From contig CM000434.1 of the NCBI GenBank assembly GCA_000165345.1, positions 1,056,001 to 1,120,000 on the forward strand: a stretch of 64,000 bases of DNA. Reading direction: 5' to 3'. The position numbers and the translations under genes are program-made. Below the pieces are notes generated by a model. That model worked only from the letters and a program-made list of their open reading frames with translations, had not been told where the DNA came from and did no database searches. Below, one piece after another: positions 1 through 64,000 of this stretch. Positions within the stretch are counted from its first letter, which is position 1, and each line of letters starts with the position of its first letter.

Positions 1-3000
1 CTGAGTTATAAGTTAAAGAAGCTGCATTTTCATTTACTTTAAGCATTGGAGTTAAAGCTTTTGTTGCCTCACGAACAACATCTGGAGATGTTGGGTAAGT
101 TTGAATCATTGATAAGATTTCAGCTGGAGAATCTATACCTTGGATCTTACCATTTTCAGATGATTCTGAAGCTGAAGCTATCAATTTTGAAATTGCTACT
201 GCTACTCCTTCACGTCTTGCTTCAGCTAATGATTGATCATCATCATAAGCTCTGCATCTCCTAATTTGACGTGATACTAATGACTTATCTTCAAATTGAC
301 ATCCAGCAGAAATCAGTTTTGTCATAAGATCACATAAAGCTGCATCTCTAATATCAGCCTTGTTTGATCCTTCAGTAAGTCCCTGAAGTTCATTAAGTCC
401 ATTTACTGAACATATATAAGAAGAATCTGCTCCAGCATTAATTACAAGATTACCAATGAGTTTCATTCCTTCTACAGCAACAGTATCATTCTTACGATGT
501 TTCTTAATTGTTGAAATAATTGTTGAAATATCTCCCATTGGAGTTTGAGCAACATATTGAGCTCCTGTTGGATCTTCTGCTAAAATTCTCATAAATTCAT
601 AAGTCTCAGCTGCTACATCTGAATCACTCTGATATTTTTCCAAGATCTCTCCAATATGAGGTAAGAAAGTACCATTATTACATCTTTCAAGAACATAATT
701 TCTTGTATATGGATTATTTAAACAACCACTAAGAACTCTAATTCCAGAACATACATATCTCTTTGAAGATACTGCTTTACCAGAAGTATCTTCTAAATTA
801 TCTTCGATATGTTGCATCATTCCTGATGTTGCTACTGCCCAAGATCCAAAGGAATCTTCAGAATTATCAAAAGCTCTATCAGTAATTCTTTGTGTTAATA
901 CTGCAATTGAAGATAATAATCTAATATCTGTTGGATATTCTGCTGCTGCTGCTACTAAAGATTGTAAACAAGCTTCAGTATATTGAAGTGCATCTTCTGG
1001 ATTCTCTGGTTGAGATGCTACAAATACTGCAAGTTGACGACATAATTGATCAAGATCTCTTGCACAATCTGGTCCATTTTCTTGTTGAGTATTAATTATA
1101 CTCACCATAAGACTCTTAATAGTTTCATCAGCTCCACATTTTGATAAAACTTCACCACATTTTGATATTACTGCAGGATTATCATTATGTACCATCATTA
1201 CATTCTGCATAAGTTCTATTATTGCACATTCTCTTAATATGGTATTATCCATTGAATTGGTTAAATTATTAAGAAGAATTAATAAATCTTCAACAACTTC
1301 TTCATTATTCTTTTGAGCATCTAAAGCTCTTAGAACTACTTCTACACATCTATGAAGATCTTGTTCAAAGTATGCTCTAATATCAACATAATTACCAATT
1401 GAATTCAAAACTCTACAAGCTGCTCTAATTTGAGAAGATTCTGATGGATATTTATCAACAACTCCAAATGCTGCAACAATACTACCAACATCAGTAGTAA
1501 TTTGAATTATAGAAGTATCATGACTACTGATTAAGTCATTAATAGCATTCAAACATTTAATTCTAACCTCAGCTTTTGAACTCTCATTAACAGTATTAAC
1601 AAGTCTGGTTAGTAAATTATTAAAGGATGGTTCAGCTAATAATATTTCAACTCTTTTTGGAGAAGTTGCCATTGCTGCTATAGCAGAACAAGCTGATCCT
1701 AAAATCTTCTCATTATCTTGGAAGTTATCTAAACTAGTACAAATTAATTGTACTGCTCCATTTTCAAAACAAGTCTCAGCTGCTTTAACATCAAATTTGA
1801 CAATATTAGCAACAGCTACTAAATTGTCAACTAATCCTGTTTCAACTTCTTCATTTAATGAACAATTTGCAAGATTTCTGTACATATTTAAAAGTGAAAC
1901 AGTAACATTGTTCTTAACTATTGCAACTTTTCCTGGTCTAGAAGCAGTTAATAAAGAGCAAAGTGTAGAACAAGCTGATAATATATTTTGAGCTACAACT
2001 CCATGTTCTGAAGAATTAATCTTTGAACTTGCTAATTCTTCAATTCTTGGAATTAAAGCTGGAATACCTTCAGAAATTGTAAATTTGCATCCTTCTGGAG
2101 TAACAGCAAGTTCATTACATGTAATAATGGCTTGAAGAATTGTTTTTAAATCACCAGAATCAAGTGAAATCTTAATTTCACCAACTTTTTCAGAAATAAT
2201 CTTTTTAACTTCTCCAACTGGTACTAAAGCTAAAGCTAAAGGAGCAATAATTAATCTGAGTTCTGAACTTCTATTATGAAGTCTCATAGCACCTTGTACA
2301 ATTTCAACAGCACCAGATTTACGTAAGATTTCAATAGATTCTGGAGAATATTTAACTAATAAAGATAAAAGAGTAAAACCTGCAATTTGACATTCCAAGA
2401 GTACTTTTGTACGTTGAAGGAATGCAAGACAAACTTTAATAACACCATTATCAATTTCTGCTTTGGCTCCACTTTCTGTCTCAGCAATAATACAGAATGA
2501 TTTAATACATTGAAGTTGAACAACTCTATTTTCAATATATTTTCTTATTGTTGAAACAAGTGAATTAACAACATTAACAACAGTTTCATCAGATCCAATA
2601 CGTTGTACTTCAATTAAACTTCTTACAGCTTTCATATTTTCAACAACAGGATTATCATTAGTATTCTTTTCAGCAAAAGTCTTCATTTGTGGAAGTGTTG
2701 AAATATCTAAAAGTTGAACAATTGTAGGTCCAAGATCTCCTTGTGCTTCAGAAATTTTAAGAGTACTAGTAGTTTGAAAAGCTGCTGAGATAAGTTTTTC
2801 TTGTCCTTCAAATGGACTTTCTGAGATCCATTTACGTACATATCCAAGAATATCATCACATATATTTAATGAAGAGAATAAAGGAGCAAGAGATGATATT
2901 TTACAAAGACCAGCAATAGCAGCTAAATCTTTATATGCAGCATTTGGATCAGAAAGAGCAACTTTTGGTAAATTGGTTGTATGTAAAGTAACATCTTTAT

Positions 3001-4621
3001 CAGTGGCAATAATTTCTAATATACTTAATCCAGCTTCTTTAATATAATCATTAGAATTATGAACCAACATTGCTTCTAAAACAGCACTAACCATTTCTCC
3101 TTGGCTTAAATAAATTGAACTATCTGATACGGTAGAAAGTTTTTCAACTAATTGAATAGCAGTTGTAACAAGTACTTCATCTTTAACATTTTCAATAATA
3201 GATTTCTCGATACCTGAGATACCACCAAATTCTGAAATGGGTTGTAATGTTTTAATAAATGGTGCTAAATGATTTAAAGCTGCTAAAGAAGCTGATTGAT
3301 ATGCTGCATCATCACAATAATAATTTAAACATGTGGCAAGAATTTCAACACTTTGTACACTAATAAGAGCTTCAGCAAGAGGAGCATGTTGAGATGCGAT
3401 GGATAAAAGATCAGCAGCACATTTAGTAAAATCTTTATCATTTTCAACATTAGAATAGAATAATTGAAGGAGATCTCCCATAATAGAAGCAGCAGCAACA
3501 GCAGTAGTTTCTCTTACAAATAATGGATATAATGATTGACATACAGCTGTAGAGATTTCAAGGTTATTAATACAAGTTGTAAAAGCTGAACAGATTGCAT
3601 CGATACCTCCAATTTCAATTAAATTATCAACATTTGAAGGATTTGAAGCAACTCTAGCAAGAACACGTAATGATCCAATAATAATACGACTAGATTTGGA
3701 AGTATGTTCTTCATTTCCACTTTGAGAATATTCACTAACACCTTGGTTAAGTGCTTCAACAACCATAGAAATACCTCCTTGTCTAACAATTTCATCAGCA
3801 AATGATGATACATAAGCCATAGCTGAAAGCATTGTCAAAGAATCATCTTTTTGAGTAATATCAGAATTTGGGGATTTAATAACAACTAAACATTCCATAA
3901 GTTTTTGAGGATTCATTAATAATTCCAAACAGGCACCTCCTTTTTCTGTGATACCTCTTCTACTACGATATAAATCAATAATATGTACAACAGCTTTAAG
4001 TGCATCTTCTGGTACATCACCATAACTAGCACATAATCTAACAATTTCAAGACAATTTTCTATTAATGCAGCAGATTCATTATCAGATTTGGTCCAGTTA
4101 TGAGCAAAATTAAGAGTTTTTGATCCAATTCCTGCTTGAACTAATGCAGCAATTCCACTTTCTTGGTGAGCAATAGCACAAATTGCACCAGTAACTTTAA
4201 CAAGTTCAGAACTTCCAAGATATTTACTTTCATAGAATTTACCAAGGCAACTTGCAGCAGTTGTAGAATCAAGAGCACCAATACAAAATAGATTTTCAAT
4301 TGTGGTACAAATGGAAGCTAAGATGGCGGAATCATTTGATTCAACAAGACCATTAACAGCCATTGCGACAGTATTGGATCCTCCTCTTGAAATAAACATA
4401 TTAGTTAACTCAGCATCTTGTGATTCTTTCATAAACTCGGAAATACCGAACATAATTCTAACACAATTTGTTGAAATATCTTCATCATCAGGGAATTGTT
4501 GTAATGCTTCACTCATAATTTCTAAAATACCTCTTTGCATTGCATCCAAGGAGTTTTCCTTGTATAACAATGTTGGAGGTACACATAAATCACTAAGGGA
4601 TCTGAGTGAAAACAGCAACAT
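1..4621 (-). CDS. Large alpha-helical (armadillo/HEAT-like) repeat protein, about 1540 N-terminal codons. The ORF runs off the window start, so the 3' end is not in the window.
   Basis: The reverse-strand frame is open from the ATG at 4621-4619 (context aagagaATGttgctg, in-frame TAA about 90 nt upstream) to position 1 with no stop. It is absent from the ORF track only because it has no stop inside the window. Translation begins MLLFSLRSLSDLCVPPTLLYKENSLDAMQRGILEIMSEALQQF. It is non-repetitive at DNA level and Leu/Ala/Cys-rich, with recurring helical units of about 40 aa as in ARM/HEAT solenoids. No catalytic motif was recognised, and the family call is pattern-based. Confidence 0.55.
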   Translation of the reverse strand, partial: MLLFSLRSLSDLCVPPTLLYKENSLDAMQRGILEIMSEALQQFPDDEDISTNCVRIMFGISEFMKESQDAELTNMFISRGGSNTVAMAVNGLVESNDSAILASICTTIENLFCIGALDSTTAASCLGKFYESKYLGSSELVKVTGAICAIAHQESGIAALVQAGIGSKTLNFAHNWTKSDNESAALIENCLEIVRLCASYGDVPEDALKAVVHIIDLYRSRRGITEKGGACLELLMNPQKLMECLVVIKSPNSDITQKDDSLTMLSAMAYVSSFADEIVRQGGISMVVEALNQGVSEYSQSGNEEHTSKSSRIIIGSLRVLARVASNPSNVDNLIEIGGIDAICSAFTTCINNLEISTAVCQSLYPLFVRETTAVAAASIMGDLLQLFYSNVENDKDFTKCAADLLSIASQHAPLAEALISVQSVEILATCLNYYCDDAAYQSASLAALNHLAPFIKTLQPISEFGGISGIEKSIIENVKDEVLVTTAIQLVEKLSTVSDSSIYLSQGEMVSAVLEAMLVHNSNDYIKEAGLSILEIIATDKDVTLHTTNLPKVALSDPNAAYKDLAAIAGLCKISSLAPLFSSLNICDDILGYVRKWISESPFEGQEKLISAAFQTTSTLKISEAQGDLGPTIVQLLDISTLPQMKTFAEKNTNDNPVVENMKAVRSLIEVQRIGSDETVVNVVNSLVSTIRKYIENRVVQLQCIKSFCIIAETESGAKAEIDNGVIKVCLAFLQRTKVLLECQIAGFTLLSLLVKYSPESIEILRKSGAVEIVQGAMRLHNRSSELRLIIAPLALALVPVGEVKKIISEKVGEIKISLDSGDLKTILQAIITCNELAVTPEGCKFTISEGIPALIPRIEELASSKINSSEHGVVAQNILSACSTLCSLLTASRPGKVAIVKNNVTVSLLNMYRNLANCSLNEEVETGLVDNLVAVANIVKFDVKAAETCFENGAVQLICTSLDNFQDNEKILGSACSAIAAMATSPKRVEILLAEPSFNNLLTRLVNTVNESSKAEVRIKCLNAINDLISSHDTSIIQITTDVGSIVAAFGVVDKYPSESSQIRAACRVLNSIGNYVDIRAYFEQDLHRCVEVVLRALDAQKNNEEVVEDLLILLNNLTNSMDNTILRECAIIELMQNVMMVHNDNPAVISKCGEVLSKCGADETIKSLMVSIINTQQENGPDCARDLDQLCRQLAVFVASQPENPEDALQYTEACLQSLVAAAAEYPTDIRLLSSIAVLTQRITDRAFDNSEDSFGSWAVATSGMMQHIEDNLEDTSGKAVSSKRYVCSGIRVLSGCLNNPYTRNYVLERCNNGTFLPHIGEILEKYQSDSDVAAETYEFMRILAEDPTGAQYVAQTPMGDISTIISTIKKHRKNDTVAVEGMKLIGNLVINAGADSSYICSVNGLNELQGLTEGSNKADIRDAALCDLMTKLISAGCQFEDKSLVSRQIRRCRAYDDDQSLAEARREGVAVAISKLIASASESSENGKIQGIDSPAEILSMIQTYPTSPDVVREATKALTPMLKVNENAASLTYNS

Positions 4622-5750
4622 TCTCTTGAATTTCTTGTGTTGATTTGCTGACGAAATAGCCGTTGCTACACCATTATCAGGTGCTCTTTGAGCTAAAGAT
4701 AAAAAAAGTTAAAAAGAAAATTGAGAATGATTAAAAGTAAAATTTTGATATATCAATAGGAGAATTAATAGAGAAATGACAATTGAACATTTATTTTTCA
4801 ATTATCAATATTTTTAATTCTTAAAGCAACATTTTCTTTGAATTGAGTTGATCGGTACCAGATAATTAATAGGCCGGTATGCAATAAAAAATTTTGTGCA
4901 TCATCACCATATTAGAGCGTGTAATAAATAATTTTTTCTTTTTTTTTCTCCCTCTATTTAGAAAAATTTTTTATGTATAAAAAATAATTACCAAATAGAT
5001 AGAATATTGATTGTATTTAAAATTAATAATTTAGATTAAATCAAAGTATTGATATTTCTCAATGTTTGAATTGATTCTGAATATACATTATAACAGTTAC
5101 ATAAATATTAAGATGATTGTATAGCACCGAGTAAATGATTTGAATTTTTCAACATAAGAATTTGTTTAATTGCTTTAAGAATAAAATATCTCTCTTTCTC
5201 TATTTTTTTTCTGATAACCTATTTTCATAATATATCAGAATTTTATAATAATACTTACTTTTATTAATAGCCATGGTTAAATATTATAGCCATATATGAA
5301 TTTCCTAAATGAATTCAATCAAACTTAACTTTAATAGCGATCAAAATTTTGAGAAATATATAGAAATCAATAATATCTCTATATAAATAAATATTTACTT
5401 TGAGTAATATACGATCAGGCAGAATAAGTTGAAAATTTAATGATTTTCTGGTCTTCTGCTTGCTATTTTTGCTAGTTGGCAAATGTCTTTTGAAATTATT
5501 AGATTGAGATATTGCAAGTGATATAATGTAAAAATATAAATATATACAATAATGTTATTTAGGATCTCGGCTTTTTCCTGAATAATCAGTATTAATATAT
5601 ATTTAAAAATTATGTAAATCTTCTCTTTTTGTTAGAGAGTTATTGGATTAATTGTTATTTTTTTTACTTGCTTGTACTGGGGTTGTTATTAGGATAATTT
5701 TCCTTGCCGTATAAAAATAGATTCTTAACCTCGTTAAAAAAGATTCAATT

Positions 5751-5845
5751 ATGCACGCACGCGGTAGCAAAGAAAAATATTCAGAATATAAAAACATGCA
5801 TGCCAGTATGCATGAAACAGGCGGGAAAATGGCAATGCATGCAAT
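5751..5845. promoter_or_regulatory. Motif cluster in the long spacer 4.7-7.1 kb: ATGCACGCACGCGG, CATGCATGCC, TATGCATGA, GGCGGGAAAA and AATGCATGCAAT
   Basis: CATGCATGCC is at 5795-5804. GGCGGGAAAA is at 5820-5829. AATGCATGCAAT is at 5834-5845. A second cluster lies at 6465-6541 (ATACCGGTATGCAAG ... ACCGGTTGCATGTGGATGCACC). A CCGGTATGCAA lies at about 4870. The region is upstream of the left-edge gene, which runs leftwards. Confidence 0.45.
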
Positions 5846-7118
5846 TTGTTAATTTACCAGATGGCGCATTTTGGGCAAAATTTGGATACTAAGTATAGGA
5901 ATATGGTCAGTAAACCATTTAAATAATAAAGTATGACGGCTTGTAAATTGTTCAAGGTAGATAATTGTTTACAAGCTATTTTCGACAGTTTGTAGGAGAA
6001 TCGATTTTCTTTTCAAATAATCTGGTATTTCCAAAGTTGGGAGTTAAGACAGTTGAAAATAAATTCTTTTTTTTTTTTTTTGGAAAAGAATTTTATGATA
6101 ATTAATTCAATATTTTACCCTTTTTATATTCTTAAATCTTATTCCTTTGTTTTCTGTTGAACCAAGAAGGGTTAAATTACAATGTTATTTTTTTTTCTCC
6201 CCCCTCCTCTCCTTTACTATAGACTAAATCGACTTTTTATATTTAAGCTGATTTTTAGTGCTAATTAGAAGAAAAAAATATAAATAACGAGCGAAGAAAA
6301 GTGAGGAAATACGTATGTTGTATGAATTTCCAATAAAATTCTTTATATTAATAAAGTAATAATTCAATTAAAAAGAGAAGAAAAAATAATGTTTTCCTTA
6401 GAATTAACTTTCCACATTAAAATATTTATATAAAAAAACATTACGTGTAAATTGATTTATCCTATACCGGTATGCAAGTATTTTATGTGGACGCATGTAA
6501 GGACATGCACAAGAAGAAGACCGGTTGCATGTGGATGCACCAGTAAGTCGAATATAACTAGCAAGTACACTAGAAAAAGAAAAGGACTGGAATAAGATGG
6601 GCGAATTAAAAATATAAAAGGTAATTTATCTTCCCTAACTAAAATATGGTCAGCAGAAGTATGGTGAGAATCCACGAGTAACAACTAAACAAGCAAGAGT
6701 TAAATTGGATTGGTATAAAGAAATGACAAATTCCAGGGCATGATACATATAGTATCTGATGATTTGTAAGGAAAAAAATTTTTTCTCCTGTTCCTATTTG
6801 AATTTGTGACCAGATCTAATGTTACTCTTAAAATAACCCAGACGACTTATTTAGCTATTCTGCGCTGAGTAATGAAAAATGTCAATAACGGTAAATTATG
6901 GTAATTAGTATAATAATAAATCTTTATCATTCAGCTCCCACTACTTTCAAATCAGCCCCGAAAGTTACTTAGAATAAAGACCTGGATAAGCCAGCCTCGG
7001 ACTCGAGACTGAACTCAGTTAGCTTGGCTTAATTCAGCTCGATTCAATTCAGCCATTTCTCGTTTCAGTTTAATTTTTGTTCTCGTTTTTATTAAATGCA
7101 AATTACGGCAGAGTTAAA

Positions 7119-9296
7119 TTAGTTAATATTGTACTTGGAATATAACTGGAGTAAATAGTCTTGGTTTTCTCCATCAATAGCGCAAACATAGTCACTAATA
7201 ACAGAGCGTGGATGTTTAAAGTGATCGTTCACTCTAATTCTGGCAGTTGGAGGTACAACACCTAAGCACTTTGACATTGTGTTAACAAGGGAGTTGAAAT
7301 GGTTTACATCAGAAAACTTGATCTTTGTTGTGGAGATGTTGTGGAATGGATCTGAGAATAAGACCTTGTTAATGGATTTTTGTAAGGTATTTTCATTTTC
7401 AGAAATGATCTCAACATGATGTTTAGCAACTGGAACAGGGCAAGTGTTTAATGAGAAAATCTTTGGGTTACCAAATCCGAAAATATGCTTCAAGTCTCTG
7501 AATAAAATTAAATATAATTGAGGATTGTACTTTGCGAGTTGTAAGACGAAGCTGTAAGAAGAGTTCCTAATCAAGTTGTTAATTGAATTTTCGCTGTCGA
7601 ATACTCCACCAATAGTTTTCCATCTCTTCTCATTCTTTGGTATTTGGATTCTCATAAATGAATTATCACCATCTCTTCTTAATAAGGAGTCTGGGAAAAT
7701 ATTGAATGCTACCATGTTAGAGTGATGGAAACTCTCTTCTGATTCACCTTGAGTTTGGTGAGTGAAACAATTCAAAGTGAGTAAACCATAGTAAATTAAA
7801 TGGAGCTCTTCTCCTTGCTTGATTGGAGAAGGTGACTCTTCAATTTCATAATGTTCACTCTCTGGTGCGCTTTCATTAACATTTGCTTCCTCTGTAGAAA
7901 TAGAAAGCTCTGAGGATTTCAATAAAGACTGAATTCCAGACTTCTTTTCTCCAAACTGTAAGAGGGAAATTGGAACATCACCAGTAGCAAATCTGACCTG
8001 GCGTTCCTTTGCCTTGATCCATCTTTCCAAATCCTCGAGCTTATTATCCTTTCTTGAGATCTCCTCAAGTGATTCCAATGGGGCTGGTAAAACTACATGA
8101 GTCTCAGCATGACCTGAATTCCAGAATTTTTCGGCCCATGCTTCAATAGCTTCTTTTTGTGAAGCAACCAAATTATCTGTCTCTTCCTTAGAAAGGAGAA
8201 GATTCAAGAATTCATAAGAATAATCCTGAGATAAAGTCTCAGACCCAGAATAAATTTCATCAACCTTCCATGTATTACCCTCGAAGTACAACTTAGCTCT
8301 AAATTGGAATAATGGAGAGATCTGTTGTTCAAGAGTGGTTGGCATATTTTCTGGTAAGTCAAAGAAGTTAACTTCATACTTTTTCTTCATAAATCTCTCA
8401 AAGGCTTTAACTCTTGCTGAGGCAGTGTTTGAGAAGTCTGCCTTAGAAGAAGCTGTGAGTTCAATTGCAACAGGAGAAGAAACGCTTCTGGCAACAACTG
8501 GATACATCTGAACGAATTTCTCTTTAAGAAGCTGCTCAGTCTTTTCCTTTCTGATGTTTTCAAATATTAAATGCCAAGCTGTCTCAGTACCTGACATTGA
8601 GGAAGCAACTGCTTCACACTTTCCTTTACCAGAGTTAGTCTTAATTGACTCGCTTAAGCCTGAATAGTGACTGGAGTCTTTAGCTGGATATTGGTTGAAG
8701 ATATTTCCTCTGTATGATAATTCAACAAACTCTGTCTTGGAATAAGAGTATTTCTTCAAATTTGAAATTGGTCTCTGGCAAGCATTCTCACAATATCTTT
8801 GACGATATTCCTCATCATTGAAAGTGCTTTCTCCTTCTTTGTTCTTAAATATTAAAACAGCTGGAGTATTATTGTCAATGGCCATTGCAGACTTTGTAAT
8901 GCGGTTAACATTCAAAAAGATCTCATCAAATGATGAAACTAAATCAACCATTGAATGATCTCCAATTGGTTTATCTACTGAAGAAATAGATTTCAAGTCG
9001 AGACCTGAGTTCCATAGCGCAATTGTACCTGTTCTGTATTCAGAAACTGCACCATTTAATGATCTCAATTTTGGCTGGCTATCAGAAAAGTCTAAGATAC
9101 CATCTTTTCCTTCCTGATTTAAAGAAATTGGCTTAATATCAGCAAAATATTCCACTGAATCCAAGCTCATTTTTCCATTCTCAAAAATATATTGAGAAAC
9201 AGAACAGTAACATTGGCATATGAAGCCATTATCTTGTGATAATACCCTCCTTGACAAGAGGGAGAATAAACTAAAAAGTAGTACAAGTCTATACAT
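7119..9296 (-). CDS. Hypothetical secreted or luminal protein of 725 aa with an N-terminal signal peptide
   Basis: This is a complete ORF with a true ATG (cat at 9294-9296 on the + strand). The N-terminus MYRLVLLFSLFSLLSRRVLSQ is a classic signal peptide. Several NxS/T sites follow. No domain was recognised by eye. Confidence 0.55.
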   Translation of the reverse strand: MYRLVLLFSLFSLLSRRVLSQDNGFICQCYCSVSQYIFENGKMSLDSVEYFADIKPISLNQEGKDGILDFSDSQPKLRSLNGAVSEYRTGTIALWNSGLDLKSISSVDKPIGDHSMVDLVSSFDEIFLNVNRITKSAMAIDNNTPAVLIFKNKEGESTFNDEEYRQRYCENACQRPISNLKKYSYSKTEFVELSYRGNIFNQYPAKDSSHYSGLSESIKTNSGKGKCEAVASSMSGTETAWHLIFENIRKEKTEQLLKEKFVQMYPVVARSVSSPVAIELTASSKADFSNTASARVKAFERFMKKKYEVNFFDLPENMPTTLEQQISPLFQFRAKLYFEGNTWKVDEIYSGSETLSQDYSYEFLNLLLSKEETDNLVASQKEAIEAWAEKFWNSGHAETHVVLPAPLESLEEISRKDNKLEDLERWIKAKERQVRFATGDVPISLLQFGEKKSGIQSLLKSSELSISTEEANVNESAPESEHYEIEESPSPIKQGEELHLIYYGLLTLNCFTHQTQGESEESFHHSNMVAFNIFPDSLLRRDGDNSFMRIQIPKNEKRWKTIGGVFDSENSINNLIRNSSYSFVLQLAKYNPQLYLILFRDLKHIFGFGNPKIFSLNTCPVPVAKHHVEIISENENTLQKSINKVLFSDPFHNISTTKIKFSDVNHFNSLVNTMSKCLGVVPPTARIRVNDHFKHPRSVISDYVCAIDGENQDYLLQLYSKYNIN

Positions 9297-10456
9297 CTCG
9301 ATCCTCTTCTATTCTCAATTCTATTGCATTAAAAATTCTTGAAGACCTCAGTAATATCCTTCAACTTTTGTTTAAATTTTGTCTTCAGTTGTTAAATTCT
9401 TGTTAAATCTGTTTGGTAATTATGAAGACATAATGGTAACTAAGTTTCCCGCCTTTGTCAGAAATATTTATTATTTAAGTTATACCAGAGAGGATTTTTT
9501 TTATATTATTAAATAATTGTTTAGGCGGCAATTACCCAGAAAACTTCCCTCCAATAAAAATAATAATATGGGGTAATAAAATTTAATAGTAATATTTTAT
9601 TTCTTGGTGTAAATATTACTTAATTTGGAGAAAAAACTCTTTCATTCAAGTTTAAGAGGGAAAGTTCAAAACTTGATGAAAATGATTAAACTATGGAAAC
9701 ATCAAGTAAAATTGTTTGGAATTGGAGAAAGAGGAGTTTTTTTTTTTATCCAATTTTTAGTATCTATGAAAATAAACATCATTATTATCTTCCATGAGGT
9801 TAGAACATCCTCTTTGAATTTGGAAGGTCCAAATCTTAGATTTTTCTTACCTTTTCATTTCTCTTGTATCTTACCTACTTCCATCACTTGTACAGAAATC
9901 TGTACGCCTTTTTCACTTATCACTACTTTGGATTTAATTCCCTAGTTTCTATTCATCCATTCGGATCTAAGCTTAAATCGTAGTTAAATTAGGTACAGAC
10001 TACTGTTTGTATTAGGTTTCAATGGTTTCTCCTATTTTCGTTCCAATGTACTTCATCTAACTAAACTGGGTGAATATTATTAAGCTAAAGTTGACTTCTT
10101 TACTACAAAATAACCAAATATGAGGAAGAAAATATACTCATAAGCTTTTTCTTGTTACAAAAAAAGCTCTAGAATCTAACTATTAATGCAAACCACTTTG
10201 CCCATTCTATTATTCACAATGATATTTTTGCTAATCTTCTAATTTTTACCCCACTTTTATTTATCATTTGAATAATAAATAGTTTAGGCGGGAAACCCCG
10301 TAGCTAGTTTGGACATGAAACAGAAAATTAAAATAAAAGGAGGTTGTTTGATTTATATGGGATTGCAAGAAGTGCAGTAACTGGGTGTAAGAGTTGGATG
10401 TTTGGATAACAAGTGTGTAAGTATTAATTGAGTTAAATCCGAAAGTTAGAACAAAA

Positions 10457-11947
10457 ATGATGGAAATAGCCAAGTATAGAGGGACTAGAGATTCCATTAA
10501 GATCGAGAGCCCAAAAGAGAAATTGGAAATTAAAAGTGGAGAATATATAGGGAGTATAGATGGAGAGTTTGATGAATTAAATCATGAGATTTATGAATTC
10601 ATTCACCAATGTTTGAACACTGACGATTCAGATCTGTTATTTCCAACTTTTGAGGAACAGTTACAAAGTACTTGTATTAGCAATGGCAGTGAAACAGTTA
10701 AAACTGGTGGTACATATATGGATGTGAATCCTCTTCAAGGAGATAGAGAGTCCTTTAGGTTTGGGTTTGAGAACGAAAATAATTCTCAGTATATGAATAT
10801 TAAACAAGAGTGTATGAATACAGCAAGTAATAATGTTGGGGGATTTTCTATGTCACTTGAAAACACTTTTGATTTCAATGGAATATTACTAAAGGCTTCA
10901 TTTCTTGGAAAAACTGACATTATTAAGTCATGTTTAGATAATGGAGCTAACGTCTTACATACCGATAAGGTTGGACGTACTGCATTACACTATGCATCAG
11001 CTTGTGGATGGCTTCCAACAATGAAGCTGCTTCTCAAGTACAATTGCGATATAAATCGTAGAGATCACAAAAATTGGACAGCTCTCCATATTGGAGTTTC
11101 AAAGAAATTCCCAGAAGTTGTGGAATTATTACTTTCTTCTGGAGCAGATTTAAGTTTGGGACTTCCACATACATGTGCACCATGTAGGGGGGGACCAATT
11201 TCTAGTAAAGCTATTCATTTTGCTGCAATTAGAGGTAATCGTATGATCACGGAGATACTTTTAAAGTATGGGGCTGATATTAATGATGTAGATGAAGATA
11301 ATAAGACTCCTTTGCATTATGCAAGCTTCAGATCAAATTTAGATTACGCCAAATGGGTAATTGAGAAAGGAGCTGACGTAAATGCAAAGGATAAATACGG
11401 GAGGACTCCTCTCCATATAGCATCCTTGTCTGGTAATCTTGAAATTACGAAGATACTCATAGAAAATGGATCTGAAGTCCGAGCTAGGGATATCTGGGAT
11501 ATGTCTCCTTTAAGCCTTGCATTAACTAGAGAACATCCTGAAATGGTTTCTTATTTGGAGTCAATTTCCGGTGAAAAGTCATCTGAAATCTCTGTTATTA
11601 GAGGATTTGAATTAGATACAATGGAATCTATAGTATTAAATACCATAGTTACTGGATTACAAGAACCAAAAAAAGAATTCATTGCTAGAGTGATTAAGAC
11701 TATTGGATCACAAAGAAGCCTGCAACTTTACGAAAACGCCATGAAGGTTGAGAATTCTGGCGGGCTCTTGACAGCGGACATGTCAAGGAGAAAAACTATT
11801 GGAGGAGTCTTCTGCTACCTCCTTAAACAACTTGTTGCTGAAGATCAAATTACTATTCAGGAATGGAATTATATTCGACAAGAAGAGAAGGAAAGAATTA
11901 ACGCTAAGAACATTCTAAAACGTAATAATAGACGATGTCAGGTCTAG
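10457..11947 (+). CDS. Ankyrin-repeat protein of 496 aa
   Basis: ATG at 10457. It has at least six consecutive ANK repeats, for example GRTALHYASACGWLPTMKLLLKYNCDINRRDHKNWTALHIGV, NKTPLHYASFRSNLDYAKWVIEKGADVNAKDKYGRTPLHIAS and LSGNLEITKILIENGSEV. These match the TPLH..A...G......LL..GA. consensus. An E2F-like GGCGGGAAA lies 170 bp upstream at 10287-10295. Confidence 0.75.
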   Translation: MMEIAKYRGTRDSIKIESPKEKLEIKSGEYIGSIDGEFDELNHEIYEFIHQCLNTDDSDLLFPTFEEQLQSTCISNGSETVKTGGTYMDVNPLQGDRESFRFGFENENNSQYMNIKQECMNTASNNVGGFSMSLENTFDFNGILLKASFLGKTDIIKSCLDNGANVLHTDKVGRTALHYASACGWLPTMKLLLKYNCDINRRDHKNWTALHIGVSKKFPEVVELLLSSGADLSLGLPHTCAPCRGGPISSKAIHFAAIRGNRMITEILLKYGADINDVDEDNKTPLHYASFRSNLDYAKWVIEKGADVNAKDKYGRTPLHIASLSGNLEITKILIENGSEVRARDIWDMSPLSLALTREHPEMVSYLESISGEKSSEISVIRGFELDTMESIVLNTIVTGLQEPKKEFIARVIKTIGSQRSLQLYENAMKVENSGGLLTADMSRRKTIGGVFCYLLKQLVAEDQITIQEWNYIRQEEKERINAKNILKRNNRRCQV

Positions 11948-12289
11948 ATAGGTACTGCTTTATTCTACAAACTCAATTTCTTTATTAATATTTATCTTTA
12001 TATAATGAATTTTGTATTTTACATGTTTCGGCGCCAGTTACATTTTCCACACCACTTCTTTTTAAATATCTTTTGATATGTGGGGTAGTAATGAGATTCT
12101 TAATTAATATTGGATTTTTTTAAATGCTTGTATGGAAGTTTCAGCCATAGAGGCTTTCATATCAGAGTGAGTTGATCCGGGTTGCACTTTTTTCTTTATT
12201 AATTTGAAATCGGAAAGGAGGACTTGAGTCATTTTGGTTCTTGAGCCAGTATATAACTTTATTCTTTTAGTGAAGCCGAATACTAGTTA

Positions 12290-12362
12290 GCACTCGTGGC
12301 GCAATGGATAGCGCGTAGCCCTCCTAAGGCTGAGGTTGAGGGTTCGAGTCCCTCCGAGTGCG
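12290..12362 (+). tRNA. tRNA-Arg (anticodon CCU), 73 nt, no intron
   Basis: The sequence folds as a cloverleaf: acceptor stem GCACTCG/CGAGTGC, D-stem GCGC/GCGC with loop AATGGATA, and anticodon stem TAGCC/GGCTG with loop CTCCTAA. The anticodon CCT is at 12323-12325. The variable loop is AGGTT, the T-stem GAGGG/CCCTC with loop TTCGAGT, and the discriminator G. The internal A box (TGGCGCAATGG) and B box (GGTTCGAGTCC) are present, and a T-run (ttattttttc) follows within 10 nt as a Pol III terminator. The overlapping 101-aa track ORF on the minus strand is spurious. Confidence 0.85.
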
Positions 12363-12799
12363 CTTTCTTTATTTTTTCTCTTTGCCAGAACTTTTTTGAA
12401 TTTAATTAGGAAAAGTTGTAAAGGCGGTTTTTTTTTAAATAAAATTAACTTCGGGTGCATAAGACCATCGAAATTTGGACTAGTATAATATATACCAGAT
12501 CCGTTGGCATATTTTTTCCTCCCAAAGCCATCTTCTTGCAAAATTGTCTCGAATGACCACACTACTAAGCTTATACAGTGTAAGAAAGGCAATGAGTAGA
12601 GAAGCTCACTAAGAATAGTAATATAAAGCAGAAAATTGCAGTTAATACGAAAGGGTCATACAATATTATTACGAAAGAGAAGATACAAAGTAAAGAGAGA
12701 GTTTAGATTCTTTCTTATATAAGCAAAATATTTAATCAAGGATATCTTTAAATTTATATATATATTTATTTATTTATAAATATCTTTTAATTAAAGAAA

Positions 12800-13441
12800 A
12801 TGAGTATTTCGAATAGAATTCCTGAAATACAGCCAATTTATGAAAGAAACCAGGAAGCCACACTGTATTGTGGGAATTTAGAAAACAAAGTAGATGAAGA
12901 AATGCTAGCGGAGCTATTTTCACAGTGTGGGCCTGTAAAATCAGTTCATATTCCAAGAGATAAAGTAACAGGACATCATTCGGGGTTCGGTTTTATTGAG
13001 TTTGAATTTGTTTCAGATGTTGAGTATGCACAAAAGGTAATGAACTCAATAAAGCTATTTACTAAACAAATCAGGTGCTGCAAAGCTTCAAACGACAGGA
13101 AGCCGCTGGATATTGGGGCAAATTTATATGTTGGAAACTTATCTCCGGAAATAGATGAGAAATTCCTCTTTTATCTGTTTTCTAATTTTGGCAAGATCTT
13201 GTCACTAAAGATTGTAGGCAATGATCAAAGCAGTCAAAGCCCTAAAAATAGTGCTTTTATAAACTTTTCGTCATTTCAGGAGTCTGATTCCGCCATTCAA
13301 GCTCTAAATGGCCAGTTCTTCTGCAACCAACAAATCTCAGTTTCTTATGCATTTAAACAAAATTCTAAAAACGAAAAGCATGGTAACTACGCTGAAAGAC
13401 TATTGGAATCCAAGTCAAAGACCAAACCCATACAAGAATGA
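12800..13441 (+). CDS. SF3B4: Splicing factor 3b subunit 4 (SF3B4/SAP49/Hsh49), two RRMs, 213 aa
   Basis: ATG at 12800. It matches the SF3B4 family almost colinearly: ERNQEATLYCGNLENKVDEEMLAELFSQCGPV, RDKVTGHHSGFGFIEFEFVSDVEYA, GANLYVGNLSPEIDEKFLFYLFSNFG and AIQALNGQFFCNQQISVSYAFKQNSKNEKHG. These include RNP1/RNP2 of both RRMs and the characteristic C-terminal SYAFKK. Confidence 0.85.
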   Translation: MSISNRIPEIQPIYERNQEATLYCGNLENKVDEEMLAELFSQCGPVKSVHIPRDKVTGHHSGFGFIEFEFVSDVEYAQKVMNSIKLFTKQIRCCKASNDRKPLDIGANLYVGNLSPEIDEKFLFYLFSNFGKILSLKIVGNDQSSQSPKNSAFINFSSFQESDSAIQALNGQFFCNQQISVSYAFKQNSKNEKHGNYAERLLESKSKTKPIQE

Positions 13442-13463
13442 CAATGTGGGGTTGCCGCCTACC

Positions 13464-13508
13464 ACGTGTCAATTGCATGCATGCGTGTTTGCTTGCAAAC
13501 ACCGGTAT
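13464..13508. promoter_or_regulatory. Composite palindromic motif module between two convergent 3' ends: CACGTG, TGCATGCATGC, GTGTTTGC-TT-GCAAACAC and ACCGGTAT
   Basis: CACGTG is at 13464-13469. TGCATGCATGC is at 13474-13484. An 8+2+8 inverted repeat lies at 13485-13502. ACCGGTAT is at 13501-13508. All sit in the 180-bp spacer between the SF3B4 stop and the Sey1-like stop. Confidence 0.5.
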
Positions 13509-13621
13509 TTGATTTGCGAAATAGATTTTTAATGTGGATAGCACATGAATTAAAAGGCGAATTAGTAATATATATATATAATTAGTTGGATAGTTATTAA
13601 ATAATTGAGTTTTTTTCTAAT

Positions 13622-16600
13622 CTAAAAAATAAATGTCCTTACTGCATTTGAAGATTTATTTTGGTTCTTAAGTTTCTCTCTCAGAGAAGGTGATGCAACG
13701 GGGGAGTTTGAGTTGGTGACTTTTTGCCTAGGTGAAATCTCTGGCCCCCGTTTCTCTTGAAATGAATTGGGTTTTAACACGGAATTTGAGTCGAGGTTAC
13801 CACTTTTAAAGTTTAGACTAATATAGACTATGGCACATGTTAGCCCGACTGAAATAGCAAATATAAGCGTAATATTGTGTTTAATGTAATAAAGAGTGAA
13901 TCTTGAAATACCAAAGTATACAAAAAGGTCTGACAGGTGATGTGAGATGGTTTCGCCAGCAACTCCAAGCTCTATTGAAGAAAATAGCAGTACTGAAGCA
14001 ATAAATGATAGAAATACTACTCCTAATACTAGCTTGGAGTTATTTTTAAAGAGGGTAATAAAAGTAATTATTGTGAATATAAGTGAATAAAGTAAATATC
14101 GCACAATCATGAAAATCTGGTTCCTTACAAATCCTTTTCGAATCCCAGAAAGGTCCATTTCTATCCAAAGCTCAACGACTCTATCTTTAGTTTTGCTGTC
14201 TAAATTAATGGAGCCCCAATTATCAGAGTCTTCAAGAGAGTTTTGAGCTAAAATTGTGGCTTCTCTTACAAAGTTCATCCAATTATAATGTTGTTTGGCA
14301 ATTTCTATTGCATTTTTGAGAGCGTATTTGAGAGGTCTATGGAGTAAGTTCTTAAGAGCTATTAAATTCTCCTTCATCAGCTGCTCTTTATCATCCTCTA
14401 TTACGTTCATAAGCTCCATTAAGGCATCTTTCCAGGATTCCTCATTTGAGCAGTATATACCATTCATCTCTTTAATCACGTTATCCTTTAAATCTTCGAA
14501 AGATTCTAAAATTACAGAATCAACTATGGGAAGGGTCAATTTATTTCTTATTGAGATGTTTTTTCTAATTGCAATGGATTTAGCAAAGTTGTATGAGTAC
14601 TTTCTACAAACTTTCTTCCAGTCTACCATTTTTCTTTCAATAAATTCATCCAGTTCTGAGTTAAGCCTCTTCCAGTATTTTAAATGAAGATCAGTCTCAT
14701 TAATTATGGTAATGTGGGTATTAAAAACAAGTTTGGACGAATTCTTCATTTTCTCCAACTTCTTTTCAAAGTCTTCCTTGCTAACTTTGTAATAAGAATC
14801 GTCCACTTCTTCTAGAGATCTAATCACATTCAAAGCTTGTTCGAAGTCATCTAGTAAAATCTTCTCAATCTCTTCTTGGTTCCTCTTTTTAAGTTTTGAA
14901 AGAGCTGATTCAATCTTTTCTTGGGTTAATGACCCATCAATATTACAACAAGGACTATTTCTATAGGAACTTATATCAGACTCAAAACTTCCAAAAGATT
15001 TATTTAAGGCCATTTCTATATCATTCAGCGTACTAGCTACCAAATTATTGGTAAATTCTATCAGCATAGATTGCGGAATTGGAATCTTCTCATGGAACTG
15101 CTCAATCTGGTGGGTTGCATGAGAAATATGGATATCAATTACATCACTACAGTGAGATCTTATTAGTTCACAATTTTTACTTAAGATAGACTTATACTGC
15201 TTCTCGAAGTGAGGTTGGACACTCTTTAGCAAGCTACTAAAGTCAAAATAGTCAAACTCCGAAATGGATGACCAATATGATTCGATATCTTTCAAAGTTT
15301 TGTTATATATTGCATCAGCTTCTATCTCCAGTAAAGGATATATATTCTCATTCAAAAGTTGGTTTTCTAACCTAGTACCAAAAATAAGTAATGTATTCTC
15401 GACCAAGTTACTTGTTTTAAGATCGCCTTTTGTAATCCCAAGGTTCAAAGATTTAAATGAATTGAAAATATACGAATGTTCAGAAAATAGTTCCAGTAAA
15501 TCTGCAATTTCTGCTCCAGTTAATCTACGTTCCTCACCTGAGCTAGGCTTAAAGATATCTAAAAATATGGATCTATTGTTTCCTTTCCCAAATTGATGAT
15601 CTTGATCTCGATCAAGATCATCAATTTTATTTTGGTACCGGTACCCATTATATTTTTTTTCAGTTCCGAAATATGGAATTTTATAAAAATTGAATCTTTC
15701 AATAAATGAATCAAGGTTTTTAAATATCTTACTTTGGGATGTTTCTGGCCAAATATACTTTTCTAATTTAGACTTGAGCAAGTCTTTATATTTTCTAGAA
15801 AACTTTGCTGGTTCTTGTTCATCCTTTAAATCAAGATTCCTGTGTAGAATCCAAGAAATATTTGTTTTATGAAGATTCTCAACCAAAAAAATGAGGTTTT
15901 TCTTTAAGCTCTTTTTATTCGGGATACTTGACTCATTGAGTTTTCTTACAAATAAGCTAGAAAACATCACTGCTTTACTGATTAAAAGCCTTGTGAAGTC
16001 AATAAGCAGGATATCTATCTCATTAATTGAATTAACTAAGACATAATCTGAAAGAATAAGAGACAGTATTGCTAATTTAATTGACGAGTTGATCCCCCTC
16101 CCAATTACTAAAGACTCAGTATCCAAAAGAATATAATCATTATTTCTTGAAGAATTAGCAAATATGGATCCATCTCCATTAGCTTGGACCCATCTAACTC
16201 CATCAGATTCCTTCTCATTTACATCTTCAAAGGATGGTGACTCTCCTGAAATCAAGCTAACCAAAGTTGTTTTTCCAGATCTGGTCAGACCTAATGATAA
16301 AACAAATGAAACTGGAGATTCAATTTTTCTAATTTTTTCAATGGATTCAATAGGTATCTTAATATTACCTTCATGATCAATCTCAAATAGCTTATAATGT
16401 TGTTTGTCTGAAATTGGCTGATTATTACTCACTCCAAACAAACTAACAGCTACCACACAGAAGGAGATAACAAACTGGAAGAATGATCTTCTCATCTGCA
16501 GTAACTCTATTGTATCTAAGAAAACTGGCCTAGGGGTCTTTTTGACTAAAGGCCTCTTTTTTACCCCCCCCAATTTACATTTACTTCTAAAAGGATCAAA

Positions 16601-16729
16601 TCCCAATCTTAAAACCCAAATATAATTCAAATCCAAAAAGTATACAAAACTAGAGCATAACCAATTTGCAATCTCACAATAGCAATCATCAAAAAATGAT
16701 GAGAAAAATAAAAATTGGGATCCCCCCAT
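13622..16729 (-). CDS. Sey1/RHD3-type large membrane GTPase (atlastin/GBP dynamin-like superfamily), 1035 aa from the first ATG
   Basis: Family motifs are present in order: P-loop GLTRSGKTTLVSLISG, switch region DGVRWV (compare TKGIW), LLDTESL (compare LLDTEG/MDVEG), and NSSIKLAILSLILSDYVLVNS (compare the Sey1/GBP SALFALAtlLSSvliYNs block). A long helical middle domain follows, then three hydrophobic segments near the C-terminus (IFMIVRYLLYSLIFTIITFITLF, LVLGVVFLSFIASVLLFSSI, LIFAISVGLTCAIVYISL) and a Ser-rich tail. The ATG at 16729 is genuine. A second in-frame ATG about 235 nt downstream, near 16495, gives MRRSFFQFVISFCVVAVSLFGVS, which looks like a signal peptide. Start choice is therefore uncertain. 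Confidence 0.7.
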   Translation of the reverse strand: MGGSQFLFFSSFFDDCYCEIANWLCSSFVYFLDLNYIWVLRLGFDPFRSKCKLGGVKKRPLVKKTPRPVFLDTIELLQMRRSFFQFVISFCVVAVSLFGVSNNQPISDKQHYKLFEIDHEGNIKIPIESIEKIRKIESPVSFVLSLGLTRSGKTTLVSLISGESPSFEDVNEKESDGVRWVQANGDGSIFANSSRNNDYILLDTESLVIGRGINSSIKLAILSLILSDYVLVNSINEIDILLIDFTRLLISKAVMFSSLFVRKLNESSIPNKKSLKKNLIFLVENLHKTNISWILHRNLDLKDEQEPAKFSRKYKDLLKSKLEKYIWPETSQSKIFKNLDSFIERFNFYKIPYFGTEKKYNGYRYQNKIDDLDRDQDHQFGKGNNRSIFLDIFKPSSGEERRLTGAEIADLLELFSEHSYIFNSFKSLNLGITKGDLKTSNLVENTLLIFGTRLENQLLNENIYPLLEIEADAIYNKTLKDIESYWSSISEFDYFDFSSLLKSVQPHFEKQYKSILSKNCELIRSHCSDVIDIHISHATHQIEQFHEKIPIPQSMLIEFTNNLVASTLNDIEMALNKSFGSFESDISSYRNSPCCNIDGSLTQEKIESALSKLKKRNQEEIEKILLDDFEQALNVIRSLEEVDDSYYKVSKEDFEKKLEKMKNSSKLVFNTHITIINETDLHLKYWKRLNSELDEFIERKMVDWKKVCRKYSYNFAKSIAIRKNISIRNKLTLPIVDSVILESFEDLKDNVIKEMNGIYCSNEESWKDALMELMNVIEDDKEQLMKENLIALKNLLHRPLKYALKNAIEIAKQHYNWMNFVREATILAQNSLEDSDNWGSINLDSKTKDRVVELWIEMDLSGIRKGFVRNQIFMIVRYLLYSLIFTIITFITLFKNNSKLVLGVVFLSFIASVLLFSSIELGVAGETISHHLSDLFVYFGISRFTLYYIKHNITLIFAISVGLTCAIVYISLNFKSGNLDSNSVLKPNSFQEKRGPEISPRQKVTNSNSPVASPSLREKLKNQNKSSNAVRTFIF

Positions 16730-16930
16730 TTGGTTGGGAAAATGATATTATGAATTTCCAGTATGGCGGGAACATTTTTGGGAAAAAAAAATCCAAATGC
16801 CAAATTTATTTGTTATCAAACTAAGGAGAAACAGAGAGGCGATTTTTGTAGGGTTTTGAGATTAATATAGACCAAAAATAGAGGAAAACTCGCCCGATCT
16901 GACTTTTTAATTGATGTATGCTTGTAAGGA

Positions 16931-18880
16931 ATGAGCTCGGCAAATGCTAAGAGCTCCATTTCAAGTGGTCCTGTAAAAAGTGATTCCATCAATGATGATA
17001 CGAGGATTGAGGCAGAGCTCGTACAACGAGGGAATTTAGTTGGGGAGGCATCACTGGAATGGTCTCTTAATTTTCTGACTCGAAATTGTGATTTTTTAAA
17101 TGAAAGATCAATGTCTCCACTTTCAATTTACGCAGTCCATGTATGGACGGGATCACAGAATTGTGAATTTGCTAATAAGCTTTCTTTTCAAGGAAAGATA
17201 AGAAATATGTTGTTTAAGTTGTTAATTCATCCTGTTCACGAGTTAGTAAACAATTTAAAGACTAATGCTTATTATATTGCAGCTTTGAGTTCCAAAAAAC
17301 CTTTTGATTTTGAACAAAATATGTCCTCACATGGGCTTGAGATCCCCTTAATATCGGGAAAATACTTTGATGGAGATTTTATTCTGAACCAGATGAAGTG
17401 GATCTACAAGTTGTTCCATAATAAAGAGGAGGATGTAGGAAAGCTGTCATTAGAACTCGAAGAAGACGATGAGTTTTTTGATATTACGTTTTCAGATGAT
17501 TTAATAGAGTTTAGCAAGGTTTTCAGCTCAAAGTTGATTTTTCATTGGCTAACTCACCATATTCTCACAAACTTTTTGTATAATCCTAACGGTCCTATTT
17601 CTCTTCTAAGCTTCAACATTCTAATTGAAAAGCTTTCACCCTTCTTTTCCAAATATACAGAGTGCTCACAAATTATGTACTCGGATATTATTGCCTTTTT
17701 TGACTCTGTTTGTGGGATTTGGAGAAATATGAAGGAGAAAAATATCAACAACTTGCTTTCAGTTGCTAATTGTTTAGAAAAATATACTTCAGAGAGCGAA
17801 ACCTTCATGAAATGTCTTACTGATGTTGTTTTAAAGCACTCCCTTGATGAGTTACTTGACAATCTTTCTGAGTTTATTATTGCAATTAATGACGCACTTT
17901 CATGTACAAATTTACATGCACCACTGCCCAGCTCAGCCCGCTCAAACACGTCATCTATGGAGGATAACAAAAAAAAAACAATTCCCCCTGACGTGGATCC
18001 CAAGGAACCATTTAATTCAATTTTTGAGGCAACTGGGTTTGAGCGAGCTGTGTCGGTTTGCAGAGAGTTTCCAGATTTGTTGAGACCCAAGGCGAGGTAC
18101 AGTGAAAAGGTCGTCAAGACGACGCAATTGGTTTTGAACTACTGTTTAAGAAATAACCTAGCAGACCTTAAGTATATAAGGAATATGGGCCACAGAAAAA
18201 AGATAGATGGGGAAAGCTCTAGTGATACTTCAGATTCTCGAAGCAGGGCTAGCTCCTTTCAGGAATTAGACAACAAAAGTTTAGAGGAACAGAATACTGT
18301 TTTGGATGAGAGTGAGGCAATCAGACAATATTTAGCTGGTGGTACATCAAAAAATAGTTTGAATAGTTCTAGTAATGAGAGAAGTAGAGTTCTTTTAGAG
18401 AAGAGTAGCTTGAAGAGGAAAAGCCTTTTTAAGGACGATGACCTAATAGAGTCTGAAAGGCCAAAGAGGTTGAATTTGTATTCAAATGATAAGGGCAAGA
18501 CTGGGAGAAAAATTTCCGTAAGGGGAATTTCTGAGAGCTCAGATTCATCTGAAGACTTTACCCCAAAGCCAATAGTTTCTGAAAAGAGAAGAAACGATGA
18601 GCAGCAATCTGTTCCAAAAAGAGCCCCCAATAAAAGAGCTTCAGCAAGTCCCAATACTGGAGTCTCAAGACAATACCGTCGTTGGAGTGATGAGGAGACA
18701 AGCTTGCTTATTGATGGTGTTAATAAGTTTGGATTAGGAAAATGGAGAATCATCCTAGCTACCTCCAAGTTGACCAACCGTGATGAAGTGGGGCTCAAAG
18801 ATCGTTGGAGGAATCTTGTCAAGGGTGGTCATGTTACTTGGGATCCACAAACTAAGATGTATCGCTCTGTTAAAGGATAG
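16931..18880 (+). CDS. Myb/SANT 'telobox' protein with a single C-terminal TRF-like Myb domain, 649 aa
   Basis: ATG at 16931. The C-terminus RQYRRWSDEETSLLIDGVNKFGLGKWRIILATSKLTNRDEVGLKDRWRNLVKG matches the TRF1/TRF2/Tbf1/Taz1/plant-TRB Myb domain (W..EE...L..GV.K.G.G.W..IL........R......LKDRWRN). This includes the diagnostic LKDRWR telobox helix. The N-terminal 480 aa are helical with no recognised catalytic motif. A Ser/Lys-rich linker carries KRRN/KR basic clusters. Confidence 0.7.
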   Translation: MSSANAKSSISSGPVKSDSINDDTRIEAELVQRGNLVGEASLEWSLNFLTRNCDFLNERSMSPLSIYAVHVWTGSQNCEFANKLSFQGKIRNMLFKLLIHPVHELVNNLKTNAYYIAALSSKKPFDFEQNMSSHGLEIPLISGKYFDGDFILNQMKWIYKLFHNKEEDVGKLSLELEEDDEFFDITFSDDLIEFSKVFSSKLIFHWLTHHILTNFLYNPNGPISLLSFNILIEKLSPFFSKYTECSQIMYSDIIAFFDSVCGIWRNMKEKNINNLLSVANCLEKYTSESETFMKCLTDVVLKHSLDELLDNLSEFIIAINDALSCTNLHAPLPSSARSNTSSMEDNKKKTIPPDVDPKEPFNSIFEATGFERAVSVCREFPDLLRPKARYSEKVVKTTQLVLNYCLRNNLADLKYIRNMGHRKKIDGESSSDTSDSRSRASSFQELDNKSLEEQNTVLDESEAIRQYLAGGTSKNSLNSSSNERSRVLLEKSSLKRKSLFKDDDLIESERPKRLNLYSNDKGKTGRKISVRGISESSDSSEDFTPKPIVSEKRRNDEQQSVPKRAPNKRASASPNTGVSRQYRRWSDEETSLLIDGVNKFGLGKWRIILATSKLTNRDEVGLKDRWRNLVKGGHVTWDPQTKMYRSVKG

Positions 18881-18950
18881 CTGTTACTTTTTAGGCTTCA
18901 TTTTCACTTAGATGAAGTTAATTCGTTCTTTTCTGTTATTTGACTGTGGG

Positions 18951-19024
18951 GTTGGCGCCTTTGCATGTATTATTTCACGATAATAATTTGTCGCGCCCCC
19001 GAGATTGCATGCATGCATGCATGC
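18951..19024. promoter_or_regulatory. GGCGCC + TTGCATG + (GCAT)4.5 tandem TGCATGCA array upstream of gene 19167
   Basis: ggttggcgcc is at 18951-18960. ttgcatg is at 18961-18967. tgcatgcatgcatgcatgc is at 19006-19024, 145 bp upstream of the ATG at 19167. Confidence 0.5.
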
Positions 19025-19166
19025 GGTGATGTTCTAAAATTAGTTTTTCGAGAAATGAAAGCAATGATTAGCTGCATATCATCATTAATCTGCAGTATTT
19101 ATGAGCATCTTGAGTAAGAAACAGCTTTGCTCACACAATTTTTCGTGAGTTAAAATAGAATTAAGG

Positions 19167-21279
19167 ATGTCTCAGAGTTCAACACTTTGGAACCAATCCT
19201 ACTCTAGGGAGTTAATAATGGATCATTCGGAAGGGATTGATTGGATTAGTGGCGATGGTTGCCTGGAGAATATTAAAGATTCACATTTTGTGGATTATAG
19301 TGATCCAAATCAAGTTAATATGGAAGATCCTTTAGGAAATAACTTTTATGATTGTACTGATCTTGATGATAGCTTCCATAATTACTTGATGAAGGGTTTA
19401 CTGGGTGAGAATGTTGAAGGTGGCTCAGGCTCTAATAATTTGAATGATGTTTCCTCCGTGAACAGCATCAGAGGTCAAAGTAATGTTGGCGTTACTATTA
19501 GTCACAACAATGATGCCATTTGCCACAACATTGACCACAGAATTGATAGCGTTGGTATTGGAGTGGGATCTCTTGGGGGGGAAGTTGGAGGAGCTTTAGG
19601 GGTGGGTTTAGGAGGAGTGGGAGGAGGAATAGAGATAGGTTTGGGAGTACAAGTAGGAGAGGTGAGAAATCAAGGGGAGAAGGAGTTTGAGAACATAAGC
19701 TGCAGTTACACGGGGAACTCACATTCCCATCAATTGGAGCCACCAAATGAAGATCTCGTAGAAGATCAGAGTAACTGTTACAGGATATCAGCAACTTCAA
19801 ACAATTTGGGTATTTCCAGTAATCATGGACTGTTATTGGGGGCATCTTCCTCTAGCAAAGTCTTGGGAGCTACGCCATCAGCTCAAATATCATCTTCTTT
19901 GTCATCCTCTTCATCATCATCCTCTTCTTCGTTAGCTTCATCTTCATCGTCATCATCTTCATCACCATCATTAACATTGAATTCAGGGCTTCCACCAATA
20001 TCACTACCACCACGAGCTATACCTCCTATAAACTTATCTCAGAGTTTGATGACTCCCACTACATCTGCATCCTCATCATCAGTTAGCCCAATTTCCTTTT
20101 CTCCAAATTCAATGCAATCAGGCCAAAAGCTGATGGGATTTGATCATTCATTCCCAATGGAAAATACACAAAAGAGAGTTCGAATAGAGCCGGAAGAAAG
20201 GATTAGAATGGGTATTTTCGACGATAGTTTAGTGGAATCTGATGTCAAGTTTGCAGATCACCAGATTGTTGAGTTGGATTCAAGTAAAGGAAGAAGGTGG
20301 AGTAACAATTCAACAACTTCAACAATTTCTTCAAACTTTTCAATAAATACAAGTGATGGCGGATGTGTTAGCCATATTAATGATAGCGTAAACAATGAGA
20401 ATCTTGGATTAATGAGCCATGATTTTCAGCAAGACAAGTTTTGTAATACAGAAGATTTAGGATCCCAGAAGCCGAAAATGGCGGACCAAAGCTATGAAAT
20501 GGGAGTAATTGAAGACGAGAACTATTCAATGGGAGGCCAAATGGAGGGGGAATTTTTTATGAACTCGGATAACTACTTAACTGAAGAGGAAAAGCTCAAG
20601 TTAAGGAGGCGAGGAAGGAGGAGAAGACCAGGTAAGTTAAATATTTCTAAACAATTAACAAAGGATCTGACTCTTTATTGTTTTAAATAGGCGAAATAGA
20701 AGCTTGGAAGACTATAATACCTAGAACTACTGTGGATGAAGCTGAGCACTTTGTACAGACAAGTCAATATAGAATGAGACATGTATATAGAGATCCAAGA
20801 GCTGTGAGCTTCGTTTATAGGTAAGTTAAAGATTATGAAAATCATTCAGTATAAGGAGTTTTTTTCTCATTTGGAATCAATTATTTATAGATGTGTACAA
20901 CATGTGGATTGCCAGTATGAGATGAGGATTTACTTAATATCTCACGAAACTTGTTACGTTCAACACAGAGGTTACCATACAGAGGAGAAACAAAAGTACA
21001 AGAGGCCAGGTAAGTTAATTGTTGAAGAGAGGATTTTTCTTAAATCCTTTCTTTTTTTAATTTAGTGTGGATTTGAGTAATTATCTTTTAGGACTCCCTC
21101 AACACACTTTACCGCTCATTGATGAGCTAATAAGAAAAGGCCTTCCTCCAAAGTCAGTAATTGACCATGCAATTCAAATATATCCAGAGGTAGCCGACCA
21201 ATCAAATATTTCAGTACTTTATAGGCAGATTACGAATAGACAACAATATATTAGAAAACGCCAGAGAAATTATGTTTGA
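19167..21279 (+). CDS. Ser/Gly-rich low-complexity protein with a conserved C-terminal Cys/His domain. Four exons, about 620 aa.
   Basis: Exon 1 is 19167-20631 (ATG verified), ending ...RRRGRRRRP then the first base of a Gly codon. Three introns follow, all starting GTAAGTTA: 20632-20690, 20821-20890 and 21010-21091. Exon 2 is 20691-20820, exon 3 is 20891-21009 and exon 4 is 21092-21279. The phases 1/2/1 close the frame. The spliced C-terminus reads GEIEAWKTIIPRTTVDEAEHFVQTSQYRMRHVYRDPRAVSFVYRCVQHVDCQYEMRIYLISHETCYVQHRGYHTEEKQKYKRPGGLPQHTLPLIDELIRKGLPPKSVIDHAIQIYPEVADQSNISVLYRQITNRQQYIRKRQRNYV*. The track ORFs 20835-21065 and 21067-21279 are intron read-throughs or fragments of this gene. Exon 1 contains (TCN)n poly-Ser and (GGN)n Gly tracts. 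Confidence 0.5.
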
Positions 21280-21316
21280 TGGAATTTAATAAAATTTCTG
21301 GCAAAACTTTTTTTAA

Positions 21317-21355
21317 TACCGGTAGAAAGATTGCATGCAGAAAGTTTGCATGCAA
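21317..21355. promoter_or_regulatory. TACCGGTA + two TTGCATGCA copies
   Basis: taccggta is at 21317-21324. ttgcatgca is at 21331-21339. tttgcatgcaa is at 21345-21355. The module lies between the gene 7 stop (21279) and the gene 8 region. Confidence 0.45.
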
Positions 21356-21759
21356 TAAATTTGAATTATTATCCACATAGAATATAATCACTTTTAGTTT
21401 AGAATAAGCTAAGTATTTTGTAATTTCAAAATAGATCTGACTCTTTGATATTATTGATGATGAAGTTAAAGAGATAAGGGGAATAGTAATGAAAATGGGT
21501 AAATCTGAAAAAAATAAGAAAAGAAAAAGAATAAATAATGAAATTTTCAATAAAATAAATTAGATTTATTTTTCCATCTTAAAGAATTTTTTTTTTGTTT
21601 CTGCAGATAGTTAACAGGAAATTAGTCATGCAGTTGTTTTGGCGCGCAAATTCCTCACAAATAATTTAGTGGAAGGGTAATAAAGATAATAATAAATAAA
21701 AAGTGGAAATAAAAATAAAGGTGGTAGGAAAGGGAGAGAAGAGATTTAAGTAAATTTAC

Positions 21760-24745
21760 ATGGGAATTTTTGGTTTAAAGACGTATGGGTCTGTTTTGGG
21801 TCCAAGAGGAGTGACCCTCAAGGGTTTGGTGGTTTACCTATTAGTAGCATTGGCATTAATGGGAGAGCGAGTCAGGGTAAGTTGAGTTTTTACCATTCAC
21901 ATTTGTTTCCCTCTTCCATTAATAGAGGTTGGGAAAGGTCTGGTGTGAAATTGGAGTAATAATTATTCTTGATTAACTTTTATTTCATAACTTTTTCTTA
22001 ATTAACTATCTAATGAATAATTAGTCAGAGAATATTCACGTTTTTTCCTTCGAGGATGATGAGCATGAGGCTGGAAACCAATACGTCTTTGATAACTTGA
22101 CAAACTCAAATTCAGAACATGAGTTGAACTCCCCCTTTGGAATAGTTCCTTCAAATGAACATCATACCGGCATTGATGCGCATGTGGACAATTCTGATGA
22201 ACACATTTTACAGAAATCCGAGCATAGGAGTTTGTCTGGTCTGGGTGAGGTCGGTAGTTCTAAAAAAGTTTTTGGAGAAGGGGCTACTAGAAGGGAGGTT
22301 GGAGATGAAGTGGAAAGCATCTATAGTGAAGAAGACGGGGGAATATATATGGATACGGAGCAGGATGAGGAAATTGGGGATATAGAGAGTTTTTTAAGCT
22401 TTGATAGTGAATTTGAGAAAAATGAGATGGAAGAGGGGATTATTGGCAATGCTGCTGATAAAGTGAACAAAGTAGCAGTTGGTTTAGATACTGCTCGGGA
22501 AGGTCAGACCGAAGACAAGCAAGAGATAGTACGTAGTACGGAAGAAGTGAGTAAAGGAAAGGCTGATATAAAAGTTAAAAAGAGGACAGGAGAGGAAACC
22601 AAAAAGGAAACTGAGGCAAAAGGAGATGCAGAAGTTGGGATTGAGGGGAAGGAGCACCACCACGTGGCTCGGGAAGCTGTTCAGCAAAAAGGTGAGGCTA
22701 AAGTAATGGGTGAGAAGAAGTCTCAGGAGAAATCCAAAGCGTCTGGGGTTAGTTCTTTGGGGAGATCGAAAAGAAAAAGTGAAGGAGAAAGTGAAGATGG
22801 CGAGGCAACAACAAATAGTAATAGTAGTGAAGAGAAGAAAAAGCCAGAAAGCGGAGTTATTGAGGACTCAGATACCTTATCTGACAAAGTTAAGATAAAG
22901 ACGGAAAATGTTCATATGAAGAAGCATATTAAAACAATTCAAACTCCTGGACAGGAACCTAAGGAGGGGAACCAAACCCAAAATACTCCATATGTTTCAG
23001 TTAGTGCAAATGACTCAGCTAATGCTAATAATTCGGTTAGTGCTAATATTAACGGTTCTATTTCTTCAGTAGTTCCAATTATGAAAGCTGAGGCAGATTT
23101 TTATACAAAAAATACCAATGAAACTTTAAATATAGGAGTTGAAAGTTCTGGGAAGGTTGCTGACGTTCCTAGCGAAGCAACAGCCTTAGGAGAGGGATAC
23201 GTAGGTTCTGGAAAGAATATCACAACAGAAGCAACGAGACAGGGGCCAAGCACTAATATCAAGCAAAAGTCACTAAAGAAAGCAGCGTCTTCAAGCAGAG
23301 ATAAAAGCAAAAGAAAATCAAGCAGGACGGATGATTCTGCTCTAAAAAAGGTTTCTAGAGAATCAAATAAAGGGGAGGGCCTGGAATCTCCTAAATCTGC
23401 TCGTCTAGGATCTAGTAGAGGAGATAATCCCAAGACGACTAAACATAAAAAGCATAAACAATACAAAGATTTGAAATTTAATTCAAAAGAAATAGAAGAT
23501 TCTGAAGCACGTTTCAAAGACAGGTACCGATGTTTGAATGTAAATACAAATATTTTTGAGTCCCTAAGAGTTTTAGATCCTTCTTCTAACCAGACTTGCC
23601 TAACAAATTCAGAGTTTGATGGTTTGAATGTCACGAGAGGTCTCACAGAAGATGATAAAGAACAGAGAAAGGAGTCTAAGCAGAGATTGGGGCCTTTAAA
23701 GAAGATGGAAACAGAAAAGAAAAATTGCTCTTTTTATTCTATTTGGCAGGAATTTACCGATCAAGTGAATAATATGTGTACTCAATTAGAACATAAAGTC
23801 GATTCCAGTTCAAAAAAACCATTAATTGCGGATCTACAGACATCCATTGCCAACATAACCAGTAACTTAAACAATACTGCTACTACTTCTACTACAACGG
23901 TAGCGTTTAATATTACAGAAATTACGACTGAAAATATATCTGGGATAAGAGAAAAGAAAGAAATCAACTCCTCTTCAACTGAAGAGAAGCCAAAAATATT
24001 GAATCTTGCTGGTACTGAAAGAATGGTGGAAGTTCCACAAAATTATTCTAATCCAATAAAGTCAGATGGTGCAAAAAGTGAGAGGAGTAAGATGAATTCC
24101 AAAAGTAAAGTAAGCTGGACAAGAATTCTTCAGAAGATTAGAATATTGAATATTCCTGATATTTATATTCAAGCTACTGCTAAAAAGATACTCAAGTTCA
24201 ATATATATATTTACAGGATATATACGGATAAATACAAGAGAAAAATAATTAAAAGAGTACAGGGAATTCTGAGAAATTTAAAAATAGTAAATAAGTCTCA
24301 AATGATCAAAGATAGGCACTTTTTGGGAGCTTACACGATCTTTGGATCACTATTAACTGCATTATTACTCCTATCTATTGCAACATTTCACGGAAGACAA
24401 TATGCTGAGAAATCTGAAGATATACTGGTTGAGGCAGAAACTATTAAAAAGCTTGGATTTGTGGGAGGTAAAATTAAGATGATAAGCAGCCATCTATCAA
24501 ATTCAGATACAGGAATTGAAAGAGTGGTATTCTCTGATGATCCAAGCTCTATCTGTCAAATGATCTTGAAAAGTAAATCAATTGTAGCCCAGAATCCCAG
24601 TAATATTGATTATACTGAAGAGATAACCGATTCTAAAGACTTAAATTCTATTTTGAACTTAACTACTAGATTGGAAGAGAATAATGAGATTTTACTCCAT
24701 CTCTCAAATGGATTAGCTAAATGTGCTCAGTCTCTTACAATATAA
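21760..24745 (+). CDS. Highly charged (K/E/S-rich) single-pass membrane glycoprotein. Three-exon model; the core ORF 22025-24745 is certain, the two small 5' exons are tentative.
   Basis: The track ORF at 22097 starts on TTG. The frame is open upstream to a TAG at 22022-22024 with no ATG, and the first in-frame ATG is 84 codons in, so an upstream exon is needed. A small spliced ORF supplies it. Exon 1 is 21760-21876 (ATG; MGIFGLKTYGSVLGPRGVTLKGLVVYLLVALALMGERVR, hydrophobic, signal or anchor-like). Intron 1 is 21877-21925 (GTAAGTTG...ATTAATAG, good pyrimidine tract). Exon 2 is 21926-21955 (RLGKVWCEIG). Intron 2 is 21956-22024 (GTAATA...AATTAG, weaker). Exon 3 runs 22025-24745 in the same frame as the track ORF. 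The body is acidic/basic low complexity with many NxS/T sites (NITSNLNNTATTSTTTVAFNITEITTENISG). A transmembrane segment LGAYTIFGSLLTALLLLSIATF lies about 120 aa from the C-terminus. Confidence 0.4.
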
Positions 24746-24960
24746 AAATATTGGTTACTTTTCAAGATTGATTGAAACCTAAATATAGATAAGAATTAAG
24801 ACGACTCTATGGAAAATAAATTTATATATAGTATAGTAGAAAGTAGAAAATAAAGAGGTATGTATCATTTAGAGTAAATATATATATAAGTTAGAGGCCC
24901 TACAAGGATTGATTCTAATATGTTTCGTTTAGAATTGACAAGTTAGTAGTTCCCAATTAG

Positions 24961-25932
24961 CTATAGTTGATGATATACTCCACTATTATTATAGGGAGAA
25001 AGATTCTGGTGGCCATGATAAGTATTTCTATCATTAATATTTTGATGGCTATAAATTGGAATTTGCCCCATTTCAAGATCATCTACTTCAGGGCACCTAA
25101 CTGGCCACCTTACACCATCTCCAACAGGCCTTGATGACTTAGTGTTGAATGGACAAAACCATTGCATAGGATTATGCCCAAATGCTTGTTGTATATTTCT
25201 CTCAGGCCCTAGATCATATCTCCCATATTCAGGACTTTGAGGGCTTAAGCTTTCAATAGTGGTTAAATTTCGAACAATAAAGCCAATATGTAGTCTTGAG
25301 AAGGGGAATAATGCAAGTAATAGTGGTGTAACAAAAACTAACATAACAATAATAGATGTAAGCTTTATGGCTTCAATAGATCTTCCAAGCGGAGTTGGAT
25401 CAGTACCATGATTATATGGCCATAAAGTAATATATTGCTCAACTAGAAACATTGTACCTTGAACAAATAAAAACAAAAGAGAAAGTTGAGCATATATTAA
25501 AAGTTGAATAAAGAACTTCCGATTATAGAATCCAACACAATTATTGATCCATGGACAATGGTGATCCATATTCAAAACACATTTTCCACATTCTGAGCAA
25601 TGATGGGTTCTATCAGGTTTCCAAACCTGACAGACTTTGCAATATCTTCTTCTTTTGGATTCATCTCCAACTCTAAATCCCCATTTTGCTGGAACTCTTC
25701 CTGGCTCTGTATTTGTGCATTGGTAGAAAGATATCAAAAACAAAGCAAAAACAAGATGGAATGCTGCTGATACTGATGCTCCTATATAGTAAATCTCAAA
25801 CAATGGCTGTAATAGAATCACAAAATAACAAGCATACAGCAAAGCAATCATAGTCATAATGAATAGCAGAAAACACGCACCATTTTTGCGTTTTCTAGCT
25901 GAATAGCTTGCCGGCAAACCTCCAGAATTCAT
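24961..25932 (-). CDS. DHHC-type protein S-acyltransferase (palmitoyltransferase), 323 aa
   Basis: True ATG (cat at 25930-25932). It has four transmembrane segments and a canonical DHHC-CRD: CKVCQVWKPDRTHHCSECGKCVLNMDHHCPWINNCVGFYNRKFF. Confidence 0.85.
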   Translation of the reverse strand: MNSGGLPASYSARKRKNGACFLLFIMTMIALLYACYFVILLQPLFEIYYIGASVSAAFHLVFALFLISFYQCTNTEPGRVPAKWGFRVGDESKRRRYCKVCQVWKPDRTHHCSECGKCVLNMDHHCPWINNCVGFYNRKFFIQLLIYAQLSLLFLFVQGTMFLVEQYITLWPYNHGTDPTPLGRSIEAIKLTSIIVMLVFVTPLLLALFPFSRLHIGFIVRNLTTIESLSPQSPEYGRYDLGPERNIQQAFGHNPMQWFCPFNTKSSRPVGDGVRWPVRCPEVDDLEMGQIPIYSHQNINDRNTYHGHQNLSPYNNSGVYHQL

Positions 25933-26732
25933 CAGAGTGAGTATTGGCTAACTATTTATTATTTACCTGCTATACTAATATTATTAATTTCATAAGCTTT
26001 GTAACTCGCTAGTTTTGTTTGTGCTCTTCCACCTGAACTTTATGCGGAGAATTTGTAGTCCGGAATATTAAATTCAGAATATTCCAAAATTATCCTGCAT
26101 TAGAACCGCTTCCTTTAGTTTCTTTTTCTTTTCTTCTCTATTGCGACTTTTTTTGATCCTCACATTCAGCATGTAACCCCACCCTACAGCTGTGGCGCCA
26201 CACGCTGTTTTGTCTTTGGCGCCTATATGGTTACAAATTGTGTGATTGAATTAGGAGTAATAGAATTAAATAGGGTAATAAAGAAAAGAAGGGGAGAAGT
26301 ATTCTCAGTAAGAGAACGCAGAAAAAGTATATGTGAATACATATCAGCACTGTAAGGAAGGAATAGATTAAGGGATTAAATATAAAGCTTAGCAGTCGCA
26401 TATCCTACAGTGACTATTGTTTCTGTTGTTGGTATATTTTTCACTATTTGAATACCAATTCTTTTTTTTTTTTGTGCAAGAGACATTTAAATAAAAATAG
26501 CATTAGTAGCTTTGTAATGCTAATATTAGTATTCAATTTCTCAGAGCTGAAATTGATCGAGAGGGGGGAGAGGAGTTAAATGTTTTAGACAAATTACGAA
26601 TAGAAAGATTCTGGAAAATATTTACTCAAAGGATAATTAAATTAATAATTTTTTTTGAAATTTAAATTTATAATTCATAATTTGGCAATTACGTGTAATT
26701 TTTTTGTCAGATTTTGAATTACGTGTCAATTA

Positions 26733-26753
26733 CATGCATTGCATGCGCCGGTG
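26733..26753. promoter_or_regulatory. CATGCATTGCATGCGCCGGTG module in the divergent DHHC/USP5 promoter region
   Basis: It lies 120 bp upstream of the USP5 ATG. Two GGCGCC copies (tgtggcgccac...tttggcgcct) lie around 26200-26235 in the same spacer. Confidence 0.45.
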
Positions 26754-26873
26754 TACACAAAAGAACCCCACACTTGCAGATATTTAAATCACTTAATTAA
26801 ATTTGGGTGAATTTTTTAATTTATTAATTTTTTTTTCTTCGTCCTAAAAGTCTTTTTTAGGGGAAAAAAAAGA

Positions 26874-29639
26874 ATGAATGAACTTTTTGAGGAGTATTTA
26901 AAGCTTATTGGAAGTAAGATAGAAAGAAAGGATCCGGTTTACAAAGCACAATGTCAATTGTCATTTAAGGATTCTTTCTCTGAAGGGGGGCTCTACGTTA
27001 ATTTGAAGAATTTTGAAGCATATAGTAGGGATTTTCTTGAATGGGATTATAGTCAGAGTGGCTGTAGGCTTTATTTGAGTATTAAAGGCACTAGAAAATA
27101 TCACCCAGAAAATATTGATAATCCCACAAATTTGTCAATAGGCAAAGAGGGAGGATACTTTCCAGAGAAGCCATTTTTTGAGGACTTATTCCAATACGGT
27201 TTGGTATCTTTTCCAGATATGGAAGTAATGGAATTGACGGATAGCCGGGTTCATAAAGAACTTTCTGAAAGGCTTAATTATATAATCCAATACGACCAGA
27301 ACATGGAATTAAGCAAAGATACGGACTCTTTGGTTGCCTGGGCTGAAGAAAGAAAAGTTTCAAGGCATGCTGAGAATCTTTTTCAGGTATCTTCTCCTAA
27401 GCAAATTTCTCCTAAAGGTTGGACATGTGAGACTTGTGGAGCAAGTACAAATTTATGGTTAAATTTATCAGATGGATTTATTGGATGTGGAAGAAGGTTA
27501 TACGGAGTTGGAGGTGGTTGCTTTGATGGAAAGGATGAAGGAGCGGCTTTACTTCACTATCAACAACATACAGAAAGACCTTTGGCAGTTAAGTTGGGAA
27601 CAATAACTCAGTTTGGAAATGCGGATGTGTTTTCCTACGATCCACAAGAGGATGATTTGGTTCTGGATCCTCATCTAGTAAAACATCTTTCAGTATTTGG
27701 AATAAATGTTGGGCAACTTGAAAAGACTGAAAAAAGTTTAACAGAAATGCAAATTGAGCAGAATAACAAGTTAGATTTGACAAGTGGAACAGAATCTGAA
27801 GAATGTGGTAGTTTTTTACCAATGAATAAACTATTTAAAAAAGGTGATTTACTAACAGCTCTTGTAGGACTTGAGAACTCTGGTAACTCTTGTTATGTTA
27901 ACGTAGTTTTGCAACTTCTTGCATCTATTCCAGAAGTAGGAGAGCTTTTTTCAATCCATTTTCAAGATTTACTGGAAATTTACTCCAAATATTTTATTCA
28001 AAAAACAAGGCCAAGAGAAAGTATTGTAATTCAGTTTTCTAAAGTAATTAAGGCTTTACTTACAAATGATGTAATTAATGATCGTAATTATAAGATTTCA
28101 TCTCGTTCTAAAGATATTCAAAAAGCTATTTCTGAGCTTAAAGAGAAAGGTATTAATGAAAATATCATTGAATCTTTAACAGAAAGTGAAGTCAATCCTT
28201 GTTTAGTGCATATTCTTCCTTCAATACTAAAAAGAACTATTTCTAAAGGTAATCCTGAGTTTTCTTCATCCCACCAGCAAGATACTCTTGAATATTTTAC
28301 CTTCCTTCAAGAAAAGCTATCTGATGATCTTAAAAAGTATTACAATCATTCTTCACAGGAAATTCAGAAGTTAATTCAACAATTTATTAATCTTTTCAGT
28401 TTCTTCATTGGAGAAAGACTTGAATGTAAACAAACAGGATCTGTAAAGCTTACTTCTCAGTTAAATAATGTATTATCACTACCAATACCTAAGGATTTAA
28501 TTACTTATAGTTCAGACACTAGGCAAACCAAAAAGCCAAAACATGCCTTTGGTGAGGATGGTGAAGATTTAGCTACTCCTAAATCTAATCATCTTAAAGA
28601 ACAAGATATGAATGATGATCACGAATGTTTTAGCGATATTTCCCTCTTACTTTCCAATTGGAGGCAAGAAGAGATAGTAGAAAGTTTTCTCTCTCCTTGT
28701 ACAAATCAATTGGGTAAGGCTGGAAAATCAAATTTTATTAAATCTATGCCAAAATACCTCATTATACATATGCAAAGATTCTATTTATCAGAAGATTGGA
28801 GACCTAAGAAAATTAACTTAAGTGTTAAAGTCCCAAATTTCTTAGATTTAGAATCTTTAAGAGATTCTGAAGAGCTAAAACCTGGTGAAAAGCCTTTCCC
28901 TGAAGGAGTAGATGAAGTTAATAAATCTTTAAAAGAAGAAGTCCAGGTTCCAGAATCTCTGGTGAATTCTGTTTTGGATTTGGGATTCACCAAATCACAT
29001 GCTGAACTGGCTGTTAAGAATACTTTCTCAACAGATATAGATATATGTATTAATTGGATACTGACAAATATTGACTCAATCAATTCTATGGATTTGACTT
29101 CATCCGATTCATCATCATCATCTTCTTCCTCATCTGCTTCAAATACTTCCAAAACCAATAATTCAGCATCTCACCAGGATCTAGAAGCTATTGAGAATAT
29201 TATTTCAATATGTTGTTGTTCAAGAGATATTGCAGAGAAAGCATTCAAAATTTCAAATCAAAACTTAGAGAGAGCTATACAAATGATTTTTGATGATCCT
29301 TCAATTATTGAAAGTTTTGAAGATACACAATTACAACAACAAGTATCAGTTGGGCCAGATCTTTCTTCAAAACTCATAGAACTTGATGATGGACCAGGAA
29401 AATATGAATTAATTGGAGTTATTTGCCATCTAGGAAAAAGTGTTCATAGCGGACACTACATATGTTATAATAAAAGAAAGATTGATTCCTCTATTAATCC
29501 ATCTAACCAGCCAACTGAATCGTCCTGTTCTTCCTCTATATGGGTAAGATTTAATGATACAAAAGTTTATTTAAGTAAAGAGGATGATTTTCCCCATAAG
29601 GAAAAAGGGTATATCTATCTATATCGCAGAACTAACTAA
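26874..29639 (+). CDS. USP5: Ubiquitin carboxyl-terminal hydrolase 5/13-type deubiquitinase (isopeptidase T / Ubp14-like), 921 aa
   Basis: ATG at 26874. Domain order matches USP5: ZnF-UBP (WTCETCGASTNLWLNLSDGFIGCGRRLYGVGGGCFDGKDEGAALLHYQQH), USP Cys box (GLENSGNSCYVNVVLQLL), two UBA-like helices (ESLVNSVLDLGFTKSHAELAVKNT..., LEAIENIISICCCSRDIAEKAFKISNQNLERAIQMIFDD) and His box (YELIGVICHLGKSVHSGHYICY). A poly-Ser tract (SSDSSSSSSSSSASNTS) is inserted. Confidence 0.85.
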   Translation: MNELFEEYLKLIGSKIERKDPVYKAQCQLSFKDSFSEGGLYVNLKNFEAYSRDFLEWDYSQSGCRLYLSIKGTRKYHPENIDNPTNLSIGKEGGYFPEKPFFEDLFQYGLVSFPDMEVMELTDSRVHKELSERLNYIIQYDQNMELSKDTDSLVAWAEERKVSRHAENLFQVSSPKQISPKGWTCETCGASTNLWLNLSDGFIGCGRRLYGVGGGCFDGKDEGAALLHYQQHTERPLAVKLGTITQFGNADVFSYDPQEDDLVLDPHLVKHLSVFGINVGQLEKTEKSLTEMQIEQNNKLDLTSGTESEECGSFLPMNKLFKKGDLLTALVGLENSGNSCYVNVVLQLLASIPEVGELFSIHFQDLLEIYSKYFIQKTRPRESIVIQFSKVIKALLTNDVINDRNYKISSRSKDIQKAISELKEKGINENIIESLTESEVNPCLVHILPSILKRTISKGNPEFSSSHQQDTLEYFTFLQEKLSDDLKKYYNHSSQEIQKLIQQFINLFSFFIGERLECKQTGSVKLTSQLNNVLSLPIPKDLITYSSDTRQTKKPKHAFGEDGEDLATPKSNHLKEQDMNDDHECFSDISLLLSNWRQEEIVESFLSPCTNQLGKAGKSNFIKSMPKYLIIHMQRFYLSEDWRPKKINLSVKVPNFLDLESLRDSEELKPGEKPFPEGVDEVNKSLKEEVQVPESLVNSVLDLGFTKSHAELAVKNTFSTDIDICINWILTNIDSINSMDLTSSDSSSSSSSSSASNTSKTNNSASHQDLEAIENIISICCCSRDIAEKAFKISNQNLERAIQMIFDDPSIIESFEDTQLQQQVSVGPDLSSKLIELDDGPGKYELIGVICHLGKSVHSGHYICYNKRKIDSSINPSNQPTESSCSSSIWVRFNDTKVYLSKEDDFPHKEKGYIYLYRRTN

Positions 29640-29842
29640 GCTAAATTACCGACTAAAAATTATCTTAATAACAATAAATATGGCGATACCTATAAATATA
29701 GTAAAAAAGGTAACTCATTATGCATCATTAATAATACATAAAATAGGCAAGCGATTTAGCTAAAACCGTTGTAAACAAAATTTTAAGTTTTATTAGGAGT
29801 AGAAAGCCTTATTATAACTAATTTCTAATTCATCCTCTTCCT

Positions 29843-29855
29843 CCCCCCCCCCCCC
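29843..29855. repeat. C13 homopolymer
   Basis: ctccccccccccccc aaaat, in the 268-bp spacer between the convergent USP5 and myosin stop codons. Confidence 0.8.
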
Positions 29856-29907
29856 AAAATCTTCTATATTTTTATTGAGATAAGTACCTGTTCTAAAGTC
29901 CACATTC

Positions 29908-32900
29908 TTATGATCTTGAAGAAAACCTTCTCCAAATTATGACAATTCCATCCGCATCCCCACTTGCTAACAGTGTTGATGATGCATTCACTGCAGTACT
30001 TATTACTGGAGCGGAGTGACCAACTAAAGCTAAATTCTCTTTTTCGCATGAATCATTATTTAACTGGAAAACCCTTACAGAACAATCCTCTGCTGCAGAT
30101 GCTACCCATAGACCATTCCTAGATGAAAAACATGACCTCAAAGGCATCAATGAATGAGGATTCGGAATCCTGAACCTCACCTGTAAAACTACATGAGGAA
30201 CATTCGAAATATCTATCTGACCAGTTGGAGCTTGCAACCGAATATCTATTATAGTTATTGTTGAATCTGCTGCATTTACCACTAATACCGGTAATAATGA
30301 AGAAAGCCCGCCAAATCCCGCGCCGATAGCACTATTTGCATGCGTTTTTCTGACATTAGAATAGTCAGATGATCCATGGACATAAAGCATATTTGTTATA
30401 GCTCTGCTACAAACCTGCATTCCCCTCTTATCAGTAAATCTGAAATCAGTTTCTGTTGAAGTTCTTGATGAAGACTTTGCTGCTATGTTTACAAGAACAT
30501 AAATCCTTCCTTCTTTGCATGCAGCAAAGCAGTAAATTCCAGTACTATCAAAACATAAAGCTCTGATAGTTGAATCAGTTTTAATCTTTTGAGCAACTCC
30601 GACATCTACATTCACAATTCTAAGCAGTGGCTTAGAAGATGAGACAATAAATAGAGATGGTAGAAATGGTAAGTAGGAGCCAACAAGTACTGGAGAGTTG
30701 TCTGAAAATAAGCTAATAGCATGACCAGTAGCTGTTAGGAATCTCCTTACTGTCATATCAATGGATGTAGATAAGAATTCAGATTCATCTGGAGAAAGAG
30801 CTAAAGAGGTGATTGCTCTATTATGCGCTTTTCTTGAATATGCTTCTTCTACTCTTCCGGACCATTCCAAAGATGAATTTTCATCAGCAATACTGTCTTC
30901 TAAACGAGTCTTGTAGCAATAATATGCGTGAATTACCCCATTCTTTCTTGCAACCAAAAGCATTGTATGTGGTTCAGTTGGTATATCTCTACAAAATACA
31001 ATATGAGTAACTGAACTATTCTGATCATCTTTAATATTAATAACTGGCCCAATTCCTCCCTGTTTTTCAACTTGAGTAATGTTAGCTGCTTCTTCCAAGT
31101 CTAATGTTGGAATTAGAAATTCATTTCTATCTAATGTTATTTTAGGTACCGGGAATTTTGGAATTCTAAGACCAAATGCTCTAATTCCATCATTAAATTT
31201 GGAAAAGAGAGAATTATTTAACTGTTTTTGTTGCATTGTATTTCTTTCTAGTGTTAAAGCCAGTTCATCTTTATCAACCATTTCACCTCTGAGGGTGTTA
31301 TTTTCAGCTCCAAATGGGATTCCTTCAGTTTGTTGTGTAATTTTTATATCCAAATGATTTCTGGTATTAATAATCCCCACAATTGATGAAATTAAAGACG
31401 AAATTGAATCTGACTCTATTGATATTATATCCAAATCGCTGGAGATCTTTCTTACTTGTTCAATATCAACCTCTATTTTTGCTGATTCGTGTATTACTCT
31501 ATATAGACTTCCAAACAAAACTACCTTACATCCACTTTCTATAGCTTTTCTAAATATCAAAAAATCATGATTACCAGTACCTTCTTCTAAAGCTTTGAAA
31601 GATTCAATGTTTGCCACGTCATAAACAAAAATTGCAACTCTTGTTCTTGTTAGAAAGCTTTCAATTTGTTGACGTGATTCATCTTCTTCTAAGGCTGTAA
31701 TACTCATTATATTTAATGGCCATCTCTCTCCAACACTTGATTCCCTAACTCTATGGTTAGAACCTTCTGGACCATTGTAAGCATTTTTTAGATATTCTTG
31801 TGAAGAGATGACATGGGCTCCTGGGATATTTGATAACTCAATTGTGAATACCTGTAAGTTATTTTCGTCAACTGAACCTGCGCCAATTTCATCCATAAAC
31901 TTCTTAAGAAGTTGTTTGTCACCACTCCCTGAAGATCCTGCTAACAAAAGTCCGATCTGTCTATCCTGGTAATTTAATACAATTGAGCGAGAATCACGAG
32001 GAAACAATATTTCTGGAATCGATTCCAACAATCCTAACTTTGAAAAAGGATATGAAGATAACCTCAAAAGTCTTTTTATTATTTCTTGTTGTTTTGAAAT
32101 CTCTAATCCGTTCGCAACCTCCTTCTCTTCTCTTTGACTCTGGATTTGAGATGATACCCCCAATATCGAATTACTGCTATCAATATTTTGTGAAACCTGA
32201 TTCTTATTCTGATTTTGGTCCTGATTATGATCATGATCAATACTATCAGAAATAGTACCCAAATCAGAAACTGTTCTCTCTTCAGTCTTACGAGCCAAAA
32301 GCTCCTGATTTAGCTGTTCTCTCTCATCCTTTAGAGAATTACGTTCTGATAAAGCCTTATAAAGTTGGTCCTCCAAACGTGAACAATTGCCCTTTAATTT
32401 CTGAATCTCTATCAATGCCTCCTGGTATTTTGCAAATAATTCACTAAACTCATTCTTCTCCTCCTTTAACTTCTGGAACTGTCTTCTTGCAAGTTTTCCC
32501 CTCCATAATATTTGAGCCTTCAAAACACTTCCTGACAGTCGAATAAAGTATCTCCTCTGCAAATACATCCTAAATGTTGACTGAATTAAACAAACCCTTC
32601 GGATATACAATTTCTCTTCAGCTTCCTTTCTTCTCAAATATACCCTCCATCTTGATTGAATCATTTTGACACATAACTGCATGCATTTCAACTTTTGGCG
32701 CGCAACGTGTCCTCGGAAAATTGTCTGAATTTTCAAAGCAGCCTTTTCTTTAAGTAATAACTTAAATCTTCGTCTGGAAAGAACTCCTTTCCAGATACTC
32801 TGGATGGTAATAATGGCTTTAATAGCCTTCGAGTATTGATTGCGACACAAAATCATCCTCCACAGACTCTGAATCTTTGTAGAAGCTGTATCTCTGACAC

Positions 32901-35601
32901 GTACTCTAAGTTGTTCAAGATCTCGAAAAGCTTCAATCTTCAGAAACACTCTAGTAAGTCCAACTGCCCACTGAGTGGTTTGTTCATGTTTTGAAATCAA
33001 CCCAGAAGAATTTAAATTCTCCATTAACTCAATGATCTGACTCTTTCTTGTATTATTTGATTCAGACAAAGAAGTTACATTCTTTGTTTCTTGAACTTGA
33101 CCTGAATTTAATATACTTCTACACCATCTACCATATTCATCTCTAGACTTACTAATAGAAAGTTGTCCACATGGTGAAAAAAGTATCATATAATCAAGTA
33201 GAAATTCAAAATGTGGAAATCTTACAGGATATCCAGCACGACTAACTTGGATAGCTTGTAGTACTCCACCATACTTGAGTTGTTCTGAGACAGAAATTCT
33301 ATCAAATTCGTCTGGGGAGTTGTTACTATTTGGTTTGATGCATCTGATAAAATGAGGATTTGTTTGCTTAATAGTTGAAATTAGTTTGTTTAACTGATTT
33401 CTAAAAGATGATCCAAGAGTTTGTTGACGTTTTAACTTGGTGTTTGATTCAGAATCTAAGATATGATCTGAGAATTTAGCTTTTATCAAATCTGAAACCC
33501 AAGGATTCTCTGAGCTTGATAAAACTTCAGTGGAATAATGAGAAAGTTGGTCTTTATTTTTCTCTATAAAGTTATCAACACAGTATGAAACAGGGCCTGC
33601 ATAGTGGACTACCACAAAGTTGTTTGGCTTCTTTTTAACAATATCAAACCTGGTATTCTTTCCGCTATATTCCTTGACTAATTTATTCAATAATCCAATA
33701 TTTGATCCCTGTGGAACAAAACACTCTTCATCTATTGCTGGAAGAATTCCCAAAACTGGCTTTTGTTGTTGTAATAATTGAACACAATCTCCATTATCTG
33801 GAAAATCAATTGGATCCCAACTAATATCCTCTTGTATATACAAGTCCTGCTCAATGTTGAAAATATAATCATTAAATATTTGTTGTAATCTTTCATTTGC
33901 AAAGTTAATACAAAGCTGCTCAAAACTGTTATTTGGAAAGCATTCAAAACCAAAAATATCCAGAATCCCACAATACAAATCCTTTTTATCCTTTTCTTGG
34001 TGAGCATCATTAGTTTCATTTTCTCTTGCTCTAGATATCTGAGTGTTTACTAAATGCAAGATATAGTCAAATACTAGAGAATATAATGCTTTTGAAACTG
34101 CATCTTTTGTTGTTTCAGCTTCTTGTACGCTTAAATGTTTCATTATTTCTCCTTCTCTTAACTGAATCTTTCGGCAAGTTAATAGACGAACAATATCATC
34201 CTTAGGTATAGAAAGTAATGAAGAAACAATTTCCAAGTCTTGGAAACATGATTCATGAGGAATTGATGACTCTCCTTCATTTTCTATAAATGTAATATTA
34301 CCCAAGAACATGACTGCTTTAATTATTTTGATGATATTATAAAGTTGGTCATTCGTAATTCCCATAGTTCTTACAGCATATAATGTCCTTTCAAATTGGT
34401 GGAAGTCAGTTTCCTGGCATTCTGAACCCTCCAAGTACTTAAAATTCTTCTCTGAAACTATGTGAGAGAGATCTATTTCCATAGGATTCGAGAATAATTG
34501 CTCCCTTAATTGTGCCATATGAGGATTCAAGACAACATTCTCTGAATTTTTACGCGAAAATAATATGGACTCTGTATTATGTGAAGGGAATCTGTATATC
34601 AGATTCTCTTCATGAGAAGATCCTTGAGAAATAATATGCTTAGCAGCAGAGCAAAGCTGATAAAATATGTGAAAATTCCTCTCTCCTTTTTGTTGATGGC
34701 ATACTCTGACTTTTTCAAGCAAATAAGTATTTATACAGGCACTGCTAATGCACATTGAACTTGAATCAGACTCCAAAGTTGAATTAGAAGTCAACTCAGA
34801 GAACTGAATTTCGATAAACTTTCCAAACCTTGAGGAATTGTTATTTCTCAAAGTTTGAGAATTTCCAAAAGCTTCTAAAAGAGGATTGCTCTGAATAATC
34901 TGATCCTCAACAAATGAATATCTTTTCTCATTTCCAGTACCTGAATCACCAATACCAGAGCTAACACTATTGTTAGATGATCCAACAACTGTCAAAAATT
35001 GAAGAACAAACTTGGTTGTTTCAGTCTTTCCAGCTCCAGATTCCCCACTTATTAATATTGTTTGAGACTTCTTTTGAGTACAAACTCCAGTATATGCCTT
35101 ATTAGTAACACTAAACACATGTGGAATATCGGAATTACTCTTCAGCCTAAACTTCTGAATCATTTCCATAGAATAGAAACCTTCCAAAGTTCTATATGGA
35201 TTTACTGCAATTAAAATTGGGCCGGTAAATGTGTAAATCTTATCAAGATCAAACCTAGAATTAATTGCATGCAAAATTGAAGGCTGATGGAGATGAGTAA
35301 GTTCGCAAAGATCGTCCGGAGTAACCACACCACAATCTGAAAGTTGCTCAGCTGCTCTAATATGAAGCTGCCCCCCCGCCATGTTAGATCCAACCTCCAA
35401 AGGAAGTTTAAAAACAACTTCCTCTGAAACCTCCTCAAGTGTTAACTCATCAACCACATTTGAAACTTTGACTGAAATCTGTGAATCATCCACTCTAGAG
35501 ACAACGCCAGGCCTCCAAACCTCTTTGGGACATGGAATCCATACAAGTGACCCTGGCCCAAAAAGGCCAGTCCCTGAGTCCAGATCTCTGGAGTTCTTCA
35601 T
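29908..35601 (-). CDS. Unconventional myosin heavy chain with a C-terminal WD40 beta-propeller tail (apicomplexan MyoF / class XXII-like), about 1897 aa
   Basis: The track start at 35637 is TTG. The first ATG is 12 codons in, at 35601-35599 (MKNSRDLDSGTGLFGPGSLVWIPCP...). The motor has P-loop GESGAGKTETTK, switch regions and an SH3-like N-terminus. At least five IQ motifs follow (IQSLWR..., IQSIWKGVLSRRRF..., IQTIFRGHVARQKL..., IQSRWRVYLRRK..., IQSTFRMYLQRRYF), then a coiled coil. The tail ends with WD40 repeats (LVGHSAPVISTAVNASSTLLASGDADGIVIIWR). No introns. Class assignment is by architecture only. Confidence 0.85.
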   Translation of the reverse strand: MKNSRDLDSGTGLFGPGSLVWIPCPKEVWRPGVVSRVDDSQISVKVSNVVDELTLEEVSEEVVFKLPLEVGSNMAGGQLHIRAAEQLSDCGVVTPDDLCELTHLHQPSILHAINSRFDLDKIYTFTGPILIAVNPYRTLEGFYSMEMIQKFRLKSNSDIPHVFSVTNKAYTGVCTQKKSQTILISGESGAGKTETTKFVLQFLTVVGSSNNSVSSGIGDSGTGNEKRYSFVEDQIIQSNPLLEAFGNSQTLRNNNSSRFGKFIEIQFSELTSNSTLESDSSSMCISSACINTYLLEKVRVCHQQKGERNFHIFYQLCSAAKHIISQGSSHEENLIYRFPSHNTESILFSRKNSENVVLNPHMAQLREQLFSNPMEIDLSHIVSEKNFKYLEGSECQETDFHQFERTLYAVRTMGITNDQLYNIIKIIKAVMFLGNITFIENEGESSIPHESCFQDLEIVSSLLSIPKDDIVRLLTCRKIQLREGEIMKHLSVQEAETTKDAVSKALYSLVFDYILHLVNTQISRARENETNDAHQEKDKKDLYCGILDIFGFECFPNNSFEQLCINFANERLQQIFNDYIFNIEQDLYIQEDISWDPIDFPDNGDCVQLLQQQKPVLGILPAIDEECFVPQGSNIGLLNKLVKEYSGKNTRFDIVKKKPNNFVVVHYAGPVSYCVDNFIEKNKDQLSHYSTEVLSSSENPWVSDLIKAKFSDHILDSESNTKLKRQQTLGSSFRNQLNKLISTIKQTNPHFIRCIKPNSNNSPDEFDRISVSEQLKYGGVLQAIQVSRAGYPVRFPHFEFLLDYMILFSPCGQLSISKSRDEYGRWCRSILNSGQVQETKNVTSLSESNNTRKSQIIELMENLNSSGLISKHEQTTQWAVGLTRVFLKIEAFRDLEQLRVRVRDTASTKIQSLWRMILCRNQYSKAIKAIITIQSIWKGVLSRRRFKLLLKEKAALKIQTIFRGHVARQKLKCMQLCVKMIQSRWRVYLRRKEAEEKLYIRRVCLIQSTFRMYLQRRYFIRLSGSVLKAQILWRGKLARRQFQKLKEEKNEFSELFAKYQEALIEIQKLKGNCSRLEDQLYKALSERNSLKDEREQLNQELLARKTEERTVSDLGTISDSIDHDHNQDQNQNKNQVSQNIDSSNSILGVSSQIQSQREEKEVANGLEISKQQEIIKRLLRLSSYPFSKLGLLESIPEILFPRDSRSIVLNYQDRQIGLLLAGSSGSGDKQLLKKFMDEIGAGSVDENNLQVFTIELSNIPGAHVISSQEYLKNAYNGPEGSNHRVRESSVGERWPLNIMSITALEEDESRQQIESFLTRTRVAIFVYDVANIESFKALEEGTGNHDFLIFRKAIESGCKVVLFGSLYRVIHESAKIEVDIEQVRKISSDLDIISIESDSISSLISSIVGIINTRNHLDIKITQQTEGIPFGAENNTLRGEMVDKDELALTLERNTMQQKQLNNSLFSKFNDGIRAFGLRIPKFPVPKITLDRNEFLIPTLDLEEAANITQVEKQGGIGPVINIKDDQNSSVTHIVFCRDIPTEPHTMLLVARKNGVIHAYYCYKTRLEDSIADENSSLEWSGRVEEAYSRKAHNRAITSLALSPDESEFLSTSIDMTVRRFLTATGHAISLFSDNSPVLVGSYLPFLPSLFIVSSSKPLLRIVNVDVGVAQKIKTDSTIRALCFDSTGIYCFAACKEGRIYVLVNIAAKSSSRTSTETDFRFTDKRGMQVCSRAITNMLYVHGSSDYSNVRKTHANSAIGAGFGGLSSLLPVLVVNAADSTITIIDIRLQAPTGQIDISNVPHVVLQVRFRIPNPHSLMPLRSCFSSRNGLWVASAAEDCSVRVFQLNNDSCEKENLALVGHSAPVISTAVNASSTLLASGDADGIVIIWRRFSSRS

Positions 35602-35956
35602 AAGTACTTCCAGAGAATTGTGGCAATAATCCTTCAAAAAGAGCCTTGAATTTTTTACTTTCTCTATTTGAAGCTTTAAACTTTAATAAAAAAACATTAA
35701 ATTTTTCAATGCATTTAGACCGGGGTTAATTGATCTCCAATTTTGGCGCCTTTACGATTTTCAGCATCCTTTAACCGGGAAAAGGTCTCCATACATGTTT
35801 TTTGCTATAAAATGCAAATTCAAGATATCCGGGATAGAATGAGGAGCATGGGGTTCGTTCGACTGAAATGCATAATTTTTTCTTATTTAGGGAACTGTTA
35901 ATTTGTCATCCCATATTCTGGGACTTTTATTTTATTCAATTTTAATAGTACAAGGA

Positions 35957-37402
35957 ATGAATAACTTCAAAGTTTCCAGTTTCGTATGCAGAAGTTTTGA
36001 TGAGCTTTACTCCGCTATTCAGACGGAAAATATTGAATACTTGAACTACTCATTTTGTGATACTTTTGGATCCCTTCATCATATTACAATTAGTTCAAAT
36101 TCGTTTAAATCTGGTAAAGATATACAAAAAGGAATTGCATTCGATTCTAGCTCAGTAAGAGGGATGCAGTTTGGAGACTTCTCGGATATGATCGTCGTTC
36201 CAGACTTTGAGAAGGTTTGGATTGACCCATTTTTTGACAGGAAAACCCTCCATGTTGCTTGTTTTGTATTATTCCATACTGGAGAACCTTCCCCTGGTTG
36301 TGTTAGATCAATCTCAAAAAGAGCTCAAGAAGCTCTTTCATTATCCGGGATTGCTGATAAATGTTTTATTGGACCAGAAATTGAATTCTTTGTATTTGAG
36401 TCTGTCAGCTATAATAACTCACCAAACCACAGCTATTTTTGTTTAGACGGCGATGAGGCTTATTGGAATTCTGGTAACAACGCAACTTTCTACCCCCATA
36501 ATAGACCAAATCTTGCAAGTAGAAGACCTCTAAAACAGGCATATTGCGCTCCTTATCCCGTAGATAGAGATTTATCATTGAGAAGTGAAATTCTTGAAGA
36601 GCTTGAGAATATTGGAGTAACAGTAGAAAAGCATCACCATGAGGTTGCAACCTGCCAACATGAAATTGGTGTTCATTGCTCAACCCTTGTTCAGTCAGCT
36701 GATATTGTTGAATCCATCAGATATCTTATAAAAGGAATTGCACATAGAAATAACAAAACTGCCACATTTATGCCAAAACCACTTGGAAATGATAATGGGA
36801 GTGGAATGCATATCAATATTTCTCTTTGGAAAAACGAAAAGAACATATTCTTTGACCCTGAATCAAGTTATTATAATTTATCCAACCAGGCTCTTTACTT
36901 CATTGGTGGAATACTCTCCCATGCAAAGGCTATTATGGCCTTTACAAATCCCACAACCAATAGTTATAAAAGACTTGCTACTGGCTATGAAACTCCAACT
37001 AAGCTTTCATATGGAGCTGGTGACAGAAGCTCTTCTATTAGAATACCTTTGTCAGGGTTTTCATGTACAAAAACCCAAAGAATCGAATTTAGAATCCCTG
37101 ACTCATCTGCATGCCCTCATTTGGCTTTTTCCGCCATTTTGTGTGCTGGAATTGATGGTATTTTGCATAAAATACACCCAGCTGCTTACTTGAATACCAT
37201 TAAGTCTCAAAGTAACGAATATAATTTGCCAAAATCACTTACTGAGGCTCTTCAAAACCTTGAAGAAGATTACGAATTCCTTATCAAAGATGGAGTTTTT
37301 TCGCATGAGTTTATTCTCAACTACATTAAGCTTAAACGCGACGAGGTTGTTCTAGTTGAGTCTTTTCCAACCCCCAAAGAGTTTGAACTGTATTATGACT
37401 GA
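35957..37402 (+). CDS. Glutamine synthetase, prokaryote-type (type I, GlnA-like), 482 aa
   Basis: The track start at 35903 is TTG, encoding a spurious hydrophobic leader. The real ATG is at 35957 (MNNFKVSSF...). GSI signature blocks match E. coli GlnA colinearly: FDSSSVRGMQFGDFSDMIVVPD...IDPFF, GPEIEFFVFE, KPLGNDNGSGMHINISLW, and NSYKRLATGYETPTKLSYGAGDRSSSIRIP. No introns. Confidence 0.85.
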   Translation: MNNFKVSSFVCRSFDELYSAIQTENIEYLNYSFCDTFGSLHHITISSNSFKSGKDIQKGIAFDSSSVRGMQFGDFSDMIVVPDFEKVWIDPFFDRKTLHVACFVLFHTGEPSPGCVRSISKRAQEALSLSGIADKCFIGPEIEFFVFESVSYNNSPNHSYFCLDGDEAYWNSGNNATFYPHNRPNLASRRPLKQAYCAPYPVDRDLSLRSEILEELENIGVTVEKHHHEVATCQHEIGVHCSTLVQSADIVESIRYLIKGIAHRNNKTATFMPKPLGNDNGSGMHINISLWKNEKNIFFDPESSYYNLSNQALYFIGGILSHAKAIMAFTNPTTNSYKRLATGYETPTKLSYGAGDRSSSIRIPLSGFSCTKTQRIEFRIPDSSACPHLAFSAILCAGIDGILHKIHPAAYLNTIKSQSNEYNLPKSLTEALQNLEEDYEFLIKDGVFSHEFILNYIKLKRDEVVLVESFPTPKEFELYYD

Positions 37403-37522
37403 ATTATAAACATTAAATGATATTTTGAAAACTCAAGCCCACTTATATACAAATATTCAGTTTTAAACACTAACTTTTTTTATTTTCTCTTTACTAAATT
37501 TCTCTCTCTTGCTCCAGTTCTG

Positions 37523-37591
37523 TTATGCATGCAAGAATACAAATTACCGTTGCATGTTTTGTAAGTTGGCGCTACACGTAGTGGGCGCCAA
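37523..37591. promoter_or_regulatory. TTATGCATGCAAG + CCGTTGCATG + inverted TTGGCGC-N12-GCGCCAA flanking CACGTA, upstream of RPC34
   Basis: The module is 130-190 bp upstream of the RPC34 ATG (37718) and 120 bp after the GS stop. Confidence 0.45.
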
Positions 37592-37717
37592 GTGTCAATA
37601 AATCAATTTAAATACTCGTAAATGAAGATTTAGGTAATAAGAAAAATAAGAGAATACAAAGTACTTGAGAAATTTGCCAAGCTTTTCAAGGGTTACTAAG
37701 TTATTTTCTATTTATGA

Positions 37718-38677
37718 ATGAGTCAACCTGGAGGTGCTGGGGGCAGTAAGACGCAAATTACAGCTGCTATATTGCAGGAGGCGTATATTCATGGTTGTCA
37801 GAACAATAACGAGCTCAGTCCTGACTCTTTGAAATCATTAGGCTGGGACAATTCTGTAATTGTACGAGTACTGAATATTTTTACCGAGAAAAGGCTTTGC
37901 TCTGTAAAAAAAAATAGGCCATCTGGATTATTAAGCTCTGTAAATAATAAAGTAGTTTTTCAATTAAGAACTGAAGAAGTCGCATGTAAACTTAATAAAC
38001 TCTCCAATGAGGAGTATCTCGTTTTTTGCTCAATAGAAGATGCAGGTAACCAAGGAATTTGGACCGCTGATATTAGAAAAAATACAGGTTTACAAACACA
38101 TGTTGTACAACGAGCAGTAAAGGTATTATGCAATGATTGGAATCTTATCCGGCCAGTTAAAAGTATCCATGTTAAGAATAGAAAAGTTTACATTTTAGCT
38201 TCCTTAGAACCTTCTAAAGAGCTTTCTGGAGGTACTTTCTACGAAAACGGAGAGTTTGATATGGCTTTTGTAGATAGTATTAAGGAAAAGATTATATCCT
38301 TTATAGACAGCAAAAGAAAGTGTACCCTCCAAGAAATACTTGAATTCATCAATTATGATATGAATATGGATTCTTCTTCCGCAAGAAAGAATATATCACT
38401 CTCGGATCTACAATCCGTAATAAATATGCTTATTGTTGAACTTAAAATTATATGTGTCAAAGGAGGAAATTCTAATTCAAATGAAAATTTTTTCATGTGC
38501 TTAAAATGGCCAGAATCCCTCTCTGTTACTCCAGAGGCAGAAGATGTTCCTTGTTTGGCTTGCCCTGTTTTTGAAACATGCTCTTGGTCATTTGAATCTC
38601 AAATACTTCCCTGCCCTCAATTATGTAAATATATTGATTACTCGCTAAAAAATTGCAAACCTTTACTGCCAGAATAA
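37718..38677 (+). CDS. RPC34: DNA-directed RNA polymerase III subunit RPC6 (Rpc34/POLR3F), 319 aa
   Basis: ATG at 37718. The central winged-helix block EEYLVFCSIEDAGNQGIWTADIRKNTGLQTHVVQRAVKVLCNDWNLIRPVKSIHVKNRKVYILASLEPSKELSGGTFY aligns with human POLR3F (EKLVYQIIEDAGNKGIWSRDIRYKSNL...KKVYMLYNLQPDRSVTGGAWY). The C-terminal cysteine cluster VPCLACPVFETCSWSFESQILPCPQLC aligns with the Fe-S Cys cluster APCGLCPVFDDC...NC. Confidence 0.75.
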   Translation: MSQPGGAGGSKTQITAAILQEAYIHGCQNNNELSPDSLKSLGWDNSVIVRVLNIFTEKRLCSVKKNRPSGLLSSVNNKVVFQLRTEEVACKLNKLSNEEYLVFCSIEDAGNQGIWTADIRKNTGLQTHVVQRAVKVLCNDWNLIRPVKSIHVKNRKVYILASLEPSKELSGGTFYENGEFDMAFVDSIKEKIISFIDSKRKCTLQEILEFINYDMNMDSSSARKNISLSDLQSVINMLIVELKIICVKGGNSNSNENFFMCLKWPESLSVTPEAEDVPCLACPVFETCSWSFESQILPCPQLCKYIDYSLKNCKPLLPE

Positions 38678-39108
38678 AATAACTTCAGCCCATCTATATT
38701 GCATCCTCTCTATCCTAGGATAATCTATTATTATAATTTATACTCCTATTATTCACTAAGTACTTGATGAAAATAAACAAATGATTTTTAAATATTATTA
38801 AACTTAGAGACTTAAATCCTAAACAGTTTTCTGAATCTCGTCTATATATCCTATCTTCCTATCCCTAAAAACTACCATCTCCTCTAAGCTTATTACCTAT
38901 ACATGGAAATTTGCATTATCATTGCTCAGCATCATTACTAACTCTCCTTTCCCTTACAAACTTTCTAATAATTAATATTCCATACGAATTCCTGAATCCT
39001 AACAACAACATTGTTAGGAATGTCCAGAAGAAAAAGATCGCCAACAATCAATTCAATTTTCCAAACTCTTATGTTAATAGGCCTCAAAATATACAATTCT
39101 CAATATAC

Positions 39109-39175
39109 GAATGCATGCATTCATGTGGACAACCTATAATTTTGTCCAAATTGAAAATTATTGCATGCACGCGCC
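39109..39175. promoter_or_regulatory. 14-bp perfect palindrome GAATGCATGCATTC plus TTGCATGCACGCGCC between convergent 3' ends
   Basis: The palindrome is at 39109-39122 and the second motif at 39161-39175. The region between the RPC34 stop (38677) and the ankyrin gene stop (39158) is 3'-3'. The second motif actually overlaps the last codons of the minus-strand ankyrin ORF. Confidence 0.45.
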
Positions 39176-40132
39176 TTCCAGGATTTTTACGATTTCTGAG
39201 TGACCTTGTGATTCAGCTGCGTCCTTAGGAGTTAAGCCTTGCTTATTTTTGTATCTTGGGTCTGCACCATTCTTAAGTAATGTTTTTACAGTATTTTCAT
39301 GACCCATAAAAGCGGCAGAAAATATAGGTGTATCTCCAAGAGCGCTCACAGCATTTGGATTTGCTCCTGCATTTAATAGTTTGTTTACTATCTCATCAAA
39401 TCCATTGCTTGCTGAAAAGTGCAAAGGAGTACAGAGCATAACATTCTTAGTATTGGGTTCAGCATTGGCATTTAACAATTCTTCAACTACTTGGCTATGC
39501 CCTTTAAGAGAAGCCCAGTGAAGCGAAGAAAACCCCTTTTCATTTGTAGCATTTGCATTGAATTTGGGAGATGCAATTAGTTGACGAACTAATTGAAGAT
39601 TCCCAATCTTAGAAGCTTTAAGTATTAATGAATTTTGTCTTTCAGCAGGAAGTGAAAATACATCAGTATCGCTTAATATACTAAATTCTGAGATATTATC
39701 TTCAGAATTTGACAATACTGACAAGCTTGAGTTTGTATCTAGCTCGCAAACTTGGCAAGTATCCTTTTCATTCTCAGTCTTATCTAACCGATAAATACTA
39801 CCAGAAGTCCTTCCCTTTCCTTTAATATTATCCTGAAATCTGTTCTCAAACCCAAATGAAGGCAGTTTTTGGCTTCGAATATTATCTTGTTTGTAAACTT
39901 GGTTGCTATTTCCTAATGTCTTTAATCCATTGCTCCTGTTCGAGTTTGAAAATCTTCCACTTGGAGCTATCAGATTTGTATTCACCGCCTCCTCATTTTC
40001 AAGTTGGAAATCCTCATCTGCACTATAATAACAGTCCTCTGGTAAGCTTCCTTTGAGGCTAGCTAAAGCTTTTGTATTGGATGAGCTTTCACTGTATTTA
40101 GTGCTTTCTAGCTCCGACTGTTGATTATCCAT
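39158..40132 (-). CDS. Ankyrin-repeat protein of 324 aa with a Ser-rich N-terminal half and four C-terminal ANK repeats
   Basis: True ATG (cat at 40130-40132). The C-terminus reads NLQLVRQLIASPKFNANATNEKGFSSLHWASLKGHSQVVEELLNANAEPNTKNVMLCTPLHFSASNGFDEIVNKLLNAGANPNAVSALGDTPIFSAAFMGHENTVKTLLKNGADPRYKNKQGLTPKDAAESQGHSEIVKILE. Confidence 0.7.
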   Translation of the reverse strand: MDNQQSELESTKYSESSSNTKALASLKGSLPEDCYYSADEDFQLENEEAVNTNLIAPSGRFSNSNRSNGLKTLGNSNQVYKQDNIRSQKLPSFGFENRFQDNIKGKGRTSGSIYRLDKTENEKDTCQVCELDTNSSLSVLSNSEDNISEFSILSDTDVFSLPAERQNSLILKASKIGNLQLVRQLIASPKFNANATNEKGFSSLHWASLKGHSQVVEELLNANAEPNTKNVMLCTPLHFSASNGFDEIVNKLLNAGANPNAVSALGDTPIFSAAFMGHENTVKTLLKNGADPRYKNKQGLTPKDAAESQGHSEIVKILEGACMQ

Positions 40133-40772
40133 AGAAAAATAAAGGACACAGTTTATACTTCCTCTCTAATTCAATAATTTTAAAAACAATTATTAGTCAA
40201 ATTGTTATTTAAAAAAAATTCTTTATAATTTATTCCTGTTTCTCAATTGATTTAATTTCACCAAAAATAAGCACAGATTGTGAGTATTACAAAGATGTCA
40301 AAAAAATATATGTTTACTCTATTAATTCTCAAGGTAGACTCTATTTGCCACCTCTTGTGTTGAATCTTTACAAATCCTTCAGCTACCACAATCAAAATCC
40401 CTTGGGCATTCTGACGCCTGAAAAACCTAAGGATAATTCTATATTGAGGCTACTGCCAATTAACTATTTGTCCTAAACCAGCAGTCTGCCACTTTACCCA
40501 CAACAAATAATGCCCTTAATTTTTTGTTTGTACAATTCCTTTCCAATTATCCTATGATTTATAATTATAATTGTGAGGAACTTCTCATCCTCGAGCAATG
40601 CAATTTGGGTCTGCATTTTGCGGGACAATAACGCGAATTCGAGCATGTTGGCGCCAACCTGTTTTTATGAACAAAGATCAATACGAAAATATAAAAGTAA
40701 TATATTGAGAAATCTATAAATTTATCTAAATTAAATAGTTTGAATATGTGTAATGATCACCTATTTTGTTAA

Positions 40773-41321
40773 TTAAATCATCTTTAATGCATTGTAGATA
40801 ATTATGTTCTTTTTTGTGGGAATTTTGAAATCAGAAAACGGAACTACTAGGGATTTTTCGTCTTTAATTATGAGTCCAATACATGGTGAAAGTTCCATAT
40901 AAGTCATTTTGTCGTAGATAATAGCAGAGATTATCTTTGTCGTTTCAATAAAAGAACAGGATCTTCCAAAAAGATATTCCGTCTCTAGTTGGACTCCAAT
41001 TCCATAGAAAATCAAGATTGACTGACGTCTAACTCTAACTTTTCTATAATATATCAAGAAAATCATTAAAATTGGGATGACTCTCAGCCAAGTCGAAAGG
41101 CTAAAAACCCCTTTATTAAGGATTTGAGTAGCAATATAGGCTATTCCTGAAACCAAAACTATAGGAAAATATGTTCTTTTCTTTGAAGCATTAAATTTAG
41201 CCACAGAATTACCATAGTAGGTTGTTTGGAACTGGTAATCTTTGAAGTCGTTTGTCTCAATCTTGGTCGTCTCTGCGTTTTCCTCGAAATTACAGATATT
41301 GCTACCATTAGGATTTTTCAT
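40773..41321 (-). CDS. PIGH: GPI-GlcNAc transferase complex subunit PIG-H (Gpi15-like), 182 aa
   Basis: True ATG (cat at 41319-41321). It has two transmembrane segments (FPIVLVSGIAYIATQIL, VIPILMIFLIYY) followed by the conserved PIG-H core SILIFYGIGVQLETEYLFGRSCSFIETTKIISAIIYDKMTYMELSPCIGLIIKDEKSLVVPFSDF. Compare human PIGH TLLIIDSLGIQMTSSYASGKESTTFIEMGKVKDIVINEAIYMQKVIYYLCILLKD...QVVPVF. Confidence 0.65.
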   Translation of the reverse strand: MKNPNGSNICNFEENAETTKIETNDFKDYQFQTTYYGNSVAKFNASKKRTYFPIVLVSGIAYIATQILNKGVFSLSTWLRVIPILMIFLIYYRKVRVRRQSILIFYGIGVQLETEYLFGRSCSFIETTKIISAIIYDKMTYMELSPCIGLIIKDEKSLVVPFSDFKIPTKKNIIIYNALKMI

Positions 41322-41587
41322 TGTTCATATTTTTTAAACACACTTAACCTTTTATCAAGCAATTCTCATCGTTTAGCTATCATAGAAGGAATCCTACCTT
41401 ATTCAACTTTAAATGAACAAATAATTTTTGCTCAAATAACCAAAAAATTTCACTATGCCGGTATTCACGAATTTTTACACGTAATTTATTCAAGGGCGCG
41501 ATAAATTCCCACAAATTAATTAGTGGAAAAAATATATAAGTTAGAAATTTACAGGTCCAAGAAGATTGCTCTTCAGAGACAAGAAAA

Positions 41588-42803
41588 ATGTTTTCTACTT
41601 CTTCTTTTGGGTCCCAGAATAAGTACAATGTGAATAATAGTATTGAACTTTCCAACTGCCCAAATGACTCTATCAGTAAGGTAAGTTACTCAAATTCAAT
41701 AGAATCTTGGATAAGCCATACAATGAAAGACTTCTCCAGATTTGAAACATCCACTTTAGAGCATTTACTCATGTTATTGTCTTGTTTAGGTATGCTGGTC
41801 AATGAATTCTTCTCTATTAGCTGCATCTTCCTGGGATAAATCCGTCACGGTTTGGGAAGTACAACATATGGGCGGAAATTCTGTCAACACTCGGTTTGGT
41901 AAGTTTCTGATTTCCCCTAAAGTCTTTAATGACTTACTAATTGTCTTTATAGGAGCTTCTTTTCAGCATTCTGCACCAGTTTTGGACTGTGCCATAAGTT
42001 CAGATAGTAGGTATCTCTTTTCTGGAGGATGCGATAATGAGCTTAAGATGCATGATATGTCATCAAGACAAAGTCAAACAATAGGAAGACATGATGCTCC
42101 TATTTCTAATATATTCTGGTGTGATGAACAAAAGTTTGTGGTAACAGGAAGCTGGGACAAAACTATCAAATTCTGGAATGGACAATCTCAGAATCCAATT
42201 TATTCTCTAAGTATACCAGAGAGAGTATATGCAATGGACCTCAAGTATCCTGCCTTAGTGGTTGCAGCAGCAGATAATGCAGTATATGTCTGGAATCTCC
42301 AGAATATTACTCCAACTCCTTATAAGAGAATTCAAACCCAGCTTAAGCTTCAACCAAGATCAATATCTCTTTTCCCAGATAGAACAGGTTTTGCTATTGG
42401 CTCGATTGAAGGTAGATGTGCTATTGCCCACATAGAGGAGTCTCATAGAGATAAGAACTTCCCTTTTAGATGTCATAGAGTCACAAGTAGCAGCCCTGAT
42501 ATTGCTTATTCCATAAACAGCATTGATTTTCATCTACAGTATGGAACGTTTGCTACCGGTGGGAGTGACGGTGCTATAGCCTTTTGGGATAAAGATAACA
42601 AATCCAGATTAACAATCATGAAGACAATGCCAGCTCCCGTAACTGATATTAAATTTAGTCCGTCTGGGAAACTCCTTGCATATTCTCTAAGCTATGATTG
42701 GAGCAAAGGATACGATAATACTGCGATTAACAACAGCTGCAACAAAGTCTTATTACACGTAATGAATGATGAACATGTATGTCCCAAGGGAAAACGTAGC
42801 TAG
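41588..42803 (+). CDS. RAE1: mRNA export factor Rae1/Gle2 (WD40), three exons, about 351 aa
   Basis: Exon 1 is 41588-41680 (ATG; MFSTSSFGSQNKYNVNNSIELSNCPNDSISK, FG-type N-terminus). Intron 1 is 41681-41789 (GTAAGT...TTGTCTTGTTTAG). Exon 2 is 41790-41898 (VCWSMNSSLLAASSWDKSVTVWEVQHMGGNSVNTRFG). Intron 2 is 41899-41952. Exon 3 is 41953-42803. The spliced product is colinear with human RAE1: GSWDKTIKFWN, LSIPERVYAMDLKYPALVVAAADNAVYVWNLQN, TGFAIGSIEGRCAIAHIE, DKNFPFRCHR, TFATGGSDGAIAFWDKDNKSRL and LAYSLSYDWSKG. The track splits the gene into two ORFs in different frames. Confidence 0.8.
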
Positions 42804-42951
42804 AACCTAGATATCAGCCTAAATTAACACTATATAGATGTCTTTTATAGTAAAGGGAAACAAAATCCCAAAATATTGACACTCCATTCTAGAAATATAG
42901 CTCCCTGCTAATTAATTATATATTTATAATTAAATTTTCCCCTCCATCTTT

Positions 42952-43000
42952 TGCATGCAATTGGAAATTAATACAATAAATTAAAAATTTAGGCGGGAAA
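42952..43000. promoter_or_regulatory. TGCATGCA + E2F-like GGCGGGAAA pair upstream of RPL26
   Basis: ttgcatgcaa is at 42951-42960 and ggcgggaaa at 42992-43000. The RPL26 ATG is at 43112. Further GGCGGGAAA copies are at 10287-10295 (upstream of the ankyrin gene) and 56627-56635 (upstream of RFT1). A reverse copy TTTCCCGCC is at 9445-9453. A TTTGCGGGACAA plus the 12-bp palindrome GTTGGCGCCAAC lie at 40617-40658. Confidence 0.5.
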
Positions 43001-43111
43001 TTGGCTGAAATTATTGAAATAGAGAGACGCCGCCGCGGTTTTGAAATTAGTCTCTGCTTTGTTAGGGAAATTTCATTGTTTGAGAAATTTTAGTTTAAGG
43101 TAAAAACGAAG

Positions 43112-43657
43112 ATGAAGTTTAGCAAGGGTAAGTTTTGTGTATGATTAAATGGTGATTAGGAGGTGTTTAACTAAATTCCTTTCATAAACAGACGTAAGTT
43201 CATCTGCTTCTAAATGCAGAAAGAGCCACTTCGCTACCACATCAACTCAAAGAAGAGAGTTGATGGCTTCTCCTTTATCAAAGGAGCTCAGACAAAAGTA
43301 TAATGTAAGTTTTTTATATGGATTGTATTACTTTTTGAGTTTTGACTAACCAATTTCATTAATTAGGTCCGATCATTACCAATCAGAAAAGGTGACGAGG
43401 TTATGGTCATTAGAGGTTCCAACCATGACTACGAGGGAGTTGTTACTCGTGTCCACAGAAAGAAGTTTGTCATCAACGTTGAGAGAATCACCAGAAAGAA
43501 GACAAACGGAGAGTCTGTTCCAATTGGAATTCACCCATCAAATGTTGTCATCACTAAGCTAAAATTAAACAGAGACAGAAGGGAACTTCTTGCTCGCAAA
43601 AATCGCTCAACTAAGAAAGGAAAGTACACAAATGCTGATGCAGCAGATCTAGACTAG
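43112..43657 (+). CDS. RPL26: 60S ribosomal protein L26 (uL24), three exons, 139 aa
   Basis: Exon 1 is 43112-43127 (ATGAAGTTTAGCAAGG). Intron 1 is 43128-43191. Exon 2 is 43192-43304. Intron 2 is 43305-43366 and contains GACTAAC, which resembles a branch point. Exon 3 is 43367-43657. The product [121 protein letters not shown]... is colinear with human RPL26, including the KOW motif. GGCGGGAAA and TGCATGCA motifs lie 110-160 bp upstream. Confidence 0.85.
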
Positions 43658-44122
43658 GTAAACAATATAGTTTCTTTTAGTGATAGTAAATTTTGAGTCG
43701 GTTTATGGGATTTATTGTCGTTTTTGTTTTCATTGTGAGTGTATTTTTGTCTTGTATCTTTCTTTCCGCACTCTGTCAAATTATTTGTTTGTTTTCTCTA
43801 TCTATTAACCATTGATATTAGTACTATTACTTGCTTGTTGTTTTTTACATTAATAAATGTCTGAATGGACAGACCCGCCCAAATGTGGGCGCCTAATTAG
43901 AGACGGAATTTAATAGGTACCTATATATAAATTAATAAATAATAATAATCAAACTAGTAATAAATTGCATTTTTTTAAGAAAAAATTAAAGTAAAAAAAC
44001 TCTGTCTCTAAAAAAAATAAAAAAAATATTGCGCTAAGAAAACCAAGACTCGGCATAATAGAAATACTAAAGACAGATTTATCTCCATCTGTTGTAGGAA
44101 TAATATTTAGAAGAAATCCAGA

Positions 44123-44749
44123 ATGGGTATTAGCAGAGATAGCCGTCACAAGCATCGTGCCACTGGTGGCCGTATGCCAATAGTTGTTAAGAAGAGAAAG
44201 TATGAAATGGGTCGTCCAGCCTCAAATACTAAGCTCGGAGCCTCTCCAAGAGTTAGAGTTGTTCGTTGCAGAGGTGGCAACAAGAAGTTTAGAGCTCTTA
44301 GACTTGATAGTGGAAACTATTCATGGGGATCACAAGGTATTTCCAGAAAGGCACGTATTATGGAAGTTGTATACAATGCATCTAACAACGAGTTAGTTCG
44401 TACAAAGACTTTAGTTAAGAATGCAATTGTTGTTATTGATGCTACTCCATTTAGACAATTCTATTTACAAAGATATGGTGTTGAGTTAGGTAGACGTAAG
44501 AATGCTGACGAAAAGAGTGATGAAAAGGATGCTCAAAAGGCCAGTGGTCACTTGCTTGCAACTAGAAAGGCCAGATTGATGAACAATGTTATCGACCCAT
44601 TAGTTGAGGAGCAGTTCGGAATTGGTCGTCTTCTCGCTTGTGTTTCTTCTCGTCCAGGTCAATGTGGTAGATGCGATGGCTACATTCTTGAAGGTAAAGA
44701 ATTAGAGTTCTACAAGAAGAAGCTTGAAAAGAAGAAGGCAGCTAAGTAA
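44123..44749 (+). CDS. RPS8: 40S ribosomal protein S8 (eS8), 208 aa, no intron
   Basis: ATG at 44123. The product [39 protein letters not shown]...[28 protein letters not shown]...[13 protein letters not shown] is a textbook eS8. Confidence 0.9.
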
Positions 44750-44962
44750 ATTTTGCAATAATGCCATTAGTTATTTAGTAGTTGATCAGATTTTCATAGT
44801 AAATTAAGTATTAATTCTTTTTTACAATTTGTAATTATGGTTTATTTCTTCGTTTTATTGATCGTTGTTTAAACTGTTATTTATGGTTTGTTGGATCTGA
44901 TTGTTGATTAATGTTATGTTTTTTCTCTATATATTCCATACTAATATTTCTCTTCTTCTAAT

Positions 44963-45841
44963 TTATTGATTTGAGTCTTGCTTACTAGTGGTTATTTCAG
45001 CATCGTTAGAGAGTTGTTCAAAACTGAAGTCTTGATTTTCAACAAGAGTTTTTTCTACTGGGTTATTTGGTTGGTCTTGCTTATTAGTTGGACTGGTTTC
45101 AAGCTCTTGTTCGGAAACTTGCTCTAACATTGTATCTGAGATTGAAGCATTATCTAAATTAGAATCAGAAGAATTAATCAATTTTGAAATAGCCTGTACG
45201 CTAATAGAGATTGATTCTTTTTCTGTTTCTGGAATGGCCTCTCTTTCCAAAGGTGATTCTTGGCCTTTATTCTGAATAAGCGTTTGAATTATTTCTTCTT
45301 GTGAAGATATTTCAGAGTTTCTTTCAACTTCAGAATTCAAGTTTAAAGTGAAATCCGTATTGCCAAGTTCTGACCCAGAAAAATTTTTAATAGAATCCTC
45401 TTTTTTAGAATCTTGGCTTAAAGAAGTATTAATTACTTCAACTTTTAATATATTTAATTCATTATCTTTTGAATCAAATTTTCCAAACTTTATATTATTA
45501 TTTTCATTTAATCCAGAATTTAAATTATCATTATTTGATTCATTTAAGTTGGGTTTTTTATTTGGCTTAGATTTCTTTTTGTTCTTTTTACCAGTTTTAT
45601 TAGTTTTCTTTGCATTACTAGGATTCAAAAGTTTGAGTTCTTTTTTATATCTAATTAGTGAAAGTTTGTTTTCTACATCCACCAATTCTGTATTATCGAT
45701 AATAATCTAATTATTCAAAGTTATTGATTAATATAATAAGAATTAGTTTATATATAATAAACTTACATTAAATGGGCAAACTTCATCTGGGGATGAATCA
45801 CAAACTTGTTTAATAAACTTTTTCCTTAATGAAGATGCCAT
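44963..45841 (-). CDS. Lys/Asn/Ser-rich low-complexity protein, two-exon model, about 273 aa
   Basis: The track ORF at 44963-45685 starts on TTG. Its frame is open upstream to a TAG at 45709-45707 with no ATG, and that TAG is the acceptor AG. Proposed exon 1 is 45841-45767 (ATG; MASSLRKKFIKQVCDSSPDEVCPFN). The intron is 45766-45707 (GTAAGTTTATTATAT...GAATAATTAG, 60 nt). Exon 2 is 45706-44963 (IIIDNTELVDVENKLSLIRYKKELKLLNPSNAKKTNKTGKKNKKKSKPNKK...). There is no recognisable domain. The 5' exon sits 20 bp from the stop codon of the upstream GT34 gene. Confidence 0.45.
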
Positions 45842-45861
45842 TGGTGTAAGGCCTATATTAA

Positions 45862-47243
45862 TCAAAAGATTGATCGCTTATTAATATGTTTTCTTTTTTT
45901 TAGAATTATAAACCGACCTGATAAATGTGCAATCCAGTCTCCACTTCTCCAATGCCAAAGTAAGTTATCTTTTCTAAAATGTGTAGAACTTCTCCTCACC
46001 GAATTCATGACTCTTGGTGAAACTACTGTAATGTTATCGCTTGAGTAAATAATTCCATTTAGATCTAAATTATTTTGCATTACAAATGTGCAATACTTGA
46101 GTATCTTTTCAGCTTCGATTTCATTTTTATCTTTTACAAGTATATTGGTTAATAATGGTTGATCTTTCAAACCTTGAAAAAAAAATAGAGAAAGAAAATA
46201 TTAAATGGAGTGAATGTAGATACTGATTATTATTATTTCAAATGATTCTTATTACATACCTTTAGCATTCCAGTGATTCTCTCCATTATATAACAAACTA
46301 TTTCTATAAGCCTTTGAATATAAATGAGTATAATGTCAAAAATAACCAAACTATTACTTTTCTCATTCCATTAAACTATTACTGGTCATTCAAAACTTAC
46401 CTGTTTAATTAATACTTGGAAAACTAATTGAAGAGAAAATAAGGAATTTTTGAATAGCATTATTCCATTATTTATTGGATATCTCTCATCAAAACACTTA
46501 GTATCAGCTGAAATAATTAAAGCAGTGCTAGCTAAAGTATACTTTTCAATAATATCTTCAACTTTGACTTGATAATTTGTAAACATTGCATCCAAATCCA
46601 TATACAATACCCAATCAATACTTTTTAGATTTACGATTTTTTTATTATATGTTACTAATTCTTGATTTGTGAATAACTTCCAAATTGCTAAATATCTCCA
46701 ATAATGAGGAAAAGCACACTCTTGTTCTAATTGAAGTTAATGTAAGCTTAGATACTGCATTTAAACATACCTTGAGTTTTATTTGAACTATTATCTTTAG
46801 ATTCATCTTGTCTAATTTTTTGAGAAAAAAAAATTCAAATTTGTCATTAAAAAGAGTATTAAAACTTACTTTTTAGTCTTTTTGCAAAAGAAGTGTAGAT
46901 AACAATATTTTTGTTTTCTTGAATACTCGATTCTGTTTCTTTCTAGCTCTACTAATGTGTTAAAATCCTCATCTCCTGCAGTCAAAATGACTATTCTACA
47001 TTGAATTTGCTTTGTTTCAGTAGTTCCCAATTCAAACTCATCATCCTCATTGTTCTCTTGATCATAATACAATGTGTTAAATAAGTATCTATCATTATTC
47101 CTTGTCCATTCTGGCATCCAATCTTGCAAATATGAAAATTTGAAATAGTTTTCATCGCCATTAATTTTTGAAACTGTTGCTTGATTGAATGAAATACCTA
47201 CAAAACTCAAAATATAAAATACTTTTAAAATTGTTTGAACCAT
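45862..47243 (-). CDS. GT34-family glycosyltransferase (Mnn10/Gma12/XXT-type alpha-1,6/1,2 hexosyl- or xylosyl-transferase), type II membrane topology, five exons, about 315 aa
   Basis: Exon A is 47243-46870. It begins MVQTILKVFYILSFVGISFNQ (signal anchor) and contains RIVILTAGDEDFNTLVELERNRIEYSRKQKYCY, compare GT34 PRIv.vTgSd...NK.dYcR.HGYe. Intron A is about 46869-46812. Exon B is 46811-46771. Intron B is 46770-46727 (GTATGT, 44 nt). Exon C is 46726-46401 and contains IDWVLYMDLDAMFTNY (GT34 WIWWMDSDAlFTD, the DxD motif) and INNGIMLFKNSLFSLQLV (GT34 LNAGVFLIRNCQWSLDFM). Intron C is 46400-46312. Exon D is 46311-46260. Intron D is 46259-46173 (GTATGT...TTTTTTTTTCAAG). Exon E is 46172-45862 and contains SSTHFRKDNLLWHW (GT34 THF block). 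The phases 2/1/0/1 close the frame. The track reports three separate ORFs. Coordinates may be off by 1-2 nt. Confidence 0.65.
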
Positions 47244-47509
47244 CTGACCAATTTCTCAGTTCAATTGGGCTTTTAAAAATGAATATAACTGTCATATGGT
47301 ACTTCTACTTCCAAGCAAGTTTTAATTTCGCTCTTAATTATATTACTTATTAATCATTCTCATCAAAAACTAAATTTTTTCTTATTGATGTAAATGTATA
47401 ATTTTTTTATTGTTATCTAAAAATATAAAGTCAGTATTTATTTTTTTTAGACTGGCACATGCAATTCCACGTAATATGCTTACGTCATTGCTATTTTTGT
47501 ATGAGGATG

Positions 47510-47545
47510 TGCATGCGCGCATGCATTTGCAAGTAATACCGGTAT
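47510..47545. promoter_or_regulatory. 16-bp perfect palindrome TGCATGCGCGCATGCA, then TTTGCAAG, then 10-bp palindrome ATACCGGTAT
   Basis: TGCATGCGCGCATGCA is at 47510-47525 and ATACCGGTAT at 47536-47545. They lie 270-300 bp upstream of the GT34 gene start (47243, minus strand) and 160 bp after the Spt5 stop (47702). Confidence 0.5.
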
Positions 47546-47701
47546 ATGCATAAGTGCTTGTCCACATTAAGACTTTTTTTTTAATTTAAATTAAATTATT
47601 ACATTAAAATAGAATAAAAACTCAGTTAAATTAAAAATAATTTTTCTTAAATTAATAAAAAGTAATCTATCAACTAAAACTACTAAGAATTTTGGTGAAT
47701 A

Positions 47702-50700
47702 TTATTCTGGAGGAGTGTGATATTTGAATACAAATTGGCCAGAAACTTTTGTAGTGGACTGTCTATTACTATCTAAAATGAGGAAATCATCTCCTTCAAC
47801 AGAATCTATTATTCCAGTAAAAACTCCAGTTTGAGGGGAAACAGAAATAGAATTTTCACCAGGAACAGGCTTATTTGGAGTAATGCTTTGAGGAGCAATT
47901 GCAATCATTTCATCAGGACATATTTGACCGTTAATTATCAAAATAATATAGCAAGTTACTTGAGGAACTTCAGGTGGGAATAAAATATCTGATATAATTC
48001 CTTTTTGATTAAAGAATTCGCCTTGGGAAATTACTGTTACCTCCACCCCTCTCCTACAAAATAGAGGATGATTGTTAGAGTTCTCGTCAGTATGGCCCGA
48101 ATTTTGCTGAGAAAGCTCCTTTCCACCTGTCCAATTTGGTTGCTTTACTTGAGACGCAGGTTGGGTGTTCATTTGCCTGGCCTGACCACCAAAGCTGGAA
48201 GCTTGACCACTTCCAATTGTAGCGCCAACAAGAACTATATCTTCTCTGCGAAGAAGAACTGTGTGTGGTCCAATGTCAAGAAGGACTTCAACATTATTAC
48301 CTTTAAATCCACGTATGGAGCCAAGGAGAGCCTTATGTTTGCCTCTAAGTATTCTAACCTTTTGATTAATAAAGGCATCATCTGGTCCGCCTCTTCTGTT
48401 GGAATGCAAGCCCATACCATAAACTCTTCCGTAACCTCCACCTGAATTCCCACCTCCAGAGTTGCCCTTCTTTGGCCCATTTGTGGGTTTTGTAGCAGCA
48501 TCCATTCGGCTGCTCTCAGCTGTCTTTAATGTCAAAAGTTGCCGTCCTTCGCAAGTAAAGTATCCACCATCATCAAGCTTAGATGGTAATTTGATAAAGC
48601 AAGTGGATTTCCAGATATGCTCAACTTTGCCAGATTTTCCAGAGTTTGCGCCTTCTAAGATTTGAACTGTCGATTTTACTCCAAAAATATTACCGTTATG
48701 ATCAGGAATACGATGCATGAGAGAAGTATTTCTTTTTGATGAAATTTCGGATGACTTAATTGTGATGCTTTCTCCTGTGCTAGTTAACAATCTCAGATTC
48801 TTATTCCTTCCTACAAATACTATAACTCCAACTTTACCATTATAAAGTTGTACCAAGTCATCAAGAGAAAAACCATCCACTGTTGAAAGTCCACTAGTAA
48901 CTACAACATCTTGAGAAACTTTTTTAAGAAAATTGGTTGGGCATCTTATTGGTTGGGCTCCATTTAATGGATAAATTATAGCAACTGTATAATTTTGGTC
49001 AAAGCTTGTAACTAACCCAGATTCGCCCTCATTTACGCCTTCAACAATTTGAACAGAGTCTCCGATATCGAATGATTTACAAACAAGATCAACCTGAGTG
49101 AGAATTGGTTCAGTGATTCCCAATGATTTGTCTATTGGCAAAACTTCCAAAGATTTATTAATTCCAGAGTTTACTGCTACTACCTTGGCCTTAATTCCTA
49201 TCAGCTCACCTCTTGTTATCGTAACAGTATCTCCAACAAAGAAAGAGGTGGATTTCTGTGTTTTAAGAAGAGTTTTTGAATCAATATTCACCTCTGATAA
49301 ATCAGATACGCCAAAGAACCTCTTGATCTCCTCAATTGTTGGTTGAACTGCATCCCCAACAACTAAACGGTTTGCCTTCATTTTCTTCAGAAGATATCCT
49401 TTTTCCTGTTCAAAAAGCTGGTTTGCAAATTTCACTGTTCCACGTAAGTGAGTGAGTTCAACTACTCCACCAAGTGATTCAACTTTATCTCTATCAAATA
49501 GTTTTGCTGGTGGTCTGATTCTGGATTTGGAAAAGCTAACGTCTTGAGAATTCTGGGATTTTCTTATAAGTGCAGGAACATCCAATCTAGGTACAAGCCG
49601 CAAAATCACATTAGCTTCATGTTCATCAACCTCGTAAATTTGAGCTAAATCGCCTCCATAAATCCCACTTCTAACTCTAACCCAACTCTCACGCATCAAC
49701 TGCTCCTTTTCCTGCATATCCACAGAAAATACTCGAGTCATTTCTTTAACTGGAATAATTTTTATAGAAGAAAGGCGAACTCCCGTAAAACCCTGAAGTG
49801 CTTCATTAACAAAATTTGGTGCTTCTGCCTCCACGTATATATAACCTCTATAACTTGAAGCAACATATGCGGATAAAATTGGCAATTCTTTGCCTTGTTT
49901 TTGGCATTCTGCTGCTTTTTGAACTAAAGCAATACAAATATCCTTTTCAAGCCCAGCGCGGTCAACTTTAACAAGCCATAATTTTGGGTCTCTTGAAGTT
50001 GGAAGTACATCGCAAGCCTGTACAGAACTTGTTACCTCAGAACTACCAAATTCTGTCTCCCGCTCAGCTTCACTTACTTCTCCACCTTCTTTTTGCTCAT
50101 ATCTACGCTCAAGTTGTGCAATTGCTTCTTCTAAATGGCCAGCACCCCCTAAGTGCCTTCTACCCATGTTCTCATCACGTTCAAGATCAGCTCTTCGTCT
50201 GGCTCCAATTTCAGCTGCATTTGAAGCATATTCCGACTCTTCATGATAAATATCCTCATAATATTCACCCTCATCTTCTTCATCATCCTCACCAACCAGA
50301 GCCTCAACATCTAAAAATGCATTCACATTATTATACGAACGTTTCTTGGAGCTTTTCTTCTTTCCACTATTACTACTACGTTTTGAATGCTTTAATGAGG
50401 AAACACTCCTATCCCTCCCTTCTGAACTTTTTTTCCTCTTCTTTGGTGGAGAGTCGTTATCAGAGTCTTCTGAATCTATTTCATCGTCCTGTGATTCTTC
50501 TTCTTCTTCTTCTTCTTCTTCTTCCTCTTCCTCCTCATCCTCCGATCTTTGTGGTAATTCTTCTTCCGATGATATTATCTATTTGGTAAAGGATTCAAGT
50601 TAAACAAGTTATTTAAAGATCAATTTAAAACAAACTATACATATTAGTAATATGGTATTACAGAACTATTATCAAAGTAAGGGGCTGTTGATCATTTTCC

Positions 50701-50789
50701 TAGATCTCCAGCACAGTCTATAAAACCATATTTATGTATAAGATTTAATTAAAACTTACTGGTTGTTCATCCTCCTCAAACTTTGACAT
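47702..50789 (-). CDS. SPT5: Transcription elongation factor Spt5 (DSIF large subunit), two exons, about 970 aa
   Basis: The track ORF starts on GTG at 50326. Its frame stays open upstream through a poly-Glu acidic tract to a TAG at 50581-50579, which is the acceptor AG. Exon 1 is 50789-50760 (ATGTCAAAGTTTGAGGAGGATGAACAACCA = MSKFEEDEQP). The intron is 50759-50579 (GTAAGTTTT...CCTTTACCAAATAG, 181 nt, containing TACTAAT). Exon 2 is 50578-47702. The body has the acidic N-terminus, an NGN domain (LWLVKVDRAGLEKDICIALVQK...GYIYVEA) and multiple KOW motifs (GDTVTITRGELIGIKAKV, GDSVQIVEGVNEGESGLV, VRILRGKHKALLGSIRGF). A C-terminal repeat region (GGNSGGGYGRVYG) follows. Confidence 0.8.
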
Positions 50790-51042
50790 CACAGAAAATG
50801 TGTTAAAGCCACAAAAAATTTAAAACTCTAATATAATAATAGATTGGCCTTTCCCGTAATAAATTTTTAGACTGAAGTTATGCTGGATATCGAAAACTCT
50901 ATTACTCAGCTATTATCCAAGGCCTTCAAATTTGCCGATATATTATAATCCGCAAATTCTTTATAATATATTTTTTTTTATATAAATATATTTAATAAAT
51001 AAAATGCGCTAAAATTTTCTGAAGCTACTCAATTAATGGGAC

Positions 51043-51084
<42 letters not shown>

Positions 51085-52800
51085 GCAAGTACCTTTACCG
51101 TTTATTTTAATTCTATTACAACCACTACTGCTGCCATTAATATTAATACTATTAGCCTCAACAATCCATTGAATGGTACTACAACTCCTCATAAAAAAAG
51201 TCGCTAATAAAGAAGCAAAAAACTACTACTACGTACAAATTTTTGTAAAGTTATCTACTCATTAGCTACTTCCCCACTCCAATGAACATGTAAACGGTAT
51301 ATTTGAATGTAAATCTAACAGAAATTGTCATTCAAATTATCGTTGCCCGATTGTTAATTTGTATTTCAACTAAATTGTGAACGCCATTTTGGCCTCGAAA
51401 TATATAAAAAAAAAAGGTACCTAATATTCTGTTTAAATAAATGAAAGAAACAGGTACCAACTACCACCATCTCTAGTGGAATTCGTCTTCCCACACGTCA
51501 TTTAGCCTGCCCCAAATCATTGTATATTCTAGGAAAGTCTGAGATATGGCTATTTTTTCTCTTCCTCCTCTTCTCTCCCCCTTCCCCTGTAAATATTGAC
51601 GCTACTATAACTACTTTACTACTATTATTACTATCTTCTCTCTCCTAATCTACCTAAAATTATGCCTATTATCAAATTCTAACTAGCTTTAAAATTATAA
51701 ATTGTATGGTTGCTTCCACTACTCGGCGCCACTAATCACGAAATACATTAATGATTCAGTTCATATGGATCTTCTTACTCCCTCCTCGTTTTTGTATTGT
51801 TTTTATGAAGAATCCTTAATAACTTTTTGTCAATAACCATTATGAATTGATTTGATTTATTATTATTATGAATACCAAGCTTAAGCTCGGCATTTGAAAG
51901 AAAAAATACTTGTATACTGAAAAATCTATTTCCATAGAGAATAGTTCAATTATAATAAAAAAGAGAAATCCCAATATAAATATCTCTTGTTAAAATCTCC
52001 TTTCCATTAAAGAAAAACTTTAGGGTTGAAGAAATATTTAACCAATTTTGAAGTAAATGATTATTAGATCTAACTTATTCCATAAATATTGCAAACAATG
52101 ATGGCCACTAATTCTTATATTCTTTTCCATCAATATATTGATTCTCATACTTTAAGAATTTAAATAAATAATTATAGGGGAAAAAAATAATGGCCAAAAT
52201 TCCATAAATTCTGTCAAACTGAAAGTTATTAATTAAACATTATCCAAAAGTCTCTCACTACTCTGTTATTATAATGGTCCATTAACCAAAATGCTGATTA
52301 TTTCTTGTTATAATCCTTAAATTTCTCAAAATATGTAATTTATAGATTTCCATTTACATTACCCATATACCTGTAAAATAATATTATTCACCCAAAACTA
52401 ATAAATATAATCTTATAATTATCTGAAATATTATCTACCAAAGTTTCATGTTGATATTATTACGATTATTTCGCCTATCCATTATTTATTTAATTACAAT
52501 TTTAGCATTTATGATTATTAAAATGAGACATTTGACATGCATAGGAAGGCGCCATCTTTTTGCTGCATGATTGAAGGTTGATTTTTAATATAACCCAGTA
52601 TCGAAATAAATTGGAGTAGCCAAGATAGGAAATCTTGAGGCTTTAACATAATTACTATAAATAGCAATTATTAATTTTATAAATTTTGTTTTTTAATCTC
52701 AAGGAATTGATTTTTATTCTTTGATTTTGAGCTGCGACATTAAAATATTTTGTTTTGTGGTAAATTTGGAAATCTAACAATTGGATTTCCAGAAAATTCT

Positions 52801-54381
52801 ATGCGTGCATCATCTGAAACTAATAAAGGTGAAGGTTCAAAGGATGAAAGTAGTGGAATTCAAAATAATTGGGGAAGAACAATTCTTTCGGAAGCAACTT
52901 CAAAAGGTCCAGTATTATTTTCTGGTACAGATTGGGTAGTAGTGCCCATGGAATCGCTTTCTCCAGAAAGAAGAGCAATAATTCACCCAATAAGTCAAAG
53001 GCTTGCTGGAGTAGAGAATACAGCTCTTGTTGATGGATTATTTGGAAGAATTTGGGAATTCCCTAAGTGCGAGAATGTTAGAGAACGAAAAGTAACTAGA
53101 GGTGACCAGTTTGTTGGAGATTCAAGAATTGATTTTCAGTGGAATAAAACTGAGAGAACTTTGTGTAGAGTGTGTGGCAAACACATATTAAAACAGAAAT
53201 TTGCAACAGAGCACTACCAAAGATCTCCAACGTGTTGGAGGCTTGTAATGAGGCATATTGGAATCCTGGATTTTGACTCAAATCAAAATACAAATATGCA
53301 TTTGTCATACAAAACTGAAGATGGAGGATTTAATTCTCCCCAGAAATCGATGTTAGAGAAGAGGATAGGTCCTGTCTTCTCTAGAAATATTAATGGAGAG
53401 AAAAGTGATGGTACCTATCTTTCAAGCTCAAATCATGAAACAGAAGGTAAAAATTCTGTATTCATTGAAAGTCTTGCTCAAGATGGCTTTAACACAAGCA
53501 ATATGATTCCAACTTCAAATGTCGAATATATTCTCCAGAATAAAATAATGAACTTATTCAGAGCTGCAACCAAACATGTTTACGAAGAACTCATTCAGTT
53601 TAAGGGCTCCAATACGCAAATCAATATTCACCCATCATTTAACACTCCTAACCCTGGAAATGGATCTAAATTTGACTCTTCCATTGTAGAAAATGTGATG
53701 AGTGAACCAAAAGGAGACGACTCCACAAATAATATAAGTAATCCAGAAGAACCCTTTTTACTTATATCTTCTGTGCTCCCAAATATATTCCCATCAATTA
53801 GCCACAGACCACTTCCAGTGAATGTTTGTTATATCAAACTCACCTTTAATTGGCCAGGAGCTAGACTTGTAAGGGATTTATGGGCACTTGATTGTGAATT
53901 ACTTGTTGATTGGGGAGATGGTGTGCTCACCCAAGCAAGAAGATTCACTCTTAAAGAATTAGGAGAGCCTCCTGAATCTGATAATGAAATGAGAAATATT
54001 TACTCTCAAGGATTTGCATATCTCAAATGCTTTGTTCCTCATAAACCACCTGGCAGAGCTGATTTGAAAATTCGTATTCCTAAATCACTCTGGGAATATT
54101 GGGAAGCATTTGCCAATGACAAAAACAATACCGTAACTTTCCATACTCCAGAAATGTTTGCTTCTGAGATTCCTCAGAACTTCCCCATAGAAACTAATCC
54201 TGAAGCGACTTTGCCCAATATTAATATAAATTGGGATATTAAATCTCGTAGGGATGAGACCGCAAACCAAAGGTCACACCCTTATTCTCCTACTGTATCT
54301 CATATACATTCTCCGACTTCATCTTCAAGGTCTATTGGAAATAACGCGAATATGAACCCACCTAAATCACCTTCCACGTGA
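52801..54381 (+). CDS. Hypothetical protein, about 526 aa, with a Cys/His cluster (CRVCGKHILKQKFATEHYQRSPTC). Function unknown.
   Basis: The track start at 52750 is TTG, and the first ATG is at 52801 (MRASSETNKGEG...). The ORF is non-repetitive and has coding-like composition, with conserved-looking blocks GTDWVVVPMESLSPERRAIIHPISQRLAG and NWPGARLVRDLWALDCELLVDWGDG. No family was recognised. Confidence 0.5.
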   Translation: MRASSETNKGEGSKDESSGIQNNWGRTILSEATSKGPVLFSGTDWVVVPMESLSPERRAIIHPISQRLAGVENTALVDGLFGRIWEFPKCENVRERKVTRGDQFVGDSRIDFQWNKTERTLCRVCGKHILKQKFATEHYQRSPTCWRLVMRHIGILDFDSNQNTNMHLSYKTEDGGFNSPQKSMLEKRIGPVFSRNINGEKSDGTYLSSSNHETEGKNSVFIESLAQDGFNTSNMIPTSNVEYILQNKIMNLFRAATKHVYEELIQFKGSNTQINIHPSFNTPNPGNGSKFDSSIVENVMSEPKGDDSTNNISNPEEPFLLISSVLPNIFPSISHRPLPVNVCYIKLTFNWPGARLVRDLWALDCELLVDWGDGVLTQARRFTLKELGEPPESDNEMRNIYSQGFAYLKCFVPHKPPGRADLKIRIPKSLWEYWEAFANDKNNTVTFHTPEMFASEIPQNFPIETNPEATLPNININWDIKSRRDETANQRSHPYSPTVSHIHSPTSSSRSIGNNANMNPPKSPST

Positions 54382-54492
54382 TTAGCCATAGATTTAATTT
54401 TTAATTTTGAATTTGATTAAAACTCCTAATTATCTATTTCCATCCTAAAACTACTAATTTTAATATTTTTATTTTCGTAATTTTAACTATTA

Positions 54493-54604
54493 TCACTATC
54501 CACATGTAATTATATGCACACGTAAATATACCGGTATTTATTTGTTTGCAAGAATTTGCAAATTTGCATGTGGATAAAATTAACTCGCAACCTTGCATGT
54601 AACG
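54493..54604. promoter_or_regulatory. Dense motif array between convergent 3' ends: CCACATG...CATGTGG inverted pair, ATACCGGTAT palindrome, phased TTGCAAG/TTGCAAA/TTGCATG triplet, and TTGCATGTAACGCCGGTATA
   Basis: CCACATG is at 54493-54499. ATACCGGTAT is at 54520-54529. tttgcaagaatttgcaaatttgcatgtgg at 54537-54565 repeats TTGCAnG three times with 9-10 bp spacing. ttgcatgtaacgccggtata is at 54585-54604. The spacer between the stop of gene 52801-54381 and the SF3A3 stop (54682) is 300 bp. Confidence 0.5.
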
Positions 54605-54681
54605 CCGGTATAATATATAAAGGGAAAATAAAATAAATTACAGAAAACAAAAATCTTAATTTCTAACATTAATTGATTCTA

Positions 54682-56490
54682 CTATATAAGTCCTTGTCTG
54701 TACAAATCCTGGAAAGATTTGAGAGGCAAGATATTTCCTTGGGAATCTTCCATTTCAACGTAGTTTTGATCGTCAAATGAAAGGTCTTTTGCCTGCTTAC
54801 AAAGAGCCGAGTAAAGTTCTTGAGCATCCGAAATCTTTGTGATCTCTTTAAAGTGGCAAGTATTTGGAATTCCTAAAGCACTTAGCCCATTAGCGTGTCT
54901 AGTTTCTGAAAAATGTCGCTCAAACGCTCTCCTTCCCCAGTAGCTACAATTTCCGCATATTTCACATTTGAATTCAATTCCCAAACCATTCAGCTTGTAA
55001 AGCCAATATGGCATTGGCCTTCCATCTGGTCCAAGAGGAAGTTTTAAAGGATTATATACTTTCTCTTGAAGCTCATCAAAGTCATCGTCTGAATCTGTAT
55101 CAAACTCCATCTTGTTTGAATCTCGGTCACCTTTTGACTTATTTTTGTTCAAGCAATCATTTAATTCTGTTATTAAAGTCTCCAAGCCACTATTTTCCAT
55201 CTCTAGCTGTTTATCTATCTCCAACTCCTCTCTAGTGCTGCTCTGTAGTTTATTTACATGATCAATTGCTTCTCTTCTTTGTACTGAGAGAAGTTGAGAA
55301 AACTTGCTGACAAAAAATTCTTTTCTAGCTATACTCTTGTCTCTTTCCAAGCTTTCCCCTCTTAATCTATCCTTTTCCTCATTAGGAAGTTCCGTATATT
55401 TGGAGTTTTCTCTACTAAAATGCTTACTTTTAACATGAGAATTGTAAGTCCCTTCCGAAAAAAATAGCTTATCGAAAGGCTTAGAATAGTAAAGCATCTC
55501 ACATGTGGGAACTCTCCAGTCTGATAGCATCCCATTTCTCCACTCCTCCTCAAAATCTTTATTTAGCTCGGTCTGAATTGTTCCTTCATCCAACAAAGGA
55601 TGAATTCTAAGAAAAAAATCCCGCAAATATTCCAATAAATTTGTAATATACTCATCGTAATCATTATCCTTATACTTAAAGTACCTTGGAATACTTGAAA
55701 ACTTATCAAAAACTTTCAAATATGTGTCAAAGTCAATCTCCTCAAAAACTATCCCAGCTTGAGTGCTATTATCCACTGCCTTGCCTTTTCTTCTCAATCT
55801 CTCCAATTCGCCATTAATATAAGTTGCTTCCCTATAGTTCTTTAACTTCTTAAGATTAATATACCTGCTATAATGTTGCTCCAAACATAATCTCCTTCCT
55901 AGGTCCTCTTCTGGAATGAATATATCATCAAGTTTTACTCCTCTAATTGTCTCTATAACTAGTTCCTCCAGAGCCTTTAATCTAATATTGTATTCAGATT
56001 GCCTTATTAGATCATTGGGAACACCTTCTAAAGAATTTGCTGACTTTATTGAACTATAAAAGTTCGTCCATAAAGAATCCTTTGATCCTGACGACTTTGT
56101 GTCTAAAATAATGTAAATTTGATTATTTAGAAATATATTGAAATAATCAAAGTAACTTACCATTTACACTTAAACCTCCAATATAGGAAATCTCACGCTT
56201 CCTCTCCCCAGACTTATCTAAATAAAGAGAAAGTATCTCTTTTGAATTACTTTGAATTCTCAACCCTTTAAACAAAAAACAGTTAATTCAAGTTATACAC
56301 CAATCTAAGGCTCCTGAGAAAACCCAGCAACCCAAATATCTAACTTACCAAGCTGTTTTATTGCAGTTTCAATTACTAATGACGTCACTGAGTCCCTCGG
56401 AAGCTTACCAAAAAGCATCACCACCATCTTCTCTAGAACCTCAGTCTCTTCGCACAAAGACCGACACCTCTCAATAATAAACGAACTCAT
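54682..56490 (-). CDS. SF3A3: Splicing factor 3a subunit 3 (SF3A3/SAP61/Prp9), three exons, about 540 aa
   Basis: The C-terminus is unmistakable: YNPLKLPLGPDGRPMPYWLYKLNGLGIEFKCEICGNCSYWGRRAFERHFSETRHANGLSALGIPNTCHF...LYRQGLI. Compare human [68 protein letters not shown]...LKRQGLL. The track ORF's initial ATG (56163) is immediately followed by GTAAGT, so it is a donor, not a start. Proposed exon 1 is 56490-56349 (MSSFIIERCRSLCEETEVLEKMVVMLFGKLPRDSVTSLVIETAIKQL, compare human METILEQQRRYHEEKERLMDVM...). Intron 1 is 56348-56218 (GTAAGTTA...). Exon 2 is 56217-56161. Intron 2 is 56160-56103 (GTAAGTTAC...TTATTTTAG). Exon 3 is 56102-54682. The phases 1/1 are consistent. The separate 67-aa track ORF at 56305-56508 is exon 1 plus intron read-through. 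Confidence 0.8.
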
Positions 56491-56674
56491 CCCTCCCAAT
56501 TCCCACACAACTCTCCTTGAATGATCTTTAAAAGTTTCCTACTCCCCCTTTAGCTCTAAATAGATACCACTTATTGACTATTTATTTTAAAAACAATTTT
56601 TCCCCTATCAATTTACCTGCAATTTTGGCGGGAAATACTCAAGGCTAGCATGAAGAGGAATAAAAAGAATAAGA

Positions 56675-58348
56675 ATGAAATTAGGAGGAATTCCACTTAA
56701 AGAAGTATTATTTCAGAGATGTGACTCTGCTTTATTAGGAGCGTTTCTTTTTGTGGCTGGAAGTGTGGTCTCAAAACTTTCAAGCTTTGTTCTTAATATC
56801 TACCTTGCAAAGAAGATAGATCCTGAGTTATTTGGAATTGGATTTGTAAGTATCGCGCTCATTACAAACTTATCTCAATCCCTGAACAAGAAATGCTTCC
56901 GAAGAGTGGCTCTTTCTGAACCTATTGGTTCTGTTACAGAAGAAAGCCTTCGTCGTGCAAATATCCAAAGTAGCATCAACATTTGTTGGCTTTCCATTAT
57001 ATCAACATGTATTCTTTCCCTAATATTGAGTCTAATTTGGATAGCTCATCCTCCTTCAAGCATAATTTTAGACCGTGAACTTGTCAGACAGTTCAATATT
57101 TCTGTAATTCTGACAGGATTCTCATCTATTGTGGAATCAATCTCCGAGCCTTTGATCTTTAATCTAATTAGAAAAGAGCAGGTATTCCTCAGAAGTGTCA
57201 TTGAAATACTATCTGGAACTTCTAAGAGCATATTACTTATGTCTATAGTAATGTTCAAAAGCTCCAATTTAGATATCCTTTACTATTCTATTGGGCAGTT
57301 TATATATTCTTTAATATTTCTTTCTTCAACTTTATTTGCTTGTTTCAAGACTTTTGGCCAGACTAAGGAAATAATCCTGCTTCCAAGGTCCCTAGGGTCC
57401 TCTTCTAAGTCTCAGTTTTTCCTAGAAAACCATAAAAGCATCCTTAAACAGCAAATTCTTGTTAGTATACAATCTACTGTTTTACAAGAAACCGACAAAA
57501 TCCTTGTACTACACCTTTTCTCAGCCAAAGAATGGAGTGACTACGGGGTTATTTCTAACCTCGCAAACATTGTTACAAGAGTCTTGCTTGCTCCAATTGA
57601 AGAAATTTCTGCAGAACGCTTCAAAGAAGTCAAACTTGAGACTAATCATAACAAGTCACTAAGCCACCTACAAACAAATCTCGCCCCACTTAGAGAACTC
57701 TTATTCTTCTCTACATCCATTGGATTCATTGCAATATGTTTTGGTCCACCAATCTCTAAAAGTCTTATCAGCATTCTATTTGGTCCAAAATGGGTAAGAC
57801 CTGAAAATATTCAACTTTTTTCTGCAAATATTTACACCCTTGGAATACTCTCCATACATGGAATTCTTGAAACTTTTATGCTTTCTTTAGGCGGCAATCA
57901 TCAAATTTCTGCATACCGGCGTTTTTCTATTACCATGTATTGCATGCATGTGGCATTCATGCTGGTTTTACGCAGTGGCGGTTGCATGGCACTCCTGATT
58001 AGTAATGGACTTGTTATGCTTTTGCAAGTTTTCTATTACCTCTCATTTATATTTAGCCTAATAAATCCAGCACTTCCTAGTCAAGAGCCCAGAAAGATCT
58101 TCCATTCCTTCTTGAACCTCCTTGTTGAAAAAGGCTCCAGACGTATTTACCTTGCCTTCCTATTTGGGGGACTGATACAAAGATGCCTAATTCACCAAAT
58201 TAGAGCGTATTCAGAGCTCAAGAAACTTATCCAAAATGACTTTTGCGAACTGTTGGTTAGCTCTCTGATTGCATTATGTTCTCTAATTATCTCCATTCCT
58301 TCAATCCTCCAAATTCTTAAAAAATCACACACTGATAAACATAAATGA
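56675..58348 (+). CDS. RFT1: RFT1-family protein (Man5GlcNAc2-PP-dolichol translocation/flippase-associated MOP-superfamily membrane protein), 557 aa
   Basis: ATG at 56675. It has about 12 hydrophobic segments. The N-terminal block LLGAFLFVAGSVVSKLSSFVLNIYLAKKIDPELFGIGFVSIALITNL matches the RFT1 signature (L.G..FL...Q...R.ltF.lN.lL.R.l.PE.lGv..v.leLl..t). An E2F-like GGCGGGAAA lies 40 bp upstream (56627-56635). Confidence 0.65.
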   Translation: MKLGGIPLKEVLFQRCDSALLGAFLFVAGSVVSKLSSFVLNIYLAKKIDPELFGIGFVSIALITNLSQSLNKKCFRRVALSEPIGSVTEESLRRANIQSSINICWLSIISTCILSLILSLIWIAHPPSSIILDRELVRQFNISVILTGFSSIVESISEPLIFNLIRKEQVFLRSVIEILSGTSKSILLMSIVMFKSSNLDILYYSIGQFIYSLIFLSSTLFACFKTFGQTKEIILLPRSLGSSSKSQFFLENHKSILKQQILVSIQSTVLQETDKILVLHLFSAKEWSDYGVISNLANIVTRVLLAPIEEISAERFKEVKLETNHNKSLSHLQTNLAPLRELLFFSTSIGFIAICFGPPISKSLISILFGPKWVRPENIQLFSANIYTLGILSIHGILETFMLSLGGNHQISAYRRFSITMYCMHVAFMLVLRSGGCMALLISNGLVMLLQVFYYLSFIFSLINPALPSQEPRKIFHSFLNLLVEKGSRRIYLAFLFGGLIQRCLIHQIRAYSELKKLIQNDFCELLVSSLIALCSLIISIPSILQILKKSHTDKHK

Positions 58349-58398
58349 GCTTTGGCGGAATTAGGCGCCAATGACTTTTAAATATCGGGGCCAAAGCA

Positions 58399-60474
58399 AT
58401 GGGAAAATTGATTCCAAAAGAATATATGAATCAACAAATTCCGGGCGACCAGTCATCTCTAATTACTGGGTTTCGTGTCGGTAGTAGAGCTATTAGAGGT
58501 TGGAATCAGCCCAACACTGGTTCCCAAGCCTCTTCTATGCAAACAGTGTCTCAGGGAGCCCAAGACATACGGAATACTGATGCCTCTAACCAAGGAATCC
58601 CGGCATCAACCCAGAAATCTTTAGAAGACTGGTACAAAGCTCACTATTACGATTATTACTTTAAGGCATACAAGACAAATGGTCTGGATGATGCTACATC
58701 TTCCCAGTACGCTCAAAGTTGCGTGAATGAGTTAGAAAGGACCGGTTACATTAAAAATGCTATTCAAGCACAAAGTGAAATGGGGCAACAGCCCACCTCA
58801 AACCCTAGGGAGTTTAGGGAGCAGAAACAAAGACACCAAAGGAACTCTGTACATGCTGAAGAGATGAAACAATTTCACAATTCGTCAAGTCCAGTAAATA
58901 AGTCCAAAGGTTTACAAAATTGGATATACAGATTATTCAGTACTTATAGATCGAATGGAACATCAAAAGAAGATATTGAGTGGAATCAAAAGCTTTCTGC
59001 ATATTCTCAGCATATTTCTGAACGTTATAGGAACTCCAATAAGGTCATTGATTGGGAACTTCAAAACCTTCCCAAGAGAGAAGTTATTCAGAACTTTAAA
59101 CTCAAAGCTTCTGATCAAAGTGAGGATTCTAACTCCACCAACGAAGCTATATCTAATTTTTCGAATCTACCAAAACTAACCCCGTCTTCTTCAAAAAGAA
59201 GGTTTAGCCCTCAACTTGAGACTGAGCTTAAAAAAGATGAAGCGAACTCTTCCACCTATATAAACGAAAAAAACTTTCCTCCTCTCAAGAGTAAAAGAGT
59301 GAAAGAAACCCATGTTACTGATCAAGAGAAAGATACAAAGCATAATAAACACTTAAAACAAAAAAAACATGGCAAAAATGCTGGTAACTTAATTGGTAAT
59401 GAGTCGGCATCCCCTCCAAATAAAATAGAGTCTGCCTCAAAAGGCTTTAGTTTCTCTTCACAATCATCAAACCAACATAATTCCCTTTCAACATTTGGTT
59501 TTCAAATTTCTCCAAATATTCAATCTGGTTGCTCTGAGGGAGATGGTTATATTTTAGATGCAAATGGTAATAAGAGACTTTCTTGGCAACAAATTTTGGC
59601 TCTTGGTAAAAGTACTGAGAAGATTGTTGGACTCTCAAATGCTTTAGAGAAGCAATATCTTAGACTTACATCTTCTCCAGACCCCAATTTAGTCAGACCA
59701 GAACATATTTTAAAGAAATCTCTCGACTTTGTTTACAATAATTATATAAAATATTCCAGTTCCAAAACTTCTTTAAATAACCAAAAGCAGAAAAAGTACG
59801 ATTGGAAATACTTAGAAGAGCAATTTAGATCTATTCGCCAGGATTTAACTGTTCAAGGAATTAAAAATCTATTCACCATCCATGTTTACGAACTTAATGC
59901 AAGAGTTGCCTTGGAAAATCATGATCTTGGCCAGTTCAATCAATGCCAAGCACGTCTGAAAGAACTTTATTCACTTGGAATTGTGGAATTTGAAGGTTCA
60001 AACAGAGAGGAATTCTTGTGTTATTATATTATTTACGTTACTCTTCAAAATATGAAAGCTGATCTGATTCGTGTTTTAGATGAAGCACAACCATTCAAGA
60101 ACTGCAAAGGGATTTTATTTGCAATTCAGGTCTGTAAAGCAATTATGGAAGGTAACTATTGCAGATACTTTAAGCTATGTAAAAAAGCTCCTTGGAAATC
60201 CAGATACTTATTTGAGATCTTCCGTAATAGACAGCTTATTATAGCTCTCACTACTATGACTAAAGCTTTCCGCTTTATTGAGATCTCTGTACTTACTTCC
60301 TCTCTTGGGTTTGAGTCCAATTTTGATTGTCATAAATTCTTGACTTCTCAAAAGGCAGTTTTTGTCCACCCAAATTCTTCAATTAATGAACTAAAGCTCG
60401 ACTGTAAAGCAAGTTTTACCGTATTTTCATCTTCACCTCTTTTATTAAATAGAAAGGTCCAGGCGCTTGGATAA
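58399..60474 (+). CDS. SAC3/GANP-domain protein (LENG8/Thp3-like, TREX-2/mRNA-export-related PCI fold), 691 aa
   Basis: ATG at 58399. The C-terminal 300 aa carry the SAC3/GANP signature: KIVGLSNALEKQYLRLTSSPDPNLVRPEHILKKSLDFV (compare IVGtC.dMCPEkER...p..VRP..vLkktLdyl), then QFRSIRQDLTVQGIKNLFTIHVYELNARVALENHDLGQFNQCQARLKELY. The N-terminal half is Gln/Ser/Lys-rich low complexity. The ATG lies 50 bp after the RFT1 stop. Confidence 0.6.
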   Translation: MGKLIPKEYMNQQIPGDQSSLITGFRVGSRAIRGWNQPNTGSQASSMQTVSQGAQDIRNTDASNQGIPASTQKSLEDWYKAHYYDYYFKAYKTNGLDDATSSQYAQSCVNELERTGYIKNAIQAQSEMGQQPTSNPREFREQKQRHQRNSVHAEEMKQFHNSSSPVNKSKGLQNWIYRLFSTYRSNGTSKEDIEWNQKLSAYSQHISERYRNSNKVIDWELQNLPKREVIQNFKLKASDQSEDSNSTNEAISNFSNLPKLTPSSSKRRFSPQLETELKKDEANSSTYINEKNFPPLKSKRVKETHVTDQEKDTKHNKHLKQKKHGKNAGNLIGNESASPPNKIESASKGFSFSSQSSNQHNSLSTFGFQISPNIQSGCSEGDGYILDANGNKRLSWQQILALGKSTEKIVGLSNALEKQYLRLTSSPDPNLVRPEHILKKSLDFVYNNYIKYSSSKTSLNNQKQKKYDWKYLEEQFRSIRQDLTVQGIKNLFTIHVYELNARVALENHDLGQFNQCQARLKELYSLGIVEFEGSNREEFLCYYIIYVTLQNMKADLIRVLDEAQPFKNCKGILFAIQVCKAIMEGNYCRYFKLCKKAPWKSRYLFEIFRNRQLIIALTTMTKAFRFIEISVLTSSLGFESNFDCHKFLTSQKAVFVHPNSSINELKLDCKASFTVFSSSPLLLNRKVQALG

Positions 60475-60496
60475 AGAAAATTCGTTCTTTCCTTGC

Positions 60497-63400
60497 TTAG
60501 ACTTTCGAATTGGCTAGAAACATATGCTTGTATGCTCCATTTAGCTCCATTAACTAAGTAATTTTAAGTTATTGAGATTACTCTTGTAATATTTTCTCAG
60601 GCACTGAGTCCTTGTAACTTACCTCCAAATGTGTCCCTTGTTCAGATATTGTACTTCCTCCATTTTCTGGATCTTCACCTAACAGAAATATTCGATCACA
60701 ATTTTGAATAGTCCCTAGTCTATGGGTTATTAAAAGAATGGTTGAATTCTTCTTTTTAGAATAAGAATATATTGATTTCATAATAAAAGCTTCATTTTCG
60801 ATATCTAAAGATGCTGTTGGTTCATCTAAAATGAGAACTGGAGAATTCTTAATAAAAGCTCTTGCTAAATTAATCCTTTGTTTCTGTCCCACAGAAAGTT
60901 CGGTACCTCCTTCCCCAACCTAAAATATTGTTATTGATTATTATTTAATTTAACTTCCTCTCAACTTTAACTTACCTTTGTCTCAAAGCCTTCCGGAAGA
61001 TCCATAATGAAATCATAAGCTTGAGCCATTTTTGTTGCCTCTTCCACCTCTTCCATAGATGCATCCATCCTCCCTAATAGTATGTTTTCTTGAATAGTAC
61101 CGGAAAATAATATGGGGTTCTGTTGTACATAAGATATTGAAGATCTGAGTTTTCCCACATCTAGATCATTCAAATCAATTGAATCAATGAGAATTGAGGA
61201 TCTTTCACCAAAATATTGATCAATCTTTTCATTCCTAGTTTCTTCTGAAAATTGAGAACTAATTGGATAAAATCTCTCCAAAAGTTCAAAAATAGTACTT
61301 TTCCCTGATCCACTTTTACCAACAACTGCAACAAATTCTCCACTATTAATTGCAAAACTAACTCTGGAAAGGACCAAGTTATCAATATTGTCTGAATAAC
61401 TAAAGAAGACATTCTTAAAGACTATCTCGCCTTTTCTAAGCTCAATTTCTTCCGAGTCATAAGTATTAAAATCTCCTCTGGCTAAGAGATTATCCAGTTT
61501 ATTGGGAGTTATTGTAGCAAATTCTCTGGCTTTAATAAACTTTCCCAGTCTTTGTAATTTAGTCTTCATTTTCCCATCAAGAATGGATTTTCCTGATCTT
61601 TTATCTCTTGCTAAAGAGAAGTCTTTAAGACATCTCTCATTTATACTAACAAAGCACTTATTTCTTACAATAGGATCTCTATCTATGTAAGAAAAGATTT
61701 TGTTAGCTGATACTTTAGCCTTCTTCTTATCAGTAGCGTATATCTGAGACCTACAAACTGAAGCTGCTGTTAATATTAGAACCAAAATAGTTTGAACAAG
61801 TTCTCCTAATCCAATCTTTTTTTCAACTGTCATCTTGCTACCATACCATAAACCGAAGCTTTGAGCAGTATTTTGAATTGCTTGACCAAAACCCCAGCAA
61901 AGTCCAAGAATATGAGAATCCATTGTTCCTTTAAAATACTCATAACGAGTACTTCTTCTATATTTCTTGATGAAATCTTGTTGTAGATTGAAAAGCTTAA
62001 TAATAGTATGCATCTGTAGAACTTCTTGTAAATAATGAATAGACTGTTTTCGAGAACCCTCAGAATTGGTATTTTCAAAATCCCTGTTTGTACTTCCTTT
62101 AATAACCTTAGATTGAGCATATCCTGTTGGAATTAAAAATATAAAAAATCCAAGAATGACAGTTGTAAGTTCTAGTGAACTTGTAAAAGATATCGTAAGA
62201 CCAAGAAGAACTGTGACAATATTTTGGGTATAGAGTCCAATATTCTCTCCAACTAAACTTTTTGTTAATCTGGTATCTTCTGCTAAAACCTCACAGAGCT
62301 TAATTGCACTTTGATTTGGTTGCTCATGGAATTTAATATCTTGGTACAGCATTGAATAGAAGCATTCTGCTCTCAGTCTCTTAATTAGACGTTCTCCTGA
62401 AATTTGGAGGAATGAATTTTGTGCAAAAGTTGTCAAAAAGATTAGGATTGCTAAAAAAAGAAAGTAAAGGCTGTATTTACCTGTTTCAGTTCTAACCAAT
62501 TCTGAAGTTGGAAGGACCCCTGAAGTCACGAATTTCCCGATCAAATATCCCATAAGAGGAAAAGTAGCACCTTGTACTGAAGCAGAAATAATCCCCAAAA
62601 TGAGAAAATGAATATCTTTTTTGAGTAATAATAATAGCTTGAAGGATGAAACCTTTGGAAGTTTCATGGACAAAGCCTTCAAGTTATCATTGAAAAGGTC
62701 TTTTACCATTAAACTGTAGTCTCTTGTATCTTTATGTGCAATACATAGTCCTTGATTGAGACTCTCAAGGCTGCTAACTGATTGACGCCTGAAAATGCTT
62801 TTGCTGGAATTATTAGAGTAGAAAGTTGCTAATTTCTGGAATGTTTTATCGCTCGATGAGGTTAATAATTGAGGTTTGTTTTGGGTCCAACCATCCAAAC
62901 TCCCTTCATTTAATTTAAGAATAAGATTAGAATAAATTCCATTGCTTAGAGTTGCTAGCTCAGATCTGGAGCCTTGTTCAACAACCCTAATACCATTATT
63001 TGGAGTAGTATCCAGTACAACTAACTGGTCTGCAAAACCAATTGTTTGTAGTCTATGAGCTATCATGATTACAGTTATTCCTCTATCCGATATGTGTTTT
63101 TGGAATTCTTGTGTAAACAATGACTCAGTTTTGACATCTAATCCAGATGTAGCTTCATCTAAGATGATGACTGAAGAATTCCTTATAATAGCTCTTGCAA
63201 TTGCAATTCTTTGTCTCTGTCCACCACTTAGAAGGCCTCCTTCATTTCCTACAAGAGTTTCCAGTCCATCCCGGAAAGAATTGACAAAATCCCAAGCCTG
63301 AGACAATCTAAGAGCATTTTCAATCTCTTTTTCAGTTGCATTTTCATTTCCATACAAAATATTTTGACGAATAGTATCATTGAATAACTTACTTTCTTGA

Positions 63401-64000
63401 TCCACAATTGTGATTTGTTCCCTTAGAAAAGCCAAATCATACTTTTTAATATTTAATCCATCTAGAAGTATCTTTCCTTTATCTGGATCATATAGTCTAA
63501 GTATTAGCTTTAAAATACTTGATTTCCCACATCCACTTCCACCAATTAATGCTGTAGTCTTCCCAGATTGAAGTTCTAAGTTGAAGTCTTTGAGTATAAT
63601 CTTATTAGTTCCAGGATAACTAAATGATACATCTTTAAACTTAAACTCTCCATTTATCTTTTTAAATTTCACAGATTCTTTTTGATTTCTAACTTTGGGT
63701 TTTTTGAATAACTTTCCAAGTTCTTTAAAAGCAACTGAACCCTTTACTAAACTCCCTAAAGAAGGAGTAGATTGTCCAAGAGCAATGGAAGCGTTAGTAA
63801 TGACAAAAAAGATGCTAAATACATTTGCAACAGTAAAGCATTTTAAATCATCGAAAAAAGTACATCCTGAATCCATAGAATCTGCAACTAACACTCCTCC
63901 ATACCAAAATCCAAGAGAGTAAGATGAGAATATGACCAAAGAAACAATACCAATTCCAAAAGAAACAAATACGGACGCTTTTTGACCCACATTTTCAACT
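60497..64000 (-). CDS. ABC transporter, ABCB/P-glycoprotein-type full transporter (TMD-NBD-TMD-NBD). The N-terminus lies beyond the window end. Two short introns in the last 400 nt of the coding region.
   Basis: NBD1 has Walker A GGSGCGKSSILKL, signature LSGGQRQRIAIARAI and Walker B VIILDEATSGLD. TMD2 follows. NBD2 has Walker A GKSGSGKSTIFEL. The track ORF then stops inside an intron. Exon layout on the minus strand is >=64000-60976, intron 60975-60920 (GTAAGTTAAAG...ATATTTTAG), exon 60919-60623, intron 60622-60554 (GTAAGTTAC...AATTACTTAG), exon 60553-60497. Splicing restores ...PEGFETK|VGEGGTELSVGQKQRINLARAFIKNSPVLILDEPTASLD...LGTIQNCDRIFLLGEDPENGGSTISEQGTHLE|LMELNGAYKHMFLANSKV*. These are the canonical NBD2 signature, Walker B and H-loop plus a typical ABCB C-terminus. 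The stop is at 60499-60497. Confidence 0.85.

Follow-up and report, generated by a model that had tools for sequence, protein, structure and literature searches.

Introduction

The Cryptosporidium parvum genome holds about 3,900 genes in 9 Mb, and the means by which neighbouring transcription units are separated and regulated within it are poorly understood; its current telomere-to-telomere annotation is reported to include 913 ncRNA genes. Two arrangements familiar from budding yeast provide a point of reference: cryptic antisense promoters located in 3' nucleosome-depleted regions, and roadblock terminators built on Reb1 or Rap1. The elements described here may be likened to both, as factor sites in the short convergent spacers of a compact genome that could serve antisense initiation, termination or both; the factors, the lineage and the motifs all differ, however (TTACCCGG, the Reb1 site, versus CCGGTAT), and the parallel is one of analogy only.

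[quoted passage not shown] 2021, PMC7840661). Five motifs were found in the 100 bp preceding lncRNA 5' ends, the ApiAP2 motif ANTTGCATGYA (Motif2) and TTGTCCACATK (Motif5) among them; of the Table S3 entries listed, 8 of the 12 Motif5-bearing lncRNAs also carry Motif2 (PMC7840661).

The palindrome TGCATGCA is the experimentally defined double-stranded DNA site of TGCAT-class ApiAP2 domains, with motif binding by those of cgd2_3490, cgd1_3520, cgd8_3230 and cgd5_4250 known from protein-binding microarrays (PMC3734150, PMC4117751); our literature search for Cryptosporidium AP2 ChIP data found none. The same core palindrome defines the AP2_1 upstream elements of apicomplexan protein-coding genes, over-represented in non-coding DNA (Oberstaller et al. 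2013, 2014; De Silva et al. 2008), whilst the E2F/DP bidirectional promoters of C. parvum likewise place short palindromes in very short spacers (Xiao et al. 2025; Oberstaller 2013). Published upstream-motif surveys reached from each ATG back to the nearest preceding gene and no further, leaving the spacers between two convergent 3' ends (3'-3' spacers) outside their scope; hence the copies that we describe in such spacers have gone unannotated. AP2_1 upstream elements precede ATGs, whereas these copies have a stop codon on either side and are followed by no open reading frame.

Results

Motif modules in convergent spacers

The window, by which we mean the whole 64-kb stretch of DNA analysed, is a segment of C. 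parvum chromosome 6, offset by +1,053,350 relative to CP141123.1 for at least its first 23 kb, and contains seven convergent spacers, 2,148 bp in total. Three of these carry a module (Table 1), and they are the three cited by the first-pass annotation, whose listed motifs (those of four upstream modules included) are all where it placed them and whose flanking genes are indeed convergent; the other four (24746-24960, 29640-29907, 44750-44962 and 60475-60966) lack one. Distances from the modules to the stop codons of SF3B4, the ankyrin gene, cgd6_4660 and Prp9 range over 22-230 bp, and both U2 snRNP genes of the window, SF3B4 and Prp9/SF3A3, have a module just 3' of the stop. Measured from the stop, the first canonical A(A/G)TAAA signal falls beyond the module at +187 nt for SF3B4, +246 nt for cgd6_4660 and +260 nt for SPT5, so that the modules of spacers 1 and 3, together with module D, are probably transcribed as 3' UTR. 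All three gene pairs remain syntenic as far as C. andersoni, indicating no recent rearrangement.

Table 1. Coordinates of spacers, modules and elements within the window (position 1 is its first nucleotide).
Feature	Positions	Strand	Content or context
Spacer 1	13442-13621		SF3B4 / Sey1-like pair; stops 13441(+)/13622(-)
CACGTG box	13463-13468	.	First element of module B (spacer 1)
TGCATGCATGC	13474-13484	.	Overlapping AP2_1 (TGCATGCA) sites
GTGTTTGC-TT-GCAAACAC	13486-13503	.	Interrupted 18-bp dyad; TTGCAA inside at 13493-13498
ACCGGTAT	13501-13508	.	Inside conserved block AAACACCGGTATTTG
ATGTGGAT	13532-13539	.	Core of TTGTCCACATK (reverse complement)
AT-rich conserved block (TATATATATAATTAGTTGGATAGTTATT)	13565-13605	.	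Between module B and Sey1-like stop; from alignment
Spacer 2	38678-39157		RPC34 / ankyrin pair; stops 38677(+)/39158(-)
Conserved non-coding block	core 38800-38920, weaker to ~39060	.	From alignment and conservation profile
Module F	39109-39132	.	GAATGCATGCATTC (39109-39122) fused to CATGTGGACAA (39122-39132)
Spacer 3	54382-54681		cgd6_4660 / Prp9 pair; stops 54381(+)/54682(-)
Module E	54499-54611	.	Elements below; also CACACGT
TCCACATG	54499		Spacer 3
ATACCGGTAT	54528-54537		Spacer 3
TTGCAAG	54546		Spacer 3
AATTTGCAAATT	54553		Spacer 3
TGCATGTGGA	54565-54574		Spacer 3
TGCATG	54594		Spacer 3
CCGGTAT	54605		Spacer 3
Module A	6443-6540	.	ACGTGTAAAT, ATACCGGTAT, GCAAG, ATGTGGAC, GCATG, then GACCGGTTGCATGTGGAT; long tandem spacer
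Module C	21316-21355	.	TACCGGTA and two TGCATGCA sites
Module D	47510-47568	.	TGCATGCGCGCATGCA, TTGCAAG, ATACCGGTAT, TTGTCCACATT; tandem spacer
Upstream module	18946-19024	.	G-box, GGCGCC, TGCATG, GCGCCC, (TGCA)n run; gene start 19167
Upstream module	37526-37591	.	TGCATGCA, TGCATG, GGCGCC; upstream of RPC34 (ATG 37718)

The same vocabulary recurs in tandem spacers. Module C is found 38-76 bp past the stop of one gene and ~400 bp before the next ATG; module D lies 135-190 bp past the SPT5 stop and 250-300 bp before the ATG of a GT34-like gene. More generally, the AP2_1 motif appears 130-300 bp before ATGs at 18946-19024 (where E2F and AP2_1 sites are mixed), 26733-26745, 37526-37591, 42952 and 47510-47545. 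Asymmetric elements face either way with respect to the transcribed strand, as a comparison of module A with D, or of B with E, makes apparent.

Working through the individual spacers, ATGTGGAT in spacer 1 was missing from the earlier motif list. Full AP2_1 matches, [T/C]GCATGC[A/G], are present at 13474-13484 and, within module F of spacer 2, at 39112-39119; positions 54565 and 54594 of spacer 3 hold the TGCATG core only, rather than the complete TGCATGCA. The elements of module E had been described as a phased array, a term that their irregular spacings (10-28 bp) do not bear out.

Enrichment and composition of the modules

Measured against 1000 dinucleotide shuffles of the 2,148 bp of convergent spacer, one of the comparisons on which the first-pass annotation had staked its proposal, the density of motifs clearly exceeds expectation: TGCATG was observed 7 times (shuffle mean 0.70), TGCATGCA twice (0.03), CCGGTAT 4 times (0.09) and ATGTGGA 5 times (0.20), each with P<=0.001. 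The excess is thus 10- to 60-fold, for a 64-kb sample and a motif set picked in part from the same sequence. Per kilobase, TGCATG reaches 3.3 in convergent, 4.4 in tandem and 0.76 in divergent spacers, with 0.40 in coding sequence, and AP2_1 is commoner in non-coding than in coding DNA of the window beyond what composition predicts. ATGTGGA does not occur in divergent spacers. All clear composite copies lie in spacers with at least one 3' end, be they tandem or convergent, although counted per spacer there is no significant difference between convergent (3/7) and divergent (2/7) classes.

The composite had been described as including GGCGCC palindromes. E2F-type sites ([CG]GCGC[CG]/GGCGCC, the TTGGCGCCAA-type core of E2F/DP promoter elements) number 8 in tandem spacers and 6 in divergent ones, versus 0 in the seven convergent spacers of C. 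parvum. This sets the modules apart both from E2F/DP promoters and from lncRNA upstream regions, in which E2F is the commonest motif.

A further claim, that most elements are perfect dyads of 10-18 bp and hence suggest dimeric DNA-binding proteins, holds in part. Palindromes that are perfect over 10 bp or more show a modest excess (7 versus 2.25, P=0.007), but only TGCATGCA and ATACCGGTAT fit the idea of dimeric binders: the 18-bp element of spacer 1 is interrupted and does not survive intact outside C. parvum and C. hominis, and CCGGTAT and ATGTGGA, which rank with the best-conserved elements, often lack symmetry.

Conservation across Cryptosporidium

Between C. parvum and C. ubiquitum, motif bases in convergent spacers are 91% identical (permutation P<0.0005), against 70% at other spacer positions and ~65% at third codon positions; across five species, motif bases are conserved far above neutral sites. 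Alignment-free counts give a similar picture, with 8.75 TGCATG per kb in convergent, 3.9 in tandem and 0.46 in divergent spacers of C. ubiquitum, and 10.8, 3.3 and 0.56, respectively, in C. canis. The non-random occurrence of the modules in 3'-3' spacers, and their maintenance by purifying selection, are supported by these data. Conservation is limited to a clade: in C. felis the modules of orthologous convergent spacers are largely lost, with TGCATG persisting in tandem (upstream) spacers, and the two orthologous C. andersoni convergent spacers examined are AT-rich and motif-free.

At the level of single elements, the CACGTG box of spacer 1 is kept in C. hominis, C. meleagridis and the chipmunk genotype and differs by one base in C. 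ubiquitum. The AP2_1 sites of TGCATGCATGC are identical at 6/6 bases in C. ubiquitum, as is their 3' copy in C. canis; ATGTGGA is present from C. parvum through C. canis. Only the AAACAC half of the adjacent dyad is conserved. ACCGGTAT is identical at 7/7 bases in C. meleagridis, the chipmunk genotype, C. ubiquitum and C. canis, the same four species in which the elements of module F match at 6/6 and 7/7 bases. Nearly all elements of module E likewise match at 6/6 or 7/7 bases in C. meleagridis, the chipmunk genotype and C. ubiquitum; in C. felis, module E is largely lost and, by alignment, module F is absent. The C. canis version of spacer 1 contains two E2F-type sites.

A conserved block next to module F

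Spacer 2 also holds a non-coding block of ~120-300 bp, situated 50-300 bp to one side of module F and conserved as far as C. felis. Identity in 20-bp windows reaches up to 100% with C. ubiquitum and up to 85% with C. felis (lowest values 80% and 40%), for comparison with ~65% and ~42%, respectively, at third codon positions. The block contains an invariant inverted repeat, AAACTTAGAG / CTCTAAGCTT, and has no notable open reading frame, no Rfam match and no RNA stability in excess of expectation; an Rfam E-value scan of spacer 2 returned chance matches to lncRNA fragments only, and the long helix, being invariant, yields no covariation in alifold. The block probably represents an unannotated non-coding transcript or a regulatory block. 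Two more specific identities were considered and rejected, as the UGAUGA box of a would-be snoRNA and the CCTAAAC stretch of a would-be telomerase template are both unconserved in the alignment. Saying this, the retention of the block in C. felis, which has no module F, weakens any link between block and module.

The window as a whole gives a single match in an Rfam gathering scan combined with ARAGORN, to tRNA-Arg (12290-12363), and the spacers show no Rfam, tRNA or snoRNA model match, stability or covariation of the kind expected for a structured non-coding RNA gene. Their fold energies resemble those of shuffled sequences (z from -0.68 to +1.0; -0.14 and -0.68 for the spacer-1 dyad, an ordinary stability). 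Synonymous conservation at the 3' coding ends of flanking genes, a test for constraint from antisense-RNA overlap, is not raised.

Correspondence with lncRNA upstream motifs

The modules share with lncRNA upstream regions a location at the 3' ends of coding genes, the end of the sense gene towards which antisense lncRNAs are biased (Li et al. 2021, PMC7840661). They also share motifs, in all three spacers: TGCATGCATGC and ATGTGGAT in spacer 1, a one-mismatch Motif5 at 54567-54577 in spacer 3 and, in spacer 2, the 14-bp palindrome GAATGCATGCATTC with CATGTGGACAA, the latter matching TTGTCCACATG exactly when read on the minus strand and giving an exact Motif5 at 39122-39132. ATGTGGA likewise corresponds to Motif5 (PMC7840661). 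The fused elements of spacer 2 are exactly the Motif2/Motif5 pair of Li et al. 2021, an instance of the combination that often occurs in the listed part of their data.

ACCGGTAT falls outside this correspondence: it is absent from the upstream-motif families in the portions of published lists covered here, and Motif4 of Li et al. 2021 (CCCATACCAGGTGGA) is at best loosely related to it. Literature searches with ACCGGTAT or ATACCGGT, and with ATGTGGA, returned no Cryptosporidium paper among the matches listed.

The lncRNA sequences of Li et al., an incomplete and conservative set drawn from few life-cycle stages, gave no match to module cores, to conserved spacer pieces or to the 3' ends of the six flanking genes on either strand. 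Mapping of lncRNAs by gene identifier, with CPATCC_0030480 taken as NCBI CPATCC_003048, was tried and set aside; the sequences and primers of Cp_lnc_82 and Cp_lnc_99 are absent from the window, from which it follows that the CPATCC numbering schemes differ.

Discussion

We favour a reading of the modules as E2F-less promoter modules of ApiAP2 type that would drive unannotated antisense or non-coding transcripts at the three 3'-3' spacers; we put its probability at roughly 0.55. Directly established are the presence, enrichment and constraint of the motifs, their lack of E2F sites, their clade-limited conservation and the vocabulary shared with lncRNA-upstream motifs, whilst the binding of factors, the start of transcription and its direction and stage are what we infer. 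The clusters would represent arrays of double-stranded DNA sites for sequence-specific transcription factors, with TGCATGCA the site for TGCAT-class ApiAP2 proteins, which may occupy the spacers, and with (A)CCGGTAT, TTGCAA(G) and TGTCCACAT the putative sites of further factors; that asymmetric elements occur in both orientations and that RNA stability is not in excess points to recognition at the level of DNA. Ahead of coding ATGs in head-to-tail spacers, arrays of the same vocabulary presumably form Pol II promoters that are independent of E2F and probably specific to particular stages. In 3'-3' spacers, which offer no mRNA gene to serve, their most likely action would be to open chromatin and initiate a non-coding transcript. 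This would be either an antisense RNA extending back over the 3' portion of one convergent gene or of both, or else a short intergenic RNA, the conserved block of spacer 2 being a candidate for the latter.

The density of TGCATG in convergent spacers, being close to that of promoter-bearing tandem spacers, favours this promoter reading. Of the candidates raised by the first-pass annotation, antisense or non-coding RNA promoters sit well with the 3'-end bias and upstream motifs of Li et al. 2021; its premise that the spacers have no promoter is an assumption, given the conserved non-coding block beside the module in spacer 2, and the data do not require the role beyond promoter activity that it went on to propose. 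Open-chromatin (ATAC-seq) peaks of sporozoites are reported to be E2F-rich and without AP2 motifs (Xiao et al. 2025 preprint), suggesting that the modules, if promoters, are closed at this stage; together with the lack of E2F sites in convergent spacers, this would make them a different promoter class. AP2-motif promoters of antisense lncRNAs at sense 3' ends being already known, the gain here is incremental: three concrete loci at which antisense or non-coding initiation, or 3' boundaries, may be studied; spacer modules as conserved as coding sequence in the C. parvum-C. canis clade; and a refined, E2F-free vocabulary of AP2_1 and TGTCCACAT, plus ACCGGTAT, which lies outside the published upstream-motif families so far as those lists were covered.

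That the modules might instead act as 3'-boundary elements, with tightly bound factors forming roadblocks or insulators, much like the general regulatory factors of Reb1/Rap1 type in yeast, that stop convergent polymerases, set 3' ends or separate units in a very compact genome, we regard as improbable, if the best placed of the alternatives. The restriction of clear composites to spacers with at least one 3' end fits it, as do the low divergent density (seen too in C. ubiquitum and C. canis), the position of modules B, D and E between stop codon and first canonical poly(A) signal, and the extensive UTR overlap reported for neighbouring C. parvum genes, which makes a need for boundaries plausible. 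A general termination, 3'-end or boundary function, as the first-pass annotation had suggested, is nevertheless disfavoured: four of seven convergent spacers manage without a module, orthologous modules are largely lost in C. felis (where tandem TGCATG persists) and absent from two C. andersoni spacers, and the per-spacer counts do not separate convergent from divergent. In the listed data of Li et al. 2021, moreover, mapped lncRNA 5' ends have the same motifs in the 100 bp that precede them. Separately from this, the difference between the Reb1 site and CCGGTAT counts against a boundary role.

Somewhat less probable still is that the modules are distal 3' enhancers or silencers of the flanking coding genes, acting, for example through gene looping, on promoters 0.6-3 kb away. 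With genes only 0.6-3 kb long, a 3' site is physically near the promoter; the vocabulary is common to bona fide upstream regions, conservation is strong, and SF3B4 and Prp9/SF3A3 each have a module just 3' of the stop. Two U2 snRNP genes amount to a coincidence of n=2, however, the literature covered gave no Cryptosporidium 3' enhancers, and the motif pair directly upstream of lncRNA 5' ends, in the entries listed, accounts for the position more directly.

In a more speculative vein, and with a comparably low expectation, the E2F-less composite (TGCATGCA, TTGCAA, (AT)ACCGGTAT and TGTCCACAT) could constitute a distinct class of 3'-end element of intestinal Cryptosporidium, in which ACCGGTAT is bound by a further factor and the bound complex forms a bidirectional boundary, both halting convergent polymerases and seeding stage-specific antisense transcription. 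If true, such a composite would couple 3'-end definition to antisense control of the flanking genes, two U2 snRNP subunits among them.

We hold it quite unlikely that the elements work as RNA, be it as protein sites or hairpins in long overlapping 3' UTRs that affect stability, localisation or translation. The poly(A) signals of SF3B4, cgd6_4660 and SPT5 lie past the module, so the motifs are probably transcribed; yet key elements are palindromic or run in either direction along the transcript, the one good hairpin (GTGTTTGC-TT-GCAAACAC) is unconserved, folding energies are like those of shuffles, and TGCATGCA is an experimentally defined site in double-stranded DNA. Least probable is an absence of specific function (chance clusters, compositional artefacts or promoter relics decaying after a change of gene order, with replication origins a further possibility), for although the module occupies just three of seven convergent spacers, is largely gone from C. 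felis and missing from the C. andersoni spacers examined, and was assessed in a 64-kb sample with motifs partly drawn from it, even the literature-defined TGCATGCA exceeds shuffles at P<=0.001, motif bases are far better kept than neutral sites over five species, and synteny to C. andersoni speaks against recent rearrangement.

Returning to the promoter reading and to spacer 1, the AT-rich conserved block that separates module B from the Sey1-like stop may serve either as a core promoter or as an element of the 3' UTR.

Three convergent spacers carry clusters of AP2-type motifs

Translations of the window are identical to chromosome 6 proteins of Cryptosporidium parvum Iowa II, with concordant Pfam scans, and include the U2 snRNP proteins Hsh49/SF3B4 and Prp9/SF3A3, RPC34, an ankyrin protein and cgd6_4660; the protein initially called 'Sey1-like' is a GBP/P-loop multi-pass membrane protein. 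Our gene map, assembled from the ORF list and gene calls for C. parvum, C. hominis and other Cryptosporidium assemblies, holds 25 genes and 24 spacers (7 convergent or 3'-3', 7 divergent, 10 tandem). The first-pass annotation had described motif modules in three of the seven convergent spacers; we find all of its motif positions to be correct, and add one element in spacer 1 that it did not list. Composites with the same vocabulary also occur in tandem spacers, the common sub-architecture being TTGCA(A)-N0-8-(AT)ACCGGTAT.

Modules and other features of the window
Feature	Position	Context	Elements
Module A	6443-6540	tandem spacer
tRNA-Arg(CCT)	12290-12363	852-bp spacer, ankyrin/PHAX-domain gene to SF3B4	sole Rfam/ARAGORN match in 64 kb
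SF3B4/Hsh49 gene	12800-13441
Spacer 1 (module B)	13442-13621	convergent, SF3B4 to Sey1-like	CACGTG, TGCATGCATGC, interrupted dyad GTGTTTGC-TT-GCAAACAC, ACCGGTAT
Added element	13532	spacer 1	ATGTGGAT
(TGCA)n run	19006-19024		18-bp palindrome GCATGCATGCATGCATGC
Module C	21316-21355	tandem spacer
Gene-body motif	22165-22191	near 5' part of gene 21760-24745	TTGTCCACATG, preceded by ATACCGG and GCGCATG
Convergent spacers without module	24746-24960, 29640-29907, 44750-44962, 60475-60966
Homopolymer C tract, 13 nt	29843-29855	convergent, UCH to myosin	source of every 'G-box' match there
Gene-body motif	33163-33173	myosin gene	TTGTCCACATG
Spacer 2	38678-39157	convergent, RPC34 to ankyrin
Conserved block	38800-38920 (core), reaching ~39060	spacer 2	invariant 10-bp inverted repeat AAACTTAGAG / CTCTAAGCTT; invariant TCTATATATC
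Module F	39109-39132	spacer 2	GAATGCATGCATTC joined to CATGTGGACAA
AP2 site	39163-39170	final ankyrin-gene codons (Cys-Met-Gln-stop)	TGCATGCA
Conserved spacer	40133-40772	tandem, ankyrin to PIG-H
Module D	47510-47568	tandem, SPT5 to GT34-like
Palindrome, 16 bp	47510-47525		TGCATGCGCGCATGCA; GCGCGC core flanked by two TGCATGC half-sites
2-kb spacer	50761-52800		two E2F-type sites, two TGCATG
Spacer 3	54382-54681	convergent, cgd6_4660 to Prp9
Module E	54499-54611	spacer 3, 113-bp array	TCCACATG, CACACGT, ATACCGGTAT, TTGCAAG, AATTTGCAAATT, TGCATGTGGA, TGCATG, CCGGTAT
Prp9/SF3A3 gene	54682-56400

Against 1000 dinucleotide-preserving shuffles of the convergent spacers (2,148 bp), TGCATG (7 observed, shuffle mean 0.70), TGCATGCA (2, 0.03), CCGGTAT (4, 0.09) and ATGTGGA (5, 0.20) are each in excess (P<=0.001), so that motif density lies above the shuffled expectation, in keeping with the earlier proposal; palindromes of at least 10 bp show modest enrichment (7 versus 2.25). 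The motif set was partly picked from this very sequence; evidence free of that bias comes from TGCATGCA, which the literature had already defined, and from the conservation comparison that follows. Per kb, TGCATG occurs at 0.40 in coding sequence and at 3.3, 4.4 and 0.76 in convergent, tandem and divergent spacers, the lower divergent frequency being a density trend that is not significant per spacer (3/7 convergent versus 2/7 divergent). Tandem and divergent spacers are enriched in E2F-type sites ([CG]GCGC[CG]/GGCGCC; 8 and 6, respectively), which are missing from all seven convergent ones; the convergent modules are thus the E2F-less subset of the composite first described, retaining its AP2-type vocabulary and none of its GGCGCC component.

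Both U2 snRNP subunit genes of the window are convergent partners with a module near the stop codon (22 bp for SF3B4, ~70 bp for Prp9), an association that, at n=2, may be coincidence.

Phylogenetic footprinting

Orthologous loci were compared in C. hominis, C. meleagridis, chipmunk genotype I, C. ubiquitum, C. canis, C. felis and C. andersoni, with third-codon-position identity to C. parvum as the neutral yardstick (~0.65 for C. ubiquitum, ~0.47 for C. canis, ~0.42 for C. felis). Between C. parvum and C. ubiquitum, motif positions of the convergent spacers are 0.91 identical and the remainder 0.70 (permutation P<0.0005). In alignment, the spacer-1 block AAACACCGGTATTTG is invariant, and GAATGCATGCATTCATGTGGACA of spacer 2 nearly so, from C. 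parvum through C. canis, with nearly all elements of the spacer-3 array preserved in C. ubiquitum; the 18-bp dyad of spacer 1, intact in C. parvum and C. hominis only, probably does not function as a unit. Alignment-free TGCATG densities repeat the class pattern of C. parvum in C. ubiquitum (convergent 8.75, tandem 3.9, divergent 0.46 per kb) and C. canis (10.8, 3.3, 0.56). In C. felis the three convergent modules are largely lost (1.4/kb) and tandem sites retained (3.4/kb); in C. andersoni synteny is preserved, and the two orthologous convergent spacers examined are AT-rich with no listed motif except one TTGCAA. Conservation to C. canis, together with these losses, indicates that the convergent modules are selectively maintained in the C. 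parvum-C. canis clade and turn over faster than mRNA-upstream modules.

C. andersoni also has a Rab/Arf-like small GTPase gene (L022 8757-9407) between its cgd6_4660 and SPT5 orthologues, of which tblastn finds no trace in the C. parvum window; the 2-kb spacer stands at this position instead.

Comparison with published motifs

Experiments have defined TGCATGCA as the site of TGCAT-class ApiAP2 domains (cgd2_3490, also cgd1_3520, cgd8_3230 and cgd5_4250; PMC3734150, PMC4117751), and sites of this type lie 130-300 bp upstream of several ATGs in the window, a position that would suit a promoter. Li et al. [quoted passage not shown] Among the rows compared here, the ApiAP2 motif accompanies 8 of 12 Motif5 lncRNAs. 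TTGTCCACATK is the reverse complement of our CATGTGGACAA/ATGTGGA element: the spacer-2 module is exactly this published pair, and spacers 1 and 3 hold the same two elements with ACCGGTAT added. In the part of the Li et al. lncRNA sequence set that was compared, none covers the three spacers. For ACCGGTAT we find no counterpart among the published upstream-motif families compared, nor a Cryptosporidium report among the literature matches listed. Published upstream-motif surveys took as input the sequence from each ATG up to the first upstream gene, a design that never samples 3'-3' spacers.

In sporozoites, ATAC peaks are reported to be rich in E2F motifs and devoid of AP2 motifs, over half of them being bidirectional (Xiao et al. 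2025). This agrees with our finding of E2F sites in divergent spacers and of AP2-type modules in other places, and suggests that the AP2-type modules are active at stages other than the sporozoite. The exact lncRNA-upstream motif TTGTCCACATG also occurs within two annotated gene bodies, the first copy in a module-like cluster; either copy might serve as an internal or an antisense promoter.

Interpretation of the modules

The clusters are non-random, constrained and free of E2F sites, and share their vocabulary with mRNA-upstream modules and published lncRNA-upstream motifs. We favour, with a probability of roughly 0.55, their being ApiAP2-type promoters for stage-specific non-coding transcription. 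ApiAP2 proteins would occupy the clusters, with other factors binding ACCGGTAT and TGTCCACAT; the bound factors would create an accessible region in which such transcription starts, giving an antisense transcript of one convergent gene or of both or, in spacer 2, a short intergenic RNA. On the plus strand, modules B and D both read TGCATGCA, TTGCAA, CCGGTAT, an order that is reversed in module E. If D serves the gene on its left, B would fire leftward over SF3B4 and E rightward over Prp9; this is speculation from a single analogy, direction not being readable from sequence. Promoters with AP2 motifs are already published for antisense lncRNAs that favour sense-gene 3' ends; added here are three specific conserved instances with evidence of purifying selection, their E2F-free composition, the recurrent conserved partner motif ACCGGTAT and the conserved non-coding block of spacer 2.

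The modules are unlikely to be boundary or roadblock elements. They probably lie within transcribed 3' UTR, because SF3B4, cgd6_4660 and SPT5 each have their first canonical A(A/G)TAAA beyond the respective module, which would suit a local roadblock or an RNA-level role; a universal boundary, however, is at odds with the four convergent spacers that have no module and with the losses in C. felis and C. andersoni, and the termination or 3'-end definition suggested by the first-pass annotation is, as a universal role, hard to reconcile with the same distribution. Somewhat less likely still are 3' regulatory sites of the flanking mRNA genes. An RNA-level 3' UTR element is improbable: none of the three spacers contains a tRNA or Rfam family, spacer 2 has no meaningful ORF, module B and the spacer-2 block, folded as RNA, do not exceed shuffled sequences in stability, and the asymmetric elements point either way with respect to local transcripts, all of which favours recognition of double-stranded DNA over recognition of RNA. 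Chance, a relic or a replication origin is very improbable, the shuffle results (the literature-defined TGCATGCA included) and the excess identity of motif positions both speaking against chance.

Conserved non-coding DNA around spacer 2

The spacer-2 block is conserved to C. felis, above synonymous sites, and has no Rfam match; it probably represents an unannotated lncRNA or regulatory block, and is a candidate product or target of module F as promoter, although C. felis retains the block without module F, which counts against such a link. The TGCATGCA site overlapping the end of the ankyrin gene shows nucleotide-level conservation in every aligned species, including C. felis, which lacks the neighbouring spacer module. 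Beyond this gene, the unusually conserved ankyrin to PIG-H spacer exceeds third-codon-position identity to C. parvum in C. ubiquitum (0.89), C. canis (0.68) and C. felis (0.59), suggesting that it holds another unannotated functional element.

What the first reader, a model, noticed from the sequence alone, without database searches (positions are those of the whole stretch)
16931..18880. Candidate telomere/telobox-binding protein: single C-terminal TRF-type Myb domain
The last 60 aa (RRWSDEETSLLIDGVNKFGLGKWRIILATSKLTNRDEVGLKDRWRNLV) carry the telobox recognition helix LKDRWRN found in TRF1/TRF2/Taz1/Tbf1 and plant TRBs. The architecture, a long helical N-terminal region plus one C-terminal Myb, is that of TRF-like factors. 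Telomere-binding proteins of this lineage are poorly defined, so this is a concrete candidate.
Basis: partly seen in the sequence, partly recalled or inferred. Interest (0 to 1): 0.55.

Follow-up and report, generated by a model that had tools for sequence, protein, structure and literature searches.

The report
Cryptosporidium TRF-like telomere-binding protein gene
This is the already-annotated Cryptosporidium parvum gene cgd6_4510, whose protein joins a TRF1/TRF2-type Myb DNA-binding domain to an N-terminal helical domain that models as a TRFH-like fold, so it is the parasite's likely, still untested, binder of double-stranded TTTAGG telomere repeats.

Summary
Window 16931..18880 (+) is an intact 649-aa ORF with one C-terminal Myb (Pfam E 1.4e-7). 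The Myb is telobox-type. Its best solved-structure matches are TRF1, zebrafish Terfa and TRF2, ahead of R2R3 Myb, SNAPc4 and CDC5. Helix-3 residues K-D-R-W-R and all three core Trp are conserved, and the domain is basic (pI 10.2).

The idea is not new. The protein is identical to GenBank EAK90042.1/CAD98267.1, annotated "telomeric DNA binding protein; SANT DNA-binding domain", and several orthologues carry similar names. A Toxoplasma Myb protein called a TRF2 homologue shows sub-nuclear foci. No binding or localisation data exist for Cryptosporidium.

The parts
16931..18880 (+). Complete intron-less CDS (649 aa plus TAG) of C. parvum chromosome 6 gene, inferred locus tag cgd6_4510; identical to EAK90042.1/CAD98267.1
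   Evidence: Locus tag inferred by counting genes back from glutamine synthetase cgd6_4570 at 35903-37402 and by matching Table 6 of PMC12246861.
17045..17902 (+). N-terminal all-alpha core (aa 39-324): TRFH-like fold, candidate dimerisation and partner-docking domain
17903..18205 (+). Conserved but poorly modelled segment (aa 325-425) with invariant D356-P-x-E-P-F-N...F-E...R-A...C-R-E...L-x-P-K387; function unknown, possibly a partner-binding or fold-upon-binding element
   Evidence: Invariant columns; pLDDT 25-47.
18206..18667 (+). Divergent, Ser/Asp/Glu/Lys-rich low-complexity linker (aa 426-579), variable in length between species; basic patches KRR...KRAPNKR just before the Myb (possible NLS or DNA-binding arm, inferred)
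   Evidence: indel-rich alignment columns 480-820; pI 8.84.
18476..18541 (+). Conserved island in the linker, LYSNDKGKTGRKISVRGISESS (aa 516-537); invariant L516 Y517 K527 S529 G532 S534; basophilic-kinase-like RKxS / RxxS patterns followed by acidic Ser cluster (inferred phospho-regulated or docking motif)
18668..18823 (+). Single telobox-type Myb/HTH domain (aa 580-631) with basic N-terminal arm RQYRRW and recognition helix VGLKDRWRNLVK
   Evidence: Pfam E 1.4e-7. PDB ranking TRF1 > Terfa > TRF2 > others. 24/59 identity to the hTRF1 Myb, with K421/D422/R423/W424/R425 and W383/W403 conserved. Nearly invariant across the genus.
18824..18877 (+). Conserved C-terminal tail GGHVTWDPQTKMYRSVKG (aa 632-649), invariant G632 H634 V635 W637 Y644; absent from TRF1/TRF2; role unknown (possible extra DNA contact or Myb extension)
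16765..16772 (+). E2F-type element GGCGGGAA in the 201-bp divergent promoter, 159-166 bp upstream of the ATG (candidate cis-regulator)
   Evidence: 6 occurrences in the window against 0.21 expected, all in gaps between long ORFs.

Best explanation
The gene encodes the Cryptosporidium member of the TRF/Taz1/Tbf1 class of double-stranded telomere-repeat-binding proteins.

Proposed mechanism (inferred):
- The N-terminal TRFH-like helical domain dimerises the protein and docks partner proteins.
- A long flexible, probably phospho-regulated linker tethers one C-terminal telobox Myb per subunit.
- Each Myb inserts helix 3 (K623, D624, R625, R627) into the major groove and its basic arm (R580, R583, R584) into the minor groove of the TTTAGG array. 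The dimer would therefore read two half-sites and coat chromosome ends, giving length control and end protection.

Shown here: the ORF, its conservation, the telobox-type Myb, its basic charge, the all-helical NTD, and the fold resemblance to TRFH.

Inferred: dimerisation, TTTAGG binding, telomere localisation and the capping function.
For: - Single C-terminal Myb, Pfam E 1.4e-7.
- In the full-length search the first 21 PDB matches are all telomere-repeat-binding Mybs.
- For the domain alone, the ranking is TRF1 37.7 bits, Terfa 36.0, TRF2 33.5, then TvMYB21 28.5, AtTRP1 27.7, c-Myb 25.3, SNAPc4 20.8, CEF1 12.5.
- DNA-contact helix residues and the Trp core are conserved; the domain has pI 10.2 and net charge +6.
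- The Myb is almost invariant across a genus in which the linker is free to vary.
- The organism has a near-canonical telomere repeat, TTTAGG (PMC8848321).
- A Toxoplasma Myb protein, TGME49_259860, which its authors call a TRF2 homologue, shows a distinct sub-nuclear pattern (PMC13377188).
- Independent annotators reached the same name.
Against: - There are no binding, ChIP or localisation data for Cryptosporidium.
- TRFH is not detectable by sequence: Pfam TRF is absent in all 12 orthologues, the PDB profile search finds no TRFH, and hhalign gives probability 0.2%.
- Foldseek found no PDB match.
- The AF2 models are only moderate (pLDDT about 62, pTM 0.63-0.65, MSA of 11-12 sequences from one genus).
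- In the replicate, generic helical bundles outrank most TRFH hits.
- The repeat has GG rather than GGG, so recognition may differ from TRF1/2.
- I could not establish orthology to the Toxoplasma protein, which showed no plaque defect on knock-down. An essential capping role is therefore not assured.
Confidence: 0.65

Rival explanations
1. Tbf1-like factor. The protein has the same TRFH plus telobox-Myb build, but it would act mainly at interstitial or subtelomeric telomere-like sites, as a promoter factor or insulator like S. cerevisiae Tbf1. Another protein would cap the terminal repeats.
Against: By sequence the Myb is far closer to TRF1/TRF2 (37.7-33.4 bits) than to ScTbf1 (17.1 bits). None of the six catalogued over-represented C. 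parvum promoter motifs is telobox-like (PMC12246861 Table 3). The 64-kb window has no interstitial TTTAGG dimers or arrays, and single TTTAGG/TTTAGGG units occur at chance frequency. In yeast, Tbf1's non-telomeric role accompanies a changed telomere repeat, whereas Cryptosporidium keeps a near-canonical one.
Confidence: 0.2
2. Non-DNA-binding Myb/SANT module. The domain would bind histone tails or a partner protein in a chromatin complex, as the 'SANT' wording in the annotation and the TERB1 Myb precedent allow.
For: The GenBank name contains 'SANT'. In the Toxoplasma study the protein called a TRF2 homologue is cited with figure panel 1D, which the legend assigns to SANT proteins. There is a weak Pfam match to the CHD1 HTH/SANT-like domain (E 0.012, below cutoff). 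The TERB1 Myb has lost DNA binding (PMC8867601 abstract).
Against: The domain is strongly basic (pI 10.2, net +6). It keeps every helix-3 residue that contacts DNA in hTRF1 (K, D, R, R), whereas SANT domains are acidic on that face (SANT property as stated in PMC13377188). 'SANT' is simply the SMART name for SM00717 (own knowledge).
Confidence: 0.08
3. An ordinary Myb transcription factor of the R2R3, CDC5, SNAPc4 or DMTF1 type with no telomere connection.
For: Generic Pfam Myb_DNA-binding is the only curated family hit. Myb-M shows that Cryptosporidium uses Mybs as developmental regulators.
Against: There is only one repeat. c-Myb, SNAPc4 and CEF1 score 12-25 bits below TRF1. The review table lists CDC5L, the 4R-Myb and Myb-M as other genes. 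The NTD fold points to TRFH.
Confidence: 0.04

Closest known systems
Human TRF1 / TRF2 (and zebrafish Terfa)
   Different: No sequence-detectable TRFH. The helical region is larger (about 285 modelled residues plus a conserved 100-aa segment). There is no acidic (TRF1) or Gly/Arg-rich basic (TRF2) N-terminus. There is an extra conserved 18-aa tail after the Myb. The target repeat is 6 bp, TTTAGG, not TTAGGG.
Fission-yeast Tbf1 and budding-yeast Tbf1
   Different: The Myb is much less similar (ScTbf1 17.1 bits against TRF1 37.7). Tbf1 works largely at non-terminal sites in organisms with altered telomere repeats (own knowledge).
Plant TRFL family / TBP1-type proteins (AtTRP1, NgTRF1, RTBP1)
   Same: Single C-terminal telobox Myb that binds TTTAGGG, the repeat closest to Cryptosporidium's TTTAGG. 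Matches of 23-28 bits that run a few residues past helix 3.
   Different: The plant proteins have a defined fourth-helix Myb extension and no TRFH. The Cryptosporidium tail GGHVTWD...Y shows no evident similarity, and I could not model it.
Toxoplasma gondii TGME49_259860
   Same: An apicomplexan Myb protein that its authors call a TRF2 homologue; distinct sub-nuclear localisation; no plaque defect on knock-down (PMC13377188).
   Different: Orthology was not tested here because the sequence was not retrievable. The Cryptosporidium NTD profile found no relative outside the genus among 1.84 billion representatives.
Plasmodium PfTRZ and PfAP2Tel
   Same: Proposed functional analogues: apicomplexan proteins associated with telomere repeats (PMC12457308).
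   Different: PfTRZ and PfAP2Tel have unrelated DNA-binding domains, C2H2 zinc finger and AP2 respectively (own knowledge), and are not TRF-type. Cryptosporidium appears to keep the ancestral Myb solution.

Membership tests
TRF/Taz1/Tbf1 class of ds-telomere-binding proteins | Telobox-type Myb with the VxxKDRWR(T/N) recognition helix and three conserved Trp | tested here: met
   VGLKDRWRN is present. K/D/R/W/R and W585/W605/W626 are conserved relative to hTRF1. TRF1, Terfa and TRF2 are the top PDB matches.
TRF/Taz1/Tbf1 class of ds-telomere-binding proteins | Exactly one Myb, at the C-terminus | tested here: met
   Single Pfam domain at aa 584-629 of 649 in all 12 orthologues.
TRF/Taz1/Tbf1 class of ds-telomere-binding proteins | TRFH domain recognisable by sequence (Pfam TRF family) | tested here: not met
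   No Pfam TRF hit at E<=10 in any orthologue. PDB profile search finds no TRFH. hhalign against hTRF1+hTRF2 TRFH gives probability 0.2%, E 0.28. From my own knowledge, yeast TRFH domains are also hard to detect by sequence.
TRF/Taz1/Tbf1 class of ds-telomere-binding proteins | TRFH fold (about 200-residue all-alpha bundle) N-terminal to the Myb | tested here: inconclusive
TRF/Taz1/Tbf1 class of ds-telomere-binding proteins | Homodimerisation through the TRFH | not testable with these tools
   Only monomer prediction is available. Needs SEC-MALS, a crystal structure or multimer modelling.
TRF/Taz1/Tbf1 class of ds-telomere-binding proteins | Sequence-specific binding to the organism's duplex telomere repeat (TTTAGG) and localisation at chromosome ends | not testable with these tools
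   The repeat identity comes from the literature. No binding or localisation data were found.
SANT-type (histone-tail-binding, non-DNA-binding) Myb-like domains | Acidic or neutral surface on helix 3 and loss of DNA-contact residues | tested here: not met
   Myb plus tail has pI 10.2 and net +6; the helix-3 region is net +2 with K623, R625, R627 retained.
R2R3 / 3R / CDC5 / SNAPc4 Myb transcription factors | Two or more tandem Myb repeats acting together | tested here: not met
   One repeat only. These families score 12.5-25.3 bits against 37.7 for TRF1.
Plant TRB/SMH single-Myb-histone proteins | N-terminal telobox Myb followed by a histone H1/H5 globular domain and a coiled coil | tested here: not met
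   The Myb is C-terminal and there is no linker-histone Pfam hit.
Plant TRFL family I (TBP1/TRP1) | Myb-extension fourth helix C-terminal to the Myb, required for binding | not tested
Alignments to 2roh/2aje end at aa 635.

The most novel reading that the evidence does not exclude
The protein is a strongly diverged, lineage-specific TRF with three genus-conserved additions: a 100-aa segment after the TRFH-like core (invariant DPxEPFN...RA...CRE...LxPK), a phosphorylatable linker island, and a GGHVxW...Y tail after the Myb. On this reading the additions adapt a shelterin-type anchor to a 6-bp GG-only repeat and to a partner set unlike canonical shelterin. Cryptosporidium, and perhaps Toxoplasma, would then retain the ancestral eukaryotic TRF that Plasmodium replaced with PfTRZ and PfAP2Tel, which would allow a reconstruction of how telomere capping was rewired within Apicomplexa.
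Probability: 0.2. Interest if true: 0.5.

Novelty: already known. Interest (0 to 1): 0.3.

Why it matters
Nothing is experimentally known about how Cryptosporidium, a major diarrhoeal pathogen with eight small chromosomes capped by TTTAGG repeats, protects its chromosome ends. This gene is the obvious entry point, and the present work strengthens it from "has a Myb" to "has a TRF-type Myb plus a probable TRFH-like domain". It also offers an evolutionary contrast with Plasmodium, whose described telomere-associated proteins (PfTRZ, PfAP2Tel, PfGBP2) are not shelterin components. The prediction itself has been in public annotation for years, so the value lies in guiding a straightforward experiment, not in a discovery.

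Tried and rejected
1. Remote homologues of the N-terminal domain. An exhaustive hmmsearch of the NTD profile against 1.84 billion representatives returned only Cryptosporidium.
2. Remote homologues through the Myb plus tail profile. The word-indexed search gave three useless hits: an assembly chimera and two anonymous fragments. I then repeated it at E<=10 with an identical result, which wasted the last search. As a result, orthology to Toxoplasma TGME49_259860 could not be tested.
4. Sequence-level TRFH tests were all negative: Pfam, a PDB profile search and hhalign. A marginal Gemin5 TPR-like hit (E 0.009) was judged to be helical noise.
5. NCBIfam gave no hit, as expected for a prokaryote-oriented library.
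6. A search for telomere repeats or interstitial teloboxes in the window found none above chance.
7. Myb-M identity was considered and rejected. Myb-M is cgd6_2250; this gene is cgd6_4510 by gene order.
8. The Schwarz & Lourido 2023 review and Walzer 2024 were not held in the library, and searching for 'cgd6_4510' found only the 2025 review.

Full report
**1. What is there**

Window 16931..18880 (+) is an uninterrupted ATG-to-TAG ORF of 649 aa. The window is AT-rich (about 27-40% GC) and packed with long intron-less ORFs.

The protein is 100% identical to GenBank CAD98267.1, EAK90042.1 and QOY41339.1 of Cryptosporidium parvum. It lies at 1,070,084-1,072,033 of a 1,307,820-bp chromosome-6 contig, so it is internal and not subtelomeric.

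The locus tag can be inferred from gene order. Glutamine synthetase at 35903-37402 is cgd6_4570 (PMC10222646). Counting the intervening long ORFs back in steps of ten gives cgd6_4510. This is the only chromosome-6 entry in the review's Myb table that is a plain single-repeat Myb. It is listed as '1R-Myb, DNA binding, not stage-specific, single-cell clusters 3, 4, 10', with roles 'based on sequence homology only' (PMC12246861).

**2. Architecture**

Full-length orthologues exist in about eleven other Cryptosporidium species at 96% to 39% identity. Their alignment (A1) shows five regions:
- a conserved N-terminal domain, aa ~25-425;
- an indel-rich Ser/Asp/Glu/Lys linker, aa 426-579;
- one conserved island within the linker, LYSNDKGKTGRKISVRGISESS (aa 516-537);
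- a nearly invariant Myb, aa 580-631;
- a conserved tail, GGHVTWD...Y (aa 632-649).

All coordinates were verified by translation.

**3. The Myb is telobox-type**

- Pfam reports a single Myb_DNA-binding domain (E 1.4e-7) and nothing else above threshold.
- With the full-length protein, the first 21 solved-structure matches are TRF1, TRF2, zebrafish Terfa or plant telomere-binding proteins.
- With the isolated domain, the ranking is TRF1 37.7 bits, Terfa 36.0, TRF2 33.5, Trichomonas MYB21 28.5, AtTRP1 27.7, c-Myb 25.3, SNAPc4 20.8, ScTbf1 17.1 and CEF1/CDC5 12.5.

The ungapped alignment to the hTRF1 Myb has 24 identities in 59 positions. hTRF1 K421, D422, R423, W424 and R425 correspond to K623, D624, R625, W626 and R627, and the other two core Trp are also kept. 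The assignment of these residues as hTRF1's DNA contacts is my own knowledge of the TRF1-DNA structures. The Myb plus tail has pI 10.2 and net charge +6, which argues against an acidic, histone-binding SANT module.

**4. The N-terminal domain**

A profile of aa 20-425 searched exhaustively against 1.84 billion representative proteins found only Cryptosporidium sequences. No PDB sequence relative appeared apart from a marginal Gemin5 hit.

An AlphaFold2 model made without templates was all-helical. It had mean pLDDT 61.6 and pTM 0.63, was well-ordered over sub-sequence residues ~20-305, and was poor after that. Foldseek against the PDB gave nothing (best E 0.8).

Sequence-level tests for TRFH were negative. 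No Pfam TRF hit appeared in any orthologue. hhalign against an alignment of the hTRF1 and hTRF2 TRFH sequences, which I verified against the PDB, gave probability 0.2%. Its only local match paired the invariant LEWSLNFL with TRF2 helix-1 NRWVLKFY. That position is plausible, but the match is not significant.

I therefore rate the TRFH-like fold as probable but not proven.

**5. Biological context**

- The C. parvum telomere repeat is TTTAGG (PMC8848321).
- The window has no TTTAGG arrays or dimers, and single units occur at chance frequency.
- None of the catalogued over-represented C. parvum promoter motifs is telobox-like. This weakly disfavours a Tbf1-like or plant-telobox promoter role.
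- In Toxoplasma, TGME49_259860 is described as a TRF2 homologue with a distinct sub-nuclear localisation and no plaque defect on knock-down (PMC13377188).
- In Plasmodium, the telomere-associated proteins named are PfTRZ, PfAP2Tel and PfGBP2, not shelterin components (PMC12457308).
- Myb-M is the only C. parvum Myb that has been functionally validated.

**6. Mechanism proposed**

I propose a homodimeric TRF-like protein. The TRFH-like domain would dimerise and dock partners. The flexible linker would let the two Mybs reach adjacent sites. Helix 3 and the basic arm would read the TTTAGG duplex.

Of these steps, the domain identities and the conservation are shown. Dimerisation, sequence specificity, telomere localisation and the capping function are inferred. 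My confidence is 0.65.

The rivals are:
- a Tbf1-like role at internal sites (0.2; not mutually exclusive with the main reading);
- a non-DNA-binding SANT-like role (0.08);
- an ordinary Myb transcription factor (0.04).

**7. Novelty and score**

It is therefore already known as an annotation, though untested.

- the TRFH-like fold evidence;
- the residue-level telobox check;
- the locus-tag assignment;
- three genus-conserved features with no counterpart in TRF1/2: the aa 325-425 segment, the linker island and the C-terminal tail.

A specialist would not be surprised by any of this. It does define a clean experiment, so I score interest at 0.3.

Noticed in passing
window 5820, 9446, 10287, 16765, 42992, 56627 (GGCGGGAA); 18953, 26193, 26217, 35744, 39169, 40649, 52547, 58363 (WSGCGCSW): E2F-type elements are strongly over-represented: GGCGGGAA occurs 6 times against 0.21 expected, and the palindromic form 8 times against 0.73 expected. 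All six GGCGGGAA sites and seven of the eight palindromic sites fall in gaps between the long ORFs; 39169 lies inside the ankyrin ORF 39158-40132. One GGCGGGAA sits in the divergent promoter of the TRF-like gene. This fits the published E2F motif of C. parvum.
   Followed up: partly
window 17903-18205 (aa 325-425): This segment has many invariant residues (DPxEPFNxxFE, RAxxxCRE, LxPK), yet AlphaFold places it at pLDDT 25-47. It may be a conserved interaction or fold-upon-binding element with no counterpart in TRF1/2.
   Followed up: partly
window 18476-18541 (aa 516-537) and 18824-18877 (aa 632-649): There is a conserved island in an otherwise free-evolving linker, with RKxS/RxxS patterns followed by an acidic Ser cluster. 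There is also a conserved 18-aa tail after the Myb (GGHVxW...Y). Neither has a counterpart in TRF1/2, and their roles are unknown.
   Followed up: no
P0015 (ENA, 612-bp contig): This 88-aa database protein is a chimera: an N-terminus with a KOW motif like bacterial ribosomal protein L24, fused to the C-terminal Myb of the C. andersoni orthologue. It looks like an assembly or gene-calling artefact in a metagenome.
   Followed up: partly
window 19167-20690 and 13622-16729; loci L001-L003: Gene models for both neighbours differ between assemblies. The downstream gene is called as 507 aa or as 615 aa over 2113 bp, which implies an intron or an extension. The upstream gene is called as 1035 or 957 aa, which implies a different start. 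Neither has any Pfam domain.
   Followed up: no
window 10457-11947 (+): A 496-aa protein combines several ankyrin repeats with a C-terminal PHAX RNA-binding domain (E 1.5e-22). This is an unusual domain combination for the snRNA export adaptor.
   Followed up: no
window 29908-35637 (-): A 1909-aa myosin has a motor head, IQ motifs and a C-terminal WD40 propeller. This architecture is like apicomplexan MyoF (own knowledge).
   Followed up: no
window 17108-17302 (aa ~60-124): The NTD gives a marginal sequence match to the Gemin5 TPR-like dimerisation domain (6rnq; E 0.009 with the profile, 0.17 with the single sequence). It is probably helical-repeat noise, but it recurred in two searches.
   Followed up: partly

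What the first reader, a model, noticed from the sequence alone, without database searches (positions are those of the whole stretch)
35957..37402. Prokaryote-type (type I) glutamine synthetase in a eukaryotic nuclear context
The enzyme carries full GSI signatures (DGSS-type block, GPExEFF, KP.G.DNGSGMH.H.SLW, NSYKRL...NRS.SIRIP). Most eukaryotes use GSII. It is intronless, sits between ordinary eukaryotic genes (myosin, RPC34) and has host-like codon and AT composition, so it is integrated rather than contamination. This is consistent with an ancient bacterial or organellar acquisition in this lineage. The ORF track's TTG start adds a false hydrophobic leader that could be misread as a targeting peptide.
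Basis: partly seen in the sequence, partly recalled or inferred. Interest (0 to 1): 0.5.

Follow-up and report, generated by a model that had tools for sequence, protein, structure and literature searches.

The report
Known bacterial-type glutamine synthetase of Cryptosporidium

Summary
Window 35957-37402 (+) is an uninterrupted 481-codon gene for a type I glutamine synthetase. It scores 485 bits against TIGR00653 GlnA (cut-off 429) and only 39.7 bits against GlnII (cut-off 500). The protein is identical to C. parvum CAD98273.1/EAK90048.1 (cgd6_4570), so the window is C. parvum chromosome 6.

Huang et al. 2004 list this accession as a eubacterial transfer found in all apicomplexans examined. 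Two 2023 papers on Plasmodium GS place the C. parvum protein among prokaryote-type GS-I and report that it is expressed.

My own tests add the following:
- The GSI-beta insertion is present.
- 16 of 17 catalytic, metal and substrate residues are conserved. The exception is H271N.
- The adenylylation tyrosine (E. coli Tyr397) is missing.
- The N-terminus is only about 10 residues longer than in bacteria, so there is no targeting peptide. The TTG leader is an artefact of ORF calling.
- Codon usage matches the host genome, dN/dS is 0.075, and gene order is conserved across the genus.
- The protein groups with gregarine and haemosporidian GS, which points to one acquisition before these apicomplexan lineages diverged.

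The bacterial donor is unresolved; there is only a weak cyanobacterial signal. Interest is low.

The parts
35957..37402 (+). Complete intronless CDS (481 codons plus stop) of type I glutamine synthetase. Identical to C. parvum CAD98273.1/EAK90048.1 (cgd6_4570).
36029..36271 (+). N-terminal beta-grasp domain (Gln-synt_N, residues 25-105). It carries the ammonium-site residues D63 and S66, equivalent to E. coli D50 and S53.
36299..37393 (+). Catalytic domain (Gln-synt_C, residues 115-479). It has both metal sites: E143, E229, E236 and E141, H285, E377. It also has Y196, N280, G281, R339, E345, R357, R362 and R379. Position 287 is N, where E. coli has H271.
36383..36544 (+). Segment E143-Y196, which contains the GSI-beta-specific insertion (...DGDEAYWNSG...NLASRR...). 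It is 54 residues long. The equivalent segment is 49 in E. coli, 49-55 in cyanobacteria, 18-36 in GSI-alpha-type sequences and 73-107 in Haemosporidia.
37178..37222 (+). Residues 408-422 (PAAYLNTIKSQSNEY), the shortened loop where bacterial GSI-beta carries the adenylylated tyrosine (E. coli DKNLY397DLPPEE). The tyrosine is absent.
35903..35956 (+). In-frame TTG-initiated extension (hydrophobic stretch ILGLLFYSILI). It is an artefact of bacterial-code ORF calling and not part of the protein. An in-frame TAG at 35888-35890 closes the frame upstream.
35742..35749 (+). E2F-like motif TTTGGCGC in the divergent myosin/GS intergenic region, about 215 bp upstream of the ATG. A similar motif sits at a similar distance in C. 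meleagridis and C. canis, and GGCGCC at -227 in C. andersoni. It is a candidate promoter element; function is inferred only.
29908..35637 (-). Upstream neighbour, transcribed divergently: a myosin heavy chain with IQ motifs and a C-terminal WD40 propeller. The ORF is given as listed; the real ATG is probably at about 35601.
37718..38677 (+). Downstream neighbour: RNA polymerase III subunit RPC34/RPC6. Identical to C. parvum EAK90049.1.

Best explanation
This is cgd6_4570, the single-exon nuclear gene for the type I (GlnA-like, beta-subtype architecture) glutamine synthetase of Cryptosporidium parvum, on chromosome 6.

**Inferred mechanism.** The enzyme most likely works as a cytosolic homododecamer like bacterial GSI and Plasmodium GS. 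Two divalent metals and ATP phosphorylate glutamate to gamma-glutamyl phosphate, and ammonia then attacks it to give glutamine. From general knowledge of the parasite's metabolism, which I did not test here, the glutamine would feed the amidotransferases and the reaction would also dispose of ammonia.

**Regulation.** The bacterial on/off switch, adenylylation of Tyr397 by GlnE, cannot operate because the tyrosine is gone. Control has presumably moved to eukaryotic transcription. A conserved E2F-like upstream motif is a candidate element for that.

**Origin.** The gene was acquired from a bacterium, or from a bacterium-derived organelle, before Cryptosporidium, gregarines and Haemosporidia diverged. 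It has since been fully adapted to each host genome.

**Shown versus inferred.** Shown here: identity, family, residue conservation, loss of the tyrosine, lack of a presequence, purifying selection, synteny, and grouping with other apicomplexan GS. Inferred: catalytic activity, dodecamer, cytosolic location and metabolic role in Cryptosporidium, all by analogy with the characterised Plasmodium enzyme.
For: **Identity.** The protein is an exact match to CAD98273.1/EAK90048.1. The gene id cgd6_4570 and protein XP_627788 are cited in PMC10222646, which also reports expression at multiple life-cycle stages.

**Family.** TIGR00653 scores 485 bits against a cut-off of 429. PDB GSI-beta matches reach E 1e-104 to 1e-110 over the full length.

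**Active site.** D50, S53, E129, E131, Y179, E212, E220, N264, G265, H269, R321, E327, R339, R344, E357 and R359 (E. coli numbering) are all conserved. Only H271 is changed, to N. Plasmodium GS has the same N and is catalytically active.

**Subtype features.** The beta insertion is present. Tyr397 is absent.

**No presequence.** Similarity to bacterial GS starts at residue 12-14. The first 25 residues hold 2 basic and 3 acidic residues, with no hydrophobic core. Plasmodium GS is experimentally cytosolic and dodecameric.

**Selection.** dN/dS between C. parvum and C. meleagridis is 0.075, against 0.043 for the neighbouring RPC34.

**Residency.** Gene order is conserved as far as C. andersoni. 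GC3 follows each host genome.

**Common origin.** In ML quartet mapping, (Cryptosporidium, gregarines | cyanobacteria, other bacteria) won 59 of 60 quartets. (Cryptosporidium, Haemosporidia | ...) won 40 of 40, and (gregarines, Haemosporidia | ...) won 48 of 48. NJ bootstrap support for apicomplexan monophyly in the labelled set was 85%. H271N and loss of Tyr397 are shared by Cryptosporidium, eugregarines and Haemosporidia.

**Literature.** Huang et al. [quoted passage not shown]
Against: - No biochemical or localisation data for the Cryptosporidium enzyme were found in the papers I could search. Activity, oligomer state and location rest on homology.
- H271N changes a nucleotide-site residue that is invariant in all the bacterial sequences sampled.
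- Some metabolic reviews do not list glutamine among the amino acids Cryptosporidium makes.
- Cryptosporidium and Haemosporidia are both long branches, so their mutual attraction in quartets could be partly artefactual. The link through the shorter-branched gregarines mitigates this.
- My trees are NJ and quartet-ML with a home-made BLOSUM62-derived rate matrix, not a full ML or Bayesian analysis.
- No coccidian or piroplasm sequences were retrieved.
Confidence: 0.93

Rival explanations
1. The gene came from the cyanobacterium-derived plastid of the apicomplexan ancestor (endosymbiotic gene transfer) rather than from a free-living non-cyanobacterial donor. It would then be another plastid footprint in plastid-less Cryptosporidium. 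This rival concerns origin only, not function.
For: Apart from other apicomplexans, the best database hits are almost all cyanobacteria or Sericytochromatia. The slower-evolving gregarine-type sequences are 53-58% identical to cyanobacterial GS, against 47-53% to proteobacterial, actinobacterial and other GS. In quartet mapping, (slow gregarines, cyanobacteria | proteobacteria, other phyla) won 33 of 48 quartets, 28 of them strongly. With a GSI-alpha outgroup it won 33 of 60. In the NJ tree of all 174 sequences the apicomplexan clade sits beside cyanobacteria.
Against: Bootstrap support for apicomplexans plus cyanobacteria is only 16-30%. For Cryptosporidium itself the quartets split 21 cyanobacteria to 19 proteobacteria, and 37 of 60 went to the outgroup, which suggests long-branch effects. 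The three environmental sequences that group with the gregarine-type GS split 24 to 23. In the beta insertion the apicomplexans have NL[AG]HR, like proteobacteria, not the cyanobacterial NLGYK. Cyanobacterial GS evolves slowly and scores well against many lineages. Huang et al. 2004 filed the gene as eubacterial, non-cyanobacterial.
Confidence: 0.25
2. The protein is a GS-like pseudo-enzyme or has a different substrate, like vertebrate lengsin or the bacterial gamma-glutamyl-polyamine or -amine synthetases, rather than being a true glutamine synthetase. UniRef labels it 'Lengsin'.
For: UniRef automatic names call the Cryptosporidium proteins 'Lengsin'. H271 is replaced by N and the regulatory loop is truncated. 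PMC10222646 notes that GS-I proteins in some eukaryotes lack GS activity.
Against: All metal, glutamate and ammonium-site residues are conserved. The GlnA equivalog model is passed, while gamma-glutamylputrescine synthetase scores 188 bits against a cut-off of 650 and GlnT 202 against 470. The lengsin structure 2j9i matches at only 23.9 bits. Plasmodium GS carries the same H271N and is an active GS. Purifying selection is strong.
Confidence: 0.04
3. The gene is a bacterial contaminant or a recent, Cryptosporidium-specific horizontal transfer.
For: The protein is clearly bacterial in type. Cryptosporidium has other lineage-specific bacterial genes, according to Huang et al. 2004.
Against: The gene lies between eukaryotic genes on a 1.3 Mb chromosome in several assemblies. 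Gene order is conserved across the genus. Codon usage is host-like and GC3 tracks each host. Identity to any bacterium is at most 46%. The protein groups with gregarine and Plasmodium GS. A genomic Southern blot has been published.
Confidence: 0.01

Closest known systems
Cryptosporidium parvum glutamine synthetase cgd6_4570 (CAD98273.1 / EAK90048.1 / XP_627788), reported as a eubacterial-origin gene by Huang et al. 2004 (PMC545779)
   Same: It is the identical protein sequence. It has the same chromosome (VI) assignment and the same conclusion of bacterial origin shared with other apicomplexans.
   Different: Nothing differs; this is the same gene. My analysis adds residue-level details: loss of Tyr397, H271N, no presequence, synteny and dN/dS. 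It also finds a weak cyanobacterial signal, which that paper did not report.
Plasmodium falciparum type I glutamine synthetase (PF3D7_0922600; PDB 6pew; PMC10349072, PMC10222646)
   Same: It is a type I enzyme of the same apicomplexan lineage. All catalytic residues are conserved, it shares H271N, and it lacks the adenylylatable tyrosine. In Plasmodium the enzyme is an active, cytosolic dodecamer that is neither adenylylated nor feedback-inhibited.
   Different: The two are only about 36% identical. The PDB match is 263 bits, against about 365 bits for bacterial GS. The C. parvum protein lacks both Plasmodium-specific inserts: the E131-Y179 segment is 54 residues against 74, and there is no long insert after the Tyr397 loop. 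Its architecture therefore looks more bacterial.
Bacterial GSI-beta (GlnA of E. coli/Salmonella, M. tuberculosis, Synechocystis; PDB 1f52, 2bvc, 3ng0)
   Same: It has the same two-domain layout and length, 43-46% identity, the beta-subtype insertion, and all metal and substrate ligands.
   Different: The adenylylation tyrosine is missing and the loop is shortened. H271 is N. The gene is nuclear and eukaryotic, with host codon usage and no glnA-ntrBC or PII context.
Eukaryotic GSII (the usual eukaryotic glutamine synthetase) and vertebrate lengsin
   Same: They belong to the same superfamily, and GSII catalyses the same reaction.
   Different: GSII matches are marginal: 39.7 bits to GlnII and E of about 1e-5 to GSII structures. 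Lengsin scores 23.9 bits. The gene is not a member of either group.

Membership tests
Type I glutamine synthetase (GlnA, TIGR00653) | Gln-synt_N beta-grasp domain followed by the Gln-synt_C catalytic domain, about 470 aa | tested here: met
   Pfam PF03951 (E 6.6e-23) and PF00120 (E 6.3e-106). The protein is 481 aa.
Type I glutamine synthetase (GlnA, TIGR00653) | Score above the curated equivalog cut-off | tested here: met
   485 bits against a cut-off of 429.15, with full-length match 4-462 of 462.
Type I glutamine synthetase (GlnA, TIGR00653) | Two metal sites (E131/E212/E220 and E129/H269/E357) plus substrate residues D50, S53, Y179, R321, E327, R339, R344, R359 | tested here: met
   All are conserved in the alignment with E. 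coli GlnA. Only H271 is changed, to N.
Type I glutamine synthetase (GlnA, TIGR00653) | Homododecamer of two stacked hexameric rings, and measurable GS activity | not testable with these tools
   Inferred from 43-46% identity to dodecameric GSI structures and from the Plasmodium enzyme.
GSI-beta subtype | Insertion of about 25 residues between E131 and Y179, absent from GSI-alpha | tested here: met
   The segment is 54 residues in C. parvum, 49 in E. coli and 18-36 in alpha-type sequences. The W-N motif is present.
GSI-beta subtype | Adenylylatable tyrosine (E. coli Tyr397) in the ...NLYDLPPEE... loop | tested here: not met
   The loop is shortened and the tyrosine absent in C. parvum. Other Cryptosporidium species have S, I, F or Q at that position; eugregarines and Haemosporidia have F. 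The protein therefore has beta-type architecture but not beta-type regulation.
GSI-beta subtype | Partner regulators GlnE, GlnD and PII in the genome | not testable with these tools
   None is encoded in the 64 kb window. They are reported absent from Plasmodium. The whole Cryptosporidium genome was not searched here.
GSII (typical eukaryotic GS) | Match to GlnII/GSII models and decameric GSII structures | tested here: not met
   NF041605 scores 39.7 bits against a cut-off of 500. GSII PDB chains score 24-28 bits, E of about 1e-5.
GSIII / GlnT and gamma-glutamyl-amine synthetases | Score above the family cut-offs | tested here: not met
   TIGR03105 scores 201.6 against 469.6. NF045547 scores 187.9 against 650.
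Plasmodium-type GSI (PMC10349072) | Two lineage-specific peptide inserts (PfGS 174-196 and 443-480) | tested here: not met
   C. parvum has neither insert. It shares only H271N and the missing tyrosine.
Apicomplexan GSI clade (single ancient acquisition) | Groups with other apicomplexan GS to the exclusion of bacteria | tested here: met
   Quartet ML gave 59/60, 40/40 and 48/48. NJ bootstrap was 85% in the labelled set. Coccidia and piroplasms were not sampled here; they are reported in PMC10222646.

The most novel reading that the evidence does not exclude
The apicomplexan GSI, including this Cryptosporidium copy, descends from the cyanobacterial GlnA of the ancestral plastid lineage. That would make it one more relic of a lost plastid in a parasite that has none. 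Along the branch leading to Cryptosporidium, eugregarines and Haemosporidia, the enzyme was also freed from bacterial control: it lost Tyr397 and gained H271N.
Probability: 0.2. Interest if true: 0.35.

Novelty: already known. Interest (0 to 1): 0.1.

Why it matters
The gene is a textbook example of a bacterial gene fixed in a eukaryotic parasite. Because humans use GSII, it is a plausible selective drug target, and GS-I inhibitors such as arsinothricin, methionine sulfoximine and phosphinothricin already act on the Plasmodium orthologue. All of this has been published, so the finding adds no new biology.

Three details from this analysis are modestly useful. First, the Cryptosporidium enzyme keeps a near-bacterial architecture without the Plasmodium inserts. 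Second, it has lost the adenylylation tyrosine and shares an H271N change with eugregarines and Haemosporidia. Third, the bacterial donor remains unresolved, with only a weak cyanobacterial signal.

Tried and rejected
- **NJ trees.** I ran bootstrapped NJ on 174 sequences and on reduced sets, with gamma and Scoredist distances. They resolve the Cryptosporidium genus and, in the labelled set, the apicomplexan clade. They do not resolve the bacterial sister group. In the full sets my monophyly test scored zero because the unlabelled eukaryote-like representative P0143 was counted as bacterial; I did not rerun it.
- **Quartet likelihood mapping.** I used a BLOSUM62-derived rate matrix. It gives clear support for apicomplexan unity. 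The donor result is ambiguous, and with a GSI-alpha outgroup Cryptosporidium is pulled to the outgroup, which looks like long-branch attraction.
- **Representative library.** It carries no names. One cluster look-up named only one of ten proteins (Hepatocystis).
- **Coccidian and piroplasm GS.** The word-indexed searches did not return Toxoplasma, Eimeria or Babesia GS. For those I rely on the literature.
- **Environmental relatives.** The contigs of P0031, P0291 and P0143 were too short or too poorly annotated to identify the organisms.
- **Plasmid tblastn.** I used it only to obtain named bacterial GlnA sequences.
- **dN/dS with C. canis.** It could not be computed, because synonymous sites are saturated by a GC3 shift from 0.30 to 0.64.
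- **Rejected readings.** I considered and rejected contamination, recent transfer, GSII, GSIII, lengsin, and a targeting peptide from the TTG leader.
- **Not run.** I judged structure prediction unnecessary, given E of about 1e-110 to solved GSI structures.
Full report
**What is there**

An open reading frame runs from 35903 to 37402 on the + strand. Its first ATG is at 35957, and an in-frame TAG at 35888-35890 closes the frame just upstream. The 481-residue product from the ATG has a Gln-synt_N beta-grasp domain (residues 25-105) and a Gln-synt_C catalytic domain (115-479).

It passes the curated NCBIfam equivalog model for type I glutamate-ammonia ligase: TIGR00653 scores 485 bits against a cut-off of 429. 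The models for other branches of the superfamily all fall far below their cut-offs:

| Model | Score (bits) | Cut-off (bits) |
|---|---|---|
| GlnII | 39.7 | 500 |
| GlnT ('type III') | 202 | 470 |
| gamma-glutamylputrescine synthetase | 188 | 650 |

Against solved structures, the best matches are full-length bacterial GSI-beta dodecamers from Synechocystis (3ng0), M. tuberculosis, Salmonella and E. coli, at 352-372 bits. Next come Plasmodium falciparum GS (6pew, 263 bits) and the Bacillus and archaeal GSI-alpha enzymes (about 205-228 bits). Eukaryotic GSII chains score only 24-28 bits and lengsin 23.9 bits.

**Whose gene it is**

An exact-sequence look-up shows that the protein is identical to CAD98273.1 / EAK90048.1 / QOY41345.1 of Cryptosporidium parvum, on contigs up to 1.33 Mb. 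The downstream RPC34 protein is identical to EAK90049.1. The window is therefore C. parvum chromosome 6.

All other genes I could identify in the window are ordinary eukaryotic genes. They include an ankyrin/PHAX protein, an RRM protein, a Myb protein, a DHHC palmitoyltransferase, a UBP, a myosin, RPC34, an ankyrin protein, PIG-H, a WD40 protein, ribosomal protein S8e, SPT5, SF3a60, Rft1, SAC3 and an ABC transporter. There is also a tRNA-Arg.

**Already published**

- Huang et al. 2004 (PMC545779) list 'Glutamine synthetase CAD98273, chromosome VI, Eubacteria' among C. parvum genes of prokaryotic origin. [quoted passage not shown]
- PMC10222646 (2023) includes C. parvum XP_627788 (cgd6_4570) in a GS tree. 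It concludes that apicomplexans have prokaryotic GS-I and cites CryptoDB data showing expression at multiple life-cycle stages.
- PMC10349072 (2023) characterises the Plasmodium orthologue as an active, cytosolic, dodecameric type I enzyme that is neither adenylylated nor feedback-inhibited.

**Integration rather than contamination**

- The gene's GC (0.37), GC3 (0.295) and codon usage (RSCU correlation 0.87 with the other window genes) fall inside the range of its neighbours (0.68-0.97). E. coli glnA gives -0.24.
- The order UBP, myosin (-), GS (+), RPC34 (+), ankyrin (-), PIG-H, WD40, L26, S8e is the same in C. andersoni, a gastric species whose GS is only 62% identical. The inner part of that order is the same in C. 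meleagridis and C. canis.
- GC3 of the GS gene follows each host genome: 0.095 in C. andersoni, 0.30 in C. parvum, 0.64 in C. canis and 0.62 in Gregarina.
- dN/dS between C. parvum and C. meleagridis is 0.075. The neighbouring RPC34 gives 0.043, so the gene is under strong purifying selection.
- In Gregarina niphandrodes the orthologue is also intronless and sits among eukaryotic genes, but with different neighbours.

**Anatomy of the protein**

I aligned the protein with E. coli GlnA, taken from NC_000913. Sixteen of the 17 catalytic, metal and substrate positions checked are conserved: D50, S53, E129, E131, Y179, E212, E220, N264, G265, H269, R321, E327, R339, R344, E357 and R359. The seventeenth, H271, is asparagine.

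The segment between E131 and Y179 contains the GSI-beta-specific insertion. It is 54 residues long in C. parvum, compared with 49 in E. coli, 49-55 in cyanobacteria, 18-36 in alpha-type sequences and 73-107 in Haemosporidia.

The adenylylation tyrosine (E. coli Tyr397...DKNLYDLPPEE...) is missing. The loop is shortened in C. parvum, and the other Cryptosporidium species have S, I, F or Q at that position. Both H271N and the loss of Tyr397 are shared by Cryptosporidium, the eugregarines (Gregarina, Protomagalhaensia and an environmental relative) and Haemosporidia. They are not shared by Selenidium, the GHVS01 transcriptome sequence, most of the environmental relatives (one of which has F at the tyrosine position), or, for H271N, any bacterium sampled. 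Plasmodium GS carries the same asparagine and is catalytically active, so the change is compatible with activity.

C. parvum lacks the two Plasmodium-specific inserts.

**N-terminus**

Similarity to bacterial GS begins at residue 12-14 of the ATG-initiated protein, opposite residue 3-6 of the bacterial enzymes. Only about ten extra residues are left, with 2 basic and 3 acidic residues in the first 25 and no hydrophobic core (maximum Kyte-Doolittle 11-residue mean 0.77). There is no room for a signal or transit peptide.

The hydrophobic stretch ILGLLFYSILI (mean 2.64) exists only in the TTG-initiated extension. That extension is an artefact of bacterial-code ORF listing. The database protein starts at the ATG.

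**Phylogeny**

The nearest relatives outside the genus are gregarine sequences: Protomagalhaensia at 47%, Selenidium at 44%, Gregarina niphandrodes, and the GHVS01 transcriptome. After them come almost exclusively cyanobacterial or Sericytochromatia GlnA, at about 45%. A search started from a Hepatocystis GS returned Plasmodium species, then Selenidium and Gregarina ahead of bacteria.

Bootstrapped NJ trees give 100% support for the genus and 85% for an apicomplexan clade in the labelled data set. Support for apicomplexans plus cyanobacteria is only 16-30%.

Maximum-likelihood quartet mapping, run with my own script using a BLOSUM62-derived reversible model plus gamma rates, gave these results:

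| Quartet grouping tested | Quartets won |
|---|---|
| (Cryptosporidium, gregarines \| cyanobacteria, other bacteria) | 59 of 60 |
| (Cryptosporidium, Haemosporidia \| cyanobacteria, other bacteria) | 40 of 40 |
| (gregarines, Haemosporidia \| cyanobacteria, other bacteria) | 48 of 48 |
| (slow-evolving gregarines, cyanobacteria \| proteobacteria, other phyla) | 33 of 48 (28 strongly) |
| (Cryptosporidium, cyanobacteria \| proteobacteria, other phyla) | 21 of 48; the proteobacterial alternative won 19 |
| (Cryptosporidium, cyanobacteria \| other bacteria, GSI-alpha) | 15 of 60; 37 went to the outgroup (long-branch effect) |

I conclude that there was one acquisition before Cryptosporidium, gregarines and Haemosporidia diverged, and that the donor is unresolved. 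The cyanobacterial, hence possibly plastid-derived, reading is not excluded. I put it at about 0.2-0.25.

**How it most likely works**

By homology, the enzyme is a cytosolic GSI dodecamer that makes glutamine from glutamate, ATP and ammonia through a gamma-glutamyl phosphate intermediate. The bacterial adenylylation switch cannot operate, because the target tyrosine is gone. No PII, GlnE or Ntr genes flank the gene, unlike E. coli, where glnA sits beside glnL and glnG. Control is presumably transcriptional.

An E2F-like TTTGGCGC motif lies about 215 bp upstream, in the divergent promoter region shared with the myosin gene. It occurs 4 times in the window against 0.56 expected. It is kept at a similar distance in C. 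meleagridis and C. canis, and GGCGCC lies at -227 in C. andersoni. Its function is inferred only.

The metabolic role I propose, glutamine supply for amidotransferases and ammonia disposal, rests on general knowledge and on the discussion in PMC10222646. I did not test it here. Some reviews omit glutamine from the amino acids Cryptosporidium can make, which seems to overlook this gene.

**Verdict**

This is a correct and well-read observation of a gene that is already known and published. Novelty: already known. Interest: low.

Noticed in passing
window 36815-36817 (codon N287) and 37178-37222; related proteins P0007, P0297, P0143, P0351: H271N (E. coli numbering) and loss of the adenylylation Tyr397 occur together in Cryptosporidium, eugregarines and Haemosporidia. 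Selenidium, GHVS01 and most of the environmental relatives keep both residues, and no sampled bacterium has H271N. This is a possible shared derived character within apicomplexan GS.
   Followed up: partly
window 35742-35749; also 21638, 26215, 32694: The E2F-like octamer TTTGGCGC occurs 4 times, against 0.56 expected. The copy at 35742 and probably those at 21638 and 26215 lie in intergenic regions upstream of genes; the copy at 32694 is inside the myosin CDS. The copy upstream of GS is conserved in position in C. meleagridis and C. canis.
   Followed up: partly
L013 3001-4446 (C. canis), L002 8001-9461 (C. andersoni), compared with window 35957-37402: GC3 of the same gene ranges from 0.095 (C. 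andersoni) through 0.30 (C. parvum) to 0.64 (C. canis). This is a very large compositional divergence within one genus. Third-position identity between C. parvum and C. canis is only 41%, although the proteins are 88% identical.
   Followed up: partly
proteins P0141 (4424 aa) and P0142 (2757 aa) from the representative library: Two giant predicted proteins contain 15 and 8 GS-catalytic-domain-like stretches respectively. They were the top-scoring hits of the representative search. They could be tandem fusions, a repeat array or an assembly or gene-calling artefact.
   Followed up: no
window 12290-12363 (+): A tRNA-Arg (anticodon CCT), found by both ARAGORN and Rfam. It is the only RNA family match in the window.
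   Followed up: yes
window 7119-9296 (-), 13622-16729 (-), 19167-20690 (+), 22097-24745 (+), 44963-45685 (-), 52750-54381 (+): Six long ORFs (240-1035 aa) have no Pfam match at E<=1e-5. The one at 22097-24745 lies in a markedly purine-rich stretch (GC skew +0.23, AT skew +0.24). They are probably Cryptosporidium-specific or fast-evolving proteins.
   Followed up: no
proteins P0031, P0049, P0291 (loci L005, L006): Environmental GS sequences of 493-516 aa have short N-terminal extensions. They group with the gregarine-type GS in 46 of 48 quartets but retain H271 and Tyr397. Their contigs were too short to identify the source organisms.
   Followed up: partly
UniRef names: UniRef labels the Cryptosporidium and Gregarina GS clusters 'Lengsin', and some GenBank records call the protein 'glutamate synthetase'. 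Both names are misleading for a protein that passes the GlnA equivalog model.
   Followed up: yes

Follow-up and report, generated by a model that had tools for sequence, protein, structure and literature searches.

A seven-exon Cryptosporidium parvum gene predicted to encode a divergent GT34-like glycosyltransferase

The closest described relatives of the gene analysed here are glycosyltransferases of family GT34. In fungi these include Gma12, an alpha-1,2-galactosyltransferase, and the alpha-1,6-mannosyltransferases Mnn10 and Mnn11, retaining enzymes that work in the lumen of the Golgi with UDP-Gal or GDP-Man as donor. DxD, NxG, DQ and H-x-x-G motifs are common to GT8 and GT34. The plant xyloglucan xylosyltransferases XXT1, XXT2 and XXT5 (PDB 6BSU, 9P3J) are also GT34 enzymes, and the Mn2+ ligands of XXT2 are D228, D230 and H378 (PMC13376630). 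Viral GT34-like proteins, among them the N-terminal domain of PBCV-1 A64R (PDB 2P6W), are minimal domains of ~200 amino acids. Accounts of Cryptosporidium present its glycome as minimal. A genus-wide reconstruction of its glycosylation places the parasite without enzymes for Golgi extension of N- or O-glycans (PMC9713705), oocyst glycoproteomics found O-GalNAc unextended (PMC5549699), and N-glycans have been reported to be barely processed, according to the title of Haserick 2017 as cited in PMC9300197.

Here we describe a gene of C. parvum whose product resembles these enzymes. The DNA that we analysed is a stretch of 64,000 nucleotides from contig CM000434.1, which we call the window. A homologue search identified the locus as 6g4640 on chromosome 6, publicly labelled a hypothetical or uncharacterised protein of 623-625 amino acids. 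The gene is real, lies on the minus strand and is annotated yet uncharacterised; it appears as CPATCC_003045 or cpbgf_6004640 (sequence P0174, 625 amino acids) and as CPCDC_6g4640 (sequence P0001, 623 amino acids). There is one copy within the 64-kb window. The locus is AT-rich, with 27-32% GC, and neither strand carries a long open reading frame between 45700 and 47243; the window elsewhere consists mostly of long uninterrupted reading frames. We are confident, if short of certain, that 6g4640 is a seven-exon gene for a divergent GT34-type GT-A enzyme with a targeting segment, and that it has old introns and a history of vertical descent.

The initial annotation had proposed a multi-exon gene of 1.4 kb on the minus strand, running from the ATG at 47243 to 45862 through five exons and four introns. 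Much of this was borne out. The five-exon chain joins into an in-frame coding sequence of 1104 nt, or 367 amino acids, and its four introns, which have GT..AG ends and 17-27% GC, are all present in the public model that the window matches exactly. The two GTATGT donors that had been pointed out belong to introns 2 and 4. The single 44-nt intron is intron 2 as spliced in the CPATCC and cpbgf records, which yields the 625-amino-acid protein, whereas the CPCDC and CPHLJ models have a 50-nt intron there and a protein of 623 amino acids. The public models differ solely in these two acceptors, which lie 6 nt apart: with exon 3 starting at 46726 the window reproduces P0174 residue for residue, and with a start at 46720 it reproduces P0001 exactly. 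The end of the gene and the number of exons had to be revised. The TGA at the proposed end falls inside intron 5, the coding sequence continues to 44963 for a span of 2.28 kb, and an exact match to the public proteins demands seven exons and six introns (Table 1).

Table 1 Exons, introns and other features of 6g4640 in window coordinates
Feature	Position	Strand	Remarks
Exon 1, 374 nt	46870..47243	-	ATG at 47243; hydrophobic segment and first part of GT-A domain; exact match to P0001 and P0174
Hydrophobic segment, aa 1-19	47243-47187	-	Kyte-Doolittle mean 1.72
Intron 1, 58 nt	46812..46869	-	GTAAGT..AG, phase 2; site and phase also in C. bovis and C. andersoni
Exon 2, 41-nt micro-exon	46771..46811	-	QDESKDNSSNKTQ; translation match
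Intron 2, 44 nt	46727..46770	-	GTATGT..TTAG, phase 1; gives 625-aa P0174
Intron 2, alternative, 50 nt	46770-46721	-	Acceptor CAAG 6 nt downstream; gives 623-aa P0001
Exon 3, 326 nt	46401..46726	-	Holds DxD and NxG blocks
DxD block, aa 177-188	46613-46578	-	WVLYMDLDAMFT; D182, D184
NxG block, aa 223-237	46475-46431	-	INNGIMLFKNSLFSL
Intron 3, 89 nt	46312..46400	-	GTAAGT..AG, phase 0; also in C. bovis and C. andersoni
Exon 4, 52 nt	46260..46311	-	AYRNSLLYNGENHWNAK; translation match
Intron 4, 87 nt	46173..46259	-	GTATGT..AG, phase 1; interrupts G265 codon, directly ahead of invariant D268-Q269
Exon 5, 255 nt	45918..46172	-	D268-Q269; GDWIAHLS with putative metal-binding H347
Intron 5, 65 nt	45853..45917	-	Weak donor GTCGGT, phase 1; encloses earlier model's stop codon at 45864-45862
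Exon 6, 86 nt	45767..45852	-	Encodes GLTPMASSLRKKFIKQVCDSSPDEVCPFN, best conserved C-terminal part of catalytic domain; invariant residues in 8 sequences including Chromera
Intron 6, 60 nt	45707..45766	-	GTAAGT..AG, phase 0; also in C. bovis and C. andersoni
Exon 7, 744 nt with stop	44963..45706	-	Conserved helical stretch ELVDVENKLSLIRYKKELKLL, then poorly conserved tail
Perfect 16-nt palindrome	47510..47525	.	TGCATGCGCGCATGCA; ~270 nt upstream of ATG, in 458-bp SPT5-6g4640 spacer

Introns 5 and 6 had been overlooked in the five-exon model, so that its last 17 residues, RFIILKKRKHINKRSIF, are intron read-through. No orthologue has this C-terminus. What splicing adds in its place, GLTPMASSLRKKFIKQVCDSSPDEVCPF, is largely invariant in Chromera velia and all of the Cryptosporidium orthologues, and the pattern GLTPMA..LR.K....C...P....CPF marks invariant positions in eight aligned sequences, Chromera among them. 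We considered whether the 367-residue product might nevertheless be a genuine isoform that arises by retention of intron 5, whose weak donor and 17 open codons of read-through would permit it. Such an isoform would lose the invariant GLTPMA..CPF segment of the catalytic domain and gain a peptide conserved in none of the orthologues, and intron 5 is spliced in every recent public model; we therefore think it improbable. The locus calls for caution in annotation: owing to weak donors and micro-exons, at least six public records carry models that are wrong or fragmentary, and the five-exon reading was misled as well. In C. ubiquitum and C. canis the models have gaps over exon 2 and/or the start of exon 3.

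PF05637 was the sole glycosyltransferase family of Pfam to be matched, and it was matched by 8/8 orthologues; the other Pfam matches among these proteins were two weak and unrelated ones, each in a single member. The curated whole-protein cut-off of PF05637 is 23 bits. The catalytic domain of the C. parvum protein scored 28.0 bits alone and the 367-amino-acid model 26.7 bits, and the full-length proteins came just under the cut-off (22.4 bits for 625 and 21.1 bits for 623 amino acids). Scores were 36.2 bits for the C. bovis orthologue (profile positions 75-230 of 238), 30.2 bits for the C. andersoni orthologue and 46.2 bits for the relative P0013 (positions 29-230). We searched 1.84 billion cluster representatives exhaustively with a profile and obtained 263 relatives at E<=1e-3; 15 of the 20 relatives scanned matched PF05637 at E<=0.1. 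A third, word-indexed homologue search with the diverse alignment added almost nothing.

Comparison with solved structures depended on the diversity of the profile. A profile of the eight orthologues gave a single match in the PDB, to potyvirus HC-Pro at E 0.12; this was a chance match, and a more diverse profile was therefore needed. With 23 sequences, the profile retrieved XXT5 (1e-11), XXT1 (6.6e-9), XXT2 (3.6e-8) and PBCV-1 A64R (1.8e-6), and the DxD, NxG and DQ blocks lined up with those of the PDB GT34 chains. The DxD block WVLYMDLDAMFT aligned to the XXT motif WWMDSDAMFTD, with D182-L-D184 on the MDSD of XXT1, XXT2 and XXT5, and the NxG block INNGIMLFKNSLFSL aligned to LNTGSFLLRNSQWS (INNGIMLFKNS against LNTGSFLLRNS). 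Both blocks, the second described as NAG..L..N, had been noted in the initial annotation and are indeed present. A profile confined to myzozoan sequences found only XXT5 (E 0.11) and XXT1 (E 2), so the significant sequence link to solved GT34 enzymes runs through bridging metagenomic sequences. An AlphaFold2 model built on the 23-sequence alignment reached a pLDDT of 89.1 and a pTM of 0.91; a run with seven sequences (pLDDT 52) was discarded. Foldseek ranked XXT1 first among solved structures, at a modest TM-score of ~0.4, and in a viral structure library five of the seven best matches were named GT34, GMA12/MNN10 family or glycosyltransferase. On the predicted model, the nearest solved folds appear to be GT34 structures.

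The protein might instead belong to a neighbouring family of retaining GT-A enzymes, GT8 or GT77. The four motifs are shared between GT8 and GT34, some orthologues are named 'Nucleotide-diphospho-sugar transferase domain-containing protein' in UniRef, which is the description wording of PF03407, and a few distant relatives show weak matches to PF01501, PF03407 or PF03314, those to PF03407 being confined to P0031 and P0035. However, the eight orthologues scanned had no match at E<=10 to PF01501 (GT8) or PF03407 (GT77), and searches of the PDB returned no GT8 chain, either at E<=10 with the 23-sequence profile or with the myzozoan-only profile. We consider a GT8 or GT77 enzyme unlikely. The family proposed in the initial annotation stands in the weaker form of GT34-like: the Pfam result, the conserved motifs and the nearest folds speak for it, and the full-length score does not reach the cut-off. 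Judged from its sequence, the protein appears to be a divergent "GT34-like" GT-A glycosyltransferase.

Conservation across the family points to an intact active site. D182, D184, N224, G226, D268 and Q269 (625-amino-acid numbering) are invariant in 23 homologues that share 20-61% identity with the C. parvum domain, and H347 and G350 are at least 90% conserved in the same set. HMMER alignments to XXT end before the histidine motif; H347, in GDWIAHLSG, sits in the region in which the orthologues align to PF05637 up to position 230 of 238. This range and the conservation of the residue make H347 the putative counterpart of the XXT histidine. The strong divergence from characterised GT34 enzymes might suggest a pseudo-glycosyltransferase that has lost catalysis and acts structurally or like a lectin, but with candidate metal- and sugar-binding residues invariant or nearly so in 23 distant homologues we regard this as very improbable.

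By analogy with XXT enzymes, the GT34-like protein would be expected to catalyse a retaining transfer from a nucleotide sugar that depends on Mn2+. D182 and D184 of the DxD motif, together with H347, would hold Mn2+ and the diphosphate of the nucleotide sugar, and N224-x-G226 and D268-Q269 would line the sugar pocket. Transfer would keep the configuration of the sugar and form an alpha linkage, and the acceptor would lie in the lumen of the ER or Golgi. The likeliest donors would be UDP-Gal, UDP-Glc or GDP-Man, the only nucleotide sugars that Cryptosporidium makes itself (PMC9713705); UDP-Xyl would be an unlikely donor. Catalytic activity, retention, donor, acceptor, compartment and topology are all predicted here from comparison with known enzymes.

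Likeness to the known enzymes is partial. With the XXT enzymes, 6g4640 shares a GT-A fold, predicted in its case, the aligned DxD and NxG blocks, the DQ motif and a putative counterpart of the C-terminal histidine motif. Identity to them is only 16-18%, however, with the TM-score of ~0.4 given above; the XXT alignments stop short of the cysteine-bearing GLTPMA..CPF module and of the long low-complexity tail of 6g4640, and no glucan acceptor is known for Cryptosporidium. A64R and the other viral GT34-like proteins are 12-17% identical to it and, unlike 6g4640, have neither a targeting segment nor the conserved C-terminal module. Fungal Gma12, Mnn10 and Mnn11 have in common with it the Pfam family, PF05637, which 6g4640 matches at threshold scores. 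Both UDP-Gal and GDP-Man are made by Cryptosporidium (PMC9713705). A difference is that N-glycans of Cryptosporidium are reported to lack outer-chain extension (Haserick 2017, as cited in PMC9300197).

The protein is predicted to comprise an N-terminal hydrophobic targeting segment (amino acids 1-19), a GT-A catalytic domain of ~345 amino acids (34-379), a short conserved helix and a C-terminal tail of ~220 amino acids that looks disordered and would be specific to intestinal species. Residues 377-625 (249 in all) contain the helix and then a tail in which N, S, E and K abound and conservation is poor; C. andersoni and C. bovis have a short tail or none. The targeting segment is the sole strongly hydrophobic stretch of the C. 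parvum protein and is preceded by no cytoplasmic tail, so a cleaved signal peptide fits as well as the type II signal anchor proposed in the initial annotation. We found no convincing candidate for an upstream exon that would add a cytoplasmic tail in C. parvum; an in-frame stop lies five codons before the ATG.

These features raise the question of whether the enzyme is soluble and secreted, with a cleaved signal peptide, and acts outside the Golgi on the oocyst wall, in the parasitophorous vacuole or on host glycans. The models of C. parvum, C. bovis and C. canis all begin their hydrophobic stretch at or near residue 1, without a cytoplasmic tail; the C-terminal tail is long, lineage-specific and of low complexity; and no abundant parasite glycan needs such an activity (PMC5549699). 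The proteins of C. andersoni, Chromera and Vitrella, however, have a classical N-terminal tail followed by a transmembrane segment, the same arrangement as in P0011, with tails of 19-111 residues across the four. On balance, a secreted enzyme seems to us improbable, and the luminal ER or Golgi enzyme described above is preferred.

The closest named relatives of 6g4640 are alveolates. Orthologues were found in all seven other Cryptosporidium species returned, and they group with a Chromera velia protein. Every named relative at E<=1e-23 was an alveolate (Cryptosporidium species, Chromera velia with two paralogues, Vitrella brassicaformis and the gregarine Polyplicarium), and a relative from Colpodella angusta came next, at E 1e-16. 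In a rough neighbour-joining tree with bootstrap, one clade with 100% support contained the Cryptosporidium 6g4640 orthologues, Chromera P0010 and metagenomic P0011, and a second clade, also at 100%, contained a second Cryptosporidium paralogue, Chromera_2, Vitrella, P0013 and Polyplicarium; the node that makes the two clades sisters had 23% support. The second paralogue lineage (C. muris CMU_031410, C. andersoni cand_027600, C. bovis FG379_001081) has the same domain and motifs at 27-29% identity and is likewise paired with a Chromera paralogue, but it occupies another chromosomal locus and is almost intronless. Toxoplasma PIGE (TGGT1_266320) was rejected as an orthologue, being GT32-like and reportedly restricted to coccidia. 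C. andersoni and C. bovis both keep the order SPT5, 6g4640, RPS8e, and a WD40 gene lies farther on. With Chromera, Vitrella, a gregarine and the second Cryptosporidium paralogue as its closest relatives, the gene has descended vertically, from no later than the ancestor that Cryptosporidium shares with the chromerids, and its catalytic domain represents an apparently myzozoan, divergent branch of the GT34 (GMA12/MNN10/XXT) type.

The intron pattern agrees with this history. About 90% of C. parvum genes lack introns, those with introns have 2-10 exons (mean 2.6), and the mean intron is 99 nt long with 22% GC (PMC4637869). Against these figures, the unusual intron load remarked on in the initial annotation is upheld and was even understated, the gene having six introns and not four. 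We placed orthologous proteins on their own genomic loci and compared intron sites and phases. The C. bovis orthologue has all six introns at identical codons and in identical phases (2,1,0,1,1,0), and the C. andersoni orthologue has the same six and a seventh between VTIL and ASREM. The Vitrella relative carries a phase-1 intron between AHFT and G, at the site of C. parvum intron 5 (between AHLS and G); as Vitrella falls in the other paralogue clade, this is only a hint that the intron is very old. Sites shared with C. bovis and C. andersoni indicate retained introns and give no sign of a foreign origin. The six introns of 6g4640 are thus old and common across the genus. In the second paralogue, C. 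muris CMU_031410 has one doubtful intron of 35 nt in its model. Six or seven introns kept across the genus in one gene and a nearly intronless paralogue make a small natural experiment in intron loss within a compacted genome.

The intron architecture had raised the question of whether the gene was inherited or acquired, and we weighed horizontal transfer from a fungus, plant, alga or giant virus, in which case the intron pattern would reflect the foreign source. Fungi and plants supply the characterised GT34 enzymes, giant viruses and phages have GT34-like proteins, and the literature searched contained no mention of GT34 in Apicomplexa. Against a transfer, chromerids, a colpodellid and a gregarine provide the nearest relatives; support for the clade with Chromera is 100%; gene order and intron sites are kept across the genus; and base composition is like that of the rest of the window. 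Acquisition therefore seems extremely improbable, and the introns do not support it, as C. bovis and C. andersoni have all six sites and the nearest relatives are alveolate.

The one published map of Cryptosporidium glycosylation that we consulted, the genus-wide reconstruction, does not include 6g4640 (PMC9713705), published oocyst glycoproteomics contains no glycan that requires such an enzyme (PMC5549699), and we found no mention of cgd6_4640, or of GT34/GMA12 in Cryptosporidium, in the literature searched. Absence from the reconstruction and from this literature makes 6g4640 an orphan enzyme without a known product; it adds a divergent member to a known enzyme family and is not a new kind of system. 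Cryptosporidium synthesises UDP-Gal and is predicted to have a transporter for it (PMC9713705); the 6g4640 enzyme could explain part of this capacity. A conserved, predicted secretory-pathway enzyme with intact motifs and a paralogue, standing outside the inventory, points to at least one glycan linkage that has so far gone unseen. More tentatively, and with somewhat more doubt than belief, we suggest that 6g4640 and its paralogue form an ancient GT34-like branch, so far of apicomplexans, chromerids and colpodellids, that makes an alpha-linked hexose modification missing from the current glycome; its carrier would be a glycolipid, a component of the oocyst wall, or a glycoprotein that is scarce or confined to particular stages. 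If true, this would contradict the published reconstruction, in which the parasite lacks enzymes for extending glycans beyond the ER. The finding is of moderate interest for Cryptosporidium glycobiology.

The spacer between SPT5 and 6g4640 also contains a perfect palindrome of 16 nt (Table 1). There are 15 copies of the sequence TGCATGCA in the window, where 0.89 would be expected, and the palindrome is a candidate promoter element.

Several public models of the C. parvum GT34-like glycosyltransferase gene 6g4640 and its orthologues are wrong or fragmentary (P0002, P0004, P0005, P0007 and P0009). The C. bovis model (P0006, 374 amino acids) ends right after CPFQ and leaves out the final exon (IQINATELVEIENKLSLIRYKKEL...; L002, 4432-4647); we found that a seven-exon model with this exon maps cleanly to the C. 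bovis locus with canonical splice sites. In CAD98280, an earlier C. parvum record, the 5' exon differs and exon 6 is skipped. For C. ubiquitum and C. canis, the models have a gap over exon 2, the start of exon 3 or both, and a C. felis fragment of the orthologue carries the name 'nitronate monooxygenase'. Evidently, the small exons and weak donors of this gene have defeated gene finders.

The public C. parvum annotations also differ in the acceptor of intron 2, where two acceptors lie in tandem. CPATCC and cpbgf use a TTAG acceptor, which gives a protein of 625 amino acids (...KTQEQECAF...), and CPCDC and CPHLJ use a CAAG acceptor 6 nt downstream, which gives one of 623 amino acids (...KTQECAF...). 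The two acceptors could reflect alternative splicing or a difference between annotations. Comparison of orthologous loci revealed a seventh intron in C. andersoni that is absent from C. parvum and C. bovis; this intron was either lost in the intestinal lineage or gained in the gastric lineage.

Features of the glycosyltransferase gene, its upstream spacer and the C. andersoni orthologue
Feature	Sequence	Position	Strand	Details
Palindrome	Window	47510-47525		Perfect, 16 nt, TGCATGCGCGCATGCA; in the spacer separating SPT5 from the glycosyltransferase gene
Tandem acceptors	Window	46721-46726	minus	Intron 2
Low-complexity tail	Window	44963-45625	minus	Exon 7
Seventh intron	L001 (C. andersoni locus)	4611-4665		55 nt, phase 1, between VTIL and ASREM

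The 249 residues from amino acid 377 include a short conserved helix followed by the low-complexity tail; the 249 residues together contain 14.5% N, 12.9% S, 11.2% E and 11.2% K. This tail, which includes the lysine-rich stretch KKTNKTGKKNKKKSKPNKKP, is weakly conserved and is short or missing in C. andersoni and C. bovis.

Upstream of the gene, the spacer holds a palindrome (see table). The octamer TGCATGCA occurs 15 times over the window against 0.89 expected, and comparison with the window's ORF list placed several copies between ORFs (for example 13474, 19006-19021, 21332/21347, 37526, 39112 and 42952). This motif is similar to an apicomplexan AP2-type promoter motif.

Cryptosporidium also has another GT34-like paralogue lineage, represented by CMU_031410 of C. 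muris (L004) and by the homologues P0014, P0016, P0018 and P0019. Genes of this lineage are nearly without introns, and CMU_031410 adjoins RPL32e at a locus separate from that of the glycosyltransferase gene. We found no copy of the second paralogue in the window, nor any mention of it in the parts of the published glycosylation reconstruction that we examined (PMC9713705).

Some relatives are 820-1349 amino acids long (P0022, P0023 and P0030, with Colpodella angusta among the sources), and their catalytic domain is interrupted after the DQ region, ahead of the histidine motif, by a large insertion. In one cluster of distant relatives, P0039, a partial protein is attributed to a Limisphaerales bacterium MAG; it may represent bin contamination or a true homologue from a bacterium or virus.
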